Below, in pieces: positions 1 to 64,000 of a stretch of 64,000 nucleotides of DNA. Positions within the stretch are counted from its first letter, which is position 1; the number at the start of each line of letters is the position of its first letter. The notes under the pieces were generated by a model. The model saw nothing but the letters and a program-made list of their open reading frames with translations. It was not told the origin of the DNA and made no database searches. The DNA is from Basidiobolus meristosporus CBS 931.73 (taxonomy: Eukaryota; Fungi; Basidiobolomycota). Made by a program: the position numbers and the translations under genes. The stretch lies in contig MCFE01000101.1 of the NCBI GenBank assembly GCA_002104905.1, positions 108,276 to 172,275 of the forward strand, given 5' to 3'.

Positions 1-1338
1 TCGCGAAGCCGTCGATCAGGGCGCCGTATGTGACCTGGTTCGGAGTAATCCCAGCCTTTCGCATCTCCTCGAATATACCCACCGCAGTCTTGAGGTCGGA
101 GCTCTTTGCATACAGATCGATCATGGAGGTGTAGATGTAAACGTTGGGCTTCAGCTCTTGTGAGGCCATCAACTTGCAGATAGTCGAGATCCCCGAGGTC
201 CCGTACTTCTGCTCAAACGCCTGGATAATGACATTGTAGTAGTGGAGGTTTCGGGACATCTTTGAGGCGTTGATCATCTCGAAGATTCTAAGCGCCTCGT
301 CGTACTGATAGTAATCCACCATGACCTTGGTGATGATGCTGAATGCCTGCATGTCGGGAACAAGGCCGGTGCGCATCATCCTATTGAACAGCTTCATCAC
401 GTTCTTGTAGTTCCCCGTAGCTCCATAGGTCTGCATCAGCAAACTGTAGGCTTTGACGTCTGGGGTGATCCCGAAATGCTGCATTCGTTCGAATGTGTGG
501 ATACATCCAGGCTGGTCAGCCCCCTTATGATACGCCTTCATCAGCTCGGTGAAGATGGCGATGTTGGGCTTCACGTCAGCATGAAGCATGTCTGAGAACA
601 AGGCCTGCGCCTCCTTGTACCTTCCGTGCTTGGCGAAGTGAGCCACGCCCAGAAAGTAGAGAAAGGAGTATGGCTTGGTCACGCTACCAATGATCTTACG
701 GACCTCCTCCAGTGAGGCCGCATCCTGGCCAAGCGCCTTGTGCAGCTCAGCGTAAGCGGTGATGTCACTTCCCGAATCAAAGGAGCTCAACGAGGATATC
801 AACGTTTGTGCGTAACTCCCTTGCGAGTTTTCCTCCAGCCTTGTGACCAGTACGTGGATAGTCTTCGCGTTGGGGGTCAGCCCGCTCTTGACCATCTTTT
901 GGATCAACTCCAAAGCCAGTTCGAACTTCTTTTGGTGGCAGGCTTTTTCAATGACCATCGAGTAGGCCTTCTTCTTGTTCTCAAATATGTATGGCAACAG
1001 TGCTAGCATCTTCGAAAGGTTCGCCGGGTCACGGACTTTGTGCAGTAAGGACAGGAGTTGGAGCTGGATACTAGATGGAATCTTTGCCCAGTTGGAGGGC
1101 TGTGTTCTGGACAGAAGCACCCATGAATGAAACAAATCTTGTCGACCTATATAGACGGACAGCAGCTCAAGAGACAGGTTGGAGGAACCCGGAGGTTTGT
1201 CTGTCCCGCGGGAATGATTGTGCTGGAAATGCAGGAAGAATACTGCACTGTTCGAGGAATTGCAGGAAGCACTCTTGCTTGCCTAGAAGAGCACAGGATT
1301 ATCTGGCACCCGAACTTCCTGAGGTTCGAAGGAAGCAT
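1..1338 (-). CDS. Pentatricopeptide-repeat (PPR) protein, probably mitochondrial; 3' end runs off the window, 5' end uncertain
   Basis: Manual minus-strand translation is open from about 1283 to the window edge and contains 35-aa PPR repeats (e.g. KPNVYIYTSMIDLYAKSSDLKTAVGIFEEMRKAGITPNQVTYGALIDGFA; PDVKAYSLLMQTYGATGNYKNVMKLFNRMMRTG). It is missing from the ORF track because it has no stop in the window. ATG 1338 is in a different frame from the repeats. Confidence 0.85.
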
Positions 1339-1589
1339 CTGACAGAGGACTGATGAGGGGGCTCGAGGATACGGTGGCGATTAGTGGGTACTACGGCTCG
1401 AGAAGTGGAATGGTGTGTGCTGGAAACCCCAGCGGAACTACTAAAAAAAGGATTTTCGTGATAGACTGCAATCTAATCACCCGGAAAAATGTGGGGTGTG
1501 TGTCGGGCGCTTGGCTACCGGGATGGCGGGTTAAAATTTTTTCAATTCATTCAAAATCGACCGCCATTTCCGCCTCTCTATCCTCAACC

Positions 1590-1947
1590 ATGTCCAAAGC
1601 CTTCCTCCACGCTACACAATCCATCAAGAGCGTTGCTCAAGCTCGCTCCATCATTCGCCAGGTCGAGTCCAAGTTCGGCCAGGTCAGCGACTATCAATTT
1701 TTGAGAGTAAGTGGCTCACGAAGTCAATTGGCTTGCCATGTTCCCCGCTAACCCGTTTATTCTCAAGTGCCCCATCACTCACGTATACAACGGTCAAGCA
1801 TTCGTGGAGTTCAAGAACCCTAGCTCAGCTGAGACTGCCGCCGCTGCTGGAACACAGAAGTTGGAGAACATCGAGTACAACCTTATCCAGCGTGAGGTTC
1901 TACGTCCCAAAGCTCCGGAAACCCCCGAGCCTACACCAAGCTCTTGA
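1590..1947 (+). CDS. Small (~98 aa) RRM-like protein, 2 exons
   Basis: ATG 1590 (MSKAFLHATQSIKSVAQARSIIRQVESKFGQVSDYQFLR). Intron 1707-1767 (GTAAGT...GCTAAC...AAG) joins in frame to CPITHVYNGQAFVEFKNPSSAETAA, where GQAFVEF is RNP1-like. TGA at 1945-1947. Confidence 0.6.
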
Positions 1948-2305
1948 ATATCACTTTTCGCATTCATGCCATAATTCACAGCTGCCAGTATTTAGAAGTT
2001 TCATGGCAGTCCTCGAGAATCAAAAAAGTCCTCTATCCATCCCATGTATCATTATTCTCACCTAAGTGGAGGTCAATAAATGTTCCTTGACATGAGCAAT
2101 GCGTTTGGTAGCACGGCATTTCGGAATCCATGTGACATGCGAATCCGTGGGTTTTATTCAGGAAGTTAAGCAGAATCCACGGGCTACGTGACTAATTGCA
2201 TTACGAAAATCCCATTTCAGTATGAATTTCACCTTGGACACCTACTCGAGTTAAGGTTTTCTCTACTAGTTTATCGTCTACGAACCCGACCCTCTTCCGC
2301 ATAAA

Positions 2306-5300
2306 ATGGCCACCTCCCCCTCAATAAATACAGAGAACCAAGGGAAATTGTTGGAAGATGCGCTGAACATAGTCAAGGTCCAATCCTTCCAGATGAAAAA
2401 ATGCTTGGTATGTATTGTCACCACTGGCGTTCCCCTTGAGATAGTCACACACGCGTGGAAAGCCGAGTACTCTTTGTTTTACGGAGTTGTTCTGCGTGTG
2501 ACTATCCCAAAAACAGAAGGCCTTACTAAGAAACCGGTTGCCCCGCTTTACTAACTGCCGCCTCACCGTTTTTTAGGACGGAAATAAATTGATGGATGCG
2601 CTTAAGCATTGCTCCACCATGTTGGCGGAGCTACGGACTTCCTCTCTGACCCCCAAGAACTACTATGAATTGTGTACGTCGTTTGCAGTTGCTATTCTGA
2701 AATCACCGTGTCCGCTGATCGATTTCTCTTGTCCTTATTGGGAAACCTACAGACATGGCTATCTTTGACTCTCTGCGCCACTTGACCACTTTCTTATACG
2801 AGGCTCATACCTCCAATCGCCACCATCTGGCTGAACTATATGAGCTGGTGCAATATGCTGGGAACATTATCCCTCGTCTCTATCTGATGATCACCGTAGG
2901 AAGTGTTTACATGAGTGTCGAAGATGCGCCAGTCAAGGAGATCATGAAAGATATGATGGAAATGACCCGAGGTGTCCAGCACCCCACCAGAGGCTTGTTT
3001 CTTAGATATTACCTCGGAGGAGTGACTCGGGACTCGCTTCCTACCGGAGATAGCGAAGGGTAAGCCATCCTTAGCAATGGCGCCATTGGTTTACCGTCAA
3101 CAGAACTGACCTCTCTCTCAACATTAGCCCCGAGGGGAATCTGAGCGATTCGGTCCAATTCACCCTCACCAACTTCATGGAGATGAACAAACTTTGGGTC
3201 CGTCTCCAGCACCAGGGCCATTCCCGTGAAAGAGAGAAGAGAGAGATGGAAAGAAAGGAGCTCAAGATCCTTATCGGAAGTAATCTGGTCAAACTCAGCC
3301 AGCTGGATGGAGTCAACCTAGTCATGTACCAAGAGGTAAGGCACAATCACGGCCACCGTCGCTTCAAGATTGACTTAATCTTGCCCCGCTCTAGACCATC
3401 CTTCCTGGAATCCTTGAGCAGGTTGTAAGCTGCAAGGACCTGATCGCCCAGGAGTATCTTATGGAGGCCATCATCCAAGTAGGGCACCTTCGGGCTTTCT
3501 GACCTCGATCATGCACTAAACCGATAACAGGTATTCGAGGATGACTTTCATCTGCGCACGCTGGATCAACTGCTTTCGGCACTTGCGAAACTGAATCCCC
3601 GAGTCAGCGTGAAGCAAATCGTCATCTCCCTGATCGATCGACTGGCCGCCTACGCCGCTAGAGAGGCCGAGAACGGAGACGAGGTGGACGAGAATGGAGT
3701 GAAGCGGGTTCGGGGGATCCCGGAGGATGTGAAGCTATTCGAGGTTTTCTGGGAGCAAATCGTCGAGCTCGTCAAGGTAAGCGAATACACCAGTACAGCA
3801 TCAGCGTGGCCATCCGATCAACCCACGAATCTAGGCTCGCCCAGATATCTCCATCCAAGACATCACCGCATTGCTGGTCTCTCTGGTCAACCTGTCGCTG
3901 AGCTGCTATCCTGAGCAATTGAGCTACGTTGACCAGATCATCGGCTACACCAAGGAGAAGATGGTGGAGTATGAGGAGAGGTAACCCAATCGCCACTACA
4001 TTGCTTATCCCAGCCATAGCCGTACTAAACCCTCTATTTGCCTCCCTATCGTCGCCTTCACAAGCCCTGACCTGCATACCGCCAACACCACCTCCAGCCT
4101 ATTGTCGATTCTCTTGTCTCCCGTCAACTCCTACTCATCGGTTCTTACCCTGCTCTCCCTCAGCAACTACCAGTCGTTGCTTGATCTGCAGCCGTATGCA
4201 ACCCGCCGTTCAGTGGCCCATGCTATTGTTACTAGTATCTTGAAAAATGAGACAATCATCAGTACCCCGGAGGAAGTGAACGGCATCCTTGATTTATGTA
4301 AGGTCCTTGTGAAAGACCAGAAGGACGCAACCGCGAGCTCTGTTGATGAGGACGTTATTGAAGAGCAAGGATGGGTCGCCCGAATGATTCATTTGTTCCG
4401 CAACGAGGACCCGGACGAACAAATCATGGTATTCCCCCCCCCTCCTCGCGTCGTTTCACTTCCCCACTTGCTCACTCAAACGATTCACTTTCGCAGTTAT
4501 TGTTGGCGGCCAGAAAGCAATTCGGAGAGGGAGGAGATCGCATTCGGTTCACGTTCCCCTCGATGATCATCGAGGCGGTGAAGCTTGCCCGAAAATACAA
4601 CGCCCTCGAAACCAAGGTAAGGACCAGAAAGACACCTGGAGAAGCCAGGGCTGACCGTGTTTTTGGACCGCTAGGACGACGAATGGAGGAAGAAGTGCAC
4701 CACTTTATTCAAATTCATCCATCAGCTCATCGCAATCCTCTACAACAAGGCGGAGTGCCATGATTTGTCGCTGCGACTCTTCCTTCTCGCTGCCCAGTCA
4801 GCTGATGAGTGTGGCTTCGAGGAGATCGCCTACGAATTCTTTGTCCAGGCCTTCTCTGTCTACGAAGACTCCATCTCGGAATCCAAGGCCCAGTTCCAGG
4901 CCATCACGCTCATTGTGGGCACGTTACAATCCAGCAAGGTGTTCAATGCGGAGGACTACGACACCTTGATCACCAAATGTGTGGTCCATGGTGGAAAGTT
5001 GCTCAAGAAACCTGATCAATGCCGCGCGGTCTATCATTGCGCCCATCTCTTTTGGGGAACCGAGATCAACGGCAAAGAAGGCAGCGGAGAGGAAGAGATG
5101 TATCGCAATGGCAAGCGAGTACTTGAAACATTGCAGCGGGCACTCAAGATCGCCGATTCTTGCTTGGACTCCGTCACAAATGTCGAGTTGTTCGTAGAAA
5201 TACTGAACCGGTACATGTACTTCTTCGAACGACAGGTGGATGAGGTAGGCGATGGATGAATTCTAATGCCAAGCCATATGGCCCTAACCCTTTTACGCAC

Positions 5301-5558
5301 CGCTCCCAGGTCACATCCAAGCATTTGAATGGAATTATCGACTTGATCAACAGCAACATCACCAACATGGAAGGTGACAACCTGCCAAAAACCAGCAATT
5401 CTTCCGCTTTGGTCACGCCGGAAGGGAACCCCATCGACTTTATTCTCAAGCACTTCAAGCTATCTCTGATCCATCTGCAGCACAAAAAAGAGTTAGCAGC
5501 GAGTGCCGAGGTGTCACAAAGATACGATGAGATCGACGCCTCCATCACCATTCATTAA
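2306..5558 (+). CDS. VPS35: Retromer subunit Vps35, multi-exon
   Basis: Exons encode [63 protein letters not shown] and [20 protein letters not shown], separated by canonical introns. Confidence 0.95.
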
Positions 5559-5890
5559 ACCGCCTCGCCTCGCATCCATCCCATCTCCATTCCCTCCATC
5601 ACCATTCCCATGTCCAAAGCTGAAGTAGCCCATGTTTTTGTCACTAATTGTCGGTTATTTTATTGTACGAAGAAAAGTAAAGTATTTCAGTATAAACGGA
5701 GAGGAGAGTGTTGGATATCTTATAAATGTGTACAGCCGTTCGATGATATGTTAATCTCGCTCTGGCACCTGGACGCTGGCGCCAGAATCACATGCGCAAC
5801 CTACAACAAAAAATGTTACAGAGCACAGTCCGTCACTAGCGGACCGAAGTGATCGGCATTAGTCGACCGAGATCGAGCTCGGCTCGACCC

Positions 5891-7261
5891 TCAGTGCTTC
5901 TCGATCTTATCCTCCTCACCAAGCTCCAGCGACTGCACCTCACTGATCTCCAGGGCGTGACCGGCGTCCACTCGGAATTCTCTCTCCCATTTGGCGACCA
6001 CAACAGTGGCGATACAGTTACCGATCAGGTTCACGGTGGTTCTCCCCATATCCATCAGCGCATCGATGCCAAGAATCAAGGCAATCGAGGCTTCAGGAAG
6101 GTTGAAACTCTTGACCGCACCTGAGAGGATAACGAGGGAGGCACGGGGAACAGCGGCCACTCCCTTACTGGTCAGCATAAGAGTGAGCATCATGATGATT
6201 TGCGTGCTGAAAGGCATGTCGATTCCTCCGACCTGAGCACAGAATACAGAAGCGATGGCCAGATACAAGGTAGTCCCGTCGAGATTGAAGGAGTACCCGG
6301 TCGGCATTACGAAGGCGATGATCTTGTGAGGCACGCCATAGGCTTCCATATTCTTCATAGCACGGGGTAGAGCGGCTTCCGAAGAGGAAGTAGAGAACGC
6401 GATCAGAGCTGGCTGGGCGATTGCTCGGAGCAGATCCGGGATTGGGACTCGGAGGATCAGGATAATGGGAACGAACACCAGCAGCATAAAGATGATCAAG
6501 GAAAGGTACAAGGTCCCCATCAGCTTACCGAGATCCACCAGGACCCCGATACCACTCTGTCCGATGGTATAGGCGATCGAGCAGCCAATCCCCACGGGGG
6601 CAAAGTTCATCACCAGCTCCGTTACTTTGAACATGATATCCGACAAGCTTTCCAACCAGTCGATCATGGTGACCTTGGATTTCCCGGGAGTCTTCATCAT
6701 GGCTACGGCGAACATGATGGAGCAGAAGACGATTTGCAACACCTCGTTGTTGGCAGCAGCCTCAAAGAAACTCTGGGGAACGATATGCTCCAGCTCATTC
6801 TGCCAGCTGAAGGTGTAGTTGGCCAGGTCCTGGGTGGCCGAGGTGTCTGCGTCTGCGGGAAGTGTAACCCCCACCCCTGGCTTCAACAGGTTGACCATGA
6901 TCAAGCCGACCACAAGAGCAAGCGTGGTGACTACCTCAAAGTACACAAGAGATTTGATGGCCAATCGACCAATCTGCTTCATGTCATCGCCATGCCCGGC
7001 AATTCCCACGGCCAACGTGGCGAAGATCAGGGGAACGATCAGGCACTTGATCATATACAAGAATATATTGGAGATGGGCTTCAGTTCCTTGGCGAAATCC
7101 GGCTGCAGCCACCCTAAGAGAATGCCAACCACCATGGAGACCATAATCCAAACGGTAAGGTTGAGTCTGGTCAAAAAGCGCCAGGCCAACACCAATGGGT
7201 TCTTGGTCGGCCTTTTCATGGGGGGTGCCTCGTGTGTAAGAGTGGTTGTAGGGGCGTGCAT
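5891..7261 (-). CDS. Dicarboxylate/amino acid:cation symporter (DAACS/SLC1, GltP-like), intronless
   Basis: 456-aa membrane ORF with the family motifs FSTSSSEAALP (HP1), GYSFNLDGT (TM7) and LILGIDALMDMGRTTVNLIGN (TM8). Confidence 0.9.
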   Translation of the reverse strand: MHAPTTTLTHEAPPMKRPTKNPLVLAWRFLTRLNLTVWIMVSMVVGILLGWLQPDFAKELKPISNIFLYMIKCLIVPLIFATLAVGIAGHGDDMKQIGRLAIKSLVYFEVVTTLALVVGLIMVNLLKPGVGVTLPADADTSATQDLANYTFSWQNELEHIVPQSFFEAAANNEVLQIVFCSIMFAVAMMKTPGKSKVTMIDWLESLSDIMFKVTELVMNFAPVGIGCSIAYTIGQSGIGVLVDLGKLMGTLYLSLIIFMLLVFVPIILILRVPIPDLLRAIAQPALIAFSTSSSEAALPRAMKNMEAYGVPHKIIAFVMPTGYSFNLDGTTLYLAIASVFCAQVGGIDMPFSTQIIMMLTLMLTSKGVAAVPRASLVILSGAVKSFNLPEASIALILGIDALMDMGRTTVNLIGNCIATVVVAKWEREFRVDAGHALEISEVQSLELGEEDKIEKH

Positions 7262-8273
7262 GACGAGGTTCTCTTAGCTTTGCGGCGGGTTTAACGATGG
7301 AGAAACTGGTGAGCCAAGCAGGATTTCCTTGGTGCTTTTATATTTTCCACGCCTTCTCACATGATCATCGGAGACGATATAACCTTAAGAAAATCCACTC
7401 TTCTTAGAAGCTTATGGCCTATTGCCATTTCCAGCCTAAGCCAAACTTTATCTTTAATGACTGCCGTGATGTCTAGAATGCCCATGTTATCAACTCCACA
7501 AACCCGCGTAATTTCTTTATCGATGCGCCTGCTCACTAGCAGATGGGATTGTCGCTTGCTTCCCAACCCTTCTGTTTGTTGGATGTTTCATACACCTTCT
7601 ACTGGCGTTTTTCCAAATTTACACCAACCTGCTACCGTGAGAACCCTCAAATGACTGAATTCCCGCTTCAGTTGGTGGTCAAATAGTGAGCAGGATTGTG
7701 GGAATTACTGAGCTCCACTTCCACGTTTGCGGTAAATGAACTGATAAAGGCCGTTTCACTACGTGCAAACCAACCTTAACCCTACACAACTGATATGCTG
7801 GCCAACTTTAGCAGGGCCTAGATTGAATTGGGACCCGAATTAAGCTTATCTTGATAAATAGGGTGAGGTCCTCGATTTGTTTAGATCGCCTCCTTATTTG
7901 GATTTCCCACTGGCAGCGTGAGGAGTGAATTGAATGGATTGCACGAAGTATCAGGTAATATGACGAAATCTTCCTTGGTAGCAGTAAATCACAATACAAG
8001 AATACCCTTTCGGTTACCGCTCGTTGAATCACTAGTAGGTAGCAGTGAATAAACCTCCACAAGTGCCGATTACAATCGAGTTGTTGCCATACACCAAGCA
8101 ACCAAACTTGACGGAAGCTAGATACCCTAGACACTAGATACCCCAAATTTCTTATCCCATCAAACCCTCCCTGCTACGCCAATTAAAAGATTAATCGAGA
8201 CAGAGGAATGATTCATTTCGACCATTGTGGCTTTCTTTTTGTTGGCTTTTGTAAAGCGATTAAGCGTGGAATT

Positions 8274-8600
8274 CTATCCACCTTTACCAGGGGTAACAAC
8301 CACAGTTTCGAAACCACCCGTGCTACTCTTCGCAGCTTCCACTGCTTCGTTTATGTGGTCAAGATCATACTTGCCGACGATCTCGATCCAGTCGGTAGAA
8401 GCAAGACCTACTTCCAGCATGCTTATCATGGATTCGATGGCCGTACGAGGAAACATGAAGCACCCTTGATAGTAAGTTGGTTCATCATGACATGGTAGTA
8501 TGGAAAATCAAGGCACCAAAAGAGTCACTCATGAGAATAATTTTCCGCGACGACGTAAAGAAAGCAATGCAGCTCGGATAATGGCTTATATACGGACCAT
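8274..8600 (-). pseudogene. Frameshifted C-terminal remnant of a zinc-binding/MDR alcohol dehydrogenase-like gene; faint traces may extend to about 9250
   Basis: Correcting three single-base deletions in short runs gives IIRAALLSLRRRGKIILMSDSFGALDFPYYHVMMNQLTIKGCFMFPR...KYDLDHINEAVEAAK, which resembles the C-terminus of fungal MDR dehydrogenases. Match is from recalled motifs only. Confidence 0.5.
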
Positions 8601-9878
8601 TACTTTACAATAGAAGAATACTCGGTCCTCGGTTGAATCACCCAAAGCTACGTGAACCGTCCAAGCACTGTATCGAGACTGAACCTGAACGGCAATATTA
8701 TCTGTGCTATTAGAGATCACTAGAAGGCAAGAAGTGACCTGCGAATAAATGCAGTCTCACTTTGATGAAGAGTGTGATTGGCACACCTTAATGGTCGTAT
8801 GCTACGAAAGTGGTTCACACTTCATGAATCATCCCAGAATTTGATGGATTACGGTCATTAGATGGCAAACCGCCATACTGCAGACCTTACAACTCGCCGT
8901 GTCATGGAATAATCGGGAATCTGGGAACCCAATAAAATGCACCACAGAAATTCACCATTTTCGCCATTTTCAGGCTGCTCCGTGCTTGGCTTTATAGCAA
9001 TGGACGCATCAACAGAGCAGCCTTGATTCTTGATGGAGATAGAAAGAGCTCGGGTATCTACCTCAGCGGCTCTGCGTTGGTTTAGGGAATGTGGAGTGAA
9101 GAGCAGCCCAATGGCGGAGTGTGCCACAGCATCTTCGATCGTAATGTGGTACAACGATGGCTTTATTACGAGATGATACGGCAGAACACGGCGACCCTAC
9201 TTCCAACATGAACGCGGTCGCAGTGATCTTTCCAACAATCAATCGGTCCAACTTGAACTAATTACGATTGATCAGTCGTGGGTGATTGATCGGTAATACA
9301 AGTGTTTTGTTTAATGGGATACACATCTGGTCAGTATACGGCACAAGTCAATGATCACCTGGTCAGCTGAGGGAAGGTCACCAAACCCCTACGCCAATCA
9401 GGAAAAGCACGCATCGGGTATTCGGCTCATGTCACATTCTATCGATAAGAAGTTATATATATATATTGATATTGGAATCACTATGCGCACAGCAAGATTG
9501 TGAAAAAAAGCAAAAAAGCATGCATTGATTCTCCTTACAATCATATTTGTACATTACCTAATCCATCAAATCCGAGAGTCACAGCACAGGATACCGATAC
9601 CAGAAGCGAGAGCTGGTTTAGTCCATGAATGATCTAATTGACGGAAAAACCAAGAATCAGTCATTATGGTTAGGTCAGGGTGGGATCGAAGGACTGCCTC
9701 ATGACTGCTTCAATATCGGGGTTTCCGTTTAAGGAATCAGGAGATATGTCGATAAGCGATTAGGGTTGGGATCGGTGTCTGGCCCAATGGCAGTGTTGGT
9801 GTACTTTGCTTGACATTTTCCATATCCATGCAGTAGCAGGTACAAAAGACGTATAAAACCTTGCCGTGGGCTCAGACG

Positions 9879-11569
9879 ATGGCCAGTTCAATGTCCTCCC
9901 AGCGAACACCGCAACTTTCTCCTGAAGTATGGTGTCAGGTGCTTGGTTATCTCCAAGATGACACCTATCAACTTCACTCATGCTGCCTGGTAAGTAGAAC
10001 ATGGTATTCACTGACCATGCCTCTACTTTGGTGTTCGCCAAACTTCACCACGCAAGAGAGCGTTGTGTCATTCGAGAAAGCAATCGACTCCAATCCATAC
10101 CGTAAGTACTTCCCCCGTTTGGCCACACCCGCACAAAACTAATCTTCCCCTCAGTGTCAACTCTGGTGAACCGGTTTGATTTGGCAGACTACAAGTCGGA
10201 GATCGTGGACAGGAACACTCGTTCAATGAAGCAATTCGCGAATTTGCGTTCCCTTCACCTTCCAGCATCCACCTCACTGGACTCCTTAGATCTAGACCAC
10301 ATGCAGCACCTCGAGGAGATCACCGACCTAAACGTCGAGTTGAGCATGCAGGGTCTGACACGCATGGCCACCATTTTGAGCTCGAAAAAATTCCAAAAAA
10401 TCGGGCTGACATTTCAGTCGGGAACTAGTCCCCTTGATCTGACCATTTTGTCGTCGATCCCTACTCTATCCAACGTTGTCTCGCTCAGTATGGCTTTTGG
10501 GTCGGACCTTGGTTTGGATCTGCTAAGGCATCTGCTCACCAAATTCCCCAATCTTGACAGCTTCGAGATCAACTCCAAGTACACACCCAGGTGCATCGTA
10601 GCGCTCTTGGCTGAAAGCTGCCCGAGGATCACCAAGCTTAGCCTAGGGACTTTCTCAGGTTTGGGGGAGGAGTATCTAGATGATCTCTGCAGGGATCTGG
10701 AACTTCACTACTCGAGACAGCTTCGGGAATTCTCCATCTACTTTTTCAATGACTGGCCGATCTATTCAGAGCGGTTTACCCGCAGCCTGTTCAAGTCGTT
10801 CTACAATGTTGAGACCCTAAGACTCTCGGGCATCAGGCTGAACAATGCCATCGTCCAAAACCTAGCCGAGTCTCTCTCGAGTAAGATCAAAACCCTAGAA
10901 CTGACCTGTGTCTCGTATCGGGATATCTTTGCGGATGAGCCATGGAGCAACCTGTTCGCCAGGGTCGGTCCTCGGTTGAAAAACCTCGTCCTGGTTCGGG
11001 GATGTTTACCACCAAACATCGGGAAATCCATCGCTCAGCACTGCCCAATTTTGGAAGACTTGACGCTCGCCTGTACCAACATCGCTGACGCCTCCGTTGC
11101 TTGGGTTGCTCAGACCTGTGGCCGTCGGCTCCGACACCTGGATGTCAGCGACACGAACATCACCAAGGTAGGATTGAGATACGTCTTCCAGTACTGCTCA
11201 GGACTCCAGAACCTTTCCCTCGCCAAGCTCTCTAGCCAGCTAGAGCTGGGGGGAGGGTTTGAGGTCTTTTTGGCCCAATATGGCCGCCAACTTCTACACC
11301 TCGATCTTTCTTTCCAGACCATTGGTGATCAACTGCTATATGCAATTGGCAGACACGCCAGGGGCTTACGCGAATTGGCTTTCACTGATCAACCGGGGAT
11401 CAATGACCATGCGGTCTCATCGGTGATGAGCAATTGCCGAAAGTTGAAGAGGCTCTCAGTGAGACGCTACTCAAGGACCTCGCATAGTATCTCACAGGAA
11501 ATGTTGGACACAGTTGACCAGCATTTTGTCCACATGGACCTATCACATAGAGATCCCAAGCGCTTTTAA
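9879..11569 (+). CDS. F-box / leucine-rich-repeat protein, 2 exons
   Basis: F-box LSPEVWCQVLGYLQ...LHSCCLVSRTWYSLTMPLLW, then intron 10102-10154 (GTAAGT...ACTAAT...CAG), then AMN1-type LRRs (CPILEDLTLACTNIAD, CGRRLRHLDVSDTNIT, CRKLKRLSV). ATG 9879 or 9891. Confidence 0.85.
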
Positions 11570-11651
11570 TCCCTGGAGTTCGTTGATTCGAACCTGCCAG
11601 ACACCTAGACTCCAGTGTAACTTGGAACTGTACCATATCCATATCCTATCC

Positions 11652-11750
11652 ATCAATCGAATAAATATGTATTGCACATCAATCGAATAAATATGTATTG
11701 CACATCCAGATCAATCGAATAAATATGTATTGCACATCCAGATCAATCGA
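11652..11750. repeat. Tandem repeat, about 3.3 copies of a 26/32-bp unit
   Basis: ATCAATCGAATAAATATGTATTGCAC(ATCCAG) x3 plus a partial copy, lying between the convergent F-box and folliculin 3' ends. Confidence 0.9.
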
Positions 11751-11811
11751 GCATTTATACATTAAATATCTTTCACATCCACATCAACTACCACGCGAAA
11801 CTGAGACTTTA

Positions 11812-13816
11812 TTAACTTCTGAACCTAAGTGCCCGAGCCCAAAATCGCAAGATCAACAAATCATGATCCTTGATCCCCAGAACGTTCAGGAAATCCTTGA
11901 TCGCATTTGGGTTCTCCCCACCGCCGGCCCGGACAAATTGGATGAACTGCTTGGTTTTTCTTTGGAGAGATTAATGAGTGGTCAGAGTGAGGCGGGATCG
12001 GCGTACTAACCTGAGCCAGTTCTCTTTCAGGATGATGATCTGCATGTGGATGATTTGGGGGGACAACGGGAGCTTGAGGACCGCTTCTAGTTGGTCCATG
12101 AACGACGGGGTTTCTCGCGAGTCTTCCTCCGAGTCTTTGCTCAACTCGTCACTTCCAAAATCCAGCCTCCAATCTTTTCCGTCCCCTAGATGTTTGGCAA
12201 GAATCAAGGATAACAGGGCCATCATGTTAATAAGCACAAGTCCAGTGAGGTCGTGGCGAAAAGGATATCCAGCAGCACCGAACTACTCTTGTCCACATCT
12301 TCCGGGAACTCGGCGTCTTTTTGCAACCCCAGCAGGTTGCATTTCCATATCTCTTGATAGCTGGCCTCATAGCTCATCACCGAACTGCACCCCAACGGAA
12401 TGATCTCCTGCAAAGCAACCTGCTTAGCCCAGGAATCCCACAAACAGCCGTTGACTTACCTGCAGCACGGAGATGATGGACTTGACGAGTGGCTCCTCGT
12501 CTCCTCTCACTATCACCTGGTTCCCGATCACGCAGTTGAACACCAGTTTTCGGAACGCCTTGTGCTCCAGAAGCTTCTCCAGCTCTAGTAGGTTCTTGAT
12601 ACTGGCACGAGGATGTTCCTCTTGGATGGATATCTTCTGAGACTTCATAGTATTGGATATCGCATCTATGAAGGAGTTGTTGAAAAGGCCTGAATCGTCA
12701 CTTGATCCGATCTGTTGATCAGCAAACCAAAGTCAGTAAGTGCCGTTGCATCTAGAGCTGGGGATACGCACCATGGGCTGTCCTTCGACCTGCTTTTCCT
12801 GGAGTCTCCGACTGCACGCCTTCAAGATCCAACTGAAGTTGGCGTGTAGATTAACAAACAGGTTCTAAATGCAAACATGATGAGACAGTGGGCCCAATCA
12901 AACCAGCCAGGTGGCCGAGTGCTACCTTGACACCGAGTAGCTCATCCAAGGACCTAAGGGATTGGCTTCCTCGCCGTCTCAGAAACTGGTCCGGTGCCAC
13001 AGGGCCGAAGGAGCTTCGGTTTCGCATTAGGTCTTGCGGGCTATCTAGGAGAGACGCCTTCTCTTTGTCATACACCTTCTCCGCCTTCTCCTGGAGCTCG
13101 GACGCGAGCGCCTTGAATTTCTTGACCAGGAAGGGCCACGAGGTGACGAGATACAGCCGGTCGGACATCAGAAATATGAAGCTGTACCACCGCTGTGACC
13201 CTCGGGCTTGGCGATCCTTCAGTTTGAACATGTACGACAAGACGTACCCGTTTTTGTCGTCGCCAAATAGGACCGGCCCTTCACGGCCAGGGCAGAACTC
13301 GCAACTGAGACTTCTCACGCAGGCCTGACGCAAGGCCGAGTATAGTCGAGGGTGTAGCGGCGACCGAGAGCCAATATACGTCACATCAGGTGTTTCGAGA
13401 TCTCTGGTTAAAAAGCCCTTCGCCTCGGTTGAGCGTGTGGCCAAAGAAGCGTCGGAGGCCGGGTCCAAATCACCGGGGATTTCTAAGGGAGGCAGGTTGG
13501 CTGTACATGAAGGGCATTGTGAGGATTGTGAGGGGAAAGTGAAGGTGTTGGGCTCGGTGTTTCTTCTTACGGTGGGTGGAGTGGATGCGGTCGGATTAAC
13601 GGGGTTCTGGGGTTTGTTGAGGGAAGGATTGATGGCGTGTGAATAGGAGAAAGAATAAGAGGTGGATAAAGAAAGGTTGTGTTGAGGGTACGGGGAATCG
13701 GGACTAACAGCGTCTGATAAAAACATAGAATGTGAAGCATGGTAAGGTTGGGTGCAAAATACAACACTGGGCCCGTGGACTTCACAAAAATGTACGAGGG
13801 ACACTAGGGCATTCAT
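11812..13816 (-). CDS. FLCN: Folliculin (FLCN/Lst7/BHD), multi-exon
   Basis: MNALVSLVHFCEVHGPSVVFCTQ, LRQACVRSLSCEFCPGREGPVLFGD, FKLKDRQARGSQRWYS; last exon ...DFLNVLGIKDHDLLILRFWARALRFRS* with stop at 11812. Confidence 0.9.
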
Positions 13817-14305
13817 GGTCCACTGGGGCGGGAGAGCGAGTGAATTCAGCAAATGCCAAGGGGAAACCTTCACCTCTAAAAACCGTCTATAAGGAGGGAA
13901 CTATTAACAAGATAAAGTAGCGAAAGAGCGTGGGCGGCAGAGTAGGCAGCAAATTAAAACACTTCAAATGGCCGCTTTCATTGGGCGTGTTCATTACAAT
14001 AAATGATTATTAATGGAGATGGACCCAAATCAAATGACCTTGATTCCAGTTCAACCATGTGTGTACATGTGACTAATGGTCATCCGCTGACTCTGAATAC
14101 TGGGAGATGGGACATATTCAGGTGATTCTGTAAATGGCACTGCAAATGGCACTGCAAATGGCTCTGTAAATGGCTCCATTGAAAGTATGTAATTGATTGC
14201 AGACCCTGCAAAAACAAGGGATGTTGCGCGGAGCTGAGGAAAAAAATTCTTTTCTATTATAATATGCACTGGTGAGCCGGGATTTGTTTACGTGAATTGA
14301 TTAAT

Positions 14306-15232
14306 ATGTCGCTGCGCCAACTGGTGTTCGTTACTGGGAATCAGAAGAAGCTTGAGGAGGTGAAGGCTATCCTCGGGAGTGTCGTCGACTTGAAGGCCCA
14401 TAAAATTGACCGTACGTACTAGATGCAGTTTTCCTTTCGCCAAACCACCGGTTCCAACCAAACTCCCATTTAGTCCCCGAGATTCAGGGCGACTCCAAGG
14501 AGGTTTCAGCGGAGAAATGCAAGCGTGCTGCCGAGATTGTAAGCTATATTTCAGTTGATAACACCCTTTCGCGAAACTCAACCCTACGGACTTAGCTTAA
14601 CGGCCCAGTAATCACCGAGGATACCTGTCTTTGCTTTAATGCTCTTCAAGGGCTTCCAGGGCCTTATATGTATGTTTCAGAGCCGGTGCATAATGGATGG
14701 ATGTTACGTTGACCTTTTCTTCTACTACAAATAGCAAATGGTTCCTGGGTAAACTCGGTCATGATGGTACGTATTAGCCTCCCTCCCAGTCCCATTCCGC
14801 ACGTCAGTAATTTCTTTGATACTAGGGTTGAACAAAATGTTGGCTGGCTTCGAGGACAAATCGGGCTATGCTCTTTGCACCTTCGCCTACTGCCAAGGGC
14901 CTGGCCACGAGCCAATTGTGTTCGAAGGACGTACTGATGTAAGCATGAAACGCGATTTATTGTAGAGAGCCTTTCTAAGATCATTTGTCTGCTGTAGGGA
15001 ATTATTGTTCCACCTCGTGGACCAAACGACTTCGGATGGGATCCTATTTTCCAGCCCGATGGCTTTGATACGACGTAAGTGCACTCAAGCCTGCATGTAG
15101 ACGAAACACCCGATTTACTTTACGGCTGCTAGTTATGCCGAGATGTCCAAGTCCGTCAAGAACACCATTTCCCATCGTTTCCGGGCCATCGAGAAGCTGA
15201 AGGAATTCCTTGATCAGCAAGAAAAAGCATAG
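14306..15232 (+). CDS. HAM1: Inosine triphosphate pyrophosphatase (Ham1/ITPA), multi-exon
   Basis: [64 protein letters not shown], reconstructed across several short introns. Confidence 0.92.
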
Positions 15233-15392
15233 ATTTGAGCAAAATAAATAGCAAGTTTCTAGATAACTTGGATAAACATGGGATAATATAGGCAAACGTG
15301 GGGAAGATATGGGGAATAGCTTCAGGTATTGAACAGAGGTAAACTAAGATCAGAGGTACGGAATAGGGGCAGCTGATACGTTCTGCATTGAT

Positions 15393-15713
15393 TCACTCCA
15401 AAGTATCCTGTGTCCTTCTCGTGGTCGCCTTGGAGCGCTCACGAACCACTTTACTCTTGCTCAACAGGCGGTCGTCGTCTTTCTCTGGATGCTTGAAATA
15501 GTTCTCCGCCGCCTGCAAGCCGTGATGCAAGACTGGACGAACGTCGTGTAGTTTCTCTTGCGCTGCGCTCTCACCATTCATAGTCTGTACAACAACCCCT
15601 TTTCTATGTTGCGGAAACCTTTTTTGGTCATGGGCATCGAGTATGTTTTCCTGTAATACAGTGGCAGCAACGATTGAGCTGATCACGAGCAAAGCTAGTA
15701 GTTTGTAGAACAT
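15393..15713 (-). CDS. Small secreted hypothetical protein (106 aa)
   Basis: Signal-peptide-like MFYKLLALLVISSIVAA followed by a charged mature region; single exon; family not recognised. Confidence 0.55.
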   Translation of the reverse strand: MFYKLLALLVISSIVAATVLQENILDAHDQKRFPQHRKGVVVQTMNGESAAQEKLHDVRPVLHHGLQAAENYFKHPEKDDDRLLSKSKVVRERSKATTRRTQDTLE

Positions 15714-15889
15714 TATGTATGTAAGATAAGTCATCTCCCTGGGAATGGTGGCAATTTATACTACTAATGATGAAACAGCTTTGTTTTTCGATGCCGTGTG
15801 ATCGAGATATCAGTTCAATCTCTGGTTTGTGAATAGGAAACACTCCTTAGATCCCGTTTGTTGATGGTGAGTTTACATGTAGTGGAGAT

Positions 15890-17883
15890 TTAGTGCTGAT
15901 TTGCGAGACGGTGGGAAAGCGGTGGGAAAGCGGTGGGAAAGACCTTGTATGGATTCATGATACCATTCGGATCCAAGGCATTCTTGATCCTACGCATCAT
16001 ACTCACCATGGGTGCCGACTTCGAATAGCCAATGTAGTCCGAATTCTTTATCCCAAGTCCGTGTTCTGCTGCGATAGAGCCATTGTAGCGACTGGTCCAT
16101 TCATACACATACGGCTCTATCAGCGACTTGGCCTCGGGCGTAAATTCTTTGGCGAAGATGGTTAGATGTAGATTACCATCCCCGATGTGCCCGAACCCTA
16201 CAACATCACTCACGGGACCATTTGGTCCGAGCAGCTTCTTCTCGGCTAGTCGAGACCGGAGGTCCTCTACAATGTCATACAGCACTGGAACTGGAAGGCT
16301 GATATCGTACTTGTAGATCGGGACTGGAGCTCCACACGCCTCACCCAATGACTCTCGAATGGCCCACAGGTTTTTGTACTGGATCATGATAGATATGTTA
16401 GCGACACGAACAAGATCATTGAATTGTTCGGAATATCACCTGTGTACGGTCTTGAGCAACCACACCATCGTCGATGATATTACTCTCCAACAGGCCTTCC
16501 AAAAAACATCCCAATTTCTGGGTCAAATGGATTAGCCAGGATTCTGGTATAGGATTGTTCTATGGCTACGAACCTCGCTATCATGATCGTTGTTGGACCC
16601 ACTGGTCTCCACAAGAACGTAAAATGGATATTCGCTCCCAAACGGAACACGGAATTTCTTGGAGCCAAGTGTTCTGCCATAATGCAGGGATCTTGCGTCC
16701 CAAAACTCGTATGCCGATAGCACCTCCGAAAGATGCTCCTTGGCCCTTGAATAGGCATGCTGTACGCTTTGGAATGACTGCATGCCCACCAGGGCAACAT
16801 TGGTGAACTTGGGACGCTTGGGCGTCAGGAGGGAAACCCCAGTTACTATCCCCAGAGTCCCTTCGGATCCGATGAACAGTTGCTTTATATCATACCCCGT
16901 ATTGTCCTTTCGCAACGCCGAAAGCCCATCCACTATGGTTCCGTCGGCCAGCACCACCTCCAGCCCCAGGATGTTACCGTGGAGCGATCCATACCGAAGC
17001 AACCGAATACCGCCAGCATTCGTGGACACATTCCCACCTATCTGGCAGCTGTAAACAATGAACGAGAGGGTTACCGGCCGCGAGAAATAGGGCTACTGAC
17101 CATATGCTCGACCTACCTTCCTTTGGACCCTAAATCCAATGGAACTATGTATCCTCGCTCGGCAAGATAATTATCCAGATGCTCCAAGATGCACCCGGAT
17201 TCACACAGCACAACGCCAGACAGTGGATCGAATTTACGTATCCGATTCAGGTTGGAGGTGTTTACGATGATCTCGTCGAATATTGGCACGCTGCCCCCTG
17301 GGGTTTAATTCGATCAGCATTGGATTTGTTTGATGTACGATGGCCCTTTATACCCGACGCTCCGGTGTTTCCTCCCTGGGGTACGACGGCAAGCCTGCAG
17401 CAAAAATCTCAGTTCCCAGTGACATCCACATCCGTAGGAGATGCCCTTCACCTTTTGGCGTTGCAATAACTTAGCAACTTCGCCACTTGCTCAGTGCTAT
17501 GCGGCTTTAAAACCACCTGGGACTGGCCTCTATAACACTTGAACCAGTCCTGGTTGTATGGGATTAAATCGTCCTCTGTTGTATGAGCACCGTCTACCAC
17601 GAGCACACTTTCTGTCGGAAGGAGTTGCTTGAAGTATTGCACATCCTCGGGCGTTACCTTGTCAAAGGGATCAGATGAGGCTGTCGCCTCTCAGCATCAG
17701 ATGCAACTATACCTTGCTGAACTTTGAGTCTCGCTTGTAATGTTTATAACTATCTGAGGTCAGTGGCACTTGTATGCTTGGCTTCTCCGTCTCACACTGG
17801 ACTGGAGCGATTTTCAAAGTACCCAGCCTACGGGCACCGACTGCCTTGAGGATACCGCTTGTCGAGAATCGAAGTAAGTTCAT
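15890..17883 (-). CDS. DLD2: Mitochondrial D-2-hydroxyglutarate/D-lactate dehydrogenase (FAD-linked oxidase type 4), multi-exon
   Basis: Presequence [20 protein letters not shown]; motifs [74 protein letters not shown]. Confidence 0.92.
15909..15941. repeat. 11-bp unit x3 inside the last codons of DLD2
   Basis: CGGTGGGAAAG x3, perfect. Confidence 0.95.
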
Positions 17884-18404
17884 GTTGTGAATGGCTGACT
17901 CCGAATAGGACTTCATTTATACACTCATTCACATGTCCAGTTGTAACAATTGCCAGTTTAAGATCATCCACCCATTTACAATTAGATTTGGAAGTATTGT
18001 TAAGTTTTGTTACTCTTCGATCATCCCATTGGATCCTGATGGAATGACATACCATAGATTTGGCCTTGACTCATCCTTGACGAGGATTCGCTTGGATTTG
18101 AGCAAAACATGGGGCGTGCGAATTAGCGGTGCTTGGGAAATTGTCTCGTTCATGCGTCATGCTTGGACACTGCTACGAGCCTTCCCCAAAGCGACCACGA
18201 AGCTAGAACAGATCGATGGTTTGAATGGTTTTATTAACATGTACAATGACTGTTGTACTCGTAGACTACAACTAGAACACACCATCAAAGGAGGGCCACT
18301 TCATATACTTCATTAAAACCTGAGTGAATGTCCATTATTAATGCTGGGAATATGAAGGCCTTAGTTTGACTTGGTTTTCTATCGGCTTAATAAACCAAAT
18401 GAAT

Positions 18405-19663
18405 TTAGTTGGATTCAGGAGCGGCTTCGGTAGCGGCGGCCTTCTTCTTGTTCTTCTTCTTGTTACGGACAGAGGTAGCAAGCAACTTGAGAACCTCCTC
18501 ATCTTGGACAGACTTCTCAGACTTGACAACCTCAGCATCGAAGAGAGAGTTGGTGATCTTGAGGGGTCCGGAAGGCATCAACAAGACGGTGAAGACGTAT
18601 TGGGCAACATATTCGCTCTCCTTCTCGGTGTAGACATCGAAAGGTTGGACCAAACCACGGTTGGCGCATTCAACGATACCCATACGAGCCTTCTTCTCAT
18701 CCTCCATGGATCTCAAGGAGAAAGGATAACCACCGAACTTGGTGGAGATCTCAGAGTAGGCAGCACGGGAAGCCTTCATCTTGAGTTGGTAGGTGGAGCC
18801 AGTCTTCTTGTAGATGGTGGTACGGGTCTCGGATTGCTTGGCCTTACCATCGCCAGAGGAGACAAGAATGTCAACAACGTAGACTTCGTTCTCCAAGAAC
18901 TCGGCCTTCTCGAAGCTTTGTCTTTGGGATTCGCTGGGGTTCAAGATGATTTGCTTCTTTCCATCGAGAACGTTTCTTTCTTGTTGGTAGGAGAGCATAC
19001 CCTCAACAGCCTTGGTACCGAAGGCATCGGTGACCTTTTGAACAGTTTCAGTAACTTCCATGTTCTTGTGTCCAGGCTTGATCAATCTGACGGCAGCCTC
19101 GGCAGCAAGGTGGGCAGCTTGCATAACATCGGCTTGCTTACCAGTGACTGGCTTGTCCTTGGAGGCACCGATGACGATGGTGTGACCGGCAATAGCGGCA
19201 TAACCATCAACTTGGGCACCAAGTTGGATCTTGACCATATCACCAGTCTTCAAGGTCTGAGCAGCCTCAGGGTCACTGGGAAGAGGGGAGAAGTGGCAGA
19301 CAACGTTGTTGGGAGAAACGCAAGTGGGGAATCCAACACCCTTGGGAAGCTTTCCCTTGGTGTAGACCTTCTTGACCTCCTCTTCGATAAGCTTGTCACC
19401 GAGGGTACAGATGTCGAGAATCTTGGCACCATCAACAGCGGCGTCAATGACCTTCTTGAGGACACCTATATTGAGCGATCATAAGTATGGGAGCGGTGAA
19501 CAGGGGTCGAAAGGCGCTTATATGCTTTCGCGGACCGAAAGTGAAATAGATACGTACGGTTGGAGATATCAGCAGCAGTCTTGTACTTGGTGACTACGTC
19601 GGGGTTGGAGATGGTGACATCTTCAACCTTCTCTTCGACGGTTTCCTTCTTAACGTCAGACAT
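18405..19663 (-). CDS. PA2G4: Proliferation-associated 2G4 / Ebp1 / Cdb4 (MetAP2 fold), 2 exons
   Basis: MSDVKKETVEEKVEDVTISNPDVVTKYKTAADISN, intron, then GDMVKIQLGAQVDG...YQLKMKASR...PFSLRS, ending in a Lys-rich tail KKKNKKKA. Confidence 0.92.
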
Positions 19664-20101
19664 GATCAGTTCGGAAATAGATAATGGTAAGAGGTTCAAA
19701 GCTCTTGAATTACTTTACCTGTTATACTCGCGAAATTTTTTGTGGACACTCCATGCAGTGAAAAAAAAAGGACACAATTAGAAAAAAAGAGATCACGTGA
19801 GTTATGTCGATAATTTCCAAGCGAATGATTGATTTGATAATACGGCACTTGAGCACAGAGTAGTTACGTTGCTAGACCTAATGCTGTATTGACCACAAAA
19901 TCACCAATCATTTTCAAACTTCAGGTTACGTCAAACGCAAGTGGTTTAGTCAAGTGGATGGCGACTGCTACGTAATATTGAGCAGGATTTGATGGATAGC
20001 ATTGAAGGATACATTTCGAGGTAGCGTATGGTTTGGACCAGGGGATAATTTATTACCTTTTGTTACCAACTAATTAAGGGGTTGATGTTATCTAGGGAAA
20101 A

Positions 20102-21145
20102 CTAGTGTTTGGCAGCATTCCTGTTGGCGACCCAGGCTTTAAGCTTGTCACCACCGAAAACCAAGCAGACAGTCTGCCACATTCCGAGTCCGATTCTGGG
20201 AGTAATACCACGGTATAGCCCCTTCAATCCATGGTTTTGCCAGATGTATTTGGCGGCAGAGACAATGGTCAGATTTTCCGGACGGCCAGGCTGTTTGATT
20301 TGTGATTGCATCTCAACACGGATTACTTCTATAGGTTGGTTCCAGCATGCCAATCCGCCGCCAATAGCAGAGGCTGCTATCTTTTGCATGTTTGTCAGAG
20401 GCTTCGTAGGGTCTTCCTCCTTCCGTAGTTTGAAGATCATGCTTTCAGCTACTCTGGCAAACCCCAATCTACCTCCCCAGTTGGTGCATTGGCGCAGGGC
20501 CACTGCATTCACCCCCTTGTTGATTCCTCTGATTCCCTCTCTTCGGTAGATATCTCCGGCAATCTTCCAAGTAGACAACTTCACCCCTTCACTTTTGTGC
20601 CGTGTGATCTCCACGGTTTTCATGAATGTGCAGAACCCCATTGTGGTGTACGCTTGCCCCAATCCACCTGCCATACCACCCAGTACACCCGCTGCGCCTG
20701 CAGAGAAGCCAGCCGCTCTACAGTGGTATTCTACCTCTGAGGCAGTGAAGAGCAATGCCGCACCCTTTGTACTAGCCTCAATCCATGCCCACGGGATTAA
20801 GCCCTGATAAAACCCAGCAAAGCCGCCACGCATCCAGGTTTTTTTGAAGGCAGTGACTAAGCTGTCGCTTCTGTTGGCGGCCATGTGGGTTTTCAACACC
20901 TCGAATGGCTGCCCAAGGGTGGTGATTTCAAACACAGTTAGACCAGCACCAATTCTGGCCGATTGGGGGAATGTGACTGCCATTACTACAGTTATCAACT
21001 TGGGGAAAGTCACAAAACCAACTTACCCTAGATTTGACCAGGATATAGGCTTCTTCTGTATAACAGTTTGGGTTGTTGTGGTGGACTTTAGGTCGGGTAC
21101 AACGACTGGGACAGGATCTGTTGGTGTGACTGCAAGCTGAACCAT
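20102..21145 (-). CDS. YHM2: Mitochondrial citrate/oxoglutarate carrier, 2 exons
   Basis: KKPISWSNLG|IGAGLTVFEITTLGQPFEVLKTHMAANR, GFYQGLIPWAWIEASTKG, NAVALRQCTNWG, WNQPIEVIRVEMQS. ATG 21145 is the first in-frame ATG. Confidence 0.9.
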
Positions 21146-22339
21146 CGGAAATTGAGTATCAAGTGAGTAACAGGCACGCGGTGAAGCAGTATTCGAGTTA
21201 AAGAGGGACAACTAGGGGGGCTTTCAACGAGCGTAATCAAGGGGAAAGGCAGTATTTAGCCTGGCAGATATAGGGGGTGAGGCTGCTCCAGGATATACTT
21301 CCATTGGATACAAATCCTGGGTATCCATTAGAACGCTGCCATCATGACAGGTGGGTGTTTTCATTCCTTCACATCAAGCCAATCATGTAATGGCTTTTCA
21401 GCAAAGCATATGATAAACGTATGTCATCAGACTGCATCATCAGCATTCCTCACCAAAGGCGCCAATTGTTTCTTTAGCAAATGCCGTCTATTTTGAGACT
21501 AGCATGTCCACTTGACCAACAATCCCAGAAATGCTATTGTATTACGGTTGGAAGCACAGCACACAAATAGATTAAATATCCAAAAAGCGGTTCAAGTCTG
21601 GATAGGCGCATACACCTAGCGCTGCACCTGAATCAACTTTACCAAGGACCAGATATGAAGAGTGGTCTGAGGAGAAACAGGATGAGACACAAGAATCATC
21701 GACATGCGGGTGAGATACAGGAGGAGATACAAGAATTAGCGCTGTGGCATGTAAGTGCAATGGGTGTTTTGAGTCAGAGTCCTACGAACAACAAATAAAG
21801 TAAACAACCGATCTGATAGATTGAAACAAGTAACTCTCCATAATAATAATAATATAGAATAACCACTATAATAATAATATAGAATAATTACTACCTTCTA
21901 GAAATCCATTGCACAAACATTCTCTTAATTACAATATAATAACACATACTGGATTTCTATTGACAGACATATCAACACGAATAAGAAAATTCCCGCATCC
22001 AATACCCCAGGTTAGGAGTTAATTGGCTGAGCTCGAGACTGACCATTGGCTCCAAGCTTCGTATTGACGTAGCTAAACTGGATCGATCTAATATAAGTAA
22101 GCCAAATGATTAGTACATATATTGATGGGTACATTGGATTCGTCAGCTGAGCCGAGACCACCCATCAGTGTGTTGAAAAAAACTGGTCGTTACCACCAAT
22201 GACGTGAGAGGCAGGATTTTTCTTCACCAGTATAAAGTCCGTAGTCAACACAACGGTACCTCCACTTCGCCCCTTGTTGGTTCCAACATACCATTTTGTA
22301 CATTAAACATAGCATCAAAGCCCTATCCCAGTTAATATT

Positions 22340-22636
22340 ATGTTGGATTACTTCTTCGATTTCATGTTGATGGAGAACCTGTTGGGTAGCTGCAATCGCA
22401 AGCTTCGTAAATACAATCGTTCAAAAAAGAGAGATCAACACCTGCGGAACCGACTGCTCTTGATCAACTTCCGCAAAGCGGCCAAGCGGGAAATCGCAGC
22501 CCTCAATGAGGATGAGGAGATCGAGTTTGTGGAGGTGCCTATCCCATCTCAGAGCTCCCCACAATCGTTGGATGCGATGGCTGGTAAGAACGGCCCCCAA
22601 AACATCATTCACCAAATATTCACCTGGTTATTTTAA
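22340..22636 (+). CDS. Hypothetical 98-aa protein with a SERTA/ECM13-like helical motif
   Basis: TATAAA at about 22231; ATG 22340; motif SCNRKLRKYNRSKKRDQHLRNRLLLINFRKAAKREI followed by an acidic patch. Confidence 0.45.
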   Translation: MLDYFFDFMLMENLLGSCNRKLRKYNRSKKRDQHLRNRLLLINFRKAAKREIAALNEDEEIEFVEVPIPSQSSPQSLDAMAGKNGPQNIIHQIFTWLF

Positions 22637-23388
22637 GAAACGAACGATGGCAGCGATGCTTCCCCTCGCGAGGTTTCTAGCAGTTGTGGTGTTGATGGTT
22701 GGTATTTCAAGCAGGTTTTCTATCTTATTGAACTGTTGACTAAACACTGTCGCGGATAACTTCAGAGCCATCATGTCAACCTATGTCTCATGAACCAAAT
22801 GCTCTATTCCACCCACCCAGCTCCCCAACTTCCGGCAAGCGCTGCAGCCAGGGGGTATGGAGTGAGGAGGATAGCATGCGGGCTGACAAAAGAGCTAGAT
22901 TCTGTGTCTAACGCTGGTTTCCTTATGACCAATTCATTTTGCATTTCCCACACCAAGTTCACGCATTCTCATTCTCATCCATAACATTCCCATCGGCACC
23001 TTATATAGAAACTTTTTATTCCACTAATCTCAATTTTCAGCGGTTACCTGATGATTTGTATTTCATAGTGTCTGTACAAAAATTCCACAAAAAAGTAAAC
23101 TATTTGTATGATATATTGGTCGCTTTGCTTAGTGTCAGCTGCGGGTAACATGATAAGCTTGGGTGTGAGCAATACTGAGGCAATGGCGGCTCTGTTAATA
23201 TAGTGAAGGTTGAAGGGTTAGATTGTGTATGGTATGTAATCCCGAAGTTGAGCAAAAAAATCCAAAATTTTCTTTCCAAGAGCGAATGGGATTCTCCCTT
23301 TTTTTCGAGGGCACTGATCAGTGGCTGTATTTTAGTTAGTCTTTTGTATCAGAGAGTATCGCTTCTTTCTTTCGAAACTCCTGAAGTA

Positions 23389-26518
<3,130 letters not shown>

Positions 26519-26753
26519 CTTTCTAATATATAATTTTATTCTCCCCTTGTAAGCATTCAATCTTTTCTAATTTTTGACATAACATTGTCTTAATTTTGAA
26601 AGCAAAATAAATAGCTTCTCAATTTACACATTCATGGATATGCACTTCGATGAAGATTAGCATACATTCTTGGTGAAATGGGTTTTATATACTTTGAATC
26701 TACTCTTAGACTATGCTTGGTGCTTGGTTAAACTAGGTAATGCAATTTCATTT

Positions 26754-27300
26754 CTATTTCGAGAGCTTGGCTGCTTCTTCGGCGGCGCGGTTGCGGTGAA
26801 CACGTCTCTTGACAACATATTCAGCCAAGCGTTTTGGGAATAGGTCATCACGCATATGACCAGCTGGGATATTTGTCATCAGAATTACAATCCTATTTGG
26901 GTAATGAACAGACTCGGAGCTAACTTACGTTTAACAGTAACAATGTCGTCTATATCGAAAAAAAGATACAGCTAACATTAGTATGGAGGTTGCGTGGAGC
27001 AGGTCAATATCCTCGTTAAAACCATGGCAGACTCTGCTTACCTTTTTTGCCAAGATTCTTTACATCCGCCAATAGCTTAATCTCGATCCCTTTCTTTTGT
27101 CTCATAACACCTGCACCACGCTAATGCAAACATTTCCGAGGAATGTTTAGCCCAAGTGACAGTCAATGCATGTCTAAGTATCCATCACTTACACGAATCT
27201 CGAGGTTGCAAAGGCCAACACGTGAAGGGGTTGAATAGCCGGTTTTTGAGAGAGTACCGGCTAAGATAGAAACAGCAGAACGAACCTTACTTTGAAACAT
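26754..27300 (-). CDS. Mitochondrial ribosomal protein bL9m, 4 exons including a 21-nt microexon (26929-26949)
   Basis: Spliced product: MFQSKVRS...LEIR|RGAGVMRQKKGIEIKLLADVKNLGKK|DDIVTVK|PGHMRDDLFPKRLAEYV..., which matches the L9 N-terminal domain motif. Not recovered by the ORF track. Confidence 0.8.
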
Positions 27301-27556
27301 GGTCAAGAAACTAGGAAAAGTAAAGCAAAAAGGAGCGGGCGAAGTTCTCAAGTGACTTTCACCAAATTCCGACCCAGAAAAGACAATTTTTTCAGAGTCC
27401 ACATAAAAATCCATGGGGGATCACCATGATATCTCATGAGAATATCCGGATCCATTGCTCATCATGAAATATTATTTGGTGATCATGTCCATCTCTGAGG
27501 AAACCATAACTAGCTAGGGCATGAGTGAGTTCTTTTGAAACCGCTTGTTGAATACG

Positions 27557-28219
27557 ATGCTAGCAGCTTTTAGAAACTCTTTGAAAACCCCAACTCTGAG
27601 AAACGGATTGACCCGATATAGAGCTTACAACAGGGCGTTTTTCAACTCTGCATGGAATCCCTACAAAGCCAGGTAACAGTTAAACAACACACGTCTTGGA
27701 CTACGGCCAGTAATTCATTTATTTCCTTTTTACTTCCCAGCGAAATAGACGTCAACGAATTCCACACTCATTCTAACGAAGCCATGGATACTCTTGTTGA
27801 AAATCTAGAGGACTTGGGTGATACCGTGGATTATTCTGGCTTTGACGTTGAATATTCGGTAAGTCCTTGCCAGCAGGTATACTCTTGGTTATTATCAGAA
27901 AATTAACACGAGACTGATGGAAACGCTTCCATTTGTCAGAGCGGCGTTTTGACTTTGAAGCTTGGTGAAGCTGGAACTTATGTCATCAACAAACAACCCC
28001 CGAATAAGCAAATCTGGTTATCGTCACCGAAAAGGTACTGTCGTCTCTTCATTATCCGTGATATCAGATATTCACCAAGTACCTTCTAGTGGTCCGAAGC
28101 GATTTGACTATGATGTCGATGCAGGCAAATGGTTCTACCAGAGAGATGATAATACGTTGGATGAGTTGCTTAACCGCGAGCTAAGCGAAATCTTCCAGCG
28201 CGAACTAAAGGTTCTTTAA
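27557..28219 (+). CDS. YFH1: Frataxin, multi-exon
   Basis: Arg-rich presequence [24 protein letters not shown]; motifs DVEYS|[30 protein letters not shown] and SGPKRFDY. Confidence 0.92.
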
Positions 28220-28639
28220 ATCATGAGCCTTGGCTTTATTTCATACCTTTTTGTCGTAAGCAAGCCATCATGTTTAATTAAACCGCAACTCTTTCATGAC
28301 AACATGCTCTTTGCTTGAATCTCATAGATCAGGACAGATGATTGAACGTGGAAAAAGGGAGGCACTGTGCGACTGGACAATTTTCGATGCAATCCATAGT
28401 TTCATTGAATTGATGAGCAACCGCCTCATCTGCGTAGTTAATAAATCTCGTGGCTTGATGGAATAATTTAAAGGGATGATTATTATGGTTAAAGGGTCAA
28501 GGGTGATGATGGGATTTCATCAGAAATTTCGTAGCAGTCTCGTTGGGTAATCACCTAGTTGTAATCCTGTAAATCTTATACCCATTCGTCAACACGAACC
28601 TTTCTCCCATTTGGATTTGGTAATGCTAGTTATCTCCTC

Positions 28640-31600
28640 ATGGGGAATAACTTTTCAAGCACTATACCATCGACTGCTACTGCAGGTATAGATAACTATG
28701 TTGGGGAAATAGGGGATATTCAATACGAAAAGAGGTAATCCTCCTTACATGCTTGGTCCGCATATTCTTTTCCCTGGAACGCATCCATTGTCTTTGGAAA
28801 TGCCCCCAGCGCGAATCTCTGACAATCCCTGTGCTTGTACCCTTCAACTAAGTCTTCCCCTTTCAGCTTAGGGAGTGCTCGGTTTATGAAGACCATCCGG
28901 GGTAGACATAAAGAGGGGCCAGTAGTGGTGAAGATATTTATAAAGCCTTATGTTGGCCTTTCTCTGGATCCGTACATCAATCAACTACGTGGTAAGGCCA
29001 TGTTCCTCTTCACTGGAACTCTTTCATCTTCTGCCGCCACCTTGTCGGCAGGTTCTCTGTTCTACTTCTGGCGACTGATGTTTTGTTCTAGCCGAAAGGG
29101 AGAAGCTGCTCGAGCTTCCCAACGCCTTTCCTTACCAACGTATTTTGGAGACTGAGACTGCGGTCTATCTAATTCGACAATACTTCTTCTCAAACCTTTA
29201 CGACCGCATCAGGTAAGTGTCTTACGAGCCTTCACTTATCCAAAGCCCAGCCTGAACCCTTTTCAGCACCCGACCCTTTTTGGATTTGATCGAGAAAAAG
29301 TGGATTGCGTATCAGTTGCTTCGAACCGTAGCGGACGCACATCGACACGAGGTAGGGTGGTTTGGGTTGGTGAGACCCATCCATGCAAATATTCTAAGCT
29401 TCTATGGCAGATCTTCCACGGTGACATCAAGACGGAGAATGTGTTGGTAACGAGCTGGAACTGGGTGCTACTCTCTGACTATGCGAGTTTCAAGCCAACC
29501 TACCTTCCTGAGGTGAGCCTCTTGCGGATCCACTGGGTTTTCAGCACTCGCTCACACGTATCTTCAGGACAACCCTGCGGATTTTTCTTTCTTTTTCGAC
29601 ACCTCCTCGAGACGTTCTTGCTATCTAGCCCCAGAGCGCTTCTATAACTTCGGGGGCGAAGATGCGATTGCCAACGTAAGTCTTGATATTGATTGGATCT
29701 CTATCGCCATTTTCACTGAACTCTGCCACCTAGCCTGATAATGACCGGGAGTGCGAGGGCTCGCTGACCCCAGCCATGGACGTTTTTGCACTAGGGTAAG
29801 TGGTCGAGCACTCTGGCCATCAGCAGCCCCAACTAAACGCCTTCTTAGATGCGTCATTGCTGAGCTGTTTCTGGAGGGGTCACCAATCTTCTCATTTTCC
29901 CAATTGCTAAGTTACAAGCGAAGCGAGTATGATCCGCTTCCAGAGCTGGAGAGGATAGAGGATCCAGACATACGGGTACTTTGGTTTCGTCTCACCAGAT
30001 TGATCCATGTTGACTAACTGCGGTGCGATTTATCAGAGCCTCATCCAACATATGATCCAACTTGACCCTACGCAGCGATTCACAGCAGAGCGTTATCTTG
30101 CCGAGTGGTAGGGATGCTGTTTCTGATGCGGGGCAGTGCTGGTCGACTAAGCAAGTTTTCTATTCCCTAGGCGAGGCAAGGCATTCCCACAATACTTCTA
30201 TTCCTTTCTACACCAGTACCTTGAAACTGTCCTCGAGTCGCACTCCACAATCATGTCCACCACATCCGATGGCTTTCCCAACGACGCTGACCTACGGATC
30301 GAACGCGTGTACCATGACTTCGATAAAATCGCCTACTTCCTAGGGTTCTATGATGCCCAGGCGAATCAGGAGATGGACCTGGAGCACTTGCCAAGCGGAA
30401 GAGCTAGAGGCAGATACCAAATAAGAAAAGTCAATTCCTTCCTGCCGACAAAGTACAGCATCCCCAATTACGATTCAGCCTCGGTATACTCGGAGAACCT
30501 GGCGTTAGGCCAAGACGACAACGGCGCGGTGATCTTTCTTTCGCTCATCTGCGCGTCCATGCGCAATGCTATGTATCCGTATTCAAAGCTTTATGCGCTG
30601 GACATGCTCTTGGCCATCAGTGAGCACCTGTCAGAGGAAATGAAGTTGGATCGAGTGCTGCCCTATATAGTTAGCTTGCTCGCAGACAACATCAGCCTGG
30701 TCAGAGGTATCGCCATCAGAGCCTTGACCAAACTGCTATCTACCGTAGAGTCCGTCTCCCCAATCAACTCAAAGATCTTCCAGGAATACGTGTTCCCTCA
30801 CCTATCCAAGCTTGTAGACGACAGTGAGGTGTTTGTGCGTGCCACATACGCCGCATGTATACCTTCGCTTGCCGAGACTGCACTTAGGTTTCTGGAGTTA
30901 TCGCAGAGATTCTCCAGTGAAAATGGGCCGCTTGTCGAGGCAGACAGCGAGCTGGAGGACTCCTATGAGCCCACCTATGACCGAGCGCTTCAGGATCTAC
31001 AAATGTTGGTTCAGGAGCAAGTCACCATGCTGTTGATCGATGTAGAGAGCTCTGTCAATCGAGCATTACTGACGGGAATGACCAAACTATGCATATTCTT
31101 TGGCAGACAGAAAACGAACGACTTCCTACTGTCGCATATGATCACCTACCTGAACGAGCCGGACAGCTCGCTTAGGAGCGGGTTCTTTGAGGCAGTTGTG
31201 GGTGTTTGCAAATTCTTGGGAAGCAGATGTCTAGAGGAGTACATCCTGCCGTTGATGATACAAGCGTTGACCGATCCCGAAGAGTATGTGATTGTCAATG
31301 TGTTGAATTCGATCAGCTCTCTCGCCGAGGAGGGGCTTCTTGGGAAAGAGAAAACTCGAGAAATAGTAAGCGCTTTGATGCCGCTGATATACCATCCCAA
31401 CGTCTGGGTCAGGTACGGAGTGATACGAGTCATCGTGTCTGGCAGCAATGCGATGGCTATCACAGACGTGTGGTGCTTCATCTATCCGATTATTCAACCT
31501 TACCTGAAGGCTGATATTCTGGACTTCACTGAGGAAGAGTTGATCGAATCAGTGAGGCCTGCGATCGCTAGGGAGGTTTTTGACGAGGTGCTGCTATGGG

Positions 31601-34103
31601 CGAATGAGTCGTCTGGCTTCCTGAAGCTCAAGAACCTTGCCGTTGACGGGGGCGACTCGGAGGATGGGATAGTTCGATTGTCCATTGGGCTTGACGATAC
31701 CGACAAATCCCACTTCGCCAAGTTGCTAAATCTGAACATAGACATGGAGGACTTGCGCAAACTGGTGATGATGAGAGCGTATCTCTCTAAGCTTTCTCGT
31801 GTGAAGCAAAGTGCTAGGGCAAAGTCGACGGAGAATCTAAGGTCCGCTGCTGCCGACGGAAGCGACACCATACTGCTGAAGAATCTGGGGGTTACGCCGA
31901 GAACTGTCTTTCTTTCTTCTCTGCACCCGGAGACTCCTCCATCCAGACCAGAGATTCTTAAGAGACCACCGCGGCCTCATCTCGTACCTGAGGACACCGC
32001 CCGTAAGCTGTCTATTACCCTGACCAACCGGTCTCACCTCATCCCAGATATCCAACTCGCGAGAACCCCAAGCGAGACCAGTCTAGAATCAGCGTTCAAC
32101 TCGAGCAGAGGCGGCCACGAGTACCATCGGCCATTGAGCTCTGCTCCAAGAAATGTCACTCAGCATCGGAAGCATGATCTAAGCAACCTTTACCTGCGAA
32201 ACCAGTCGGAAACCAGCCTCCATTCAGTGTCGATCTTATCCACCTCGATTAGCCGAAGCAACTCCCATAGACTGTCGCTGCCTTCCTCGCCCGCAAGCAA
32301 GGCGATGCCTGCCACCTCAACCACGATCGACAATGCCATAGCCACATTGGAAGTGCCATCTTCTTCATACGAAGAGAACTCCTCGAAGAGTTTGGCCGTT
32401 GAAGCTCGAGCCAATGCCAAGAAATTGGCGCACGAGAGCGACTTCGAGCCGGTTCCGATTACCCCCACGTCAGTTAGCAGTTACACGTGGAGACAGGACG
32501 GGCCTGGCCGGACATTGAAGCCACTGCTGCAAAAGAAATCGCTGGAGGCATTCCCCCGTCCGCTGAGCGAGTTCGGATCGCCAATACCAAGCAAGAGGCT
32601 AACCAGAAATCGGATGGTCTTCCCGCGGGATTGCTCGGGTAGTCGAGCGACAAGGGCCCTCGAAGGAGTCCTGATCTCCAACCTAACCGAGCACAAAGGC
32701 GGAGTCAACCAGATCTCGTTCTCGCCCGATGATCGCTTCTTTGCCACCTGTAGTGATGATGGAAGCATACGGATATGGGACGCCTCCAGGTTCGAGAAAA
32801 ACGCCACGACGAAGTCAAGGGTCACGTATCAGCAGGGTGGGAAGGTCAAGTGTATGGCGTTCATCGAGAACACTTACAGTCTGGCCGCGGGGTCGGACAA
32901 CGGGTCCATCCATATAATCAAAGTGAATTACCAAAACTACGGGAACACCCCGAAATACGGGAAATGTAGGCTGGTCAGGAAGATCCACTTGAAAGGAGAG
33001 TATCCGCTCCATATTGACCACATGGATTTCGAGCAGTCGTCCCTTTTAATCTACGCCACGAACCTGGGGAAGATATACGGATACGACTTGCGACAGGTGC
33101 AAATAGTCTGGGTGCTGCAGAACCCCATCAACTATGGTAAGTACTGGAAAGAATCCTGGTGCCGTTGGATCGATTGACTGAACATGCCCCTACAGGTGTA
33201 ATCACAGCGATGCTTTGTGACCCCAAACGGACCTGGCTGCTGATCGGTACGAACCGAGGGATTCTGACGCTTTGGGACATGAGGTTCCACATCTTACTGC
33301 GAAGCTGGCAACATCCCAGCAAACTGCCGATCCAGCGGCTGAGGATGTTCATGGGACCGATGGGGGTTTCTCGCACCAGCCGTTATGTGTTGATCGTGGC
33401 GGGGAAAAATGAGGTCTCTTTGTGGGACATTGAGAAGTTGGAGTGCAAGGAGGTGTTTATGGTCCGAAGTATGGACGACAAACGATTGATGGGTCCGATG
33501 TTGGAGTCATTCCAGGTGTGTTGAATGTGATGTGTCTGCCATGGATCGCCCCTGAACTAACCCACATACCCGCCAGGCTCAGGAGATTCCAAGTGAGCGC
33601 AATTTCCTCGTCGATCCCGACAATTCTCCCGGTTTCCCAACGCACCACGAGACGTCCATCACGAACGTCATATCTCCGTTCAACTGCTCGTGCATTCTTA
33701 CAGCTGGCGCGGGGAAGATCCGCTTTTGGGACATGGAGCACCCGGAAAGCTCGTATATCATCAACGGGCTGCCCGGCGAAAGCCGTCCCAATTTCAGGTA
33801 TTTGCATCTGATTCTTTTTGGCCCACGTCGCGCATGACTAACGAGCTCCCTTGCAGTAAACTGATCCATGATGGGATCACCCTTCACATCGAAACCCCTG
33901 CTCGGACCCGAAAGTCCAGCACGAGTAGCTCGCACTCCCGGACCCGCGTGGCCTCCTTTGGAAACCCGCTAGTCGCTGAAGAGGAAGGGGCCGGTCGAGT
34001 CTCCATGCATATTGACAATATTGCCGACCTGAAAATTGGCACCTATCCATACTTGATGTTGATAAGTGCAGATAGAGATGGTGTAATAAAAGTGTATCGT
34101 TGA
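28640..34103 (+). CDS. VPS15: Vps15 (PI3K regulatory subunit), copy A; contains one 2,966-bp exon (30171-33136)
   Basis: [23 protein letters not shown] (N-myristoylation Gly2), [35 protein letters not shown] repeats (SHMITYLN), WD40 ([10 protein letters not shown]), ending [11 protein letters not shown]. Confidence 0.95.
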
Positions 34104-34158
34104 AAGAGTGCCGTGCAATGTTTGGAGGAGTAATTTATTCAATAATATTCAAGTAAAC

Positions 34159-34188
34159 GGGGGAGGGGAGGAGGAGGAGGAGGAGGAG
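34159..34188. repeat. (GGA)n microsatellite in the 93-bp spacer between the two VPS15 stop codons
   Basis: GGGGGAGGGGAGGAGGAGGAGGAGGAGGAG. Confidence 0.9.
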
Positions 34189-34196
34189 ATGATGGC

Positions 34197-37100
34197 TTAG
34201 CGGAATACCTTGATCACCCCTTCCCTGTCGGCGCTGACAATGATGGTGTACGGGACCTCCACGAGCTGGATGTCGTTGATGCAGTCGGTGTGGTTGTTGA
34301 CCAGCATCTGCTGGAGTTGGGACACCGGGTTGCCTATCCGTGGCGCTTTGGACTTGCTGGGGGTACGAGGCGGTGTTTCGATGTGGAAAGTGATCCCGTT
34401 ATGGATCAGTTTACTGTAGTGGGCAGACGTTGGTACGGTCAGAGTGGGGATGTGGTTTGGCTGAGGTCAAGATGGATTACCTGAAGTTTGGCTTGGGCTC
34501 ACCAACATGCAGCCCGCTGACTATGTACGAGCCCTCCGGGTGTTCGATGTCCCAATACCTAATCTTCCCCACCCCGGCGGTCAAGATGTAGTTGGTATTT
34601 GCTGGGGAGATCATCGATCGAATGGAGTTCTCCTGGAATGCCGAGAACCCGTACTGGCCAGGGTTGAGCACATTCTTTAGAAACGATTCCTTACTTGGGA
34701 TATCCTGAGCCTGGGGGGATCGTCGAGAGTTGATCAGTGCATTCTTCAGAGATGCTTGCATAGCGTAGATTACCTTCAATACATCCGACCCAATCTTACT
34801 CGACCTTCTGTCGTCCACCGCGCGTACCATGAACACCTCTTTGCATTCGACCTTCTCAATGTCCCACAGGGAGACCTCGTTGTTCCCTGCAGCGACAAGG
34901 ACATGCCGGCCTCTGCTTGAGGGTCCCATGTATATCACCAGCCGATTGATGGAGGTTTTGCTTGGATGAATCCAAGACTTCAATGAGATGTGAAATCGTA
35001 GATCCCACAAAGTCAAGATCCCCCGATTCGTGCCGACCAATATCCAAGCCCGGTGATGGTCGATCACAAACGAAGTGATGACTCCTGGAATGCAAAGGTG
35101 AGTTCGGGTGTCCTACACGGATCCACATGAAATGGAAATACCGAAGTTGGTTGGGTTTCGGAGGACCCAGACGACCTGAGTTTTGCGCAGATCGAATCCG
35201 TAGATGTTGCCCTTCGTCGTGGCGTACACGAGCAGCGATTCTTGTTCTATTCAGCATGGGTTGGTGGTGAGCTTGGTTTGTTGCAAACGCTTTCGTAAAC
35301 GGAGTAAATCATACCAGTGTTGAAGTGCTCGATTGCCACCACGTGCTCGTCCTTCAATACTATCTTCCTCACCGTCTGGCATTTCCCGTATTTCGGAGCA
35401 GTGTTATTACCTTGGTAATCAACCCTGTTGATGGATTGGTGAGTCAGTACGTTGTGGTGTGCCTCCTATTTGGTGCGGATTTCACCTGAATATATGAATG
35501 GTTCCGTCATCGGATGCAGAGGCGATACTGTAGGTATTCTCAATAAAAGTCATGCACTTTATCTTCCCCTCTGGAGGTGCAATGTCAGTGGTGTCGCTAC
35601 AATGCATGAGCACTTTACCTACCTTGCAGGCTGTATGTGATCCTAGGCTTTGTAGTAGGGTTTTTCTCTAGTCGTAAGCAGTCCCATATCTTCACTGTTC
35701 CATCATCGCTGCATGAGGCAAAGAAGTTGTGGTCGGGTGCGACGCACACCTGATTCACTGACGCTTTGTGGGCTGTGAGGTTAGCAATAAGAGTCCCTGA
35801 GGGGGTGTTAATGCATGGGATCCAGTGGAAGCTCTGGAGGGACATCTACCTTCCAGTTTGCAGTCAAAGATGGTGGAGTTCTCCGCATTCTTGTTGAAGG
35901 CGCGTCGATTCCGCGCGATGATCGCCATTGATAGATGCGGCCCGAGTTCTAATCAGACGGTTACTTGCCATGCTCAACCAACTCTAGAAAATTGCTCTCT
36001 ACCATTCAGCGGCCTTGGAAACGCCTCTAGCGATTTTTTCTCCAGCAGCGGCTTGAGTGTCCGGTCCTTCGGATCTAGTAATCCATCAGATGTCGGGTTT
36101 TTTGAACACTCCTGGTCGTTGCTTGCGCTTACCTTTGGCCCAACCGATCACTGTGCCAGGTGTATTCGGTGCACCTTGACTTTTCACAGAATCCCGATCC
36201 ACTTCGCGCTCTAGTTTGTGCTCATCGAGTACGTGTTCGGAGCTCGGGATGTCAAGCGTAGCTGTCACTACAGTCGCATGGGTACCCGTCGCAGCGGAGC
36301 TCTTGCTGGCTACTGGTGAGGAAGCAACCGATGGTAGATGCGAATTACTTCTTGATATCGGTGTGGACAGGATGGGGATAGAGTTCACACTCGTCTCCGA
36401 GTAATTGCTGAGTTGAAACCCACTGAAATGCCTTTTCTGCGCCTTCGGATGGAGGCTGAGAGACGATGGGCTGCCATCGTGGGTTTCGGTGTTCTTGATT
36501 GGATTATCGCTGGCGGCTTTGGCTAAAGGCACATCGGTGGAAAGGTATGGTCTTTGGGACGAAATTGAAGAACGCCTAAATAATGGACACGACAATGAAT
36601 GTGAAGACCCGTCCGCTCCCCTTATCTATTGGATGTAATTACCTACTCCCACCAGCCTACACGTAATGCGCGTTCAGCGAGTGTAATTAAATCATTGCTA
36701 AAGATTGCGTACATACCTCGGACGTCCCGTTTCTCTTGGTACTCTTCTTATTCGGGTCAGCTCGCTGTTGCTCCTCTTCTGGATATGGCGATGTTAAGAA
36801 CACCGTTCTAGGAGTGATACCTAGATTCTTGAGCATTATGGAGCCGTTCTGCATAATTGAAGGGTCAGGTATAATGGGTTTTGATGAGGGTTTGACTAGG
36901 TCGATGTACCTCAATCTCAGTCCTGTTCTTGAGGTTGGCGGAGACTTTGACTCGTAGATTCTGCTTGGCTCGGGATAACTTCAGCAAGTACTCTCGCATG
37001 AACAGGAGTTTCTCTAGATCCTCCGCTGTCATTCCAAGCTGTTGAAGCTTGGACAGGTTGGATCGGTCGCTGCGAGCGAATCTACATGTCAGCTCGAATA

Positions 37101-40100
37101 TCTGCCACAATAAACAAACAAGCAACGTACACATCCGAGAACTTCACGGGGATGGGCTGGATTGACGCGGAGTCGCTACTCTTTAACTGATTCAGTAGAA
37201 TATCGTCGAGGATGAGAAACGTCGGCGACTGGCTGGCCCATTGCAGCACTTGCTCAAATATGATTCTGTTGATCTAAAGCGGTATGTGAATCGAGGGATG
37301 CTCGTGAATCTGGGCCGATTTCTCTTACCCGAGGTTTGGCAGCCTCCAGCAACTCAGGCTCGGTGAGGTTGATGATGTCGGCCTTGAGAAAAGGGCGAAT
37401 GGTGGGGTAAATGAAGCACCAGACATCTGGAACGGTCAGCACCTTGCCACAAGACACAATAAAGGATATAGCCCCTTTCAACGCAAGTTGCTTGGGTTAG
37501 TGGGTTGGTTGCCGTGCCACCGGACGAAGTAGAGCATACCGTAGGAAATCCAGGAATTGGGGTGGCAGATCAATGGGGCCACCACGCCGACAAGCTCCCA
37601 AACCTTGATTTTGTTGAAGAGGCCCAACCCTGCCAGCGATGCAAGCGAGTTCAACACCTTCTCCACCACATATTCCTCCGGATCTGCAGGTCCGCTGTTA
37701 GCCTTCATGGAGTTTGCCAATCAAGAGCCAGTTTGGACTTACCTATCAAGGACTGTACCATCAGTGGCAGGATGTATTCTTCCAGACTCTTTCCACCAAC
37801 GAAGGTGCCGACGCCAACAATCGTCTCGAAAAAGGCGCCCCGGAGCATGCCGTCTTGGTCGTTAAGATATGTGATCATGTGTGACAGCAGGAAATCGTTG
37901 GCTTTCTGTCGGCCAAAGAACACGCACAGTCGAGTGATCCCGGACAAAAGGGCTCGTTTGATCGAGCTTTCCTGGTCAATCAACAGTATGGTGACCTGCT
38001 CTTGGATATACAGCTGAAGGTCAACCAACGCTACGTCATACGTGGCCTAGGAACAGTCATGAGTGGGAGGCGCTCTCATTGTCATTCGACGAATACATAC
38101 CTCGTAAGGCGAGCTTCCATCCATATCCTTGTCGGTATCGTTATTGGCCCCTGTTTTGAAGCTCTGGAGGAAAATTTAGTCATGATCCACCGTCTCCTCA
38201 CACTGCTGAACCGAAGCGAACCTGAGAAAGCTCCAGAAAACGCAAGGCAGTCTCTGACAATGAGGCAATGCAAGCGGCGTAGGTTGTGCGAGTAAAAATC
38301 TCAGGGTCCGTGGCAAATCGACGAAGGTGCGGAAAAATGAATTCAGGGAAAATGTTGGAATTGATCGGGGCGATCGTTTCTACGGTGGACAGCTTTGGAG
38401 CGACATGAGTGATTTAGAAATGCAAATCCATCGTTGCAGCTCATCGAGTCTTTTACCAGTTCCGTCATTGCCTTCACAGCACTCCCTCTGACCAGGCTCA
38501 CTCGATCGCTCAGCAGACTGACAATATATGGCAGGAGTCGATCCAGCTTCATGTCGTCGCTTAAATGCTCGCTTATAGCAAGTAGCATGTCGAGCGCGTA
38601 CAGTTTTGAGGAGGGATACACAGCATTGCGGATAGACGAACATATCAGCGACAGGAAGATCACGGCCCCTTCATCGTCTGCACTCACGGCAACCAGTTAG
38701 CTGTCGAAACTACATCAGCATACAGACTGACATGGTACCTGACTCCAGCTTCGTAACCTCCGAAAGCGTTGACGAAGAGTCGTAATGCGGTATATTATAT
38801 TTGACCGGAAGGAAATTCTACATGAAAACAGCTCAGCGTCCATCTCATTCACCCATAAATCCCGATCAACGAATACATTGACTTTCCCTGTTCCTAGATT
38901 GTTGATCGGGTTAGCCCAGGCAATGGACATGCCACGCAAATGACATCTACTCACGATTCGATTTCTTCTTGTCCGAATCGTAGAAGCCTAGGAAGAAGGC
39001 GATCTTGTCGAACTCGTTGTAGAGCTTTTCGATGCGCACATCTGCATCATTCGGAGATCCATCGGCAGTAGAGGGCAAGAAATCAACGTGTGTATCGATG
39101 ACCGAGGCCAGGTATTGATGAAGGAAAGTGGAAAAGTAAGAAGGGAACGACAAGTCCCGCCTGGAAGGCACATCTTGTTAGCAGTGGCCCTCTCTTGAGC
39201 CTGTGGGGAACACATTACCAATCAGACAAATACCGCTCGGCCGAATATCTTTCTTTAGGGTCCAGCTGAATCATGTGCTTGATCATGTCCTAATGATGTA
39301 CAAGTCGTTAGCCTCTCGGCCTACGCTACGTAAGTCGGCAAAATTACTCTGATGGCTGAATCTTCGATCTTCTCCAGCTCCGAAGTAGGATCATATTCAT
39401 TTCGCTTGTAGCTGAGAAGCTGAGAAAAAGAGAAGATTGGGGTGCCTTCCAAGAATAGCTCGGCGATCACACATCTATAGCGAGAGGATTTAGCATGCAA
39501 GGTGCAGGGCTGAACTGGCACTTGACACGAACCCTAATGAGAATATGTCCATGGCTTCGGTTAATTTCGTTTCTTTCCTGGAGTTTTCAAACTACAATAC
39601 GATGTATGTTAATTTGCTCATCGATGCACCCTGCCGGAATGCGTACTTACGCTTGTGTTTTCCTCCTCATGGCCGGAGTTGTAAAACCTCTCAGGTGCCA
39701 AGTAGCAGCAACGCCTCGAGGAAGTATCAAAGAAAAAGGAGAAGTCTGCCGGGTTGTCCTGAAAGAAATTTCAAGTCTCAGTGCCTGTTTGCCTCGGGGC
39801 AATGTCGAACACTAACCTCCGGTAAATATGTTGGTTTGAAGCTGGAGAAGTCAGACAGTAGAACCCAGTTCCAACTGGTGACGAGAACATTCTCTGCCTT
39901 GAGATCTCCGTGATATATCTTGGAAATTAGAAAGGCCATTAGAGGCTACTTGAGATTTTCTCGCCCAGCTGTGGGCATATATATACAAACCTGGTTTGCA
40001 TGCGCATCGGCAACGGTGCGAAGTAGTTGGAAGGTAATCCACTTCTTTTCTATCAGATCCAAGAATGGGCGCGTGCTTTGAGATTAAGGAAGTTGAGAAC

Positions 40101-40640
40101 AGTCCAAATGTCATTCCATGAGCTTGAAATTTACCTAATTCTATCGTATAAATTGGTGAAAATATATTGTCGAATGAGATATACAGCAGTCTCGGTTTCG
40201 AAGATTCTTTGGTACGGCAGCGCATTCGGAATATCTAGCAGACCGTCACGCTCCACTGCAAATAAGGGTTACAATAGGCCTCAAACAACCAAACAAGGCA
40301 GCAAACTTTGAAGGATTACCGTTAAATTGGTTGATGTATGGCTTCAACGAGAGCTCCGCGTAAGGTTTTATAAAGATTTTCACTACAACTGAACCTTCTT
40401 TGTGTTTACACCGAATGGTTTTCATAAACCTTGCACTTCCTAAACTAATATTAAAAACCTAAGTTCCCTTATTCCAGCGACGATGTGCTTCCACTGAGCT
40501 TATAACGAACAAGTGTTTGAGCTGGGAGAGGGAGAACCTTTGTACCTTTTCTCATACTGAATATCCCTAAGCTCACCTACATAGCTGTCAATACCTGCTG
40601 TGGCGGTTGAAGGTATTGTGCTGGAAAAGTTGTTACCCAT
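34197..40640 (-). CDS. VPS15: Vps15, copy B; highly intron-rich
   Basis: [86 protein letters not shown], ending [13 protein letters not shown]; more than 25 canonical introns. Confidence 0.93.
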
Positions 40641-41103
40641 ATGGGAGAGGTGGGCATATGATTGAGTTATAAACAGGCGAAATCACGCATAGAATGCAGT
40701 GAGACTGCCTTCGCCTGGAAACGTGGTGAAGTCAGATTCCTCAGATGACCAGATCGATTGATTGGTAATCGAAAGTGTGAAATCAACTCGGCACATAGAA
40801 TAGTGAATTCAGAATGAGATTTTATTGAATAATCATGTTCTGGATCACGCCCGATATCATTATCGCCGGTAACAATGAACAGAGCCAGGGAAGGGGAAGT
40901 ATGGATTTAATGCATATTAAAGGAGCGGTTGAGGTAAGGTAAAAGGAACAGCATTCTGTGTTGTTATCTTCACTCGCGTGTAGGGATGGAATTCCAATAG
41001 AGTTACAGTATGAAATAAGTTACGGGAATTTAGTAGACAAGGTTTACCAAGAAGTAAATGGGCTATGCTCAACAGAACGCTAATTATCTATGTAAGAAGG
41101 ACT

Positions 41104-44100
41104 TTATACTAATATAATATTATACCACTCCTCTTCGTTTCCGCCGGCTGCTCCGTGCTTTGACGCTCTTCTTCTCTTTTTCACAAATCCACTATCAACC
41201 ATGAGATTCTCCACCTCAGCTGGTGAGGCTATTGAGGGGTTCTTGACTTTGTGTGAGCGACACCATTGCAGGTAGGCATCATAGAGCACTGCTGAGGACA
41301 CATACGAGTATGGCTTCACTTCTATGCAGTCATCTACGAACTCATTGAAGCTCTGCTCTTGTCCGCTGGACTGACTTTCGTTGGGAGTTTCTCCCGAGAA
41401 CTCGCTTTCACCATCAGGAATGGTCGGGGGAGAGAGATAATTGCTAGATCTAGCATGTGCCATATTGTAGTTGGGGTTGGTATTCGGGTTGGGACTAGGT
41501 AGGTCCACAACGCTTCTGCTGGCTCTTGGAGACGTGCTGTTGGAAACATTTGCCATTGGCGAGTACATGTGTCCGTTTGAACCAGGGGGCATGGACAACC
41601 GCAAGTTGCCGACAGAAGAGCTAGCAGCACGAATCTGTTGTGGGTGGAATGAGCTATTTGCATAAGCTCCGCTTACTTGTGGATCCGCGTACGATTGTCT
41701 GGCGTGGAGAGGTGGGTGTTGCGGCGACTGGAGGGGCATAGTATCAGGCATCATTTGCGGCGGCATTGACATCCTCATGTTGCGCTGAGAAGGAATTCCG
41801 CTTGGGTATCCAGCGGGAATCGGTTTGGCGTGGGGGTTAAGGGCACCATAGTGAGTATGGCGATTGCTAGGTGGTGCTTGACTTCTAGAATGCGTGGGGT
41901 ACATCGAATGACGGTTGAGGGATTTCCCCAGAGACTGGTTTTCATTCTCTACATGTAGACGAGGATACAACGACGTTGGTCGGTTCATCTGGGGAGGCTT
42001 GGCCATTGATGACATGCGCTTCGATTGTGGCATTTGGTGCATCGACAGTCGGCTGTCGTAGTTATGGCCACCCATCGAGGCCCCGTAAGCGCTCTGGCTA
42101 CGAAGATCGCGATATGCAGAGCTATGGCGATACTGCCGACGAGCCATCTCATCTCTGTAGAGGATCTGTTGGCGCTGTTCGTGCATCATTCGCTCTTTCT
42201 CTCTCTCAATGGCTCTTCCACGCTGTCTTTCAAGTTCAGCCTGGGCACTGCCGGAGTTGGCATTTGTGTAACGTGGCGCAGCCTTGAATTGCTGACGAGC
42301 AGCAATTGCTCCAACCAAGCCAGCCGCTGCCGAGTTGATGTGCTTCTTCTTATTAGGGATTCCTTGGATTAATGGACCGTACCTTGGCTGATCCTTCTGC
42401 GCCTGTTTAGCGGCCTCGTATTGAGCCAACAGGCCAGGGGGTCTAGGGGGATATATCGGACGTTCTTCATGGTAGCTGTCTCCATCAAAGCCGTATTCTT
42501 GGGAATTTACGGCCATCATTCGTTGACGCTCAATTTGCTCTCGTCTTCTGTCGACGGACAGCTGTGGGCTCGAGTAATTCATTTGTTCCTCTTCATAGGG
42601 GTATGAGTCGTCATCCTCTGGGATGGTGCCTGAGAACTGATGAGAGGACTCGACGCCCCTGTGCATGTCTGACTGGCTGTGGGATCTACTACGGTAGCCA
42701 GCCTTATGTAAGGCCTCCTCTGAGAGTGAGCTGGATGAGGTGGATGCCGAATATCTGATTCTTGGAGGATAGGGTGCATAGCCACTAGGCGATATGCCTC
42801 TAGATTCCCTATGCTCAGAGCTCACCACAGAAACACTATCGCTGTTGTTGGAGCTGGCAATACGAGGCGAATGTGGCACTGGGGATGGATTTTGAGAATC
42901 GGAATGGACGGAGTTGGCATCATCTTCGGGGATGCTTAGTGTAGGTCTAGGTGGAGCGACTACTTCATCCTGCGCCTTCGGTTTGCCTTCAGGAGCAGAG
43001 CCGAGTTGATTGGCCTCGGTGGCAATTGAGTTGTTACCGTCCTCGGATTCCGAATTGGAATCAACGATCTCTTCCTCATCCTCCTCGGAATCACTAGGCA
43101 GAATGCCGTGCGACTTCTTGCGATATTTGTCCGTGTTTCTGGGTTTGATTCCAAGCTCCTCTTTCAATACCACCTCAGATTCGCTCTGCACCTCGGTCAT
43201 TTCGTTGCTTGGCACTTGTTGCTCGCCCTCGAAGTTGGGCTCGTCGGAATGAGATATAGAATCGGTCTCTGGTAGGGACTGGGATTCCAGTGATCTTGCG
43301 CGATCGGAGCTCTCTACACTGCCATCCTCGATATACATATCATCCAGCTGGTCAGTAAGCTGCTCTTCAATCTGATACTCCCGCTGTAGTTGATAATAGA
43401 ACGCATCGTTGAATTGGACCTTGGCATAAGCCAGACTGGCGTTTTTGATAGAGATGTGATGCACATCCTCAAGTTGCAGAAACAGGGCTTGATCATCGGA
43501 TGGGGCAGGAGGGATGAACAGTTGCTCTGGTCTGCCTAGCAGTCTATAGGCATCGAATGAGGAGATAAGCCACTCCGCAAGCTCTTTCTGCGTTGCCGTC
43601 TTCACAAGCAGGAACCCGCAATCCTTCTGATTCTTGCTTGGTTGCATGAAATGCATCAACCCCTCTACTTTGAAAGTGGTCAACTGCTCGACTTCATGAG
43701 GGCTATTAGGGTATACGGCGTAGGCTTGGGTGACCTTTGATATGATGATAGCTGGCTGGGATTTCTTGTTTTCGTACAGAAGGATCTGCGCAAAGTCCGG
43801 TGTGGTACCGGGGGAGTTGTCCAGAATCGCCCAGTATTTCTTCCATTGGGCTGAGCCAGGGTATTTTATCTCGATGTCCCCTTCCATCGAGGTATGGTAG
43901 ATGTAAAACATATCGGCATGCTCAGGGCGAGTTAGCAAGACATATGTAAACATCTCGTGAAGTTTGGAAAACTCATAACACGACAGGTATATCGCGCATA
44001 CCCAGTCATTCACATCTTTCTCGCTCTCCGCCTGGATGTAAAACCGGTTGGCGCCCGAAGTGTTCAACGAGAACACGTTGTCCTTTTTCTTCTTTAGTGT

Positions 44101-44439
44101 TCCGATCACTTCCACGACGGAGTCCGATATGTTTAAGAAGTTGGGTGATGTCTGGGAGCATATGCCCTCGATGTCTTGGATTGTGTGGGTCTTTTCGGCC
44201 TTCCAAAATACGAGAGTGGGCCCTCGAAGCTCCACATACCACCTGGTCCAACTCTTCATGGAGTAACTTTTTCCTTCAGGGGTGGTTTCATTTTTCTTAT
44301 TCAAGAAGCCTGACATGTATAGTTTACTGTTGTACCCCTCATAGTATGGGACAATGGAGAGGATGTCGGAAGGGAGATCGGCCTCTCCATTCGAATGATC
44401 ACCAGGGCTTTGTATAGCGGAAGTATGTGAATCCATCAC
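41104..44439 (-). CDS. Skg3/Caf120-like PH-domain protein with a long low-complexity region and a C-terminal winged-helix-like domain, intronless
   Basis: KLYMSGFLNKKN...SWTRWYVELRGPTLVFW, FSLNTSGANRF, YEFSKLHEMFT, second PH-like region (SAQWKKYWAIL, FDAYRLLGRP). Confidence 0.8.
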   Translation of the reverse strand: MMDSHTSAIQSPGDHSNGEADLPSDILSIVPYYEGYNSKLYMSGFLNKKNETTPEGKSYSMKSWTRWYVELRGPTLVFWKAEKTHTIQDIEGICSQTSPNFLNISDSVVEVIGTLKKKKDNVFSLNTSGANRFYIQAESEKDVNDWVCAIYLSCYEFSKLHEMFTYVLLTRPEHADMFYIYHTSMEGDIEIKYPGSAQWKKYWAILDNSPGTTPDFAQILLYENKKSQPAIIISKVTQAYAVYPNSPHEVEQLTTFKVEGLMHFMQPSKNQKDCGFLLVKTATQKELAEWLISSFDAYRLLGRPEQLFIPPAPSDDQALFLQLEDVHHISIKNASLAYAKVQFNDAFYYQLQREYQIEEQLTDQLDDMYIEDGSVESSDRARSLESQSLPETDSISHSDEPNFEGEQQVPSNEMTEVQSESEVVLKEELGIKPRNTDKYRKKSHGILPSDSEEDEEEIVDSNSESEDGNNSIATEANQLGSAPEGKPKAQDEVVAPPRPTLSIPEDDANSVHSDSQNPSPVPHSPRIASSNNSDSVSVVSSEHRESRGISPSGYAPYPPRIRYSASTSSSSLSEEALHKAGYRSRSHSQSDMHRGVESSHQFSGTIPEDDDSYPYEEEQMNYSSPQLSVDRRREQIERQRMMAVNSQEYGFDGDSYHEERPIYPPRPPGLLAQYEAAKQAQKDQPRYGPLIQGIPNKKKHINSAAAGLVGAIAARQQFKAAPRYTNANSGSAQAELERQRGRAIEREKERMMHEQRQQILYRDEMARRQYRHSSAYRDLRSQSAYGASMGGHNYDSRLSMHQMPQSKRMSSMAKPPQMNRPTSLYPRLHVENENQSLGKSLNRHSMYPTHSRSQAPPSNRHTHYGALNPHAKPIPAGYPSGIPSQRNMRMSMPPQMMPDTMPLQSPQHPPLHARQSYADPQVSGAYANSSFHPQQIRAASSSVGNLRLSMPPGSNGHMYSPMANVSNSTSPRASRSVVDLPSPNPNTNPNYNMAHARSSNYLSPPTIPDGESEFSGETPNESQSSGQEQSFNEFVDDCIEVKPYSYVSSAVLYDAYLQWCRSHKVKNPSIASPAEVENLMVDSGFVKKRRRASKHGAAGGNEEEWYNIILV

Positions 44440-45232
44440 TCGAAGTATAGTGATGCCTGCTGCTAGATGGACACGGGCAAATAAGGATAAATGTCAAAAA
44501 GCCACAACAGATTACTTTTCATTGAGCGCTACCTTTTGTGGACAATCAAGTGTCTTTTGTGATGGCTGATCGAGCGATGTCAGCCTATGTAAACAGGAGC
44601 GGGACCAAGTTACCTCAAATCAAAATGAGCTCAAAAGTGGATGCTGTCTCGAAGAGCGATGGAGATAGAGAGCCAGATTAGTCAACGAAGAGACGAGCCG
44701 GGGGAGCAGATAAAACTCACCACGCAAGTTTGGCGAACACCAAAACCAAAATGAAGTAGAGTGTAAGAAAGCTAAGAGGTAAAAGTAGAAGGCCCAAATA
44801 GCCAGATAGTATCTGGTGTGGATGGATCGAAGGATACACAAAGGTAATACAAATTTGGGACTAATATAAGATGTATAAAAGCCAGTGAGATTTAGAAAGG
44901 CAAATTAAATGTCCCTAGGAGCTAAATGGGGAGCTTCAGAGTTGGTAGAGGAACACAATCCAGATTTGATGAATGCCATTGTTGCTATCCTAATTATAAC
45001 TGGGAAATTCCATTTTAATGATGTTTATCTTCAAAACCCACGGATTCTTCCAATTTAGGACTAAAATGGCAATCAAGTCGAAAATAAAACATGCATCTCA
45101 ATGCTAAGACCGATTGTAAAAAGGAGATGAGCTTCTAGAAGGACGTGGTACGGGTGCCTTACAGTGATGCAGGGTGTCTGCATTCAATGGTACTTTGGCA
45201 GTTGCAAGCTTGCCGACAATCAAGGATACAGC

Positions 45233-45321
45233 GTAGCTGGGATAGGCATCCTGCTGGTCATGTAGCTGGGGATAGGCATCCTGCTGGTCATGTAGCTGGG
45301 AATAGGCATCCTGCTGGCCAT
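45233..45321. repeat. About 30-bp tandem repeat x3
   Basis: GTAGCTGGG(G/A)ATAGGCATCCTGCTGG(T/C)CAT x3. Confidence 0.9.
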
Positions 45322-45409
45322 TCTCGGTTTATTTATGATGTTGCTCTACTCAATAACAAATACACTTCATCTAGGCACGCTAAGTGATGTGGAAGCAATG
45401 GCTGTAACT

Positions 45410-45760
45410 CTAGGCGATCTGGAAGTAATGGCTGTAACGCTCAGCGCCTGTATCCGCAATGAACCGAACCGCATATTTATCACCAGGCTTCAAATCGGAT
45501 GGGACTTTCCAGATGTGCGATTCTTCGTTGACGTCAATATCCTTGGCAATGGTGCGAGATAAAGCAAGATTCTCAGCCGGCCCTTCACGTAGCTCGATGG
45601 TTAGGGATGTTTCCAAATCCTGCTCCTCAATGATCCATTCAATGTCGATGTATTCACCACGTGTCCATTTGGTAGTTGCCACCGGGCTGGTAATGCTCAT
45701 GTTAGCTTGAGATAGAGTGGCCATGGCAAGAATGGCAGCCAAGTAGAACGATTTGAACAT
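45410..45760 (-). CDS. Small secreted Kre9/Knh1-N-like (PF10342-type) beta-sandwich protein, paralogue 1
   Basis: Signal peptide MFKSFYLAAILAMATLSQA; ITSP...W..G...IEW...TIEL..G...W.VP..L..G.KYAVR...YSHYF pattern. Confidence 0.75.
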   Translation of the reverse strand: MFKSFYLAAILAMATLSQANMSITSPVATTKWTRGEYIDIEWIIEEQDLETSLTIELREGPAENLALSRTIAKDIDVNEESHIWKVPSDLKPGDKYAVRFIADTGAERYSHYFQIA

Positions 45761-46096
45761 GATAGTGTTGGTGATATCAGGAAGAGAGGTTGAATGATGT
45801 ATTCTGTGTATCTTCAGGGTTTATATATTTCTGTTCGTTGTGAATTTTCCTGTTCATGCCATAAATGCCCGAGAAGCCTAATTGTTCTCATTATAGTTAG
45901 AGTAGTGTTCGCTAATTGTTCGCAGCTTAGCCAGAATAATATTCACCGATTGTTCTCCAAGGTGCTTGTGGGGATTTATGTTACAATGGGCGCTGTTGAT
46001 AGGCATTTTACAGTATTTTGGTTTTTGCCAACACTAGAATAATGTTAGGTGAGTATTCAATAATAGACTGGTGTTTGGGTATAAATGTTTTTTCCG

Positions 46097-46198
46097 ATAC
46101 TGGACTAGTGCTTGAATATCAATGTCAAAGCATTTGTCAATACTGGACTAGCGCCTGAGTGTAAATGCCTTTGTCGATACTGGACTAGTGTCTGAGTG
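46097..46198. repeat. Degenerate ~37-44-bp repeat x3 adjoining the palindrome's outer arm
   Basis: ATACTGGACTAGYGYYTGA... three times; the last two share TGAGTGTAAAWGCCTTT. Confidence 0.8.
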
Positions 46199-46296
46199 TA
46201 AAAGCCTTTTTATTAAGTGTTTTGTGTAGGATCCAATATATGTGTGAAGTACAGAATGGGCGGTAGTATTAATGGTATACATTGCTAGAGAGCTCC

Positions 46297-46647
46297 CTAT
46301 TTGATCTTGAAGTAGTGGCTGTAGCGATCGGCTCCCTTGTCAGAGATGACACGGATGGAGTACTTATCACCGGCCTCTAGGTCCTCCGGCACAGTCCAAT
46401 CGAAGGACTCAAAGTTGGCATCAGCATCAGTGGTGATCTCATAGACCAATGCCAGGTTAGCCTTGGGGCCCTCGCGAAGCTCGATGGTAACGGTCTCAGC
46501 AAGATCAGCCTCGTCGATCTTCCACTCAATAGTCACCTCTTCGCCACGAGTCCATTCAGTGTGCTCGACAGGATGGATGATAGAGATCTCAGCTGCAACT
46601 GAGAGGAGCGTGAAGAGCAGGAAGATACTGATGATAAAGGCGCGCAT
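46297..46647 (-). CDS. Small secreted Kre9/Knh1-N-like protein, paralogue 2
   Basis: MRAFIISIFLLFTLLSVAA signal plus a mature domain identical to paralogue 3; TATA-like element at about 46688. Confidence 0.8.
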   Translation of the reverse strand: MRAFIISIFLLFTLLSVAAEISIIHPVEHTEWTRGEEVTIEWKIDEADLAETVTIELREGPKANLALVYEITTDADANFESFDWTVPEDLEAGDKYSIRVISDKGADRYSHYFKIK

Positions 46648-46927
46648 TTTCAGTTTGATGTACACTTGGCGATACTGCCAGCCCCAATATATAGGATTTG
46701 AGCCATAATGAGCATTATACTTACTACAATAGGCTAGTGCATGGCATTATATTAAAATGGTTAGGATTGGGATTTATTTCAAGTACCACTCCTTTCCACG
46801 ATGCCCGCTTCTGTAGGGAGCGAGGTCGAGCAATGCACTCCCAAGATAATCGCGAAATTCTCCTTCACTCGTTTGTATAAAAGCCATCAGTCGTCACTAG
46901 CATACACTATCAACATCCACCACAGCA

Positions 46928-47281
46928 ATGTACAAGAAGCTTGTATTCCTTTTGGCCTTATTTGCCCTTTTTTTCGTTTCCACCGCGGAAATATCCATTA
47001 TCCACCCGGTCGAGCACACTGAATGGACTCGTGGCGAAGAGGTGACTATTGAGTGGAAGATCGACGAGGCTGATCTTGCTGAGACCGTTACCATCGAGCT
47101 TCGCGAGGGCCCCAAGGCTAACCTGGCATTGGTCTATGAGATCACCACTGATGCTGATGCCAACTTTGAGTCCTTCGATTGGACTGTGCCGGAGGACCTA
47201 GAGGCCGGTGATAAGTACTCCATCCGTGTCATCTCTGACAAGGGAGCCGATCGCTACAGCCACTACTTCAAGATCAAATAG
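46928..47281 (+). CDS. Small secreted Kre9/Knh1-N-like protein, paralogue 3
   Basis: TATAAAA at about 46876; MYKKLVFLLALFALFFVSTA signal plus the same mature domain. Confidence 0.8.
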   Translation: MYKKLVFLLALFALFFVSTAEISIIHPVEHTEWTRGEEVTIEWKIDEADLAETVTIELREGPKANLALVYEITTDADANFESFDWTVPEDLEAGDKYSIRVISDKGADRYSHYFKIK

Positions 47282-48222
47282 GGAGCTCTCTAGCAATGTA
47301 TACCATTAATACTACCGCCCATTCTGTACTTCACACATATATTGGATCCTACAGAAGCCACCTAATATTCAAATAAATACCTGCGCTTGCAAAGTACATC
47401 ATTAGCATTCATATGTGATGGTAGTTGAGCATTCTTTTTATATCTACATCAGGCAGTGCGAGCTGCTCTTTCGGCTTTAGGTACTCAACATTTGCTTGGA
47501 GTTTGGAATGATAGCAACTATCGCCTTACAATCTGGAATGACAGCAACTATTGCTCAATGATTGATTGATGTGGTCGTGGTATTCCTACTTCTACAGGGA
47601 TTGCCCCAAGAACATGTGAGCAAGGTTTGGGGGCTTTGGACAACTTAATAACCATGGCTATCTAGGTACCTAACATTTCGGTTGAAGCATTCCAAGTAAA
47701 TCCCAATAAAGAATCTGGCCAGGAAATAGCAAAGACCATAAGCTAGGATCTAAGCTAGGATCTAAATAGCAATGCCAAGAATATATTATTTTGCAAAGTC
47801 ATGCAAAAGACAAATTTCAAATATCCAAGTTAGATGTTGCCTAAATACTCTATAAGCAAAAAGTATACTTGTATCAAGTACCGGGAGCTTTGAGATTTTT
47901 GGCAGAAAGGACGGAATTGTGAGTGGATGCCACTTCCCTTAATAAACACTGCATCCAGTGTCTGCTGGAATACGTGTAAAGTTAGACTATTTTCAAATTT
48001 TGCCCATGCGTCTCATACTATTTGGGGAGCAGAAATTGATCCATCTATAATAGCTATGAAACAATGTGCACGCTTGGTATTCATAGTTTGTAAACAATGG
48101 TTGCCGACAAGTAGTAATGATCAACGATTGCTGATGGTAACCGGGAAGAGATGTCAGTGCTGAAATAGGAGGGGATGGAGCTATGATGCAGCAGTGGTGA
48201 CAACGGAAATGATGACCGTAAT

Positions 48223-48323
48223 GGTGGAAGCTGGAGGTTGGAAATGAAAATGAAGGTGGAAGCTGGAGATTGGAAATGAAAATGAAGGTGGAAGCTGGAG
48301 GTTGGAAATGAAAATGAAGGTGG
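48223..48323. repeat. 32-bp tandem repeat x3
   Basis: GGTGGAAGCTGGAG(G/A)TTGGAAATGAAAATGAA x3 plus GGTGG. Confidence 0.95.
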
Positions 48324-48547
48324 CTATGGAAGCAACGACAATGATGTCGGAAATGTGTGTAAAGTCTCATGATATCAAGTATAGTAAATAGCCTTGGATC
48401 GGTGGGCAGCAACATTCTGATTTCTCCGTGTGGCTTATCCGTGCAAGTGACGAGAATTCACCAAAATGTGAAACGATTCCAAACATGTTTGACAATTTGG
48501 CCGTTTATAAAGGACGAGGGTGCGGTAAAGATCAAGGTTTATTGAAC

Positions 48548-49285
48548 ATGCTTTACGCCAGCATCTTGATCGCACTGCCAGCTCTGCAGTTTGCAACTGC
48601 CGGCCCTACGGAAACTGAATGGTACTACGAAACGTACCCTGGAAGCTGGGAATATGTGACCTATAATGTTCCCGAGAAAAAGTGCAGTGCACCAGCTGTG
48701 CAAGCTCCATTCAATAACAAAGCGATTTCTTTCCATGAAAAAAAGGATCCCGCCACATTTGATTCCAACCCAGGAAGTGACCACGGCATCACCGCAAAAT
48801 CCGTAATAAAGGCTGGTTTGAAGCCTGGAAAGATAGTTCGTGTGAATGGGTTTGCCTACCAATTTGCCTACTGGGGTAGGGGTAAGAATGATAATTGGAT
48901 TGAGAAGGGCCAACAGGTAAAGGTAACCACAGTGCCCGGAGCTAACCGTTTAGGTTTCCTATTAGCCAGCAACATGGGGAATTTCGGGGGGAAATTTGAA
49001 ATTGTCTACACTGACTGCAGCTCCAAGAGTGCGGATGTGGGGGCCACTGACTGGAAATGGACAGTTGCAAGAGCTCCGGGAAATACCGTTGCACTCAGGG
49101 ATCTAGTCGCTTCCCCCAATAAGCTAGAAGTGCGCCTGTATTCCACCGAAGTACCAATTGATGCTGGCAAAGAGATTGCATATGTCAAATTTCCCACTGC
49201 AGTTTATCCAATCCGCCCATATAAGAAAGGTCACAATGGGCATGTTCATGTGTTTGCCATAGCTACCAAAAAAGCTCCCCATTGA
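48548..49285 (+). CDS. Secreted protein (245 aa) resembling the actinobacterial GH92-associated C-terminal beta-sandwich domain, intronless
   Basis: Signal MLYASILIALPALQFATA; ordered motifs FNNKAIS, ATFD, GLKPG, DNW...GQ, LGFLLAS, IVYTD.S, TDW, GNTVA, VPIDAGKEIAYVKFP, HVHVFAIA. The family match is from memory, not a search. Confidence 0.7.
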   Translation: MLYASILIALPALQFATAGPTETEWYYETYPGSWEYVTYNVPEKKCSAPAVQAPFNNKAISFHEKKDPATFDSNPGSDHGITAKSVIKAGLKPGKIVRVNGFAYQFAYWGRGKNDNWIEKGQQVKVTTVPGANRLGFLLASNMGNFGGKFEIVYTDCSSKSADVGATDWKWTVARAPGNTVALRDLVASPNKLEVRLYSTEVPIDAGKEIAYVKFPTAVYPIRPYKKGHNGHVHVFAIATKKAPH

Positions 49286-50677
49286 TCGGAAATAAACATG
49301 TGAGTGGTATACATCAAGCATCCGAGACTCCAATGTCTTATAGATAGTTCATTTTATACACGAACTTCCTAATATTTTGTGGCTCTAAGTGAAGGATCAG
49401 CAGCCAGAAAATGAGCTTATCAATTATATTATCAAAGTTTGAATAATAGTTGTGTAGCAGTGAACCATAATAATGTAAGAGATACTAGATGCGCATTAAA
49501 GACAGCTTGTAGATGATCCATGAGCTGCAACTGGCTTGTTTGAATCACTAATGTATTGTTATTGCCTTTATATCCAGAGGTAGCTGATAGTAAGCATGTT
49601 GAGTGAACTCAAATAATCAAAGAATGAGGAAAGCCAATGATAGGTACATGGGGATTAAGGTTGATTTTGCCACATTCAATCTTAGTATATTGCAGGTATA
49701 ATAATAAGATGGTTTGAGGAAGAAGCCTGAATGCATTCATGTTGCATCAGTATATTGGCTTCTTACTGCAATGTCTTAATGTTACTGCCATTTGCTGCCT
49801 ATTAAAAACTTGGTTTTGCTTACTTAAGATCGGAGAGTGTTGAGGCTATGTCAATCCTTCATAGGTACACAACTATTGATGCTTACTGGAATTCTCTTTG
49901 CATCTAGTGTTGCACTTCTGTTAACTTGGTATTAACAGATTTGGTATCTCTTTAATTGTTTGACTGCAGTGAATGCAGTGGCTTGCTAGCAGAATCAGCT
50001 CTATTAGGTGAGTATTTAGGTGCAATTACAAATTTCTACAACATCAATAAAGGTTCTGGTTAAGTAAGAGCAACTATGTAATAAAGTCCAGTGTTTACAC
50101 TATATATCTAATTTTTTATGCTTACTAGATATTAGATAATCTTGTTAAGGGAGTCATATTTTAAGGAAAACAGATAAAGGTCAATGAATACTTGATATTT
50201 TTTAGGACTTGAAAGTACTAACCTAGCATGATGCACCAACCTTGCAGATATGGAAGTGCCTTGAGCAACAAGTAGATACAAAGCATTGACTTAAAGGTCT
50301 ATCAAATGTAAGAGTGATTCTTATCCATGACAAGGTCTTGGCACACAAATACTTGGAGTATGCTACCATAAATCTCAGGTACATCTGTGCAAAGTCTGAG
50401 GGCTTTGGCCATCTTAGAGAATCTTTATGCTCTGTATACCAAGTATTATATAGGCATTTTCAAAGTAAATTCCAATCAAGATTTAAGCAATACATGGAAA
50501 GCACATAAACAACAATATATGTGGTTATGTAATGGAGTACATATCTGCAGGTATAAAGTTTGTTACACTAAGAGCCTTTTACAGTTTGAATAGTCCAAAC
50601 AATCAGTATTGTAGTCCAGTGGACATTGATTAAGGCTGGGTTGCACACTTCTAAGAGCTTTTCTGCATCAATAAAAG

Positions 50678-51040
50678 TGTTGTCATTATTAGGTTGTCGC
50701 CTAAATATTCATGCTAGCTTAGTCACTTATATCATTACCTACAAATCTTTGAGAATTCTGAGCAAATTTCTTGTCGCCCAAATTTCTTGTTGGGATTTAC
50801 TTAAAACATTTTCATCAAATTATCAGGTACCCAGAACATGAGATTTCGTTAAGTTGCTCAAAAGACCCCAAACTTTGCACACATATTCTTAGGACCTTCC
50901 TTAATAAGCTCTACAGGCTTGTTTGTCTTACTTTATCAAAAGTATAAATACCATACTTTTGATCAATAAATCTACAAGTGAAAACCACATAATCTGCTGT
51001 TCTTCCAATCACTTCCAATATCTCCAAAACTCTTACAGCA
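50678..51040 (+). mobile_element. Diverged solo LTR of the same copia family, with a 5-bp target-site duplication
   Basis: TGTTGTCA...TTACAGCA; collinear with LTR 58698-59046 (CTAAATATTC, AGGTACCCAGAACATGA, AAGTGAAAACCACATAATCT, CCAATCACTTCCAATATCTCCAA); AAAAG on both sides (50673-77 and 51041-45). Confidence 0.88.
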
Positions 51041-51280
51041 AAAAGTAGCACCTCAGATCAAGATATACTATTACTCTGACTCATACAAAGGGCTTTACAC
51101 TCTGGCCAAAAGTTATGGTTATTTCGTAACTGCCAATTGCCTGGAATATTGCAAAGTAACTTAAAGCACCAGGAATACATGCGGACTTATTCCTGAGCTT
51201 AAGCAGGTATATTTGATTATGCCCTGGAGGCAATAACCATCAGAGTAGGGACCTGCCACACCGCGCTTGAGGGGCTAATA

Positions 51281-51410
51281 ATTGCCAACCAGCGAAATAG
51301 CTATCTCGTTAATAAAACATATAAAAACCAAGTACTACAAAGGTATATTTCTGACAAGCGGGCAGAAAAAGGGTCATGTTGTGAAAGCTTATAAAAAAGG
51401 CCCTAAGCAC
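51281..51410. repeat. Degenerate copy of the segment at about 56534-56660 (retroelement-end relic)
   Basis: Shared blocks in the same order: ATTGCCAAC, CCAAGT.CTAC, AAGGGTCAT.TTGTGAAAGC.TATAA. Confidence 0.55.
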
Positions 51411-52036
51411 AGAAGTAGTAAAGACAAAGGTATTGATTGACAACTGCTTCTACAAAGATCCAATACAAATAATATCTGGTTGAAGCCAGCATAAACATCG
51501 CAAATATTTCCAGCCAAGTAGAGATAAATACAATTTCGGGGGTAAAATGGATGTATTTGATAAAATATATCCGGTACATTGAATGTCACTTCGAGGCTTT
51601 GTGGAGTGCTACAATTCGAAATACTTGCAACAAAGCCATCAGAAGTAATCAACATATTTACCGATGATTCAGTATGTAGATAGATTGTGGGGGTTGTAAG
51701 TCGTGCTTTCAGGCTTTGAAATATTGGGGCACCATCTAAAGCGAAAGTAAAGTCTCTGCCAACTATTCGCAATTAGGGTGACCAACGGCTTACCTATTGC
51801 TTAGTCAGTCAATGCGATTTCCTATCAGCAACGAGAGTGGATCTCTACTCTTGGCGCTTCGATTACGTTATGCCCTTCTATTTTCATCGTCAGGTGGGAA
51901 TATCACACTTGAGCGCTTCTTGTCGTATTCATTTCTTATGCGGTGAATGGTTTATAAACCGAAGTATCCATGCACAAAGATCCATCATTAAACCCCTACT
52001 CTATGGCCGCCTACTACTTCTGCCTACCGATTGTAA

Positions 52037-52772
52037 TGGCCGCAGGGTTCGTCTAGCAACGGTACCGATCGGAAGTACACGAACCTCTTCTGCGCCGATA
52101 CCCAAGATTGGTATAGTAGCCAATCTCCCAAAACATGGAGCGTCCTATACGGAACTTCGGTGAATGAGGAGTACAATAGTTTCCCACTAGCCAGCCATTG
52201 CCCATGGACTACTACTGTTTATAAGTGTTACTGTTACTACAAAGATCACAGTTGTCGCCTGAATCCTAGGACATACGACAAAGGCCCCAAGCGATGTGAT
52301 CAGAGCAGCTGTACTGAGACCATTGAAGTGGATATCGAGGATTCTTACACCGCAGAAGGTAGTGTTAATAGCGGTGTGAAAGCATTTGAGGGTCTTCTTG
52401 AGATTGGCGGAGCGGCAAAGTGCTCAACTACCAGCAAGGTCAGCACCAAAAAAACCATCGAGTCTCGCATGGTGAAAGGGGAAAGAAGTGGCAAGTCTCA
52501 ATGCGGTGTGCGATGGCGAGATCTATGCTGAGGTATGGTGTTACAATCTTTTTGGGAAAACTGACCTCCATGAACAAAAGACGTACACAGCCCATAATGA
52601 GGCGCCGATACTGATAGGGGATGCTTTGGCCACTAGCCAGAATTGCTACGACATCAACGATGACCCCGGTGTCAAGGGCAACTGTGATATACCAATAGGA
52701 TCCTGGCTGCCTGAGTTTTTTTACTCCAAGACATTTACAATTTCAATTCTGTATTATCATATCCTTTCATAA
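52037..52772 (+). pseudogene. Frameshifted Cys-rich, probably secreted protein with an aerolysin/ETX-like Ser/Thr-rich hairpin segment
   Basis: One frame is open from 52037 to about 52480 (...CDQSSCTETIEVDIEDSYTAEGSVNSGVKAFEGLLEIGGAAKCSTTSKVSTKKT...). Removing one G from the GGGG run near 52478 joins it to VASLNAVCDGEIYAEVWCY. The putative signal region upstream is out of frame. Confidence 0.45.
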
Positions 52773-53668
52773 AAGATGATTTCTATCGTCAAGTATGAGT
52801 CCCGTGGGTGTGCTTATTGCTTGGAATGCGGTGTCAGCACGATTGTACAAATTGATTTCTAGTAGTGTCAGGTGAGGAGTATTTGCATGCATAATCTTTC
52901 ATAGAAACGCAAACATATAACGTAGTTGATCTGCATGCAATACAGCCGACAGAGATTTTTCAGAAATTGGTGACGCATTCATAACCACCTTGTCGCTTTT
53001 CCGGATGAGCCCTTTTTAAGGCTAATATTAACTAACACATACATGGAAGCCACTGTGAAAATCTCAGTAACGGCAAAAAGCATGCTTCCTAAATTGAGTA
53101 TTACACACCTACTTTATGCCTTGTGAGCAGGTGTCAGTAAAAGACACATTTGGATGTTCTTATAAAAGCAGATCTCTATCCGTTTGTTACGATATGAATT
53201 CCTTGCAACCAGGTGCCAATGATAGTGTTGGTCCCAGCAGCCATATGGTGTGTGATTTGTAAGCTGCATTAACCTATTCGCACTGTACATTATCAATTGA
53301 TACCCCCACTACGGTACACAACTACATATTCCTAGCATGCCATGGATCAGCTGTTCCTTCATTATGTAATTATCTAAGCCTCAATTCCAGATCTTGCGAG
53401 GATGGTTGATTTCTAAACCCTAGCTCTAAGTGGTCATGCACTGGGATTGGATTGATCACGTACTTTCTGTATATCAGAACGGATCAGTCTTTATGTAATC
53501 GGGCATTGCATCAGTTAAGCATGCAGCGGCATTGGATCGAGATCATCCATTATTAAATGGGAGGTAGGAGTATTGAGCTCATACAAAGTTATTTGTGAGA
53601 TAGGTTAGCAAAACTGCTTAGTGTGTACAGTGGGGTTTTCAGTGTTAAATGTTAGAAGCTGAGTTATC

Positions 53669-54493
53669 TTATGGCAGAGATGCAGTGTACGCCAACCACT
53701 GGAGCACGCGATACAACTCATCCGGGCCTGCTACATCCACTGCATGCTGACACTGCAATCCTCCAACAGCAAAGGCCAGGTCTGCCTTCTTGAGCATCGG
53801 TAGGTCGGAAGATCCGTCCCCAGCAGCGATGACAACTCTGTCAGGAAACTGTTTCTTGAGAGTATCCAAGGCTTTTCCCTTGTTCTCAGAAACTAAGCAC
53901 AAATCCACGTAGCCAGGAGTGGGGACACATCTGAAATCACTATCGGATGCCAACTCCGTGACCTTCCCGCAAACAGCAGCATACACTTGCGGTGAGACAT
54001 CTCGAAGATCAACCGCAAAGCCTGCCACTTTCTCATTCACCCTTAGTTTGCCCCAACCTCGCAATCTGAGATAATTTCGCATCTCCAAAAGATATAAGGA
54101 GTAATCTGGAGTATTGCTAGAGCTGACTTGGCCATCAATACCCAAGATTTCCACGCCACATTCAGATGAGATGGCAGCAAAAACATCGCGGCCAGCGTTC
54201 TCGAGTAGATACCCGAGAGCCTGGGCAGAGTTAATGCAGATAGGAAATTGGTGGTTCAAGGCTCGCAGAAAATCCTTGCGGCTTTCCGTCAGCGACCCCC
54301 CAAGACCGGCAAGTGTGCCATCAAAGTCAAACACTCCTAAGAGCCTGCGGCGGTTCGACCAAAGAAATACTATATCACCAGCTGTCATTATCCGAAGAAT
54401 ATCAGGGTGGGAAACACACAGCTTGGTCGCTAGCTGGTCTACCTCATATGGTTCAAGCGAGAATGGCAGCAAAGGGATGGAGAGTGATGGCAT
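53669..54493 (-). CDS. Stand-alone HAD-IIB phosphatase, similar to trehalose-6-phosphate phosphatase, intronless
   Basis: Motif I RRLLGVFDFDGTL, cap NEK..GFAVDLR, motif III ENKGKAL, motif IV AAGDGSSDLPML. First in-frame ATG is 54493; the track's start at 54631 is GTG. Confidence 0.75.
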   Translation of the reverse strand: MPSLSIPLLPFSLEPYEVDQLATKLCVSHPDILRIMTAGDIVFLWSNRRRLLGVFDFDGTLAGLGGSLTESRKDFLRALNHQFPICINSAQALGYLLENAGRDVFAAISSECGVEILGIDGQVSSSNTPDYSLYLLEMRNYLRLRGWGKLRVNEKVAGFAVDLRDVSPQVYAAVCGKVTELASDSDFRCVPTPGYVDLCLVSENKGKALDTLKKQFPDRVVIAAGDGSSDLPMLKKADLAFAVGGLQCQHAVDVAGPDELYRVLQWLAYTASLP

Positions 54494-55279
54494 AGATGGG
54501 TATAGGTGCTGGCAGGAAAGGTGGTTGATGATGGGAAAAGCACTCACCTTATATACCCCACAAGTGGACTGTAGTTTCAGAGGACAGGGTCTAACCCACG
54601 CTGTGACTGGATCGATCTCACTTGTTGTCACATCTTTGATCTGCAGATATGCTAGCTATTTCCATCTTTATATTGCAAGCTCATTTCCCTATTGTTGTGA
54701 GCAAGAGTTTATCTGCTTGCATATCAGCACTAGAATTCTTGACGGACTATTGGAGAGTAAAAGATCCAATCGAAAAAATCCAGTGCAAGGCAAGAGGTGC
54801 CATTCCAAAATACTAACCATCTACAGCTATCCGACTATAAATGAATGCATTACTTCGTTCTCGCTCTCATTTTTTCTCCAATGTCAGACTTGGCGAGGAT
54901 CGACTGCCATTCCTATGTGTGGCAAACAATGCCATGGAATTACTATGAGTACTCCCCAGAGATAGCTTCCAATAGGCGAGTGTGCCAGCCATCGCTATCA
55001 GCCAAACTCCCATGGTTGATGATGCTAGTGATGTTAGAAGGTGATCGCATGGTACATCTCAGCAGGTGAATCTGAATATAGACATGGACTCCTGTGTTAG
55101 TGTCCTAGTATAGAAGACATACTTCCTAGCGGTCAGCTGAAGAATTGTCTAACTCTGCTTGCTTCTTGGGACCGTAACCTAGATAACCTACGGTATATCG
55201 CAATCTAACTGGAAGTTTTTCTTGAGATTATGCGTCACGTAGCTGCAGTATTGTGTATCTGTAGAGTTAGAGCTCATCT

Positions 55280-55935
55280 TCACATGCTGAAGGTGATCGC
55301 ATCCAGAGACACAGATAGCTGATCACAATCAGATCGTTCATAGTGACGAAAACATAGTAAGAGATGAGCTGTGAGCTCCTCGAAGAAGGTTGTAGCAAAG
55401 TAAAGAACATCCCCATACAGTTGGCAGATAGAAACTGACAAAAGACCTAGGTGGCGACCGGGCGTTTGATTGAATACGCTGTGTAGAGTGCTAGGGGGCC
55501 ATCCACGCACTAAATCGGCAAACTGTTAGAGCAATTTAACACTAAAACTATTAACCCGATGGATCTCACCGCCGTGATTCGCTCCATGTTCAATACAAAT
55601 GGATCACTGGAAAGGTAGCGGGAATCACCCTTGGAATACTCCTTCCAGACCTGACCTAAGACAAATTGGTCCCCAGCAAGAGAGGCGTAGTTTTGAATAT
55701 AGTATCCCTCCAAGCCCACGTGAATAAGCCCAGCAAGTACGCACCACATGAATAATAAGCGATCTTGAGTCTTGAGCTTCCTGTTTTCAAGGGCAATTTT
55801 TGCTGCTAGCAGAAGAATCGCTCCGAACGAGCCAAAGACCACGCTCAGAATGTGCCCTGTTCCACTTGTGTTGGGAACATAATGCGGCAAAGAAAGGTTT
55901 CTTGGATAATATGGATGGCTATTGACGGTATTCAT
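55280..55935 (-). pseudogene. EBP-type sterol delta8-delta7 isomerase, frameshifted in exon 2
   Basis: Exon 1 is intact (HPYYPRNL, WCVLAGLIHVGLEGY, WKEYSKGDSRYLSSDPFVLNMERITA). After the intron, CVDGPLALYTAY is in one frame, VFNQTPGRH...SICQLYGDVLYF in a second, and YYVFVTMN in another. Confidence 0.7.
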
Positions 55936-56881
55936 TGATGAACTCGGACGAGTAAACCCCGGCCTTTATAATGGCCACAGGACGGAGGTTCCTATTCATC
56001 CGTCCCGGGCAAACTATTTCTTCCACATTGGCATATGAAACCGCGATTTAGTTGATATTACTCGTTGGAATTTACTGTGTGCAAGCACGCTTATTAGGTA
56101 GCAGCCTTTTCTTGGCGTCTACTTTGTTGTGTTACTTTTTAGCTGCAATCCTACACGGTAAGGAAGTGCCAACCTACGCCTTGGGATTCGCTGTTTTAAA
56201 TGAACTGCCTATTCCAACAATGTCTTTATGATGCAAAGCGTGTTTTGTGTATTCCCACTGTTTTATATGCGGAATATGGAAATACTGGTTAATGTTGTGA
56301 TCAAATGCTTCTTAACATGCAAATGCATCCAACATTGAGAGTGAGATTATAAATGGTATAAAAGATTGGGCATCTTGAACTCAGCACATAAACTAGTGTT
56401 GTATGGTTGCTGGAGGCCAATGTATAATCACTCACTTATTCAGCTAATGGAACTGACCAGCATTATCCTGCTTATAACTGATACCATAGTCAGCTGTATT
56501 TCTTCATAAACCCCAGAAGGGGGGGAGGTAACAATTGCCAACAGGTGGTGTCTTTTTCTCAATAACTCAAATAAAGATTCCAAGTGCTACATTGATGGCT
56601 TTTTTATAAGTAAATACAGAGAAGGGTCATTTTGTGAAAGCCTATAAGATATGTCACTAAGCTCAAGAGGGGTTTCTTGTATCCAGGAGAAAAGTGTAAT
56701 AGAACTCCCAAATAGTTTAACTTAACCTAAGTGACAACTAAGTGCAGAATCTTAGGGGAGGGAAAGTCACCAAGGTAGGTGAAATCTTTATTTGATTTCA
56801 GACAAGTCTAACTACAAATAAAGAAGCCAGCTGGGAATAGAAGATTCCCAAAGTAAAAAACTAAGCTGAGTATGAATAAAT

Positions 56882-57586
56882 CTAAGCTAAAGTTAAGGCA
56901 GTATCCCAGAGTACACTGGAGTTCAGGTTCATGGGGGAGTGAAGTAGATAAGCTTGAGAGATATAATAATCTTTCAGGAAGTGGGCAACAGCAGGTGAAG
57001 GGGAGTTTTTGATAAGTGAAGTGAATCTTGCAAGCAGAGATTCCTCTAACAAGAAGGTCTTGTAAACTGGAGAATCAGGAAACTCTTTAAAGGCATGGTC
57101 AGTAGGCTCCCAGTAAAACTGGTCAGAGACATTTTGAGAGAACTGTTTAGCTATACTTTTGTCAAGTACTACCTCCAGAGTGTGATGGTTGATAAACCTC
57201 ATGTTAACAATCTTGGATAAGTTGTAACCTTGTTGCTTGAGATACATCCTATGCTCAGATATGGGAATAAACTCCACATTGGCAAAGTAGCAGACAGCCC
57301 AGTCAGTAGCAGGAGGCAAATCAGAAGTGGCAGGAAATTCTCTTTTAGTCTTGGGGGGAGCAGCAGGATGTCTTGAGGAGGCAGGAACAGACTTTTTGAC
57401 AGCTTTAGAGTAGGAAGAGTGAGCAGGAGCAGATGATTCTTGGGGAGTCTTGTTGAGAGGAAGAGTTGACACAGGGAGAATAGATTCTTGCAGATCAGAG
57501 AAGGCAGAAAACAGCTTTTGAACATGTTTCTTGAGTAGAGCATTTTCAGCTTCAACAAGTGCAAGCCTTTCCTCAAGGAAGGAAAT
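56882..57586 (-). mobile_element. ORF1/gag-like open frame (234 aa, no 5' ATG) of a non-LTR-type retroelement unit
   Basis: Open from just after TAA at 57589-57587: coiled coil LEERLALVEAENALLKKHVQKL, a Pro/Ser linker, then EHRMYLKQQGYNLSKIVNMRFINHHTLEVVL. It is followed by the same 3' module as the RT unit. Confidence 0.6.
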
Positions 57587-57653
57587 TTAGGGGGGGGGGA
57601 GACAGTCACCAACAGGTGAAATCTTTATTTCAGTTGAAACAAAGAAGCCAGCG

Positions 57654-58697
57654 CTACTGTTGTAGCTTTGATACAAGAGTGTGTAGCTGAGGGGAATTTG
57701 TAGGTAAGTTAATAAGAAGTGATGATAGCTCTTCAGTGCTCAAGACACTGTCCAGTGGGAAGGGGGGTAGCAAGAGAGGTAAGATTGACTTGTGAACAAC
57801 ATTTATGAGGGGAATGTGATAAGGATTGATATTCATCATAAAGGGAGTGTGCTGCTGCAGATATTGCTGCCAAAGGTCTGTCAAGTACTTCAGGTAGGCC
57901 AGCTTGGGTTTTTCTGACTGCAGAATATAGTGAGCAAACGTCTTGACTTCAGGATCTCCAAGTATAGTTCTCCAGCAGGAGCCAGGTGTTGTGTGGTGAG
58001 TTCTCTTCCAGGCCTTAAGCAGTGGGTTGTTGCAGTTGTGAAGTCTGAGGTATAATCTGGTTCTAAGGTAGAGAAGTCTGATCTTATAGGGCATAAGCCC
58101 AAAAGCACCAAGAATAGCATGTCTGTAGGGGCATTTAGGCAAATGAGGCACCAGGGAGGTAATGCACCATACTGCAAGCTTGTCAAGCTTAGTGCAGTCT
58201 CTAGAAGTAAGAGAGAGAAGTGGTAAGCCAAATTCCAGGACAGGGAAGACAAATTGCTTGAGTAGAAGGAGGCAGCTGGGAGCTGAAGTTGTAGGAGGGG
58301 TAACAGCCAGTAGCTTGTGAAGTGCCTGTCTTGCCAGGATAATTCTCTTCTTCAGGTGTGCTCCAGAGTCTAGTCCAGTAGGAAGGAAAGGAAAGCCAAG
58401 ATATGTAGCAGAAACCTGAGCAGGTAGAGTGGAGTTCACCAAGTTGATTGGAGAGCCCAAAGGTACTGTCTTTGCAATGGAAATCTGGAGATTATTCTTC
58501 TGCAGATACTGGTGGATGGTCTGGGAGTCTTGCTGTACATTGGAGGAGGATATTCTGATGTCATCAGCAAAGAGAGTAACCAGGCAGTCAGCTGAGAGTC
58601 TTGGGAAATCATTCAGGAAGATGGCAAACAGTATAGGACCAAGCACAGAGCCTTGAACCACTCCATTAGAAACTGAGAACACAGCTGATTGCTCACT
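57654..58697 (-). mobile_element. Non-LTR (LINE-type) reverse transcriptase, 5' part cut by the copia insertion
   Basis: GVVQGSVLGPILFAIFLND, LFADDI, KT, TYLG, FVFPVLEFG; the open frame abuts the LTR exactly at 58697/58698. The track's MEIQIFTT N-terminus comes from LTR sequence. Confidence 0.9.
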
Positions 58698-61607
58698 TGT
58701 TGTAAAAATTTGTATTTCCACCTAAATATTCACCTAACTTAGTCACTTAGATCATTACCTTCAAATCCTAGAAAATACTGACCAAATTCCTTGTCGGGAT
58801 TTACTTAGAATATTTTCACCAAAATACCAGGTACCCAGAACATGAAAATTCTCAAAGTTGTCCAAACAGCCCCAAACTTTGCACACATGTTCTTGGGACC
58901 TTCCTTAACCTATTCTACGTGTTTGTAATGCCAAGACCAGATAAAAGTATAAATACCACTTTTACATTCAATAAATCATTAAGTGAAAACCACATAATCT
59001 ACTTGTTCTCCCAATCACTTCCAATATCTCCAAGACTCTTACAACAGGTTATGAGCCCCGAGCTGTCACTCTCTGCAATGTCTACTACTGCTATTACTGG
59101 AATTTTTCCCTCTGCTGAAAAGTTGGATGGATCTAACTACCAAGTGTGGAAGGTGAAGATGAAGATGCTGCAACAAGAAAGAGGCCTTTGGGATATTGTC
59201 ATGGGAGAAGAATGCCCTCCTAAAAACATGGGAGAGGAAGCCTTAAAGTACCAGAAGAAAGAACAAAGTGCCTTTAACTGCATTTGCCTTAATGTCAAGG
59301 ACAAATTGCTAATTCAATGCTCAAGAGCAAAAACGGCAAAGAATGCCTGGAAAGCATTAGAAGACACCTACCAGTCATGTTCAGCTGCCAAGAAAATGTA
59401 TCTGAGAAGAAAATTCTTTACAACAAAGATGCTGCCAGGAGAAGAAATGAAAAATCTAATTAACAGAATTACCCTGCTGGTAGATGAGATGGAATCTGTG
59501 GGCGTACCAACTACTGATGAGGATGTGATAGTTACCATCCTGAATAGCCTGACAGACGAGTTTCAGGGCCTTGTATCAGCCCTAGAGTCCAGAACTGAAG
59601 ATTTGACCTTAAATTACGTATATGGAAGGCTCCTGGATGAAGAATTAAGAAAATCAAGCGCCAATAAGAAGGAAGAAGAAAATGCTTTAATAAGCAATGA
59701 TAACCAGCAAAGGAGGTACCCAAGACCCTACAAAGGCAACAGCAACCTATTTTGCAACTACTGCAAAAGGAAAGGACACACATCAGACCGGTGTTTCAAA
59801 AAGAGAGATTATCAGCAAAAGAAGCCTGAATATGGAAATGCTGCAACAACTGAAGATAGACTATTCATATCTGCACTAAATATGACCACAAACAAGGATT
59901 CTCAGACGTGGTATATTGACTCTGGAGCTTCTCAACACTTTACACACCAAAAAGAACTTTTTACCCAATATCAAGAAATTCCAATTAAGAAGGTTTTCAT
60001 GGGTGACAATAGAACACTTGATGCAGTGGGAGAAGGAACTATCCAAGTATACCTTAGAAGCAGTGAAGGAAGCCATACACTGACCTTTCAAGAAGTACTC
60101 TATGTACCAGAAATAGCCAAGAACCTACTCTCTGTAAGCAAGGCCACAGCAGAAGGACTCAGTTTCAGTTTTGACAATTCTGGATGCAGGATCACTGATC
60201 AAAATGGTGCCCATATTGCTTCGGGCATCAGAGATCAGAACCTATACAAGTTGACTTATATTCCATCATATCTGGAAGCCAATATAAGTAACTTAAATGA
60301 AGAAACACCAATGCTTTGGCACAGGAGATTTGGACACATCAATTTTGATTATTTGCGTAAAATGATCAAAGATCAGCTAATTTCTGGAGTGAAAATTGAT
60401 CCCCCAGCTAATTTGGAGCACTGTGAAGCCTGCATATATGGGAAACAAGCCAGACAACTGTTCAAGAGCTCTGGGTTAATCAAAACTAAGAAAAAATTAG
60501 ATCTAATTCACTCAGATCTGTGTGGACCTATGCAAAATTTATCCTTAGGCGGGATGAAGTATTTAATCACTTTTATTGATGATTAAACAAGATACACATG
60601 GGTCTACTACATGGAGAGAAAGGAAGAAGCTCTGTCTAAGCTCAGGGAGTTTAAAGCCATGGTGGAGAGAGAAACTGGTGAAAAAATCAAGAAAATACGC
60701 TCTGACAATGGTGGAGAATATAACTCAAAACTCTTCATCCACTTCTGCAAAGTTCATGGGATAAAGCAAGAGACTACTGTACCATACTCCCCACAGCAAA
60801 ATGGAGTAGCAGAACAAGCTAACAGATCAATAATTGATATGGCAAGATCTATGATCCATGATCAAAAATTATCCTATGATTTTTGGGCGGAATCAGTTGC
60901 CATTGCTGTATATCTTAAAAATAGGAGTTATAACAGAATACTTTATGATTCTACTCCATTTGAAGCATGGTATGGATACAGACCAAGTGCAGAACATCTA
61001 AGAATATTTGGGTGTACAGCATATGCCAAAAAACTGGCCGGAAATCAGTCAAAATTTGAGCCAAAAAGTGTAAAATGCATATTTTTGGGCTACTGCAATG
61101 AGAGTAAGGCATACAGACTGTACAATACCAAAGCAAAGAAGCTGATCAAGTCCAGGGATGTGTTGTTTGATGAAAATTCAAAATTTTCACAAAAAATGAC
61201 ATCAGATGATGACGAAAATTTGATCTCAAGTCCACCAATTGTCAGGATTGAATCAGAGCAAAACAATGAAAATTTTTTCACTCCAGAGGACTCTACAACC
61301 GTGGTTCAGCCAGAATCAGTGCCCAGGAATATCCCAGAAGTGATCATTCCAGTATCAAATGCCCGGAGATCAAATTGGACAAGAAATAGCCCAAATTACT
61401 ATATTAATGAGGGTACAAACTTAGCCTATGCCTATTCAGTCCATATTGATGAACCCCAAACTGTAAAAGAGGCCCTAAATAGCCCTCAGACAAAGTTTTG
61501 GAGATCTGCAATGACTGAGGAATATCAGGCCCTGATGGAAAATCAAACTTGGACTTAGTCAAATTACCAATCAACCAAAAATCAATTGGATGCAGATGGG
61601 TCTTCAA
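58698..61607 (+). mobile_element. Ty1/copia element A: 5' LTR 58698-59046, gag-PR-IN and start of RT; defective and interrupted
   Basis: 349-bp LTR with TGTTGTAA...TTACAACA ends. Gag LDGSNYQVWK, zinc knuckle CNYCKRKGHTSDRC, protease WYIDSGASQH, GAG-pre-integrase LWHRRFGH, integrase IHSDLCGP. In-frame TAA at 60584-86 and a 1-nt deletion at about 61553. Predicted TSD is TCACT. Confidence 0.95.
59047..59058 (+). promoter_or_regulatory. Primer-binding site of the copia/Ty5 (half initiator-tRNA-Met) type
   Basis: GGTTATGAGCCC directly follows the LTR end ...TTACAACA. Confidence 0.85.
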
Positions 61608-64000
61608 TGTTGTAAGAGTCTTGGAGATATTGGAAGTGATTGGGAGGACAAGTAGATTATGTGGTTTTCACTTAATGATTTATTGAATGTAAAAGTAGTA
61701 TTTATACTTTTACATGGTCTTGGCATTACAAACACGTAGAATAGGTTAAGGAAGGTCCCAAGAACATGTGTGCAAAGTTTGGGGCTGTTTGGACAACTTT
61801 GAGAATTTTCATGTTCTGGGTACCTGGTATTTTGGTGAAAATATTCTAAGTAAATCCCGACAAGGAATTTGGTCAGTATTCTCTAGGATTTGAAGGTGAT
61901 GATCTAAGTGACTAAGTTAGGTGAATATTTAGGTGGAAATACGAATTTTTACAACACTCCCACTCAGCTAAATGTTCATACTGACTAGTCCTAATTTTGA
62001 CCTAAGATATTCAAACTTGTCTCTAGCTAATGGTTTGGTAAATATGTCTGCAATCATTTCATCTGTAGGACAGTAAACTAAGCTAACTAAGTTATTCTCT
62101 ATAGCTTCACGTATGAAATGATGTCTAATATCTATGTGCTTGGTTCTAGCATGAAAAGTTGGATTTCTACCTAATTGTATACATCCTTGATTATCTTGAA
62201 ATAAAGTAATAGGCGTTTTTTGACATAGGCCTAAATCTGTAAAGAGCTTTCTTAACCACATTGCTTCTTTTGTAGCTTCACAGGCTGCCATATACTCTGC
62301 CTCTGTAGTAGAAAGTGCTACGGTTGGTTGCTTTCTTGAATTCCATGAAATGGCTCCTTTACAGTAAAGAAAGGTGTATCCTGTGGTGGATCTTCTGTCT
62401 TCTAAATTTCGTCCCCAATCAGCATCAGAGTATCCCACAAGATCCTGTTCTGAATCCTTATAAGTGTATCTTAAGCAGATATCAGCAGTTCCTTTTAGGT
62501 ATCTAAAAATCCGCTTAACTGCTGCAATATGATCAGATCCATAATTCTGATTATGTTGGCTGACAACTCCCACTGAATATGAGATATCTGGACGTGTTCC
62601 AAGCATGATATACATCAGACTGCCGACCATAGATTGATAAGGAAAGTCAGGGCTTTCAGATGGCACCAAGCTCTCTTGATTTGGTTGAGTTTTGACCAAG
62701 TTAAGGTTTGTCTCCATTGGGGTAGCTGCCGGTTTACAGTCTTCCATTTTGTACTTCTTTAGTATATCTTGAATATACTTGGATTGGCTTAGGGTAATAG
62801 TCTGGGTACTTCTGTCTATGGAGAACTTAATCCCTAAGTAGTAACTAAGTTCTCCTAGATCGGACATCTTGAACTCCTTAGATAGGCTGGATTTAGTCTC
62901 TTCCAATGTTTCTAGGTTATTGGCGGCTATAATAAGATCATCCACATATAGAGCTAATAGAACTGGATTTGCTCTATCTGGCTTATAGTATATACTATAG
63001 TCAGCATTACTCCTTTTGAAACTCAAAGATTCCAAATAAGAATCTATCTTGCAATTCCAGGCTCTTGGTGATTGTTTGAGACCATATAGTGACTTTTTAA
63101 GCTTGCAGACCAAATGGGGGTTATCTTGGTCAACAAACCCATCAGGCTGGTCCATATACACGTCCTCATCAAGTTCTCCATTCAAAAATGCAGTTTTTAC
63201 ATCCATTTGATGAATAAAAAACTTATATTTGGCCGCAATAGCCAATATTAATCTGATGGAATTAAACTTGGCTACCGGTGCAAAGGTCTCAGTATAGTCA
63301 AGTCCTTTTGTTTGAGAGTATCCTTTGGCTACAAGTCTTGCTTTGTATCTTTCAATTGTACCATCAGCCTTGTATTTTGTCTTGAAGACCCATCTGCATC
63401 CAATTGATTTTCGGTTGATTGGTAATTTGACTAAGTCCCAAGTTTGATTTTCCATCAGTGCCTGATATTCCTCAGTCATTGCAGATCTCCAAAACTTTGT
63501 CTGAGGACTATTTAGGGCCTCTTTTACAGTCTGGGGTTCATCAACATGGACTGAATAGGCATAGGCTAAGTTTGTACCCTCATTGATATAGTAATTTGGG
63601 CTATTTCTTGTCCGATTGGATCTCCGGGCATTTGATACTGGAATGATCACTTCTGGGATATTCCTGGGCACTGATTCTGGCTGAACCACGGTTGTAGAGT
63701 CCTCTGGAGTGAAAAAATTTTCATTGTTTTGCTCTGATTCAATCCTGACAATTGGTGGACTTGAGATCAAATTTTTGTCATCATCTGATGTCATTTTTTG
63801 TGAAAATTTTGAATTTTCATCAAACAACACATCCCTGGACTTGATCAGCTTCTTTGCTTTGGTATTGTAGAGTCTGTATGCCTTACTCTCATTGCAGTAG
63901 CCCAAAAATATGCATTTTACACTTTTTGGCTCAAATTTTGACTGATTTCCGGCCAGTTTTTTGGCATATGCTGTACACCCAAATATTCTTAGATGTTCTG
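61608..64000 (-). mobile_element. Ty1/copia element B of the same family, inserted in opposite orientation into A: 3' LTR 61608-61956, PPT 61957-61967, pol 61968 to beyond 64000
   Basis: LTR about 98% identical to A's (at least 7 differences counted); PPT (CT)GAGTGGGAG; uninterrupted RT (ERYKARLVAKG, HQMDVKTAFLNG, LYVDDL) and RNase H (GYSDADW, KHIDIRHHFIRE). Predicted TSD is TTCAA. Confidence 0.95.

Follow-up and report, generated by a model that had tools for sequence, protein, structure and literature searches.

Two intact VPS15/PIK3R4 genes lie tail-to-tail in Basidiobolus meristosporus CBS 931.73, at positions 28640-40640 of the 64,000-nt stretch of DNA analyzed (the window), copy A on the plus strand and copy B on the minus strand, and the pair is the result of a genuine, old gene duplication of a fairly unusual sort. 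According to the explanation that we favor, to which we give as a whole (an old inverted duplication with both copies kept, and copy A faster evolving and intron-stripped) a probability of about 0.85, VPS15 would have been duplicated in tandem, in an inverted, tail-to-tail orientation, in a Basidiobolus ancestor well before the split between B. meristosporus and B. ranarum, and both copies would have been retained since then as complete, predicted-working Vps15 scaffolds. Copy B would have stayed conservative, keeping all 31 of its introns, of ancestral type, and evolving more slowly, whereas copy A would have evolved about 1.5 to 2 times faster and would have had its central 2.7-3.0 kb swapped for an intron-free version, removing 19 neighboring introns at once, the likeliest route being recombination with a partial cDNA made from its own transcript. 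What the analysis shows is how the two genes are built, how old the events are and in which direction they went, and that both copies are under selection.

The first-pass annotation of this DNA had described two full-length, diverged VPS15 genes arranged tail-to-tail with their stops 93 bp apart. Both genes are indeed intact after splicing, encoding 1541 and 1512 aa, and the stop codon of copy A ends at 34103 and that of copy B at 34197:

28640..34103, plus strand: VPS15 copy A (derived paralogue), 13 exons, 1541 aa
28640-28734, 28867-28991, 29092-29212, 29267-29351, 29411-29512, 29568-29675, 29758-29795, plus strand: copy A exons 1-7
29849-29975, 30037-30107, 30171-33136, 33196-33515, 33577-33797, 33857-34103, plus strand: copy A exons 8-13, stop included
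34104..34196, no strand: spacer between the stop codons, exactly 93 bp, sequence read
34197..40640, minus strand: VPS15 copy B (conservative paralogue), 32 exons, 1512 aa, 31 introns

The reading frames, with ATG codons at 28640 (copy A, plus strand) and 40640 (copy B, minus strand), are open only once spliced; every intron of both copies is GT-AG, with a length of 52-132 nt, and the copy A model has a single terminal stop. The first 11 exons of copy A correspond to an exact mapping of the public protein P0001, and its 3' exons were rebuilt by homology to copy B and to the B. ranarum orthologue, which also has a 13-exon structure and whose 1558 aa equal the called product length. The exons of copy B are an exact mapping of P0004, with exons 1 and 2 re-called at 40640-40546 and 40444-40320. 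Both public B. meristosporus gene models need correction. P0001 (1388 aa) ends early, at 33521, because this model reads into an intron that it misses:

33516..33576, plus strand: copy A intron missed by P0001, GT..AG, 61 nt

Removing this intron restores a conserved sequence of 10 residues and the remaining WD40 domain, and the complete C terminus of copy A is recovered after the correction, with the conserved ending SADR(D/E)GVIKV(Y/F)R. In the case of P0004, the junction between exons 1 and 2 is probably wrong.

Both proteins begin with MGNNFSS, as do both B. ranarum orthologues, so Gly2 is kept in a myristoylation context (MG...S), as had been noted at first reading. The kinase-like, HEAT, and WD40 domains that the first-pass annotation recognized are likewise confirmed, both annotated proteins matching Pfam Pkinase (2.5e-20 for A and 3.4e-21 for B), VPS15-like_hel, HEAT, and WD40. 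Moreover, the VPS15-specific helical solenoid PF22956 is matched at 3.2e-32 in copy A and 2.4e-23 in copy B, both above the gathering score, the C-terminal WD40 propeller is matched in the two copies, and a comparison of the large exon of copy A with the PDB gives human PIK3R4 (1e-102) and yeast Vps15 (6e-82). The queries in the database comparisons were exons or the public proteins P0001 and P0004. The order of elements (Gly2, kinase-like domain, solenoid with SHMITY, linker, and WD40 propeller) is shared with the known Vps15/PIK3R4 structures from yeast (5DFZ/5KC2) and human (7BL1/9RX4). The copies are 59% identical overall, with 41% of the residues differing; identity is highest in the kinase domain (80%), intermediate in the helical and WD40 domains (57-58%), and lowest in the linker (38%), a value that agrees with the largely different linker described before. 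The kinase-like domain contains the HGD(I/L)K.EN loop, the D(F/Y)x DFG-equivalent, and the VVVKIF lysine strand, which align with 21 fungal Vps15s. Also, the difference reported earlier in the DFG-equivalent motif, SDYAS in A versus SDFSS in B, could be located in both genes:

29417..29488, plus strand: copy A catalytic loop HGDIKTEN and DFG-equivalent SDYAS (SDYAS at 29474-29488)
39841..39912, minus strand: copy B catalytic loop HGDLKAEN and DFG-equivalent SDFSS (SDFSS at 39855-39841)

With respect to known Vps15, DFA is replaced by DYA in copy A and by DFS in copy B, and HGDIK by HGDLK in copy B. DYA is present in the Choanephora Vps15 and DFS is common among chytrid and other fungal Vps15s, so the motif difference between A and B corresponds to ordinary Vps15 variation. 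The SHMITY helix of the solenoid, of the form SH(M/L)IT(Y/F), is found in both copies and in both B. ranarum orthologues:

31132..31149, plus strand: SHMITY of copy A, Rab5/Vps21-binding helix of the solenoid (motif match; function from PMC13218723)
37867..37884, minus strand: SHMITY of copy B, the motif and its immediately adjoining residues equal to copy A

The same pair is present in B. ranarum, in the syntenic order AlaRS, L9, frataxin, A, B, PH-domain gene, and Kre9. In the phylogenetic tree, a check that had been proposed at first reading, the A sequences of the two species and the B sequences of the two species form separate sister clades, with a support of 100 each, within one Basidiobolus clade. 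The stems measure 0.48 for A and 0.23 for B, and the terminal branches 0.06-0.12. The shared pair, its synteny, and the sister A and B clades indicate that the inverted duplication is older than the species split, its upper age limit being loose because the tree is without other Zoopagomycota. That the pair could be an artefact of the assembly, or two haplotypes collapsed side by side, has in its favor nothing more than the large size of Basidiobolus genomes and their wealth of duplicates, which call for caution in general; the copies are only 59% identical and unlike in intron content, however, and the finding of the pair arranged alike in the separately assembled genome of another species refutes this idea, leaving it a practically negligible probability. 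A recent gene conversion between A and B was also rejected, the third-position identity being 0.2-0.5 along the whole gene, near saturation throughout, including a part that is 93% identical in protein.

A comparison of B. meristosporus with B. ranarum gives a pN of 0.096 for A and 0.064 for B against a saturated pS of 0.78 and 0.80, respectively, and this low pN against saturated pS points to strong purifying selection on both copies. The dS from NG86 and YN00 is undefined because pS is >0.75, and the maximum likelihood estimate and the raw pN/pS are given instead; the maximum likelihood omega is 0.067 for A and 0.040 for B, values that are rough given the saturation of dS and the unequal GC3 of the two species (0.62 versus 0.42). 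Then, dN/dS, which the first-pass annotation had singled out as a way to question the retention of the two copies if it were near 1, is far below 1 in both. Transcription of A and B today is deduced solely from this selection. The two copies evolve at different rates. For example, Tajima tests count ~150 A-unique versus ~100 B-unique changes (p 1e-4 to 0.013), and among 312 columns conserved at >=90% in 21 other fungi, A alone is changed in 22, B alone in 8, and both in 13. Copy A has 16 lineage-specific changes at otherwise conserved positions of the solenoid; the WD40 domain shows few changes at its conserved sites, all of them conservative replacements (K to R, A to G, and R to K).

The intron content of the copies differs by a single internal block, which in copy A corresponds to one giant exon:

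30171..33136, plus strand: copy A giant exon, 2966 nt, the same stretch being split by 19 introns in copy B

All 12 introns of copy A are common to copy B, and 19 consecutive introns of copy B are missing from copy A in both species, the B. ranarum copy A having the same giant exon. At least 15 of these 19 have a counterpart with matching position and phase in the VPS15 of Gigaspora and/or Spizellomyces. Copy A has lost 19 neighboring ancestral introns as one block, which fits repair from a cDNA. Loss of adjacent introns mediated by reverse transcriptase, through a cDNA, has been described for yeasts and other fungi. As in those cases, the loss in copy A is precise and in-frame, with many neighboring introns gone and the flanking ones at ancestral positions. 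However, cDNA-mediated loss usually favors introns near the 3' end of the gene, whereas in copy A this bias is absent, three introns being kept on the 3' side and nine on the 5' side of the block. The internal position weakens a simple model of a poly(A)-primed cDNA but not one of recombination with a partial cDNA, and the block of copy A supports cDNA-mediated conversion without the usual 3' bias. Moreover, the loss affects only one of two tandem paralogues, so the intact sister copy acts as an internal control, and the pair, with 31 introns kept in B and 19 adjacent ones lost in A, offers a clean one for intron evolution.

The absence of 19 introns, together with a public model that stops at 1388 aa, might suggest that one of the copies, likeliest the intron-depleted A, is a decaying or silent pseudogene derived from a retrocopy. 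Nonetheless, the early stop comes from faulty annotation, the full frame of 1541 aa being open once the GT-AG introns are removed. In addition, pN/pS in copy A is far below 1, and this copy shares an identity of 83% with the B. ranarum orthologue. Also, since it keeps 12 ancestral introns, copy A is not a processed retrocopy. The open frame, the 12 introns, and the low pN/pS effectively refute decay of copy A, which we regard as very improbable.

Long retention under selection suggests that the two copies would not be fully redundant. The proposal that each is dedicated to one complex, one Vps15 for the autophagic complex I (Atg14) and the other for the endosomal complex II (Vps38), is in line with the long maintenance of both under purifying selection, with an identity of just 57-58% in the helical and WD40 domains that hold the adaptor arm, with the 16 changes of the copy A lineage at conserved solenoid positions, and with VPS15 being reported elsewhere as single-copy. 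However, the SHMITY helix corresponds to the Rab5/Vps21 site of complex II, where mutation in yeast breaks CPY sorting (PMC13218723), and it is exact, with its neighboring residues, in both copies. In addition, the WD40 changes at conserved sites are few and conservative, the DYA/DFS difference is inside the normal Vps15 range, and no duplication of the partner genes is known; among the papers in the library searched, none was found linking Basidiobolus with Atg14 or with VPS15 duplication. One Vps15 per complex is therefore mildly disfavored and, on balance, unlikely. A more general split into two specialized proteins, copy B keeping the ancestral job and copy A serving a distinct Vps34 assembly or cellular context, is equally doubtful; the contexts for copy A may be the autophagic versus endosomal complexes or a role in G-alpha/endosome signaling. 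If true, such a split would amount to a natural experiment, setting apart functions of Vps15 that cannot be separated in yeast and animals.

A possibility that we rate distinctly higher, although somewhat below even odds, is that the divergence is regulatory only, the proteins being interchangeable and the genes differing by life stage or condition, or being kept for dosage; as part of it, the two genes, which converge with 93 bp between them, might disturb one another's transcription. Every Vps15 hallmark tested is kept by both copies, and the difference between an intron-poor and an intron-rich structure could alter the kinetics of expression. The 93-bp spacer includes, besides a (GGA)n run, AATAAA-like signals on each of the strands, and these poly(A)-like signals imply overlapping 3' ends, so the 3' UTRs of A and B probably overlap, as judged from the sequence. 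On the other hand, the 41% difference in residues and the faster change of A at conserved sites suggest some divergence at the protein level, and the spacer of the B. ranarum pair is 269 bp, which means that the tight 3' overlap is not conserved. The reading we prefer is that the copies would divide their work through expression (stage, condition, or dosage) or would have partly separate roles, a clean division between complex I and complex II not being favored.

Regarding other organisms, the view of the first-pass annotation that VPS15 is normally single-copy is supported by a survey of 117 eukaryotic VPS15 homologues in which no duplication is reported (PMC4617754). Unlike the known Vps15/PIK3R4, found as a single copy in surveys, Basidiobolus has two long-diverged paralogues in one genome. 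The class III PI3K catalytic subunit is duplicated in Naegleria and some SAR lineages (PMC4617754), and the Basidiobolus pair resembles these cases in being a lineage-specific duplicate of an otherwise single-copy component of the class III PI3K module; in those lineages, however, the duplicated component is the catalytic VPS34, whereas Basidiobolus, a fungus, has two copies of the regulatory scaffold VPS15. Because Vps15 is common to all class III PI3-kinase complexes and a single copy is reported across eukaryotes, a pair kept for long by selection is a rare natural handle on which of its functions can be separated. A possible second fungal pair, P0051 and P0061, both labeled Rhizopus stolonifer and 63% identical, was rejected as Rhizopus paralogues, as P0061 clusters with Choanephora instead of Rhizopus, most likely reflecting a mislabeled or contaminated assembly. 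Other same-species Vps15 pairs, with an identity of 90-96%, are consistent with variants between strains or gene models.

The VPS15 pair is a real and old inverted tandem duplication that has been maintained by selection, with unequal evolution of the two copies and a block loss of introns in one of them. The open exon at 30253-33177, belonging to copy A, is 100% identical to P0001, the public annotated protein of this gene in B. meristosporus CBS 931.73, and it shares 52% identity with P0004, the annotated protein of copy B, encoded on the same 172-kb contig. Among solved structures, the large exon of copy A matches human PIK3R4 (1e-102) and yeast Vps15 (6e-82), and its Pfam domains are VPS15-like_hel, HEAT and WD40. 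The full annotated proteins also match Pkinase (2.5e-20 for copy A and 3.4e-21 for copy B).

Exact mapping of the annotated proteins onto the window DNA, with all splice junctions resolved, points to errors in both public gene models. P0001 (1388 aa) ends at 33521 by running into an intron; the WD40 domain goes on past this point, as the homologous sequences in copy B and B. ranarum show. Removal of introns 33516-33576 and 33798-33856 gives a predicted open frame of 1541 aa in 13 exons; compared with it, P0001 is devoid of about 150 C-terminal WD40 residues (33516-34103). In the case of P0004, the donor of exon 1 is probably wrong, since its exon 1/2 junction (within 40320-40640) deletes a conserved 10-residue segment, and the predicted exons 40640-40546 and 40444-40320 bring back a conserved stretch of 11 residues. 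The corrected model of copy B would comprise 32 exons and 1512 aa. All introns of both genes are GT-AG, being 52-132 nt long.

Features of the VPS15 locus in the window, with its flanks in B. meristosporus and B. ranarum
24000-28300: collinear flank on the copy A side; frataxin, ribosomal protein L9 and alanyl-tRNA synthetase in both species
28640-34103, + strand: copy A, predicted model
30171-33136, + strand: giant exon of copy A, 2966 nt
34104-34196: spacer between the two stop codons
40640-34197, - strand: copy B, predicted model
41104-46000: collinear flank on the copy B side; PH-domain gene and Kre9 genes in both species

After this rebuilding, every element that the first-pass annotation had described for the pair holds. 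Both N-termini read MGNNFSS, so Gly2 is kept; the DFG-equivalent motif is SDYAS in copy A and SDFSS in copy B; the linker is strongly diverged, with 38% identity where the kinase domain has 80% and the solenoid and WD40 domains have 57-58%; and exactly 93 bp separate the tail-to-tail stop codons.

In B. ranarum, both genes also lie tail-to-tail on one contig (L001) with the same neighbours, the collinear block running AlaRS, ribosomal protein L9, frataxin, VPS15-A, VPS15-B, a 1111-aa PH/PH_26-domain protein and Kre9/KNH genes. The flanking parts of the block are at L001 700-6700 and 20400-24161 in this species, where two Kre9_KNH genes stand in tandem. All four coding sequences were rebuilt (window 28640-40640 and L001 7361-20032), the B. 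ranarum orthologue of copy A having 1558 aa, equal to the called product length. Identity is 83.3% between A orthologues, 88.3% between B orthologues and 58.8% between paralogues. In a tree of these proteins with 21 other fungal Vps15s, the two A and the two B sequences form sister clades (support 100 each) within one Basidiobolus clade, and the post-duplication stems (0.48 for A, 0.23 for B) exceed the terminal branches (0.06-0.12). Thus, the phylogeny proposed earlier as a check resolves two old sister lineages, and within the fungal sample the inverted duplication is lineage-specific and long predates the divergence of the two species. As Basidiobolus alone represents the Zoopagomycota in this sample, the upper age bound is loose.

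Comparison of the two species shows saturation at synonymous sites (pS 0.78-0.80) and a non-synonymous difference (pN) of 0.096 in copy A and 0.064 in copy B. Maximum-likelihood omega is about 0.07 for A and 0.04 for B; these values are rough owing to saturation and a GC3 shift, yet they are far below 1, which answers the dN/dS check also proposed in that annotation. Pseudogene status is therefore rejected for both copies, which are under purifying selection. For both genes, GC3 differs between B. meristosporus (about 0.62) and B. ranarum (about 0.42), a strong compositional shift that inflates the apparent synonymous divergence. Moreover, third-codon-position identity of the paralogues is near random over the whole gene, including the part in which protein identity reaches 93%. 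This rules out recent gene conversion between A and B, and their protein similarity thus reflects constraint.

The copies have evolved at different rates. In Tajima relative-rate tests against five outgroups, about 150 substitutions are unique to copy A and about 100 to copy B (p 1e-4 to 0.013). Of 312 columns conserved at ≥90% in the 21 other fungi, 22 have changed only in copy A (16 of them in the solenoid), 8 only in copy B and 13 in both copies, mostly conservatively. All 12 introns of copy A match introns of copy B in position and phase, and 19 consecutive introns of copy B, lying between the shared ones, are absent from copy A in both species. For at least 15 of these 19, VPS15 of Gigaspora margarita and/or Spizellomyces punctatus has an intron of identical position and phase. 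The 19 introns are thus ancestral, and copy A lost them as one block, leaving its giant exon. Recombination of the copy A gene with a partial spliced cDNA would be the most economical mechanism. This differs from the classical 3'-biased cDNA model of intron loss, for which the block is atypical because it is internal and three 3' introns are retained.

The suggestion that each copy could be dedicated to one PI3K complex (I, autophagic; II, endosomal) gains no support. DYA is also found in Choanephora Vps15, DFS is common in Vps15s of chytrids and other fungi, and HGDLK is present in Dacryopinax Vps15. Complex II binds Rab5/Vps21 through the SHMITY helix on the Vps15 solenoid; when this helix is mutated in yeast, Vps21 binding is lost and CPY sorting is impaired (PMC13218723). 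The helix and its adjoining residues are identical in A and B. An unchanged site would not be expected in a copy serving the autophagic complex only, though its conservation may have a structural cause. Long retention under purifying selection nevertheless argues against full redundancy of the copies. A partition by expression or by dosage, or roles that are partly divided, is judged more likely than a clean division of the two complexes between them.

No duplication was reported among 117 VPS15 homologues surveyed across eukaryotes (PMC4617754), which backs the premise of the first-pass annotation that the gene is normally single-copy. Among the fungal matches listed, no second fungus has two paralogue lineages. 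Two Vps15 proteins labelled Rhizopus stolonifer were rejected as a pair, since P0061 groups with Choanephora and is only 63% identical to P0051; P0061, from a 4.3-kb contig, probably stems from mislabelling or contamination of the assembly rather than from a Rhizopus paralogue. The searchable literature yielded no description of the Basidiobolus pair, and nothing on VPS34, VPS30, ATG14 or VPS38 in this genus. The pair adds one example to a familiar class of events, paralogue pairs within known gene families. What makes it unusual is that VPS15 hardly ever occurs in more than one copy; as yet it points to no new mechanism.

Finally, AATAAA-like signals are found on both strands of the 93-bp spacer, so the convergent transcripts and 3' UTRs of the two copies probably overlap. 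The spacer in B. ranarum measures 269 bp, and the tight spacing is therefore not conserved. A (GGA)n microsatellite lies within the B. meristosporus spacer, at 34166-34189.

What the first reader, a model, noticed from the sequence alone, without database searches (positions are those of the whole stretch)
30171..33136. Block loss of about 17 consecutive introns in one VPS15 copy
Seen: copy A has a single 2,966-bp exon. The homologous stretch of copy B (39160 to 35142, 4,019 bp) has about 17 introns by my count, and the ~1,050-bp excess fits introns of about 60 nt. Introns on both sides of the block (after ..DIR/AIR and ..EW/DW; at NYG/NFG, before AQEIP/AQDIP and at NFR) are in the same positions in both copies. 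Known: recombination with reverse-transcribed mRNA removes adjacent introns together, usually with a 3' bias. Inference: one internal cDNA gene-conversion event after duplication, with an internal control next door and RT-encoding elements nearby.
Basis: partly seen in the sequence, partly recalled or inferred. Interest (0 to 1): 0.75.

Follow-up and report, generated by a model that had tools for sequence, protein, structure and literature searches.

The report
Block intron loss in VPS15 paralog
One of two neighbouring copies of the VPS15 gene in the fungus Basidiobolus meristosporus has cleanly lost a run of about 19 neighbouring introns that its sister copy keeps; this is a large, well-controlled example of a known process in which a spliced-RNA copy overwrites part of a gene.

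Summary
The window is Basidiobolus meristosporus. Copy A (+ strand) has one 2,966-nt exon at 30171-33136. The homologous 4,019 nt of copy B (39160-35142, - strand) holds 19 GT-AG introns of 52-68 nt in the annotated model.

All 12 introns of A, nine 5' and three 3' of the block, sit at the same codon and phase as introns of B.

Polarity is now settled for much of the block. In metagenomic VPS15 loci from Agaricomycetes and Ascomycota, 8 of the 19 block introns are found at exactly B's position and phase, and 2 more probably are. These introns are therefore ancestral and A lost them.

A protein tree places the duplication inside Basidiobolus, before the meristosporus/ranarum split. The lost introns form a single run (P about 9e-8 if losses were independent). 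Most sites show no nearby indel. B's introns share no sequence, so they are not introners.

The best reading is recombination of A with a spliced cDNA over an internal tract of 2.6-3.0 kb. This is a new member of a known kind.

The parts
28640..34103 (+). VPS15 copy A, ATG to stop: 13 exons and 12 introns. The database model P0001 stops early at 33521.
   Evidence: Exact spliced mapping of P0001. The last two exons were found by tblastn with B's C-terminus and by reading the splice sites. Spliced alignment of P0004 covers 28640-34100. Pfam finds a VPS15-like helical domain, HEAT and WD40.
30171..33136 (+). The intron-free 2,966-nt exon of copy A (the finding)
   Evidence: continuous ORF, colinear with B and with the outgroups
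30108..30170 (+). Last retained intron 5' of the block in A (phase 2). It is shared with B intron 39218-39161 and with the outgroups.
33137..33195 (+). First retained intron 3' of the block in A (phase 1, after ..NYG). It is shared with B intron 35141-35085.
33516..33576 (+). A intron before AQEIP (phase 0). It is missing from model P0001 and shared with B intron 34773-34711.
33798..33856 (+). A intron at NF|S (phase 2), shared with B intron 34480-34414 and with the Agaricales locus L069
30171..30397 (+). Interval that must hold the 5' end of the inferred cDNA conversion tract. It runs from the retained intron to the first lost intron site.
   Evidence: Inference
33030..33136 (+). Interval that must hold the 3' end of the inferred conversion tract
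   Evidence: Inference
34197..40640 (-). VPS15 copy B (P0004): 32 exons and 31 introns, tail-to-tail with A, with 93 nt between the two stop codons
35142..39160 (-). Stretch of B homologous to A's long exon: 4,019 nt with 19 model introns
38894..38954 (-). B block intron after aa 359, phase 1. It borders the 17-nt micro-exon and has no outgroup witness.
38818..38876 (-). B block intron after aa 365, phase 0. The Agaricales locus L069 has an intron at the same position (51 nt, in frame and open), so it is probably ancestral.
38678..38738 (-). B block intron after aa 391, phase 1. L069 and L072 have a phase-1 intron one residue away, so it is probably ancestral.
38393..38456 (-). B block intron after aa 465, phase 0. 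It is ancestral: the same site is occupied in L069, L068, L057, L047, L072, L074 and several Ascomycota loci.
38164..38221 (-). B block intron after aa 522, phase 0; no outgroup witness
38047..38100 (-). B block intron after aa 543, phase 0; ancestral (L069, L068)
37684..37742 (-). B block intron after aa 644, phase 1; ancestral (L069, L068, L047)
37475..37539 (-). B block intron after aa 692, phase 1; ancestral (L069, L068, L057)
37274..37328 (-). B block intron after aa 741, phase 0; ancestral (L069, L068, L057, L047, L058)
37070..37130 (-). B block intron after aa 788, phase 2; ancestral (L069, L068, L074)
36849..36909 (-). B block intron after aa 842, phase 0; no outgroup witness. The outgroups have an intron at 825, phase 2, instead.
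36657..36716 (-). B block intron after aa 886, phase 0. It borders the 14-nt micro-exon. The alternative is a single intron at 36712-36616.
36576..36642 (-). B block intron after aa 890, phase 2; the second intron at the 14-nt micro-exon
36075..36132 (-). B block intron after aa 1038, phase 1; ancestral (L069 and the ascomycete locus L057)
35949..36002 (-). B block intron after aa 1062, phase 1; no outgroup witness
35797..35849 (-). B block intron after aa 1095, phase 1; no outgroup witness
35571..35622 (-). B block intron after aa 1153, phase 1; no outgroup witness
35425..35485 (-). B block intron after aa 1181, phase 2; no outgroup witness
35247..35314 (-). B block intron after aa 1218, phase 1; ancestral (L069, L057)
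57657..58721 (-). Context only: ORF with an RVT_1 (LINE-type) reverse transcriptase domain
61971..63905 (-). Context only: copia-type RVT_2 reverse transcriptase ORF. The gag and integrase ORFs lie at 58919-61555 on the + strand.

Best explanation
An inverted (tail-to-tail) DNA duplication of an intron-dense VPS15 gene took place in the Basidiobolus lineage. Afterwards, copy A recombined with a reverse-transcribed, spliced VPS15 cDNA. The exchange was an internal gene-conversion or double-crossover tract. Its 5' end lay in 30171-30397 and its 3' end in 33030-33136, giving a length of about 2.6-3.0 kb. It replaced genomic sequence with intron-free sequence and erased 18-19 neighbouring introns at once. 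The nine introns upstream and the three downstream were left untouched. Shown: the exon/intron structures, the identity of the flanking introns, loss rather than gain for 8-10 block introns, the contiguity of the losses, the exactness at most sites, and the lineage-specific duplication. Inferred: the cDNA intermediate, the single event, and that the nine block introns without an outgroup witness were also present at the time of duplication.
For: Structures.
Polarity: the Agaricales locus L069 has 11 introns in the block region. Nine coincide exactly with B's introns in codon and phase, and one lies a residue away (hypergeometric P about 1e-19). The Russulales locus L068 shares 6 of its 7 mapped introns. 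The ascomycete locus L057 shares all 5 of its block introns (P about 7e-12).
Tree: the clades (Bmer_A, Bran_A) and (Bmer_B, Bran_B) are sisters with 100% support, and the Dikarya branch outside them.
Contiguity: 19 of 31 introns lost as one run has P = 9.2e-8 under independent loss.
Exactness: 13 of the 19 sites have no indel within 11 aa or more.
No introner signal: the introns share no sequence and have no other copies in the window.
No B-only introns in the flanks: 0 in about 1.64 kb of flank CDS against 9 unwitnessed in 2.89 kb of block. If those nine were uniformly placed gains after the duplication, P would be about 0.02 (my arithmetic).
RT genes exist in the window.
The same pattern and mechanism are documented in Cryptococcus, mammals and rice duplicates (PMC2395259, PMC3652778, PMC1779517).
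Against: No cDNA intermediate can be seen in sequence. The loss is internal and not 3'-biased, since three 3' introns survive; simple poly(A)-primed, 5'-truncated cDNA does not predict this. Five lost sites (B aa 359, 365, 1038, 1095, 1153) lie 1-4 aa from small indels, so exactness there cannot be shown at 54% block identity. Nine block introns lack an outgroup witness. Synonymous sites between A and B are near saturation, so the age of the tract cannot be read from divergence.
Confidence: 0.8

Rival explanations
1. Several successive events removed the block in A piecewise, either two or more shorter cDNA conversion tracts or a series of individual exact deletions. These happen to add up to one continuous run.
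For: Nothing in one genome separates one tract from two or three abutting tracts. Small indels sit next to 5 of the 19 sites. An unchecked first-reader note (s1-239845) describes stepwise intron loss in V-ATPase subunit a paralogs of this genome.
Against: Fully independent single losses are rejected by the contiguity of the run (P about 9e-8). No intron inside the block survives to mark a boundary between tracts.
Confidence: 0.15
2. Part of the difference is gain in B. On this reading, the nine block introns without an outgroup witness (B aa 359, 522, 842, 886, 890, 1062, 1095, 1153, 1181) were inserted into B after the duplication, and A lost only about 10.
For: These nine positions are empty in the Dikarya loci that cover them. 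The outgroups carry an intron at 825, phase 2, where B has one at 842, phase 0.
Against: B has no private intron in either flank, which gives P about 0.02 for nine uniformly placed gains. B's introns share no sequence, so a burst of introners is excluded. Dikarya are known for heavy intron loss (PMC8476143), so absence there is weak evidence.
Confidence: 0.08
3. Copy A is a retrocopy made from a partly spliced pre-mRNA in which only the middle introns had been removed. On this reading the duplication and the intron loss are one event.
For: It would explain in a single step why the intron-free block exists only in the duplicate.
Against: A lies tail-to-tail directly beside B, 93 nt between stop codons, as in a DNA-level inverted duplication. 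It keeps 12 introns on both sides. An A-type orthologue is conserved in B. ranarum on the same contig as the B type. Whether A carries a poly(A) tract or target-site duplications was not checked. A transcript with 12 terminal introns unspliced and 19 internal ones spliced is an unlikely template.
Confidence: 0.02

Closest known systems
mRNA-mediated (reverse-transcriptase model) loss of adjacent introns in Cryptococcus (Sharpton et al. 2008, PMC2395259; Stajich & Dietrich 2006, cited there)
   Same: Several consecutive introns are removed together in an intron-dense fungal gene. The losses are often internal, with the 3'-terminal introns kept. Independent loss is rejected by resampling.
   Different: Here the comparison is between two paralogs in one genome rather than orthologues of close species. 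The event is much older, with synonymous sites near saturation. The block of 18-19 introns looks larger than those cases as far as I recall them; I could not read Stajich & Dietrich 2006.
'Extraordinarily large exons' as evidence for mRNA-mediated intron loss (Niu, Hou & Li 2005, Mol Biol Evol 22:1475; seen only as a citation)
   Same: A very long exon sits inside an otherwise intron-dense gene and is read as the footprint of cDNA recombination.
   Different: I did not read that paper. Here the inference is backed by a paralog control and by outgroup intron maps.
Intron loss in segmentally duplicated genes of rice (Lin et al. 2006, PMC1779517)
   Same: After duplication one copy loses introns, sometimes several consecutive ones or all of them. 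No 3' bias was seen overall.
   Different: That study is on a plant, with whole-genome statistics. The largest case quoted there is seven introns.
[quoted passage not shown]
   Same: It supplies the mechanistic step assumed here: cDNA made by retroelement RT replaces genomic sequence by homologous recombination.
   Different: That is a laboratory demonstration in yeast. Nothing of the kind has been shown in Basidiobolus.

Membership tests
RT/cDNA-mediated intron loss | The introns were present ancestrally, so the difference is loss and not gain | tested here: met
   8 firm and 2 probable of the 19 block introns are at B's exact codon and phase in Agaricomycetes and/or Ascomycota loci. P is about 1e-19 and 7e-12. 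The outgroups branch outside the duplication. Nine introns remain unwitnessed.
RT/cDNA-mediated intron loss | Adjacent introns are lost together | tested here: met
   The 19 (or 18) lost introns form one run between 9 and 3 retained ones. P = 9.2e-8 (1.5e-7 for 18) under independent loss.
RT/cDNA-mediated intron loss | Removal is exact, with no loss or gain of exon bases at the junctions | tested here: inconclusive
   13 of the 19 sites have no indel within 11 aa or more, and one more has none within 4 aa. Five sites lie 1-4 aa from 1-8-aa indels, which cannot be attributed at 54% block identity.
RT/cDNA-mediated intron loss | 3' bias of lost introns (poly(A)-primed, 5'-truncated cDNA) | tested here: not met
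   Three introns 3' of the block are retained. Internal loss is nevertheless a documented variant of the model (PMC2395259).
RT/cDNA-mediated intron loss | A source of reverse transcriptase in the genome | tested here: met
   RVT_1 and RVT_2 ORFs lie at 57.7-63.9 kb of the window. This is circumstantial only.
RT/cDNA-mediated intron loss | Direct evidence of a cDNA intermediate | not testable with these tools
   Sequence alone cannot show it.
VPS15 / PIK3R4 protein kinase family (both copies) | N-terminal kinase domain, VPS15-like helical/HEAT domain and C-terminal WD40 propeller | tested here: met
   Pfam PF22956, HEAT and WD40 on A's long exon. The precomputed Pfam lists for P0001 and P0004 hold kinase, HEAT and WD40 families. 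Both copies keep the MGNNFSS N-terminus and the HGD[IL]K motif.
Processed retrogene | No introns at all, a poly(A) tract and target-site duplications | tested here: not met
   A keeps 12 introns and lies tail-to-tail beside B. Only the first criterion was tested; a poly(A) tract and target-site duplications were not looked for.
Introner-type burst of intron gain (in B) | New introns share sequence with each other or with other copies | tested here: not met
   All-against-all blastn of the 43 introns gives only 9-13-nt chance matches. There are no further copies in the window.

The most novel reading that the evidence does not exclude
The block loss was a single internal cDNA conversion of at least 2.6 kb that erased 19 introns, which would be among the largest single-event losses documented in fungi. 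It may also be one instance of a recurrent, paralog-targeted 'retro-erasure' in the RT-rich Basidiobolus genome. Two observations point that way: other long exons in this window (a 775-aa 3' exon in the alanyl-tRNA synthetase gene and a 1,111-aa ORF in the PH-domain gene) and an unchecked note of stepwise intron loss in V-ATPase subunit a paralogs. If so, duplicated genes in this genome could serve as a natural time series for measuring rates and tract lengths of cDNA-mediated intron loss.
Probability: 0.2. Interest if true: 0.55.

Novelty: new member of a known kind. Interest (0 to 1): 0.4.

Why it matters
Loss of neighbouring introns in one stroke is the main prediction of the reverse-transcriptase model of intron loss, and large, cleanly polarised cases are few. 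This locus has a built-in control, the sister copy 93 nt away. It also has an outgroup-verified direction, and both tract ends are bounded to 227 and 107 nt. It shows that an internal tract of about 2.6-3 kb can be converted while intron-dense flanks stay intact. That supports recombination-based rather than 3'-truncation explanations. It also corrects two database gene models: P0001 lacks its last two exons, and P0004 has a mis-spliced first intron. It does not reveal a new mechanism.

Tried and rejected
1. The look-up of encoding contigs, tried for the B. ranarum contig that carries P0002 and P0003, was closed. The A-type gene structure in the sister species, and so the date of the event and any intermediates, could not be examined.

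2. The P0002 protein was inspected for footprints of block introns. It is colinear with A and only shows read-through of the intron after NYG, which says nothing about the block.

3. Introner or repeat origin of B's introns was rejected.

4. Later conversion of A's block by B-derived cDNA: identity at 4-fold sites is 0.29-0.40 in the flanks and the block, against 0.27 expected, so the sites are near saturation and show no contrast. This test is uninformative.

5. The 1,111-aa ORF beside copy B, checked as a possible 'RT element nearby', is a PH-domain gene.

6. Most of the 80 metagenome loci are intron-poor Ascomycota and add only the 66, 106 and 465 introns. Many 'introns' called in the poorly conserved linker are multiples of 3 without stops, and I treated them as alignment artefacts.

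7. L072's 891(2) match and L058's 647(1) and 69(1) matches were not counted because their sequence context is weak.

8. Stajich & Dietrich 2006 is not held in the library.

A's two unannotated 3' exons were handled exon by exon, by reference. In scripts, B's annotated exons were concatenated only to index codons against P0004.
Full report
**Identity of the locus.** The long ORF at 30169-33174 translates to a VPS15-like helical/HEAT region followed by WD40 repeats. A word search gives a 100% match to P0001, an 'ARM repeat-containing protein' of Basidiobolus meristosporus CBS 931.73, on a 172-kb contig. The second copy in the window is P0004. Basidiobolus ranarum has both types on one 61-kb contig: P0002 (81% identical to A) and P0003 (B type).

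**Structures.**
- Exact spliced mapping of P0001 gives an exon at 30171-33136, 2,966 nt. Nine introns precede it and the intron 33137-33195 follows it.
- The database model ends early. tblastn with B's C-terminus, together with the splice sites, shows two more introns (33516-33576 and 33798-33856) and a stop at 34101-34103.
- Exact mapping of P0004 gives 31 introns on the minus strand. The stretch 39160-35142 holds 19 of them, each 52-68 nt and 1,131 nt in total. All have GT-AG ends, and each would break the frame or introduce a stop if kept.
- Two of the 19 flank micro-exons of 17 and 14 nt. For the second micro-exon, a homology-guided alignment with P0003 prefers one 97-nt intron, so the count is 18 or 19. 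The four-way protein alignment supports the micro-exon residues.
- I wrote a protein-to-genome aligner with intron states. It recovers 31 of 31 introns with P0004, 30 with P0003 and 28 with the Rhizophagus protein.
- Run on copy A with P0004, the aligner places all 12 introns of A at B's codon and phase and finds none in the block.
- The first intron also matches once B's N-terminal model is corrected to 40545-40445.

**Loss or gain.** I scanned metagenome contigs with an alignment instead, which returned 80 VPS15 loci.
- Most loci are intron-poor Ascomycota that keep only the introns at B positions 66, 106 and sometimes 465.
- A single-exon segment tree places L069 with Lyophyllum (Agaricales), L068 with Artomyces (Russulales) and L057 within the Pezizomycotina. 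L047, L058 and L074 form a sister group to the ascomycete representatives. L072 is unplaced.
- I mapped each locus with its nearest database protein and projected the result onto B. L069 then has block-region introns at B positions 365(0), 392(1), 465(0), 543(0), 644(1), 692(1), 741(0), 788(2), 1038(1) and 1218(1), plus one at 825(2) that B lacks.
- L068 has 465, 543, 644, 692, 741 and 788. L057 has 465, 692, 741, 1038 and 1218. L072 has 392 and 465. Direct alignment with P0004 gave the same sites with conserved flanking residues.
- Eight positions are firm: exact in position, and interrupted by a stop or frameshift in at least one outgroup. Two are probable. Position 365 is seen once, as an in-frame open 51-nt intron. 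Position 391/392 is one residue off, in two loci.
- Chance coincidence is excluded: hypergeometric P is about 1e-19 for L069 and 7e-12 for L057.

**Timing of the duplication.** In a tree of 26 full-length VPS15 proteins, the clades (Bmer_A, Bran_A) and (Bmer_B, Bran_B) are sisters with 100% support, inside a Basidiobolus-only clade. The A stem is longer than the B stem, 0.37 against 0.24. The duplication is therefore lineage-specific and older than the split of the two species. The Dikarya loci are true outgroups. Introns shared by B and Dikarya were present in the gene that duplicated, so A lost them.

**Nature of the loss.**
- The lost introns form one run. Under independent loss, the chance of 19 of 31 being contiguous is 9.2e-8.
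- Thirteen of the 19 sites have no indel within 11 aa. Five lie 1-4 aa from small indels, which cannot be interpreted at this divergence.
- B's introns have no similarity to one another and no other copies in the window, so a burst of introners is excluded.
- B has no private intron in about 1.64 kb of flank CDS. This argues against the nine unwitnessed block introns being gains after the duplication (P about 0.02, my arithmetic).
- Identity at 4-fold sites between A and B is close to the random expectation in the flanks and the block alike. The event cannot be dated from divergence, and a later B-derived conversion can be neither shown nor excluded.

**Mechanism.** The pattern matches the reverse-transcriptase model, in which a spliced cDNA recombines with the gene. 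The tract ends are bounded to 30171-30397 and 33030-33136.
- The loss is internal and not 3'-biased.
- Internal loss of adjacent introns is documented in Cryptococcus, where recombination-based and self-priming variants were proposed (PMC2395259).
- Adjacent loss is a standard prediction of the model (PMC3652778).
- Loss in one member of a duplicate pair is known from rice (PMC1779517).
- RT genes exist in the window, 24 kb and more away. That only shows the genome has a source of the enzyme. The ORF next to B is a PH-domain gene, not an RT.

**What stays open.** It is not resolved whether there was one event or a few abutting ones. It is not known whether B. ranarum's A-type gene has the same gap. 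The status of nine block introns is also open. P0002 only shows that the intron after NYG exists in B. ranarum, because the model reads through it.

**Search limits.** Exons absent from the database models were handled by reference, exon by exon.

**Verdict.** This is a large and clean new example of a known process, not a new mechanism.

Noticed in passing
window 28640-33521 and 33516-34103: The database model P0001 for copy A is truncated. It reads into the intron at 33516 and misses the last two exons (33577-33797 and 33857-34103), which encode the end of the WD40 propeller.
   Followed up: yes
window 40445-40640 (-): The database model P0004 for copy B mis-splices the first intron, using 40580-40459. 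Homology to A, to B. ranarum and to Agaricales supports 40545-40445 (phase 2), which restores the conserved [10 protein letters not shown] segment.
   Followed up: partly
window 34104-34196: Only 93 nt separate the stop codons of the two convergent VPS15 genes, so their 3' UTRs probably overlap as antisense transcripts.
   Followed up: no
window 24191-26518 (+): A 775-aa uninterrupted ORF covers an alanyl-tRNA synthetase from Pfam profile position 159 to the C-terminal DHHA1 domain. This implies short 5' exons followed by one 2.3-kb 3' exon, the classic 3'-biased intron-poor pattern.
   Followed up: no
window 41104-44439 (-): A 1,111-aa single ORF encoding a protein with PH and fungal PH-like domains lies directly upstream of copy B. 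It is another very long exon in an otherwise intron-dense neighbourhood.
   Followed up: partly
L047, L058, L074 (metagenome contigs): Three related soil or plant-associated VPS15 loci group as sister to the ascomycete representatives. Their introns are very short (35-43 nt), and they keep the ancestral introns at B positions 465, 644, 741 and 788. They may be Taphrinomycotina-like.
   Followed up: partly
L069, L068, L047, L058 (B-coordinate 825, phase 2): The outgroup VPS15 genes share an intron at B position 825(2) that neither Basidiobolus copy has. B has an intron at 842(0) nearby instead. This is either a loss plus a gain or an intron shift.
   Followed up: no
P0002 (B. ranarum A-type model): The B. 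ranarum model ends by reading through the intron after ..NYG (KFHSLRSF..). It is therefore also truncated at the 3' end.
   Followed up: partly

What the first reader, a model, noticed from the sequence alone, without database searches (positions are those of the whole stretch)
46225..47353. Gene palindrome with a sharp gene-conversion tract
Seen: two divergent genes share a 280-bp promoter. Their arms are identical over 345 bp, including synonymous sites and 72 bp of 3' UTR. Immediately inside the arm the same amino acids use different codons (GAG ATC TCT ATC ATC CAT CCT versus GAA ATA TCC ATT ATC CAC CCG), and the signal peptides are wholly different. So the duplication is old but the mature domain was recently homogenised. 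Known: arm-to-arm conversion maintains genes in palindromes (e.g. mammalian Y). Inference: concerted evolution yields one mature protein with two signal peptides/promoter directions; the spacer could also invert by arm recombination.
Basis: partly seen in the sequence, partly recalled or inferred. Interest (0 to 1): 0.75.

Follow-up and report, generated by a model that had tools for sequence, protein, structure and literature searches.

The report
Mirror-image gene pair homogenised by conversion
Two old head-to-head copies of a small secreted-protein gene in the fungus Basidiobolus meristosporus have had their last three quarters copied from one onto the other so recently that 345 bases are letter-identical, a clean but ordinary case of gene conversion.

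Summary
Two intronless genes, B (46297-46647, -) and C (46928-47281, +), lie head-to-head 280 bp apart. They share perfect 345-bp inverted arms (46225-46569 and 47009-47353) that run from codon 28 to 72 nt past the stop.

- **Inner edge:** 8 codons encode the same residues but 7 differ at the third base (7/8 against 0/91; Fisher p = 5e-10).
- **Outer edge:** 10 of 14 bases still match in register, then nothing does.
- **Unshared parts:** signal-peptide and promoter DNA show no similarity. Each gene has its own TATA box and AATAAA.

The window is Basidiobolus meristosporus CBS 931.73, a PacBio assembly. The proteins are single Kre9/KNH Ig-like domains (Pfam PF10342). A third paralogue, A, lies next door.

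The best reading is interlocus gene conversion between old, closely spaced inverted paralogues, probably recurrent. Each signal peptide best matches a different B. ranarum gene, which hints that the duplication predates the species split. The protein trees cannot settle this.

The mechanism is well known (C. elegans hsp16 and Y-chromosome palindromes). This scan's earlier notes, which I did not check, list several similar cases elsewhere in this genome. This is a new member of a known kind, of modest interest.

The parts
45410..45760 (-). Gene A: third, older Kre9/KNH-domain paralogue (116 aa), in tandem with B. It is not part of the palindrome and serves as the divergence yardstick.
   Evidence: ORF. 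Pfam PF10342 E = 2.2e-13. 54% identical to C. Of 54 codons with a conserved residue, 33 differ from B. Its B. ranarum orthologue is K7432_000419.
46297..46647 (-). Gene B: 116-aa secreted Kre9/KNH-domain protein, the left gene of the head-to-head pair.
   Evidence: ORF. Pfam PF10342 E = 6.8e-16. The exact sequence is in the public collection as P0001, on a 172,275-bp contig.
46928..47281 (+). Gene C: 117-aa secreted Kre9/KNH-domain protein, the right gene of the pair. The mature part is identical to B.
   Evidence: ORF. Pfam PF10342 E = 7e-16. The public model ORX99192.1 (141 aa, B. meristosporus CBS 931.73) contains it in full.
46225..46569 (-). Left perfect arm (345 bp): codons 27-116 of B, the stop, and 72 nt of 3' flank.
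   Evidence: 345/345 complementary to 47009-47353.
47009..47353 (+). Right perfect arm (345 bp): codons 28-117 of C, the stop, and 72 nt of 3' flank.
   Evidence: The 95% upper bound on arm divergence is 0.86%.
46570..46593 (-). Inner diverged homology in B: 8 codons for the mature N-terminus (AEISIIHP).
   Evidence: 17/24 nt match C. All 7 differences are at third positions.
46985..47008 (+). Inner diverged homology in C: the same 8 residues encoded by different codons.
46211..46224 (-). Outer diverged homology in B's 3' flank. It overlaps B's own AATAAA at 46209-46214.
   Evidence: 10/14 in register with 47354-47367, p = 9e-4. AATAAA lies 83 nt after the stop.
47354..47367 (+). Outer diverged homology in C's 3' flank. 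C's own AATAAA follows at 47372-47377.
46648..46927 (.). 280-bp unique spacer between the two start codons. It holds two outward-facing TATA-like boxes: 46687-46693 for B and 46876-46882 for C.
   Evidence: TATA at -46 and -52. No similarity between the two halves.

Best explanation
Genes B and C are old inverted paralogues of a small secreted Kre9/KNH-domain protein. Homologous recombination between the two closely spaced inverted copies, without crossing over, has copied one gene's sequence onto the other from codon 28 to about 72 nt past the stop. This is interlocus gene conversion. It could act within one chromatid, between sister chromatids, or by template switching at a replication fork.

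The event is very recent: no difference in 345 bp, so divergence is below 0.9%. Paralogues whose synonymous sites are saturated would offer almost no perfect homology on which to start a first conversion. The arms have therefore most likely been converted again and again since the duplication. The 5' part (promoter, signal peptide, first 8 mature codons) and the distal 3' flank lay outside the tracts and drifted apart. That drift in turn sharpens the boundaries, because mismatched DNA blocks heteroduplex extension.

The result is two independently promoted genes with different signal peptides. After signal-peptide cleavage they should release the same mature protein.

Shown: the identity tract, its diverged homologous flanks, separate core-promoter and poly(A) motifs, and family membership. 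Inferred: recurrence, the recombination pathway, the cleavage sites, and expression of both copies.
For: - Identity tract: 345/345 identity against a background in-register match rate of 0.28.
- Sharp step at the inner edge: 7 of 8 same-residue codons differ there, against 0 of 91 in the tract (Fisher p = 5.4e-10).
- Homologous flanks: they are homologous but diverged on both sides, 17/24 (p = 1.7e-5) and 10/14 (p = 9e-4). The tract is therefore a patch inside older homology, not a fresh insertion.
- Age of the unconverted part: its synonymous divergence is as high as between the older paralogues A and B (33/54).
- Unshared 5' parts: signal-peptide and promoter DNA are unalignable.
- Sister species: C's signal peptide best matches B. 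ranarum K7432_000420 (p = 0.006) and B's best matches K7432_004396 (p = 0.0025). The known orthologue pair A/K7432_000419 behaves the same way (p = 0.0005).
- Mature-domain tree: it groups B with C and groups the two B. ranarum genes together (88/89).
- Assembly: it is PacBio (PMC7466969), so reads span both arms.
- Precedent: a 100% identical inverted hsp16 repeat with a 416-bp spacer in C. elegans was attributed to gene conversion (PMC3966223).
Against: - Recurrence is not demonstrated. One recent event would give the same picture within a single genome.
- The cross-species support is weak. The signal-peptide p-values are uncorrected for 25 comparisons of short hydrophobic peptides.
- AU tests do not reject placing the B/C mature domain with either B. 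ranarum gene (p = 0.07 and 0.09).
- The two B. ranarum genes lie on different contigs and differ at 15/90 mature residues. No palindrome is shown there.
- There is no clear GC-biased-conversion signal. GC3 is 0.66 in the tract and 0.46-0.70 in other genes of the window.
- No read-level or population data were available.
Confidence: 0.85

Rival explanations
1. A single recent, non-homologous partial inverted duplication, for example a fold-back or replication template switch. It would have copied about 345 bp of one gene next to an unrelated 5' region and so created a chimeric second gene, rather than converting a pre-existing paralogue.
For: The arms are perfect and short and the spacer is short (439 bp), as template-switch products are. 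No similarity is detectable in the signal-peptide or promoter DNA.
Against: Homology continues past both ends of the perfect tract. On the inner side 8 in-frame codons encode the same residues with synonymous-only changes (17/24, p = 1.7e-5). On the outer side 10/14 bases match (p = 9e-4). Both genes have the family's standard 116-119 aa layout, with a signal peptide of the same length. Each signal peptide has its own best match in B. ranarum.
Confidence: 0.06
2. cDNA-mediated conversion. A 5'-truncated reverse transcript of one gene's mRNA recombined with the other copy and overwrote the 3' three quarters of the transcribed region.
For: The tract runs from a sharp internal point to 10-18 nt before each gene's AATAAA, so it covers the 3' part of the transcript. 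The same window holds a retroelement with reverse transcriptase, and a VPS15 copy is said to have lost a block of introns (scan notes, not checked here).
Against: The genes have no introns, so the diagnostic signature is absent. The tract stops before the poly(A) signals, not at a poly(A) site. Close inverted repeats recombine readily without any RNA intermediate.
Confidence: 0.05
3. Assembly or polishing artefact. The arms really differ and were homogenised by consensus calling, or the palindrome is a chimeric-read product.
For: Perfect identity is what a collapse or mis-polishing would give. Only one assembly was seen.
Against: The assembly is PacBio (PMC7466969). Reads of several kb anchor each 345-bp arm in unique flanks. 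The two arms are joined in frame to different, intact signal peptides, promoters and poly(A) signals, which an adapter-type palindrome artefact would not produce. Polishing could hide a few differences but could not erase about 30% divergence. Both proteins are in the public annotation of this contig.
Confidence: 0.03

Closest known systems
C. elegans hsp16-1/hsp16-48 inverted repeat (Russnak & Candido 1985, as reviewed in PMC3966223), and adjacent inverted hsp70 pairs in worms and flies
   Same: Small genes in a perfect inverted repeat separated by a few hundred unique bp (416 bp there, 439 bp here). In both, identity is attributed to gene conversion and not to a recent duplication.
   Different: There the whole genes and their promoters lie inside a 1.9-kb arm. 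Here only codon 28 to the 3' UTR is homogenised, and the signal peptides and promoters stay different.
Mammalian Y-chromosome palindromes with arm-to-arm gene conversion (reviewed in PMC3403216)
   Same: Inverted arms kept near-identical by intrachromosomal conversion around a unique spacer. Crossing over between arms would invert the spacer.
   Different: The scale differs (kb to Mb arms holding whole genes, against 345 bp holding partial genes). The chromosomal context differs too: there is no evidence that this region is non-recombining.
Interlocus gene-conversion patches in paralogue pairs and arrays of the same genome
   Same: Same organism and same pattern: a homogenised core with old, diverged ends, including head-to-head pairs.
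   Different: A different gene family. Here the boundary lies 8 codons inside the mature protein and separates two different signal peptides from one mature domain.
Kre9/Knh1 cell-wall beta-1,6-glucan proteins of yeasts (Pfam PF10342 N-terminal Ig-like domain)
   Same: The encoded proteins match the PF10342 domain well above threshold and have N-terminal signal peptides.
   Different: They consist of that single domain only (97-98 mature residues). They lack the Ser/Thr-rich and C-terminal parts of Kre9/Knh1. They are domain-family members and not Kre9 orthologues, and their function is unknown.

Membership tests
Interlocus (ectopic) gene-conversion tract between paralogues | A run of identity far longer than the divergence of adjoining homologous sequence predicts | tested here: met
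   0/345 nt differ, against 7/24 in the adjoining codons. Same-residue codons differ at 0/91 against 7/8, Fisher p = 5.4e-10.
Interlocus (ectopic) gene-conversion tract between paralogues | Diverged but homologous sequence on both sides of the tract, so the tract lies inside older homology | tested here: met
   Inner side 17/24 (p = 1.7e-5). Outer side 10/14 (p = 9e-4).
Interlocus (ectopic) gene-conversion tract between paralogues | Phylogenetic incongruence between the tract and its flanks across species | tested here: inconclusive
   The signal peptides pair across species (p = 0.0025 and 0.006, uncorrected). The mature domains tend to group by species (88/89). AU tests give p = 0.07-0.09.
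Interlocus (ectopic) gene-conversion tract between paralogues | Arm variants that co-segregate among strains | not testable with these tools
No collection on hand holds other Basidiobolus genomes.
Chromosomal palindrome maintained by arm-to-arm conversion (Y-type) | Near-identical inverted arms around a unique spacer | tested here: met
   345-bp perfect arms and a 439-bp unique spacer.
Chromosomal palindrome maintained by arm-to-arm conversion (Y-type) | Long arms (kb to Mb) that contain whole genes | tested here: not met
   The arms are 345 bp (383 bp at 97%) and hold only codon 28 to the 3' UTR of each gene.
Chromosomal palindrome maintained by arm-to-arm conversion (Y-type) | The same palindrome in a sister species, with arms more alike within than between species | not testable with these tools
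   Only B. ranarum proteins were available. The two candidate orthologues lie on different contigs.
Invertible (flip-flop) DNA segment | Both orientations of the spacer observed in reads, strains or species | not testable with these tools
   There is only an indirect hint. In B. ranarum the neighbour of the A orthologue (K7432_000419) is K7432_000420, which has the C-type signal peptide. In this window A's neighbour is B.
Kre9/KNH-like N-terminal Ig-like domain family (Pfam PF10342) | Profile match above Pfam's gathering score | tested here: met
   59.2 bits (C and B) and 51.2 bits (A), against a cut-off of 24.6.
Kre9/Knh1 proper (yeast beta-1,6-glucan assembly proteins) | Full architecture: the N-terminal domain plus Ser/Thr-rich and C-terminal Kre9 regions | tested here: not met
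   The proteins are 116-117 aa. The PF10342 match covers residues 26/27 to 115/116, and no other domain is present.

The most novel reading that the evidence does not exclude
The mini-palindrome is a long-lived arrangement, older than the B. meristosporus / B. ranarum split. Conversion is confined to the mature domain, so two different promoter-plus-signal-peptide cassettes keep delivering one identical protein. Crossing over between the arms occasionally flips the spacer. The flip would explain why the gene next to the A orthologue in B. ranarum carries the C-type signal peptide, whereas in B. meristosporus it carries the B-type.
Probability: 0.15. Interest if true: 0.45.

Novelty: new member of a known kind. 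Interest (0 to 1): 0.25.

Why it matters
The locus is an unusually clean small example of a gene-conversion tract. It has base-precise boundaries and diverged homology on both sides. The functional split is neat: different promoters and signal peptides, one mature protein.

It adds to the picture, noted repeatedly by this scan, that paralogues in the duplication-rich Basidiobolus genome are widely homogenised. That matters for dating duplications and for building gene trees in this lineage, because converted parts look young. It also flags a probable error in the public gene model of one copy.

It does not reveal a new mechanism.

Tried and rejected
- **Sister-species DNA.** I asked for the genomic context of the B. 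ranarum homologues and of the window's own protein with the look-up of encoding contigs.
- **Synteny from locus tags.** The right-hand neighbour (48548-49282) has B. ranarum homologues only on other contigs (K7432_009809, 006013, 014095). That gives no help on the arrangement beside K7432_000420.
- **Residual similarity in the unshared parts.** Gapped local alignment of the signal-peptide/promoter halves and of the distal 3' flanks found nothing above shuffled controls.
- **Shared promoter motifs among A, B and C.** Only scattered 7-9-mers turned up, nothing convincing.
- **AU tests.** They could not decide which B. ranarum gene the converted domain belongs with, so the donor is unresolved.
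- **GC3 as a sign of biased conversion.** It was not distinctive.
- **Solved structures by sequence.** No hit below E = 0.68.
- **More copies in the window.** tblastn and blastn of the arm found only A, B and C.
- **Local hypermutation of a young duplicate.** I rejected this because the step from 0/345 to 7/24 occurs within one codon.
- **Left out.** Structure prediction and the large representative-protein search. The Pfam assignment is secure and the claim does not rest on an absence of relatives.

Full report
**What is there**

The region holds three intronless ORFs of 116-117 aa:

- A: 45410-45760, minus strand.
- B: 46297-46647, minus strand.
- C: 46928-47281, plus strand.

All three match the Pfam family PF10342 (Kre9/KNH-like N-terminal Ig-like domain) far above its cut-off. 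B and C score 59.2 bits and A scores 51.2 bits, against 24.6.

Each begins with a typical signal-peptide layout, read directly from the sequence:

- a basic N-terminus;
- 12-14 hydrophobic residues;
- small residues before the conserved A-E start of the mature part.

No signal-peptide predictor was available. The proteins are that single domain and nothing else. They are therefore domain-family members and not Kre9/Knh1 orthologues, and their function is unknown.

Exact look-up places B and A in the public collection on a 172,275-bp contig. C is contained in full in ORX99192.1 of Basidiobolus meristosporus CBS 931.73. An earlier scan note had named this organism, and these look-ups confirm it.

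**Checking the observation**

A strand-to-strand comparison in register shows 345 of 345 complementary bases between 46225-46569 and 47009-47353. The repeat finder reports the wider 383-nt arms at 97%.

- **Extent.** The perfect tract starts at codon 28 of C and ends 72 nt after the stop codon.
- **Chance.** The background in-register match rate in the spacer and outer flanks is 0.28, with a longest run of 3.
- **Inner edge.** The 8 codons of the mature N-terminus encode the same residues in both genes, yet 7 differ at the third base. The contrast is 7 of 8 against 0 of 91 same-residue codons (Fisher p = 5.4e-10).
- **Unshared 5' parts.** Further in, the signal peptides share 5 of 19 residues when anchored at the N-terminus. 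Neither their DNA nor the promoters align better than shuffled sequence.
- **Spacing.** There are 280 bp between the two start codons and 439 bp between the perfect arms.

**A refinement on the promoter**

The 280 bp is not one shared promoter. Each gene has its own core elements:

| Gene | TATA-like box | AATAAA after the stop |
|---|---|---|
| B | 46687-46693, at -46 | 83 nt (46209-46214) |
| C | 46876-46882, at -52 | 91 nt (47372-47377) |
| A | at -67 | 77 nt |

For B and C the AATAAA lies just outside the identical tract. The two promoters share no convincing motifs.

**Why conversion and not a fresh duplication or an artefact**

The perfect tract is bordered on both sides by sequence that is still homologous but diverged:

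- On the inner side, 17 of 24 bases match, and every difference is synonymous (p = 1.7e-5).
- On the outer side, 10 of 14 bases match in register (p = 9e-4). After that nothing matches.

A new duplication with arbitrary breakpoints would not be framed by older homology in the same register and reading frame.

The synonymous divergence beside the tract (7/8) is statistically the same as that between the clearly older paralogues A and B. Those two differ at 33 of 54 same-residue codons, which is saturation. The unconverted part of B/C is therefore old, while the tract is younger than 0.86% divergence (95% bound).

The assembly was made from PacBio reads (PMC7466969). Such reads span both 345-bp arms and their unique flanks, so collapse is unlikely. 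Short-read polishing could hide a few differences at most. Each arm is joined in frame to a different intact 5' part, which an adapter-type palindrome artefact would not give.

**One event or many**

Saturated paralogues offer almost no stretch of perfect identity on which a first conversion could start. It is therefore more plausible that the arms have been converted repeatedly since the duplication. The regions beyond the usual tract ends would meanwhile have drifted, and that drift itself blocks heteroduplex extension and sharpens the edges. This is inference from established knowledge of homology-dependent recombination.

The cross-species evidence points the same way but is weak. Only two Basidiobolus proteomes were in the protein collection.

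- **Signal peptides.** Each B. meristosporus gene best matches a different B. ranarum gene:

  | B. meristosporus gene | Best B. ranarum match | Score | Shuffle p |
  |---|---|---|---|
  | C | K7432_000420 | 37 | 0.006 |
  | B | K7432_004396 | 35 | 0.0025 |
  | A (secure orthologue pair) | K7432_000419 | 51 | 0.0005 |

- **Caveat on those p-values.** They are uncorrected for 25 comparisons of short hydrophobic peptides.
- **Mature-domain tree.** It groups B with C, and groups K7432_000420 with K7432_004396 at 88/89 support.
- **AU tests.** They do not reject joining the B/C domain with either B. ranarum gene (p = 0.069 and 0.088).
- **Identity levels.** The converted domain is 82% identical to K7432_000420 and 71% identical to K7432_004396. 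This hints that C was the donor but is not decisive.
- **A shared derived residue.** Both B and C carry Ile at mature position 6, where every other family member has Thr or Ser. So even the 8-codon stretch was probably homogenised once, long ago.

**Spacer inversion**

Crossing over between the arms would flip the 439-bp segment and swap the two promoter-plus-signal-peptide cassettes between the arms. The products would be unchanged except for their distal 3' ends.

There is one hint. In B. ranarum the neighbour, by locus tag, of the A orthologue (K7432_000419) is K7432_000420, which has the C-type signal peptide. In this window A's neighbour is B. A flip would explain this. So would loss or relocation of the B-type gene, which in B. 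ranarum lies on another contig.

Homologues of the right-hand neighbour gene lie on other B. ranarum contigs.

**Comparison with what is known**

Conversion between adjacent inverted paralogues is long established. A close precedent is the C. elegans hsp16 inverted repeat, with 100% identical arms and a 416-bp unique spacer, which was attributed to conversion. Inverted hsp70 pairs are similar (PMC3966223). Y-chromosome palindromes work the same way on a much larger scale (PMC3403216, listed; the mechanism is from general knowledge).

The particular feature here is that the tract excludes the signal peptide and promoter, so two different precursors carry one mature protein.

The scan's own earlier notes list several conversion-homogenised pairs and arrays elsewhere in this genome, including small head-to-head palindromes. 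I did not check them and they are not evidence for this locus. They do mean the scan has seen this kind of thing before on other DNA.

**Verdict**

This is a new member of a known kind. Interest is modest (0.25).

Noticed in passing
window 46801-46927: The public model of gene C (ORX99192.1, 141 aa) adds 24 residues from an upstream exon (46801-46870) through a 55-nt GT-AG intron (46871-46925). That intron contains the TATA-like box at 46876-46882, and the extension buries the signal peptide. All nine other family members are 116-119 aa with the signal peptide at the N-terminus, so the 117-aa ORF is probably the true product. The exact 117-aa sequence is not in the protein collection.
   Followed up: partly
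window 45377-45436 and 45239-45328: Directly after gene A's stop codon lies a 30-bp tandem copy (83%) of its last 8 codons plus the stop. About 80 nt further on there are three 30-bp tandem repeats, two of them identical.
   Followed up: no
window 46057-46202: Tandem repeats, reported as two 66-nt copies 80 nt apart at 74% with an internal motif of about 40 nt. They fill the space between gene A's promoter and the outer end of the left arm.
   Followed up: no
window 48548-49285: The right-hand neighbour is a 245-aa probable secreted protein with no Pfam match. Its only homologues found are Basidiobolus proteins: one further B. meristosporus paralogue and three B. ranarum genes, at 59-67% identity and all on other contigs.
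   Followed up: partly
B. ranarum proteins P0010 / P0002 (K7432_000419 / K7432_000420): The orthologue of gene A and the gene with the C-type signal peptide carry consecutive locus tags on one 61-kb contig. The gene with the B-type signal peptide (K7432_004396) is on a 24-kb contig. The locus therefore differs between the two species.
   Followed up: partly
window 48212-48323: Three and a half copies of a 32-bp tandem repeat (88-90% identity) lie upstream of the neighbour gene.
   Followed up: no
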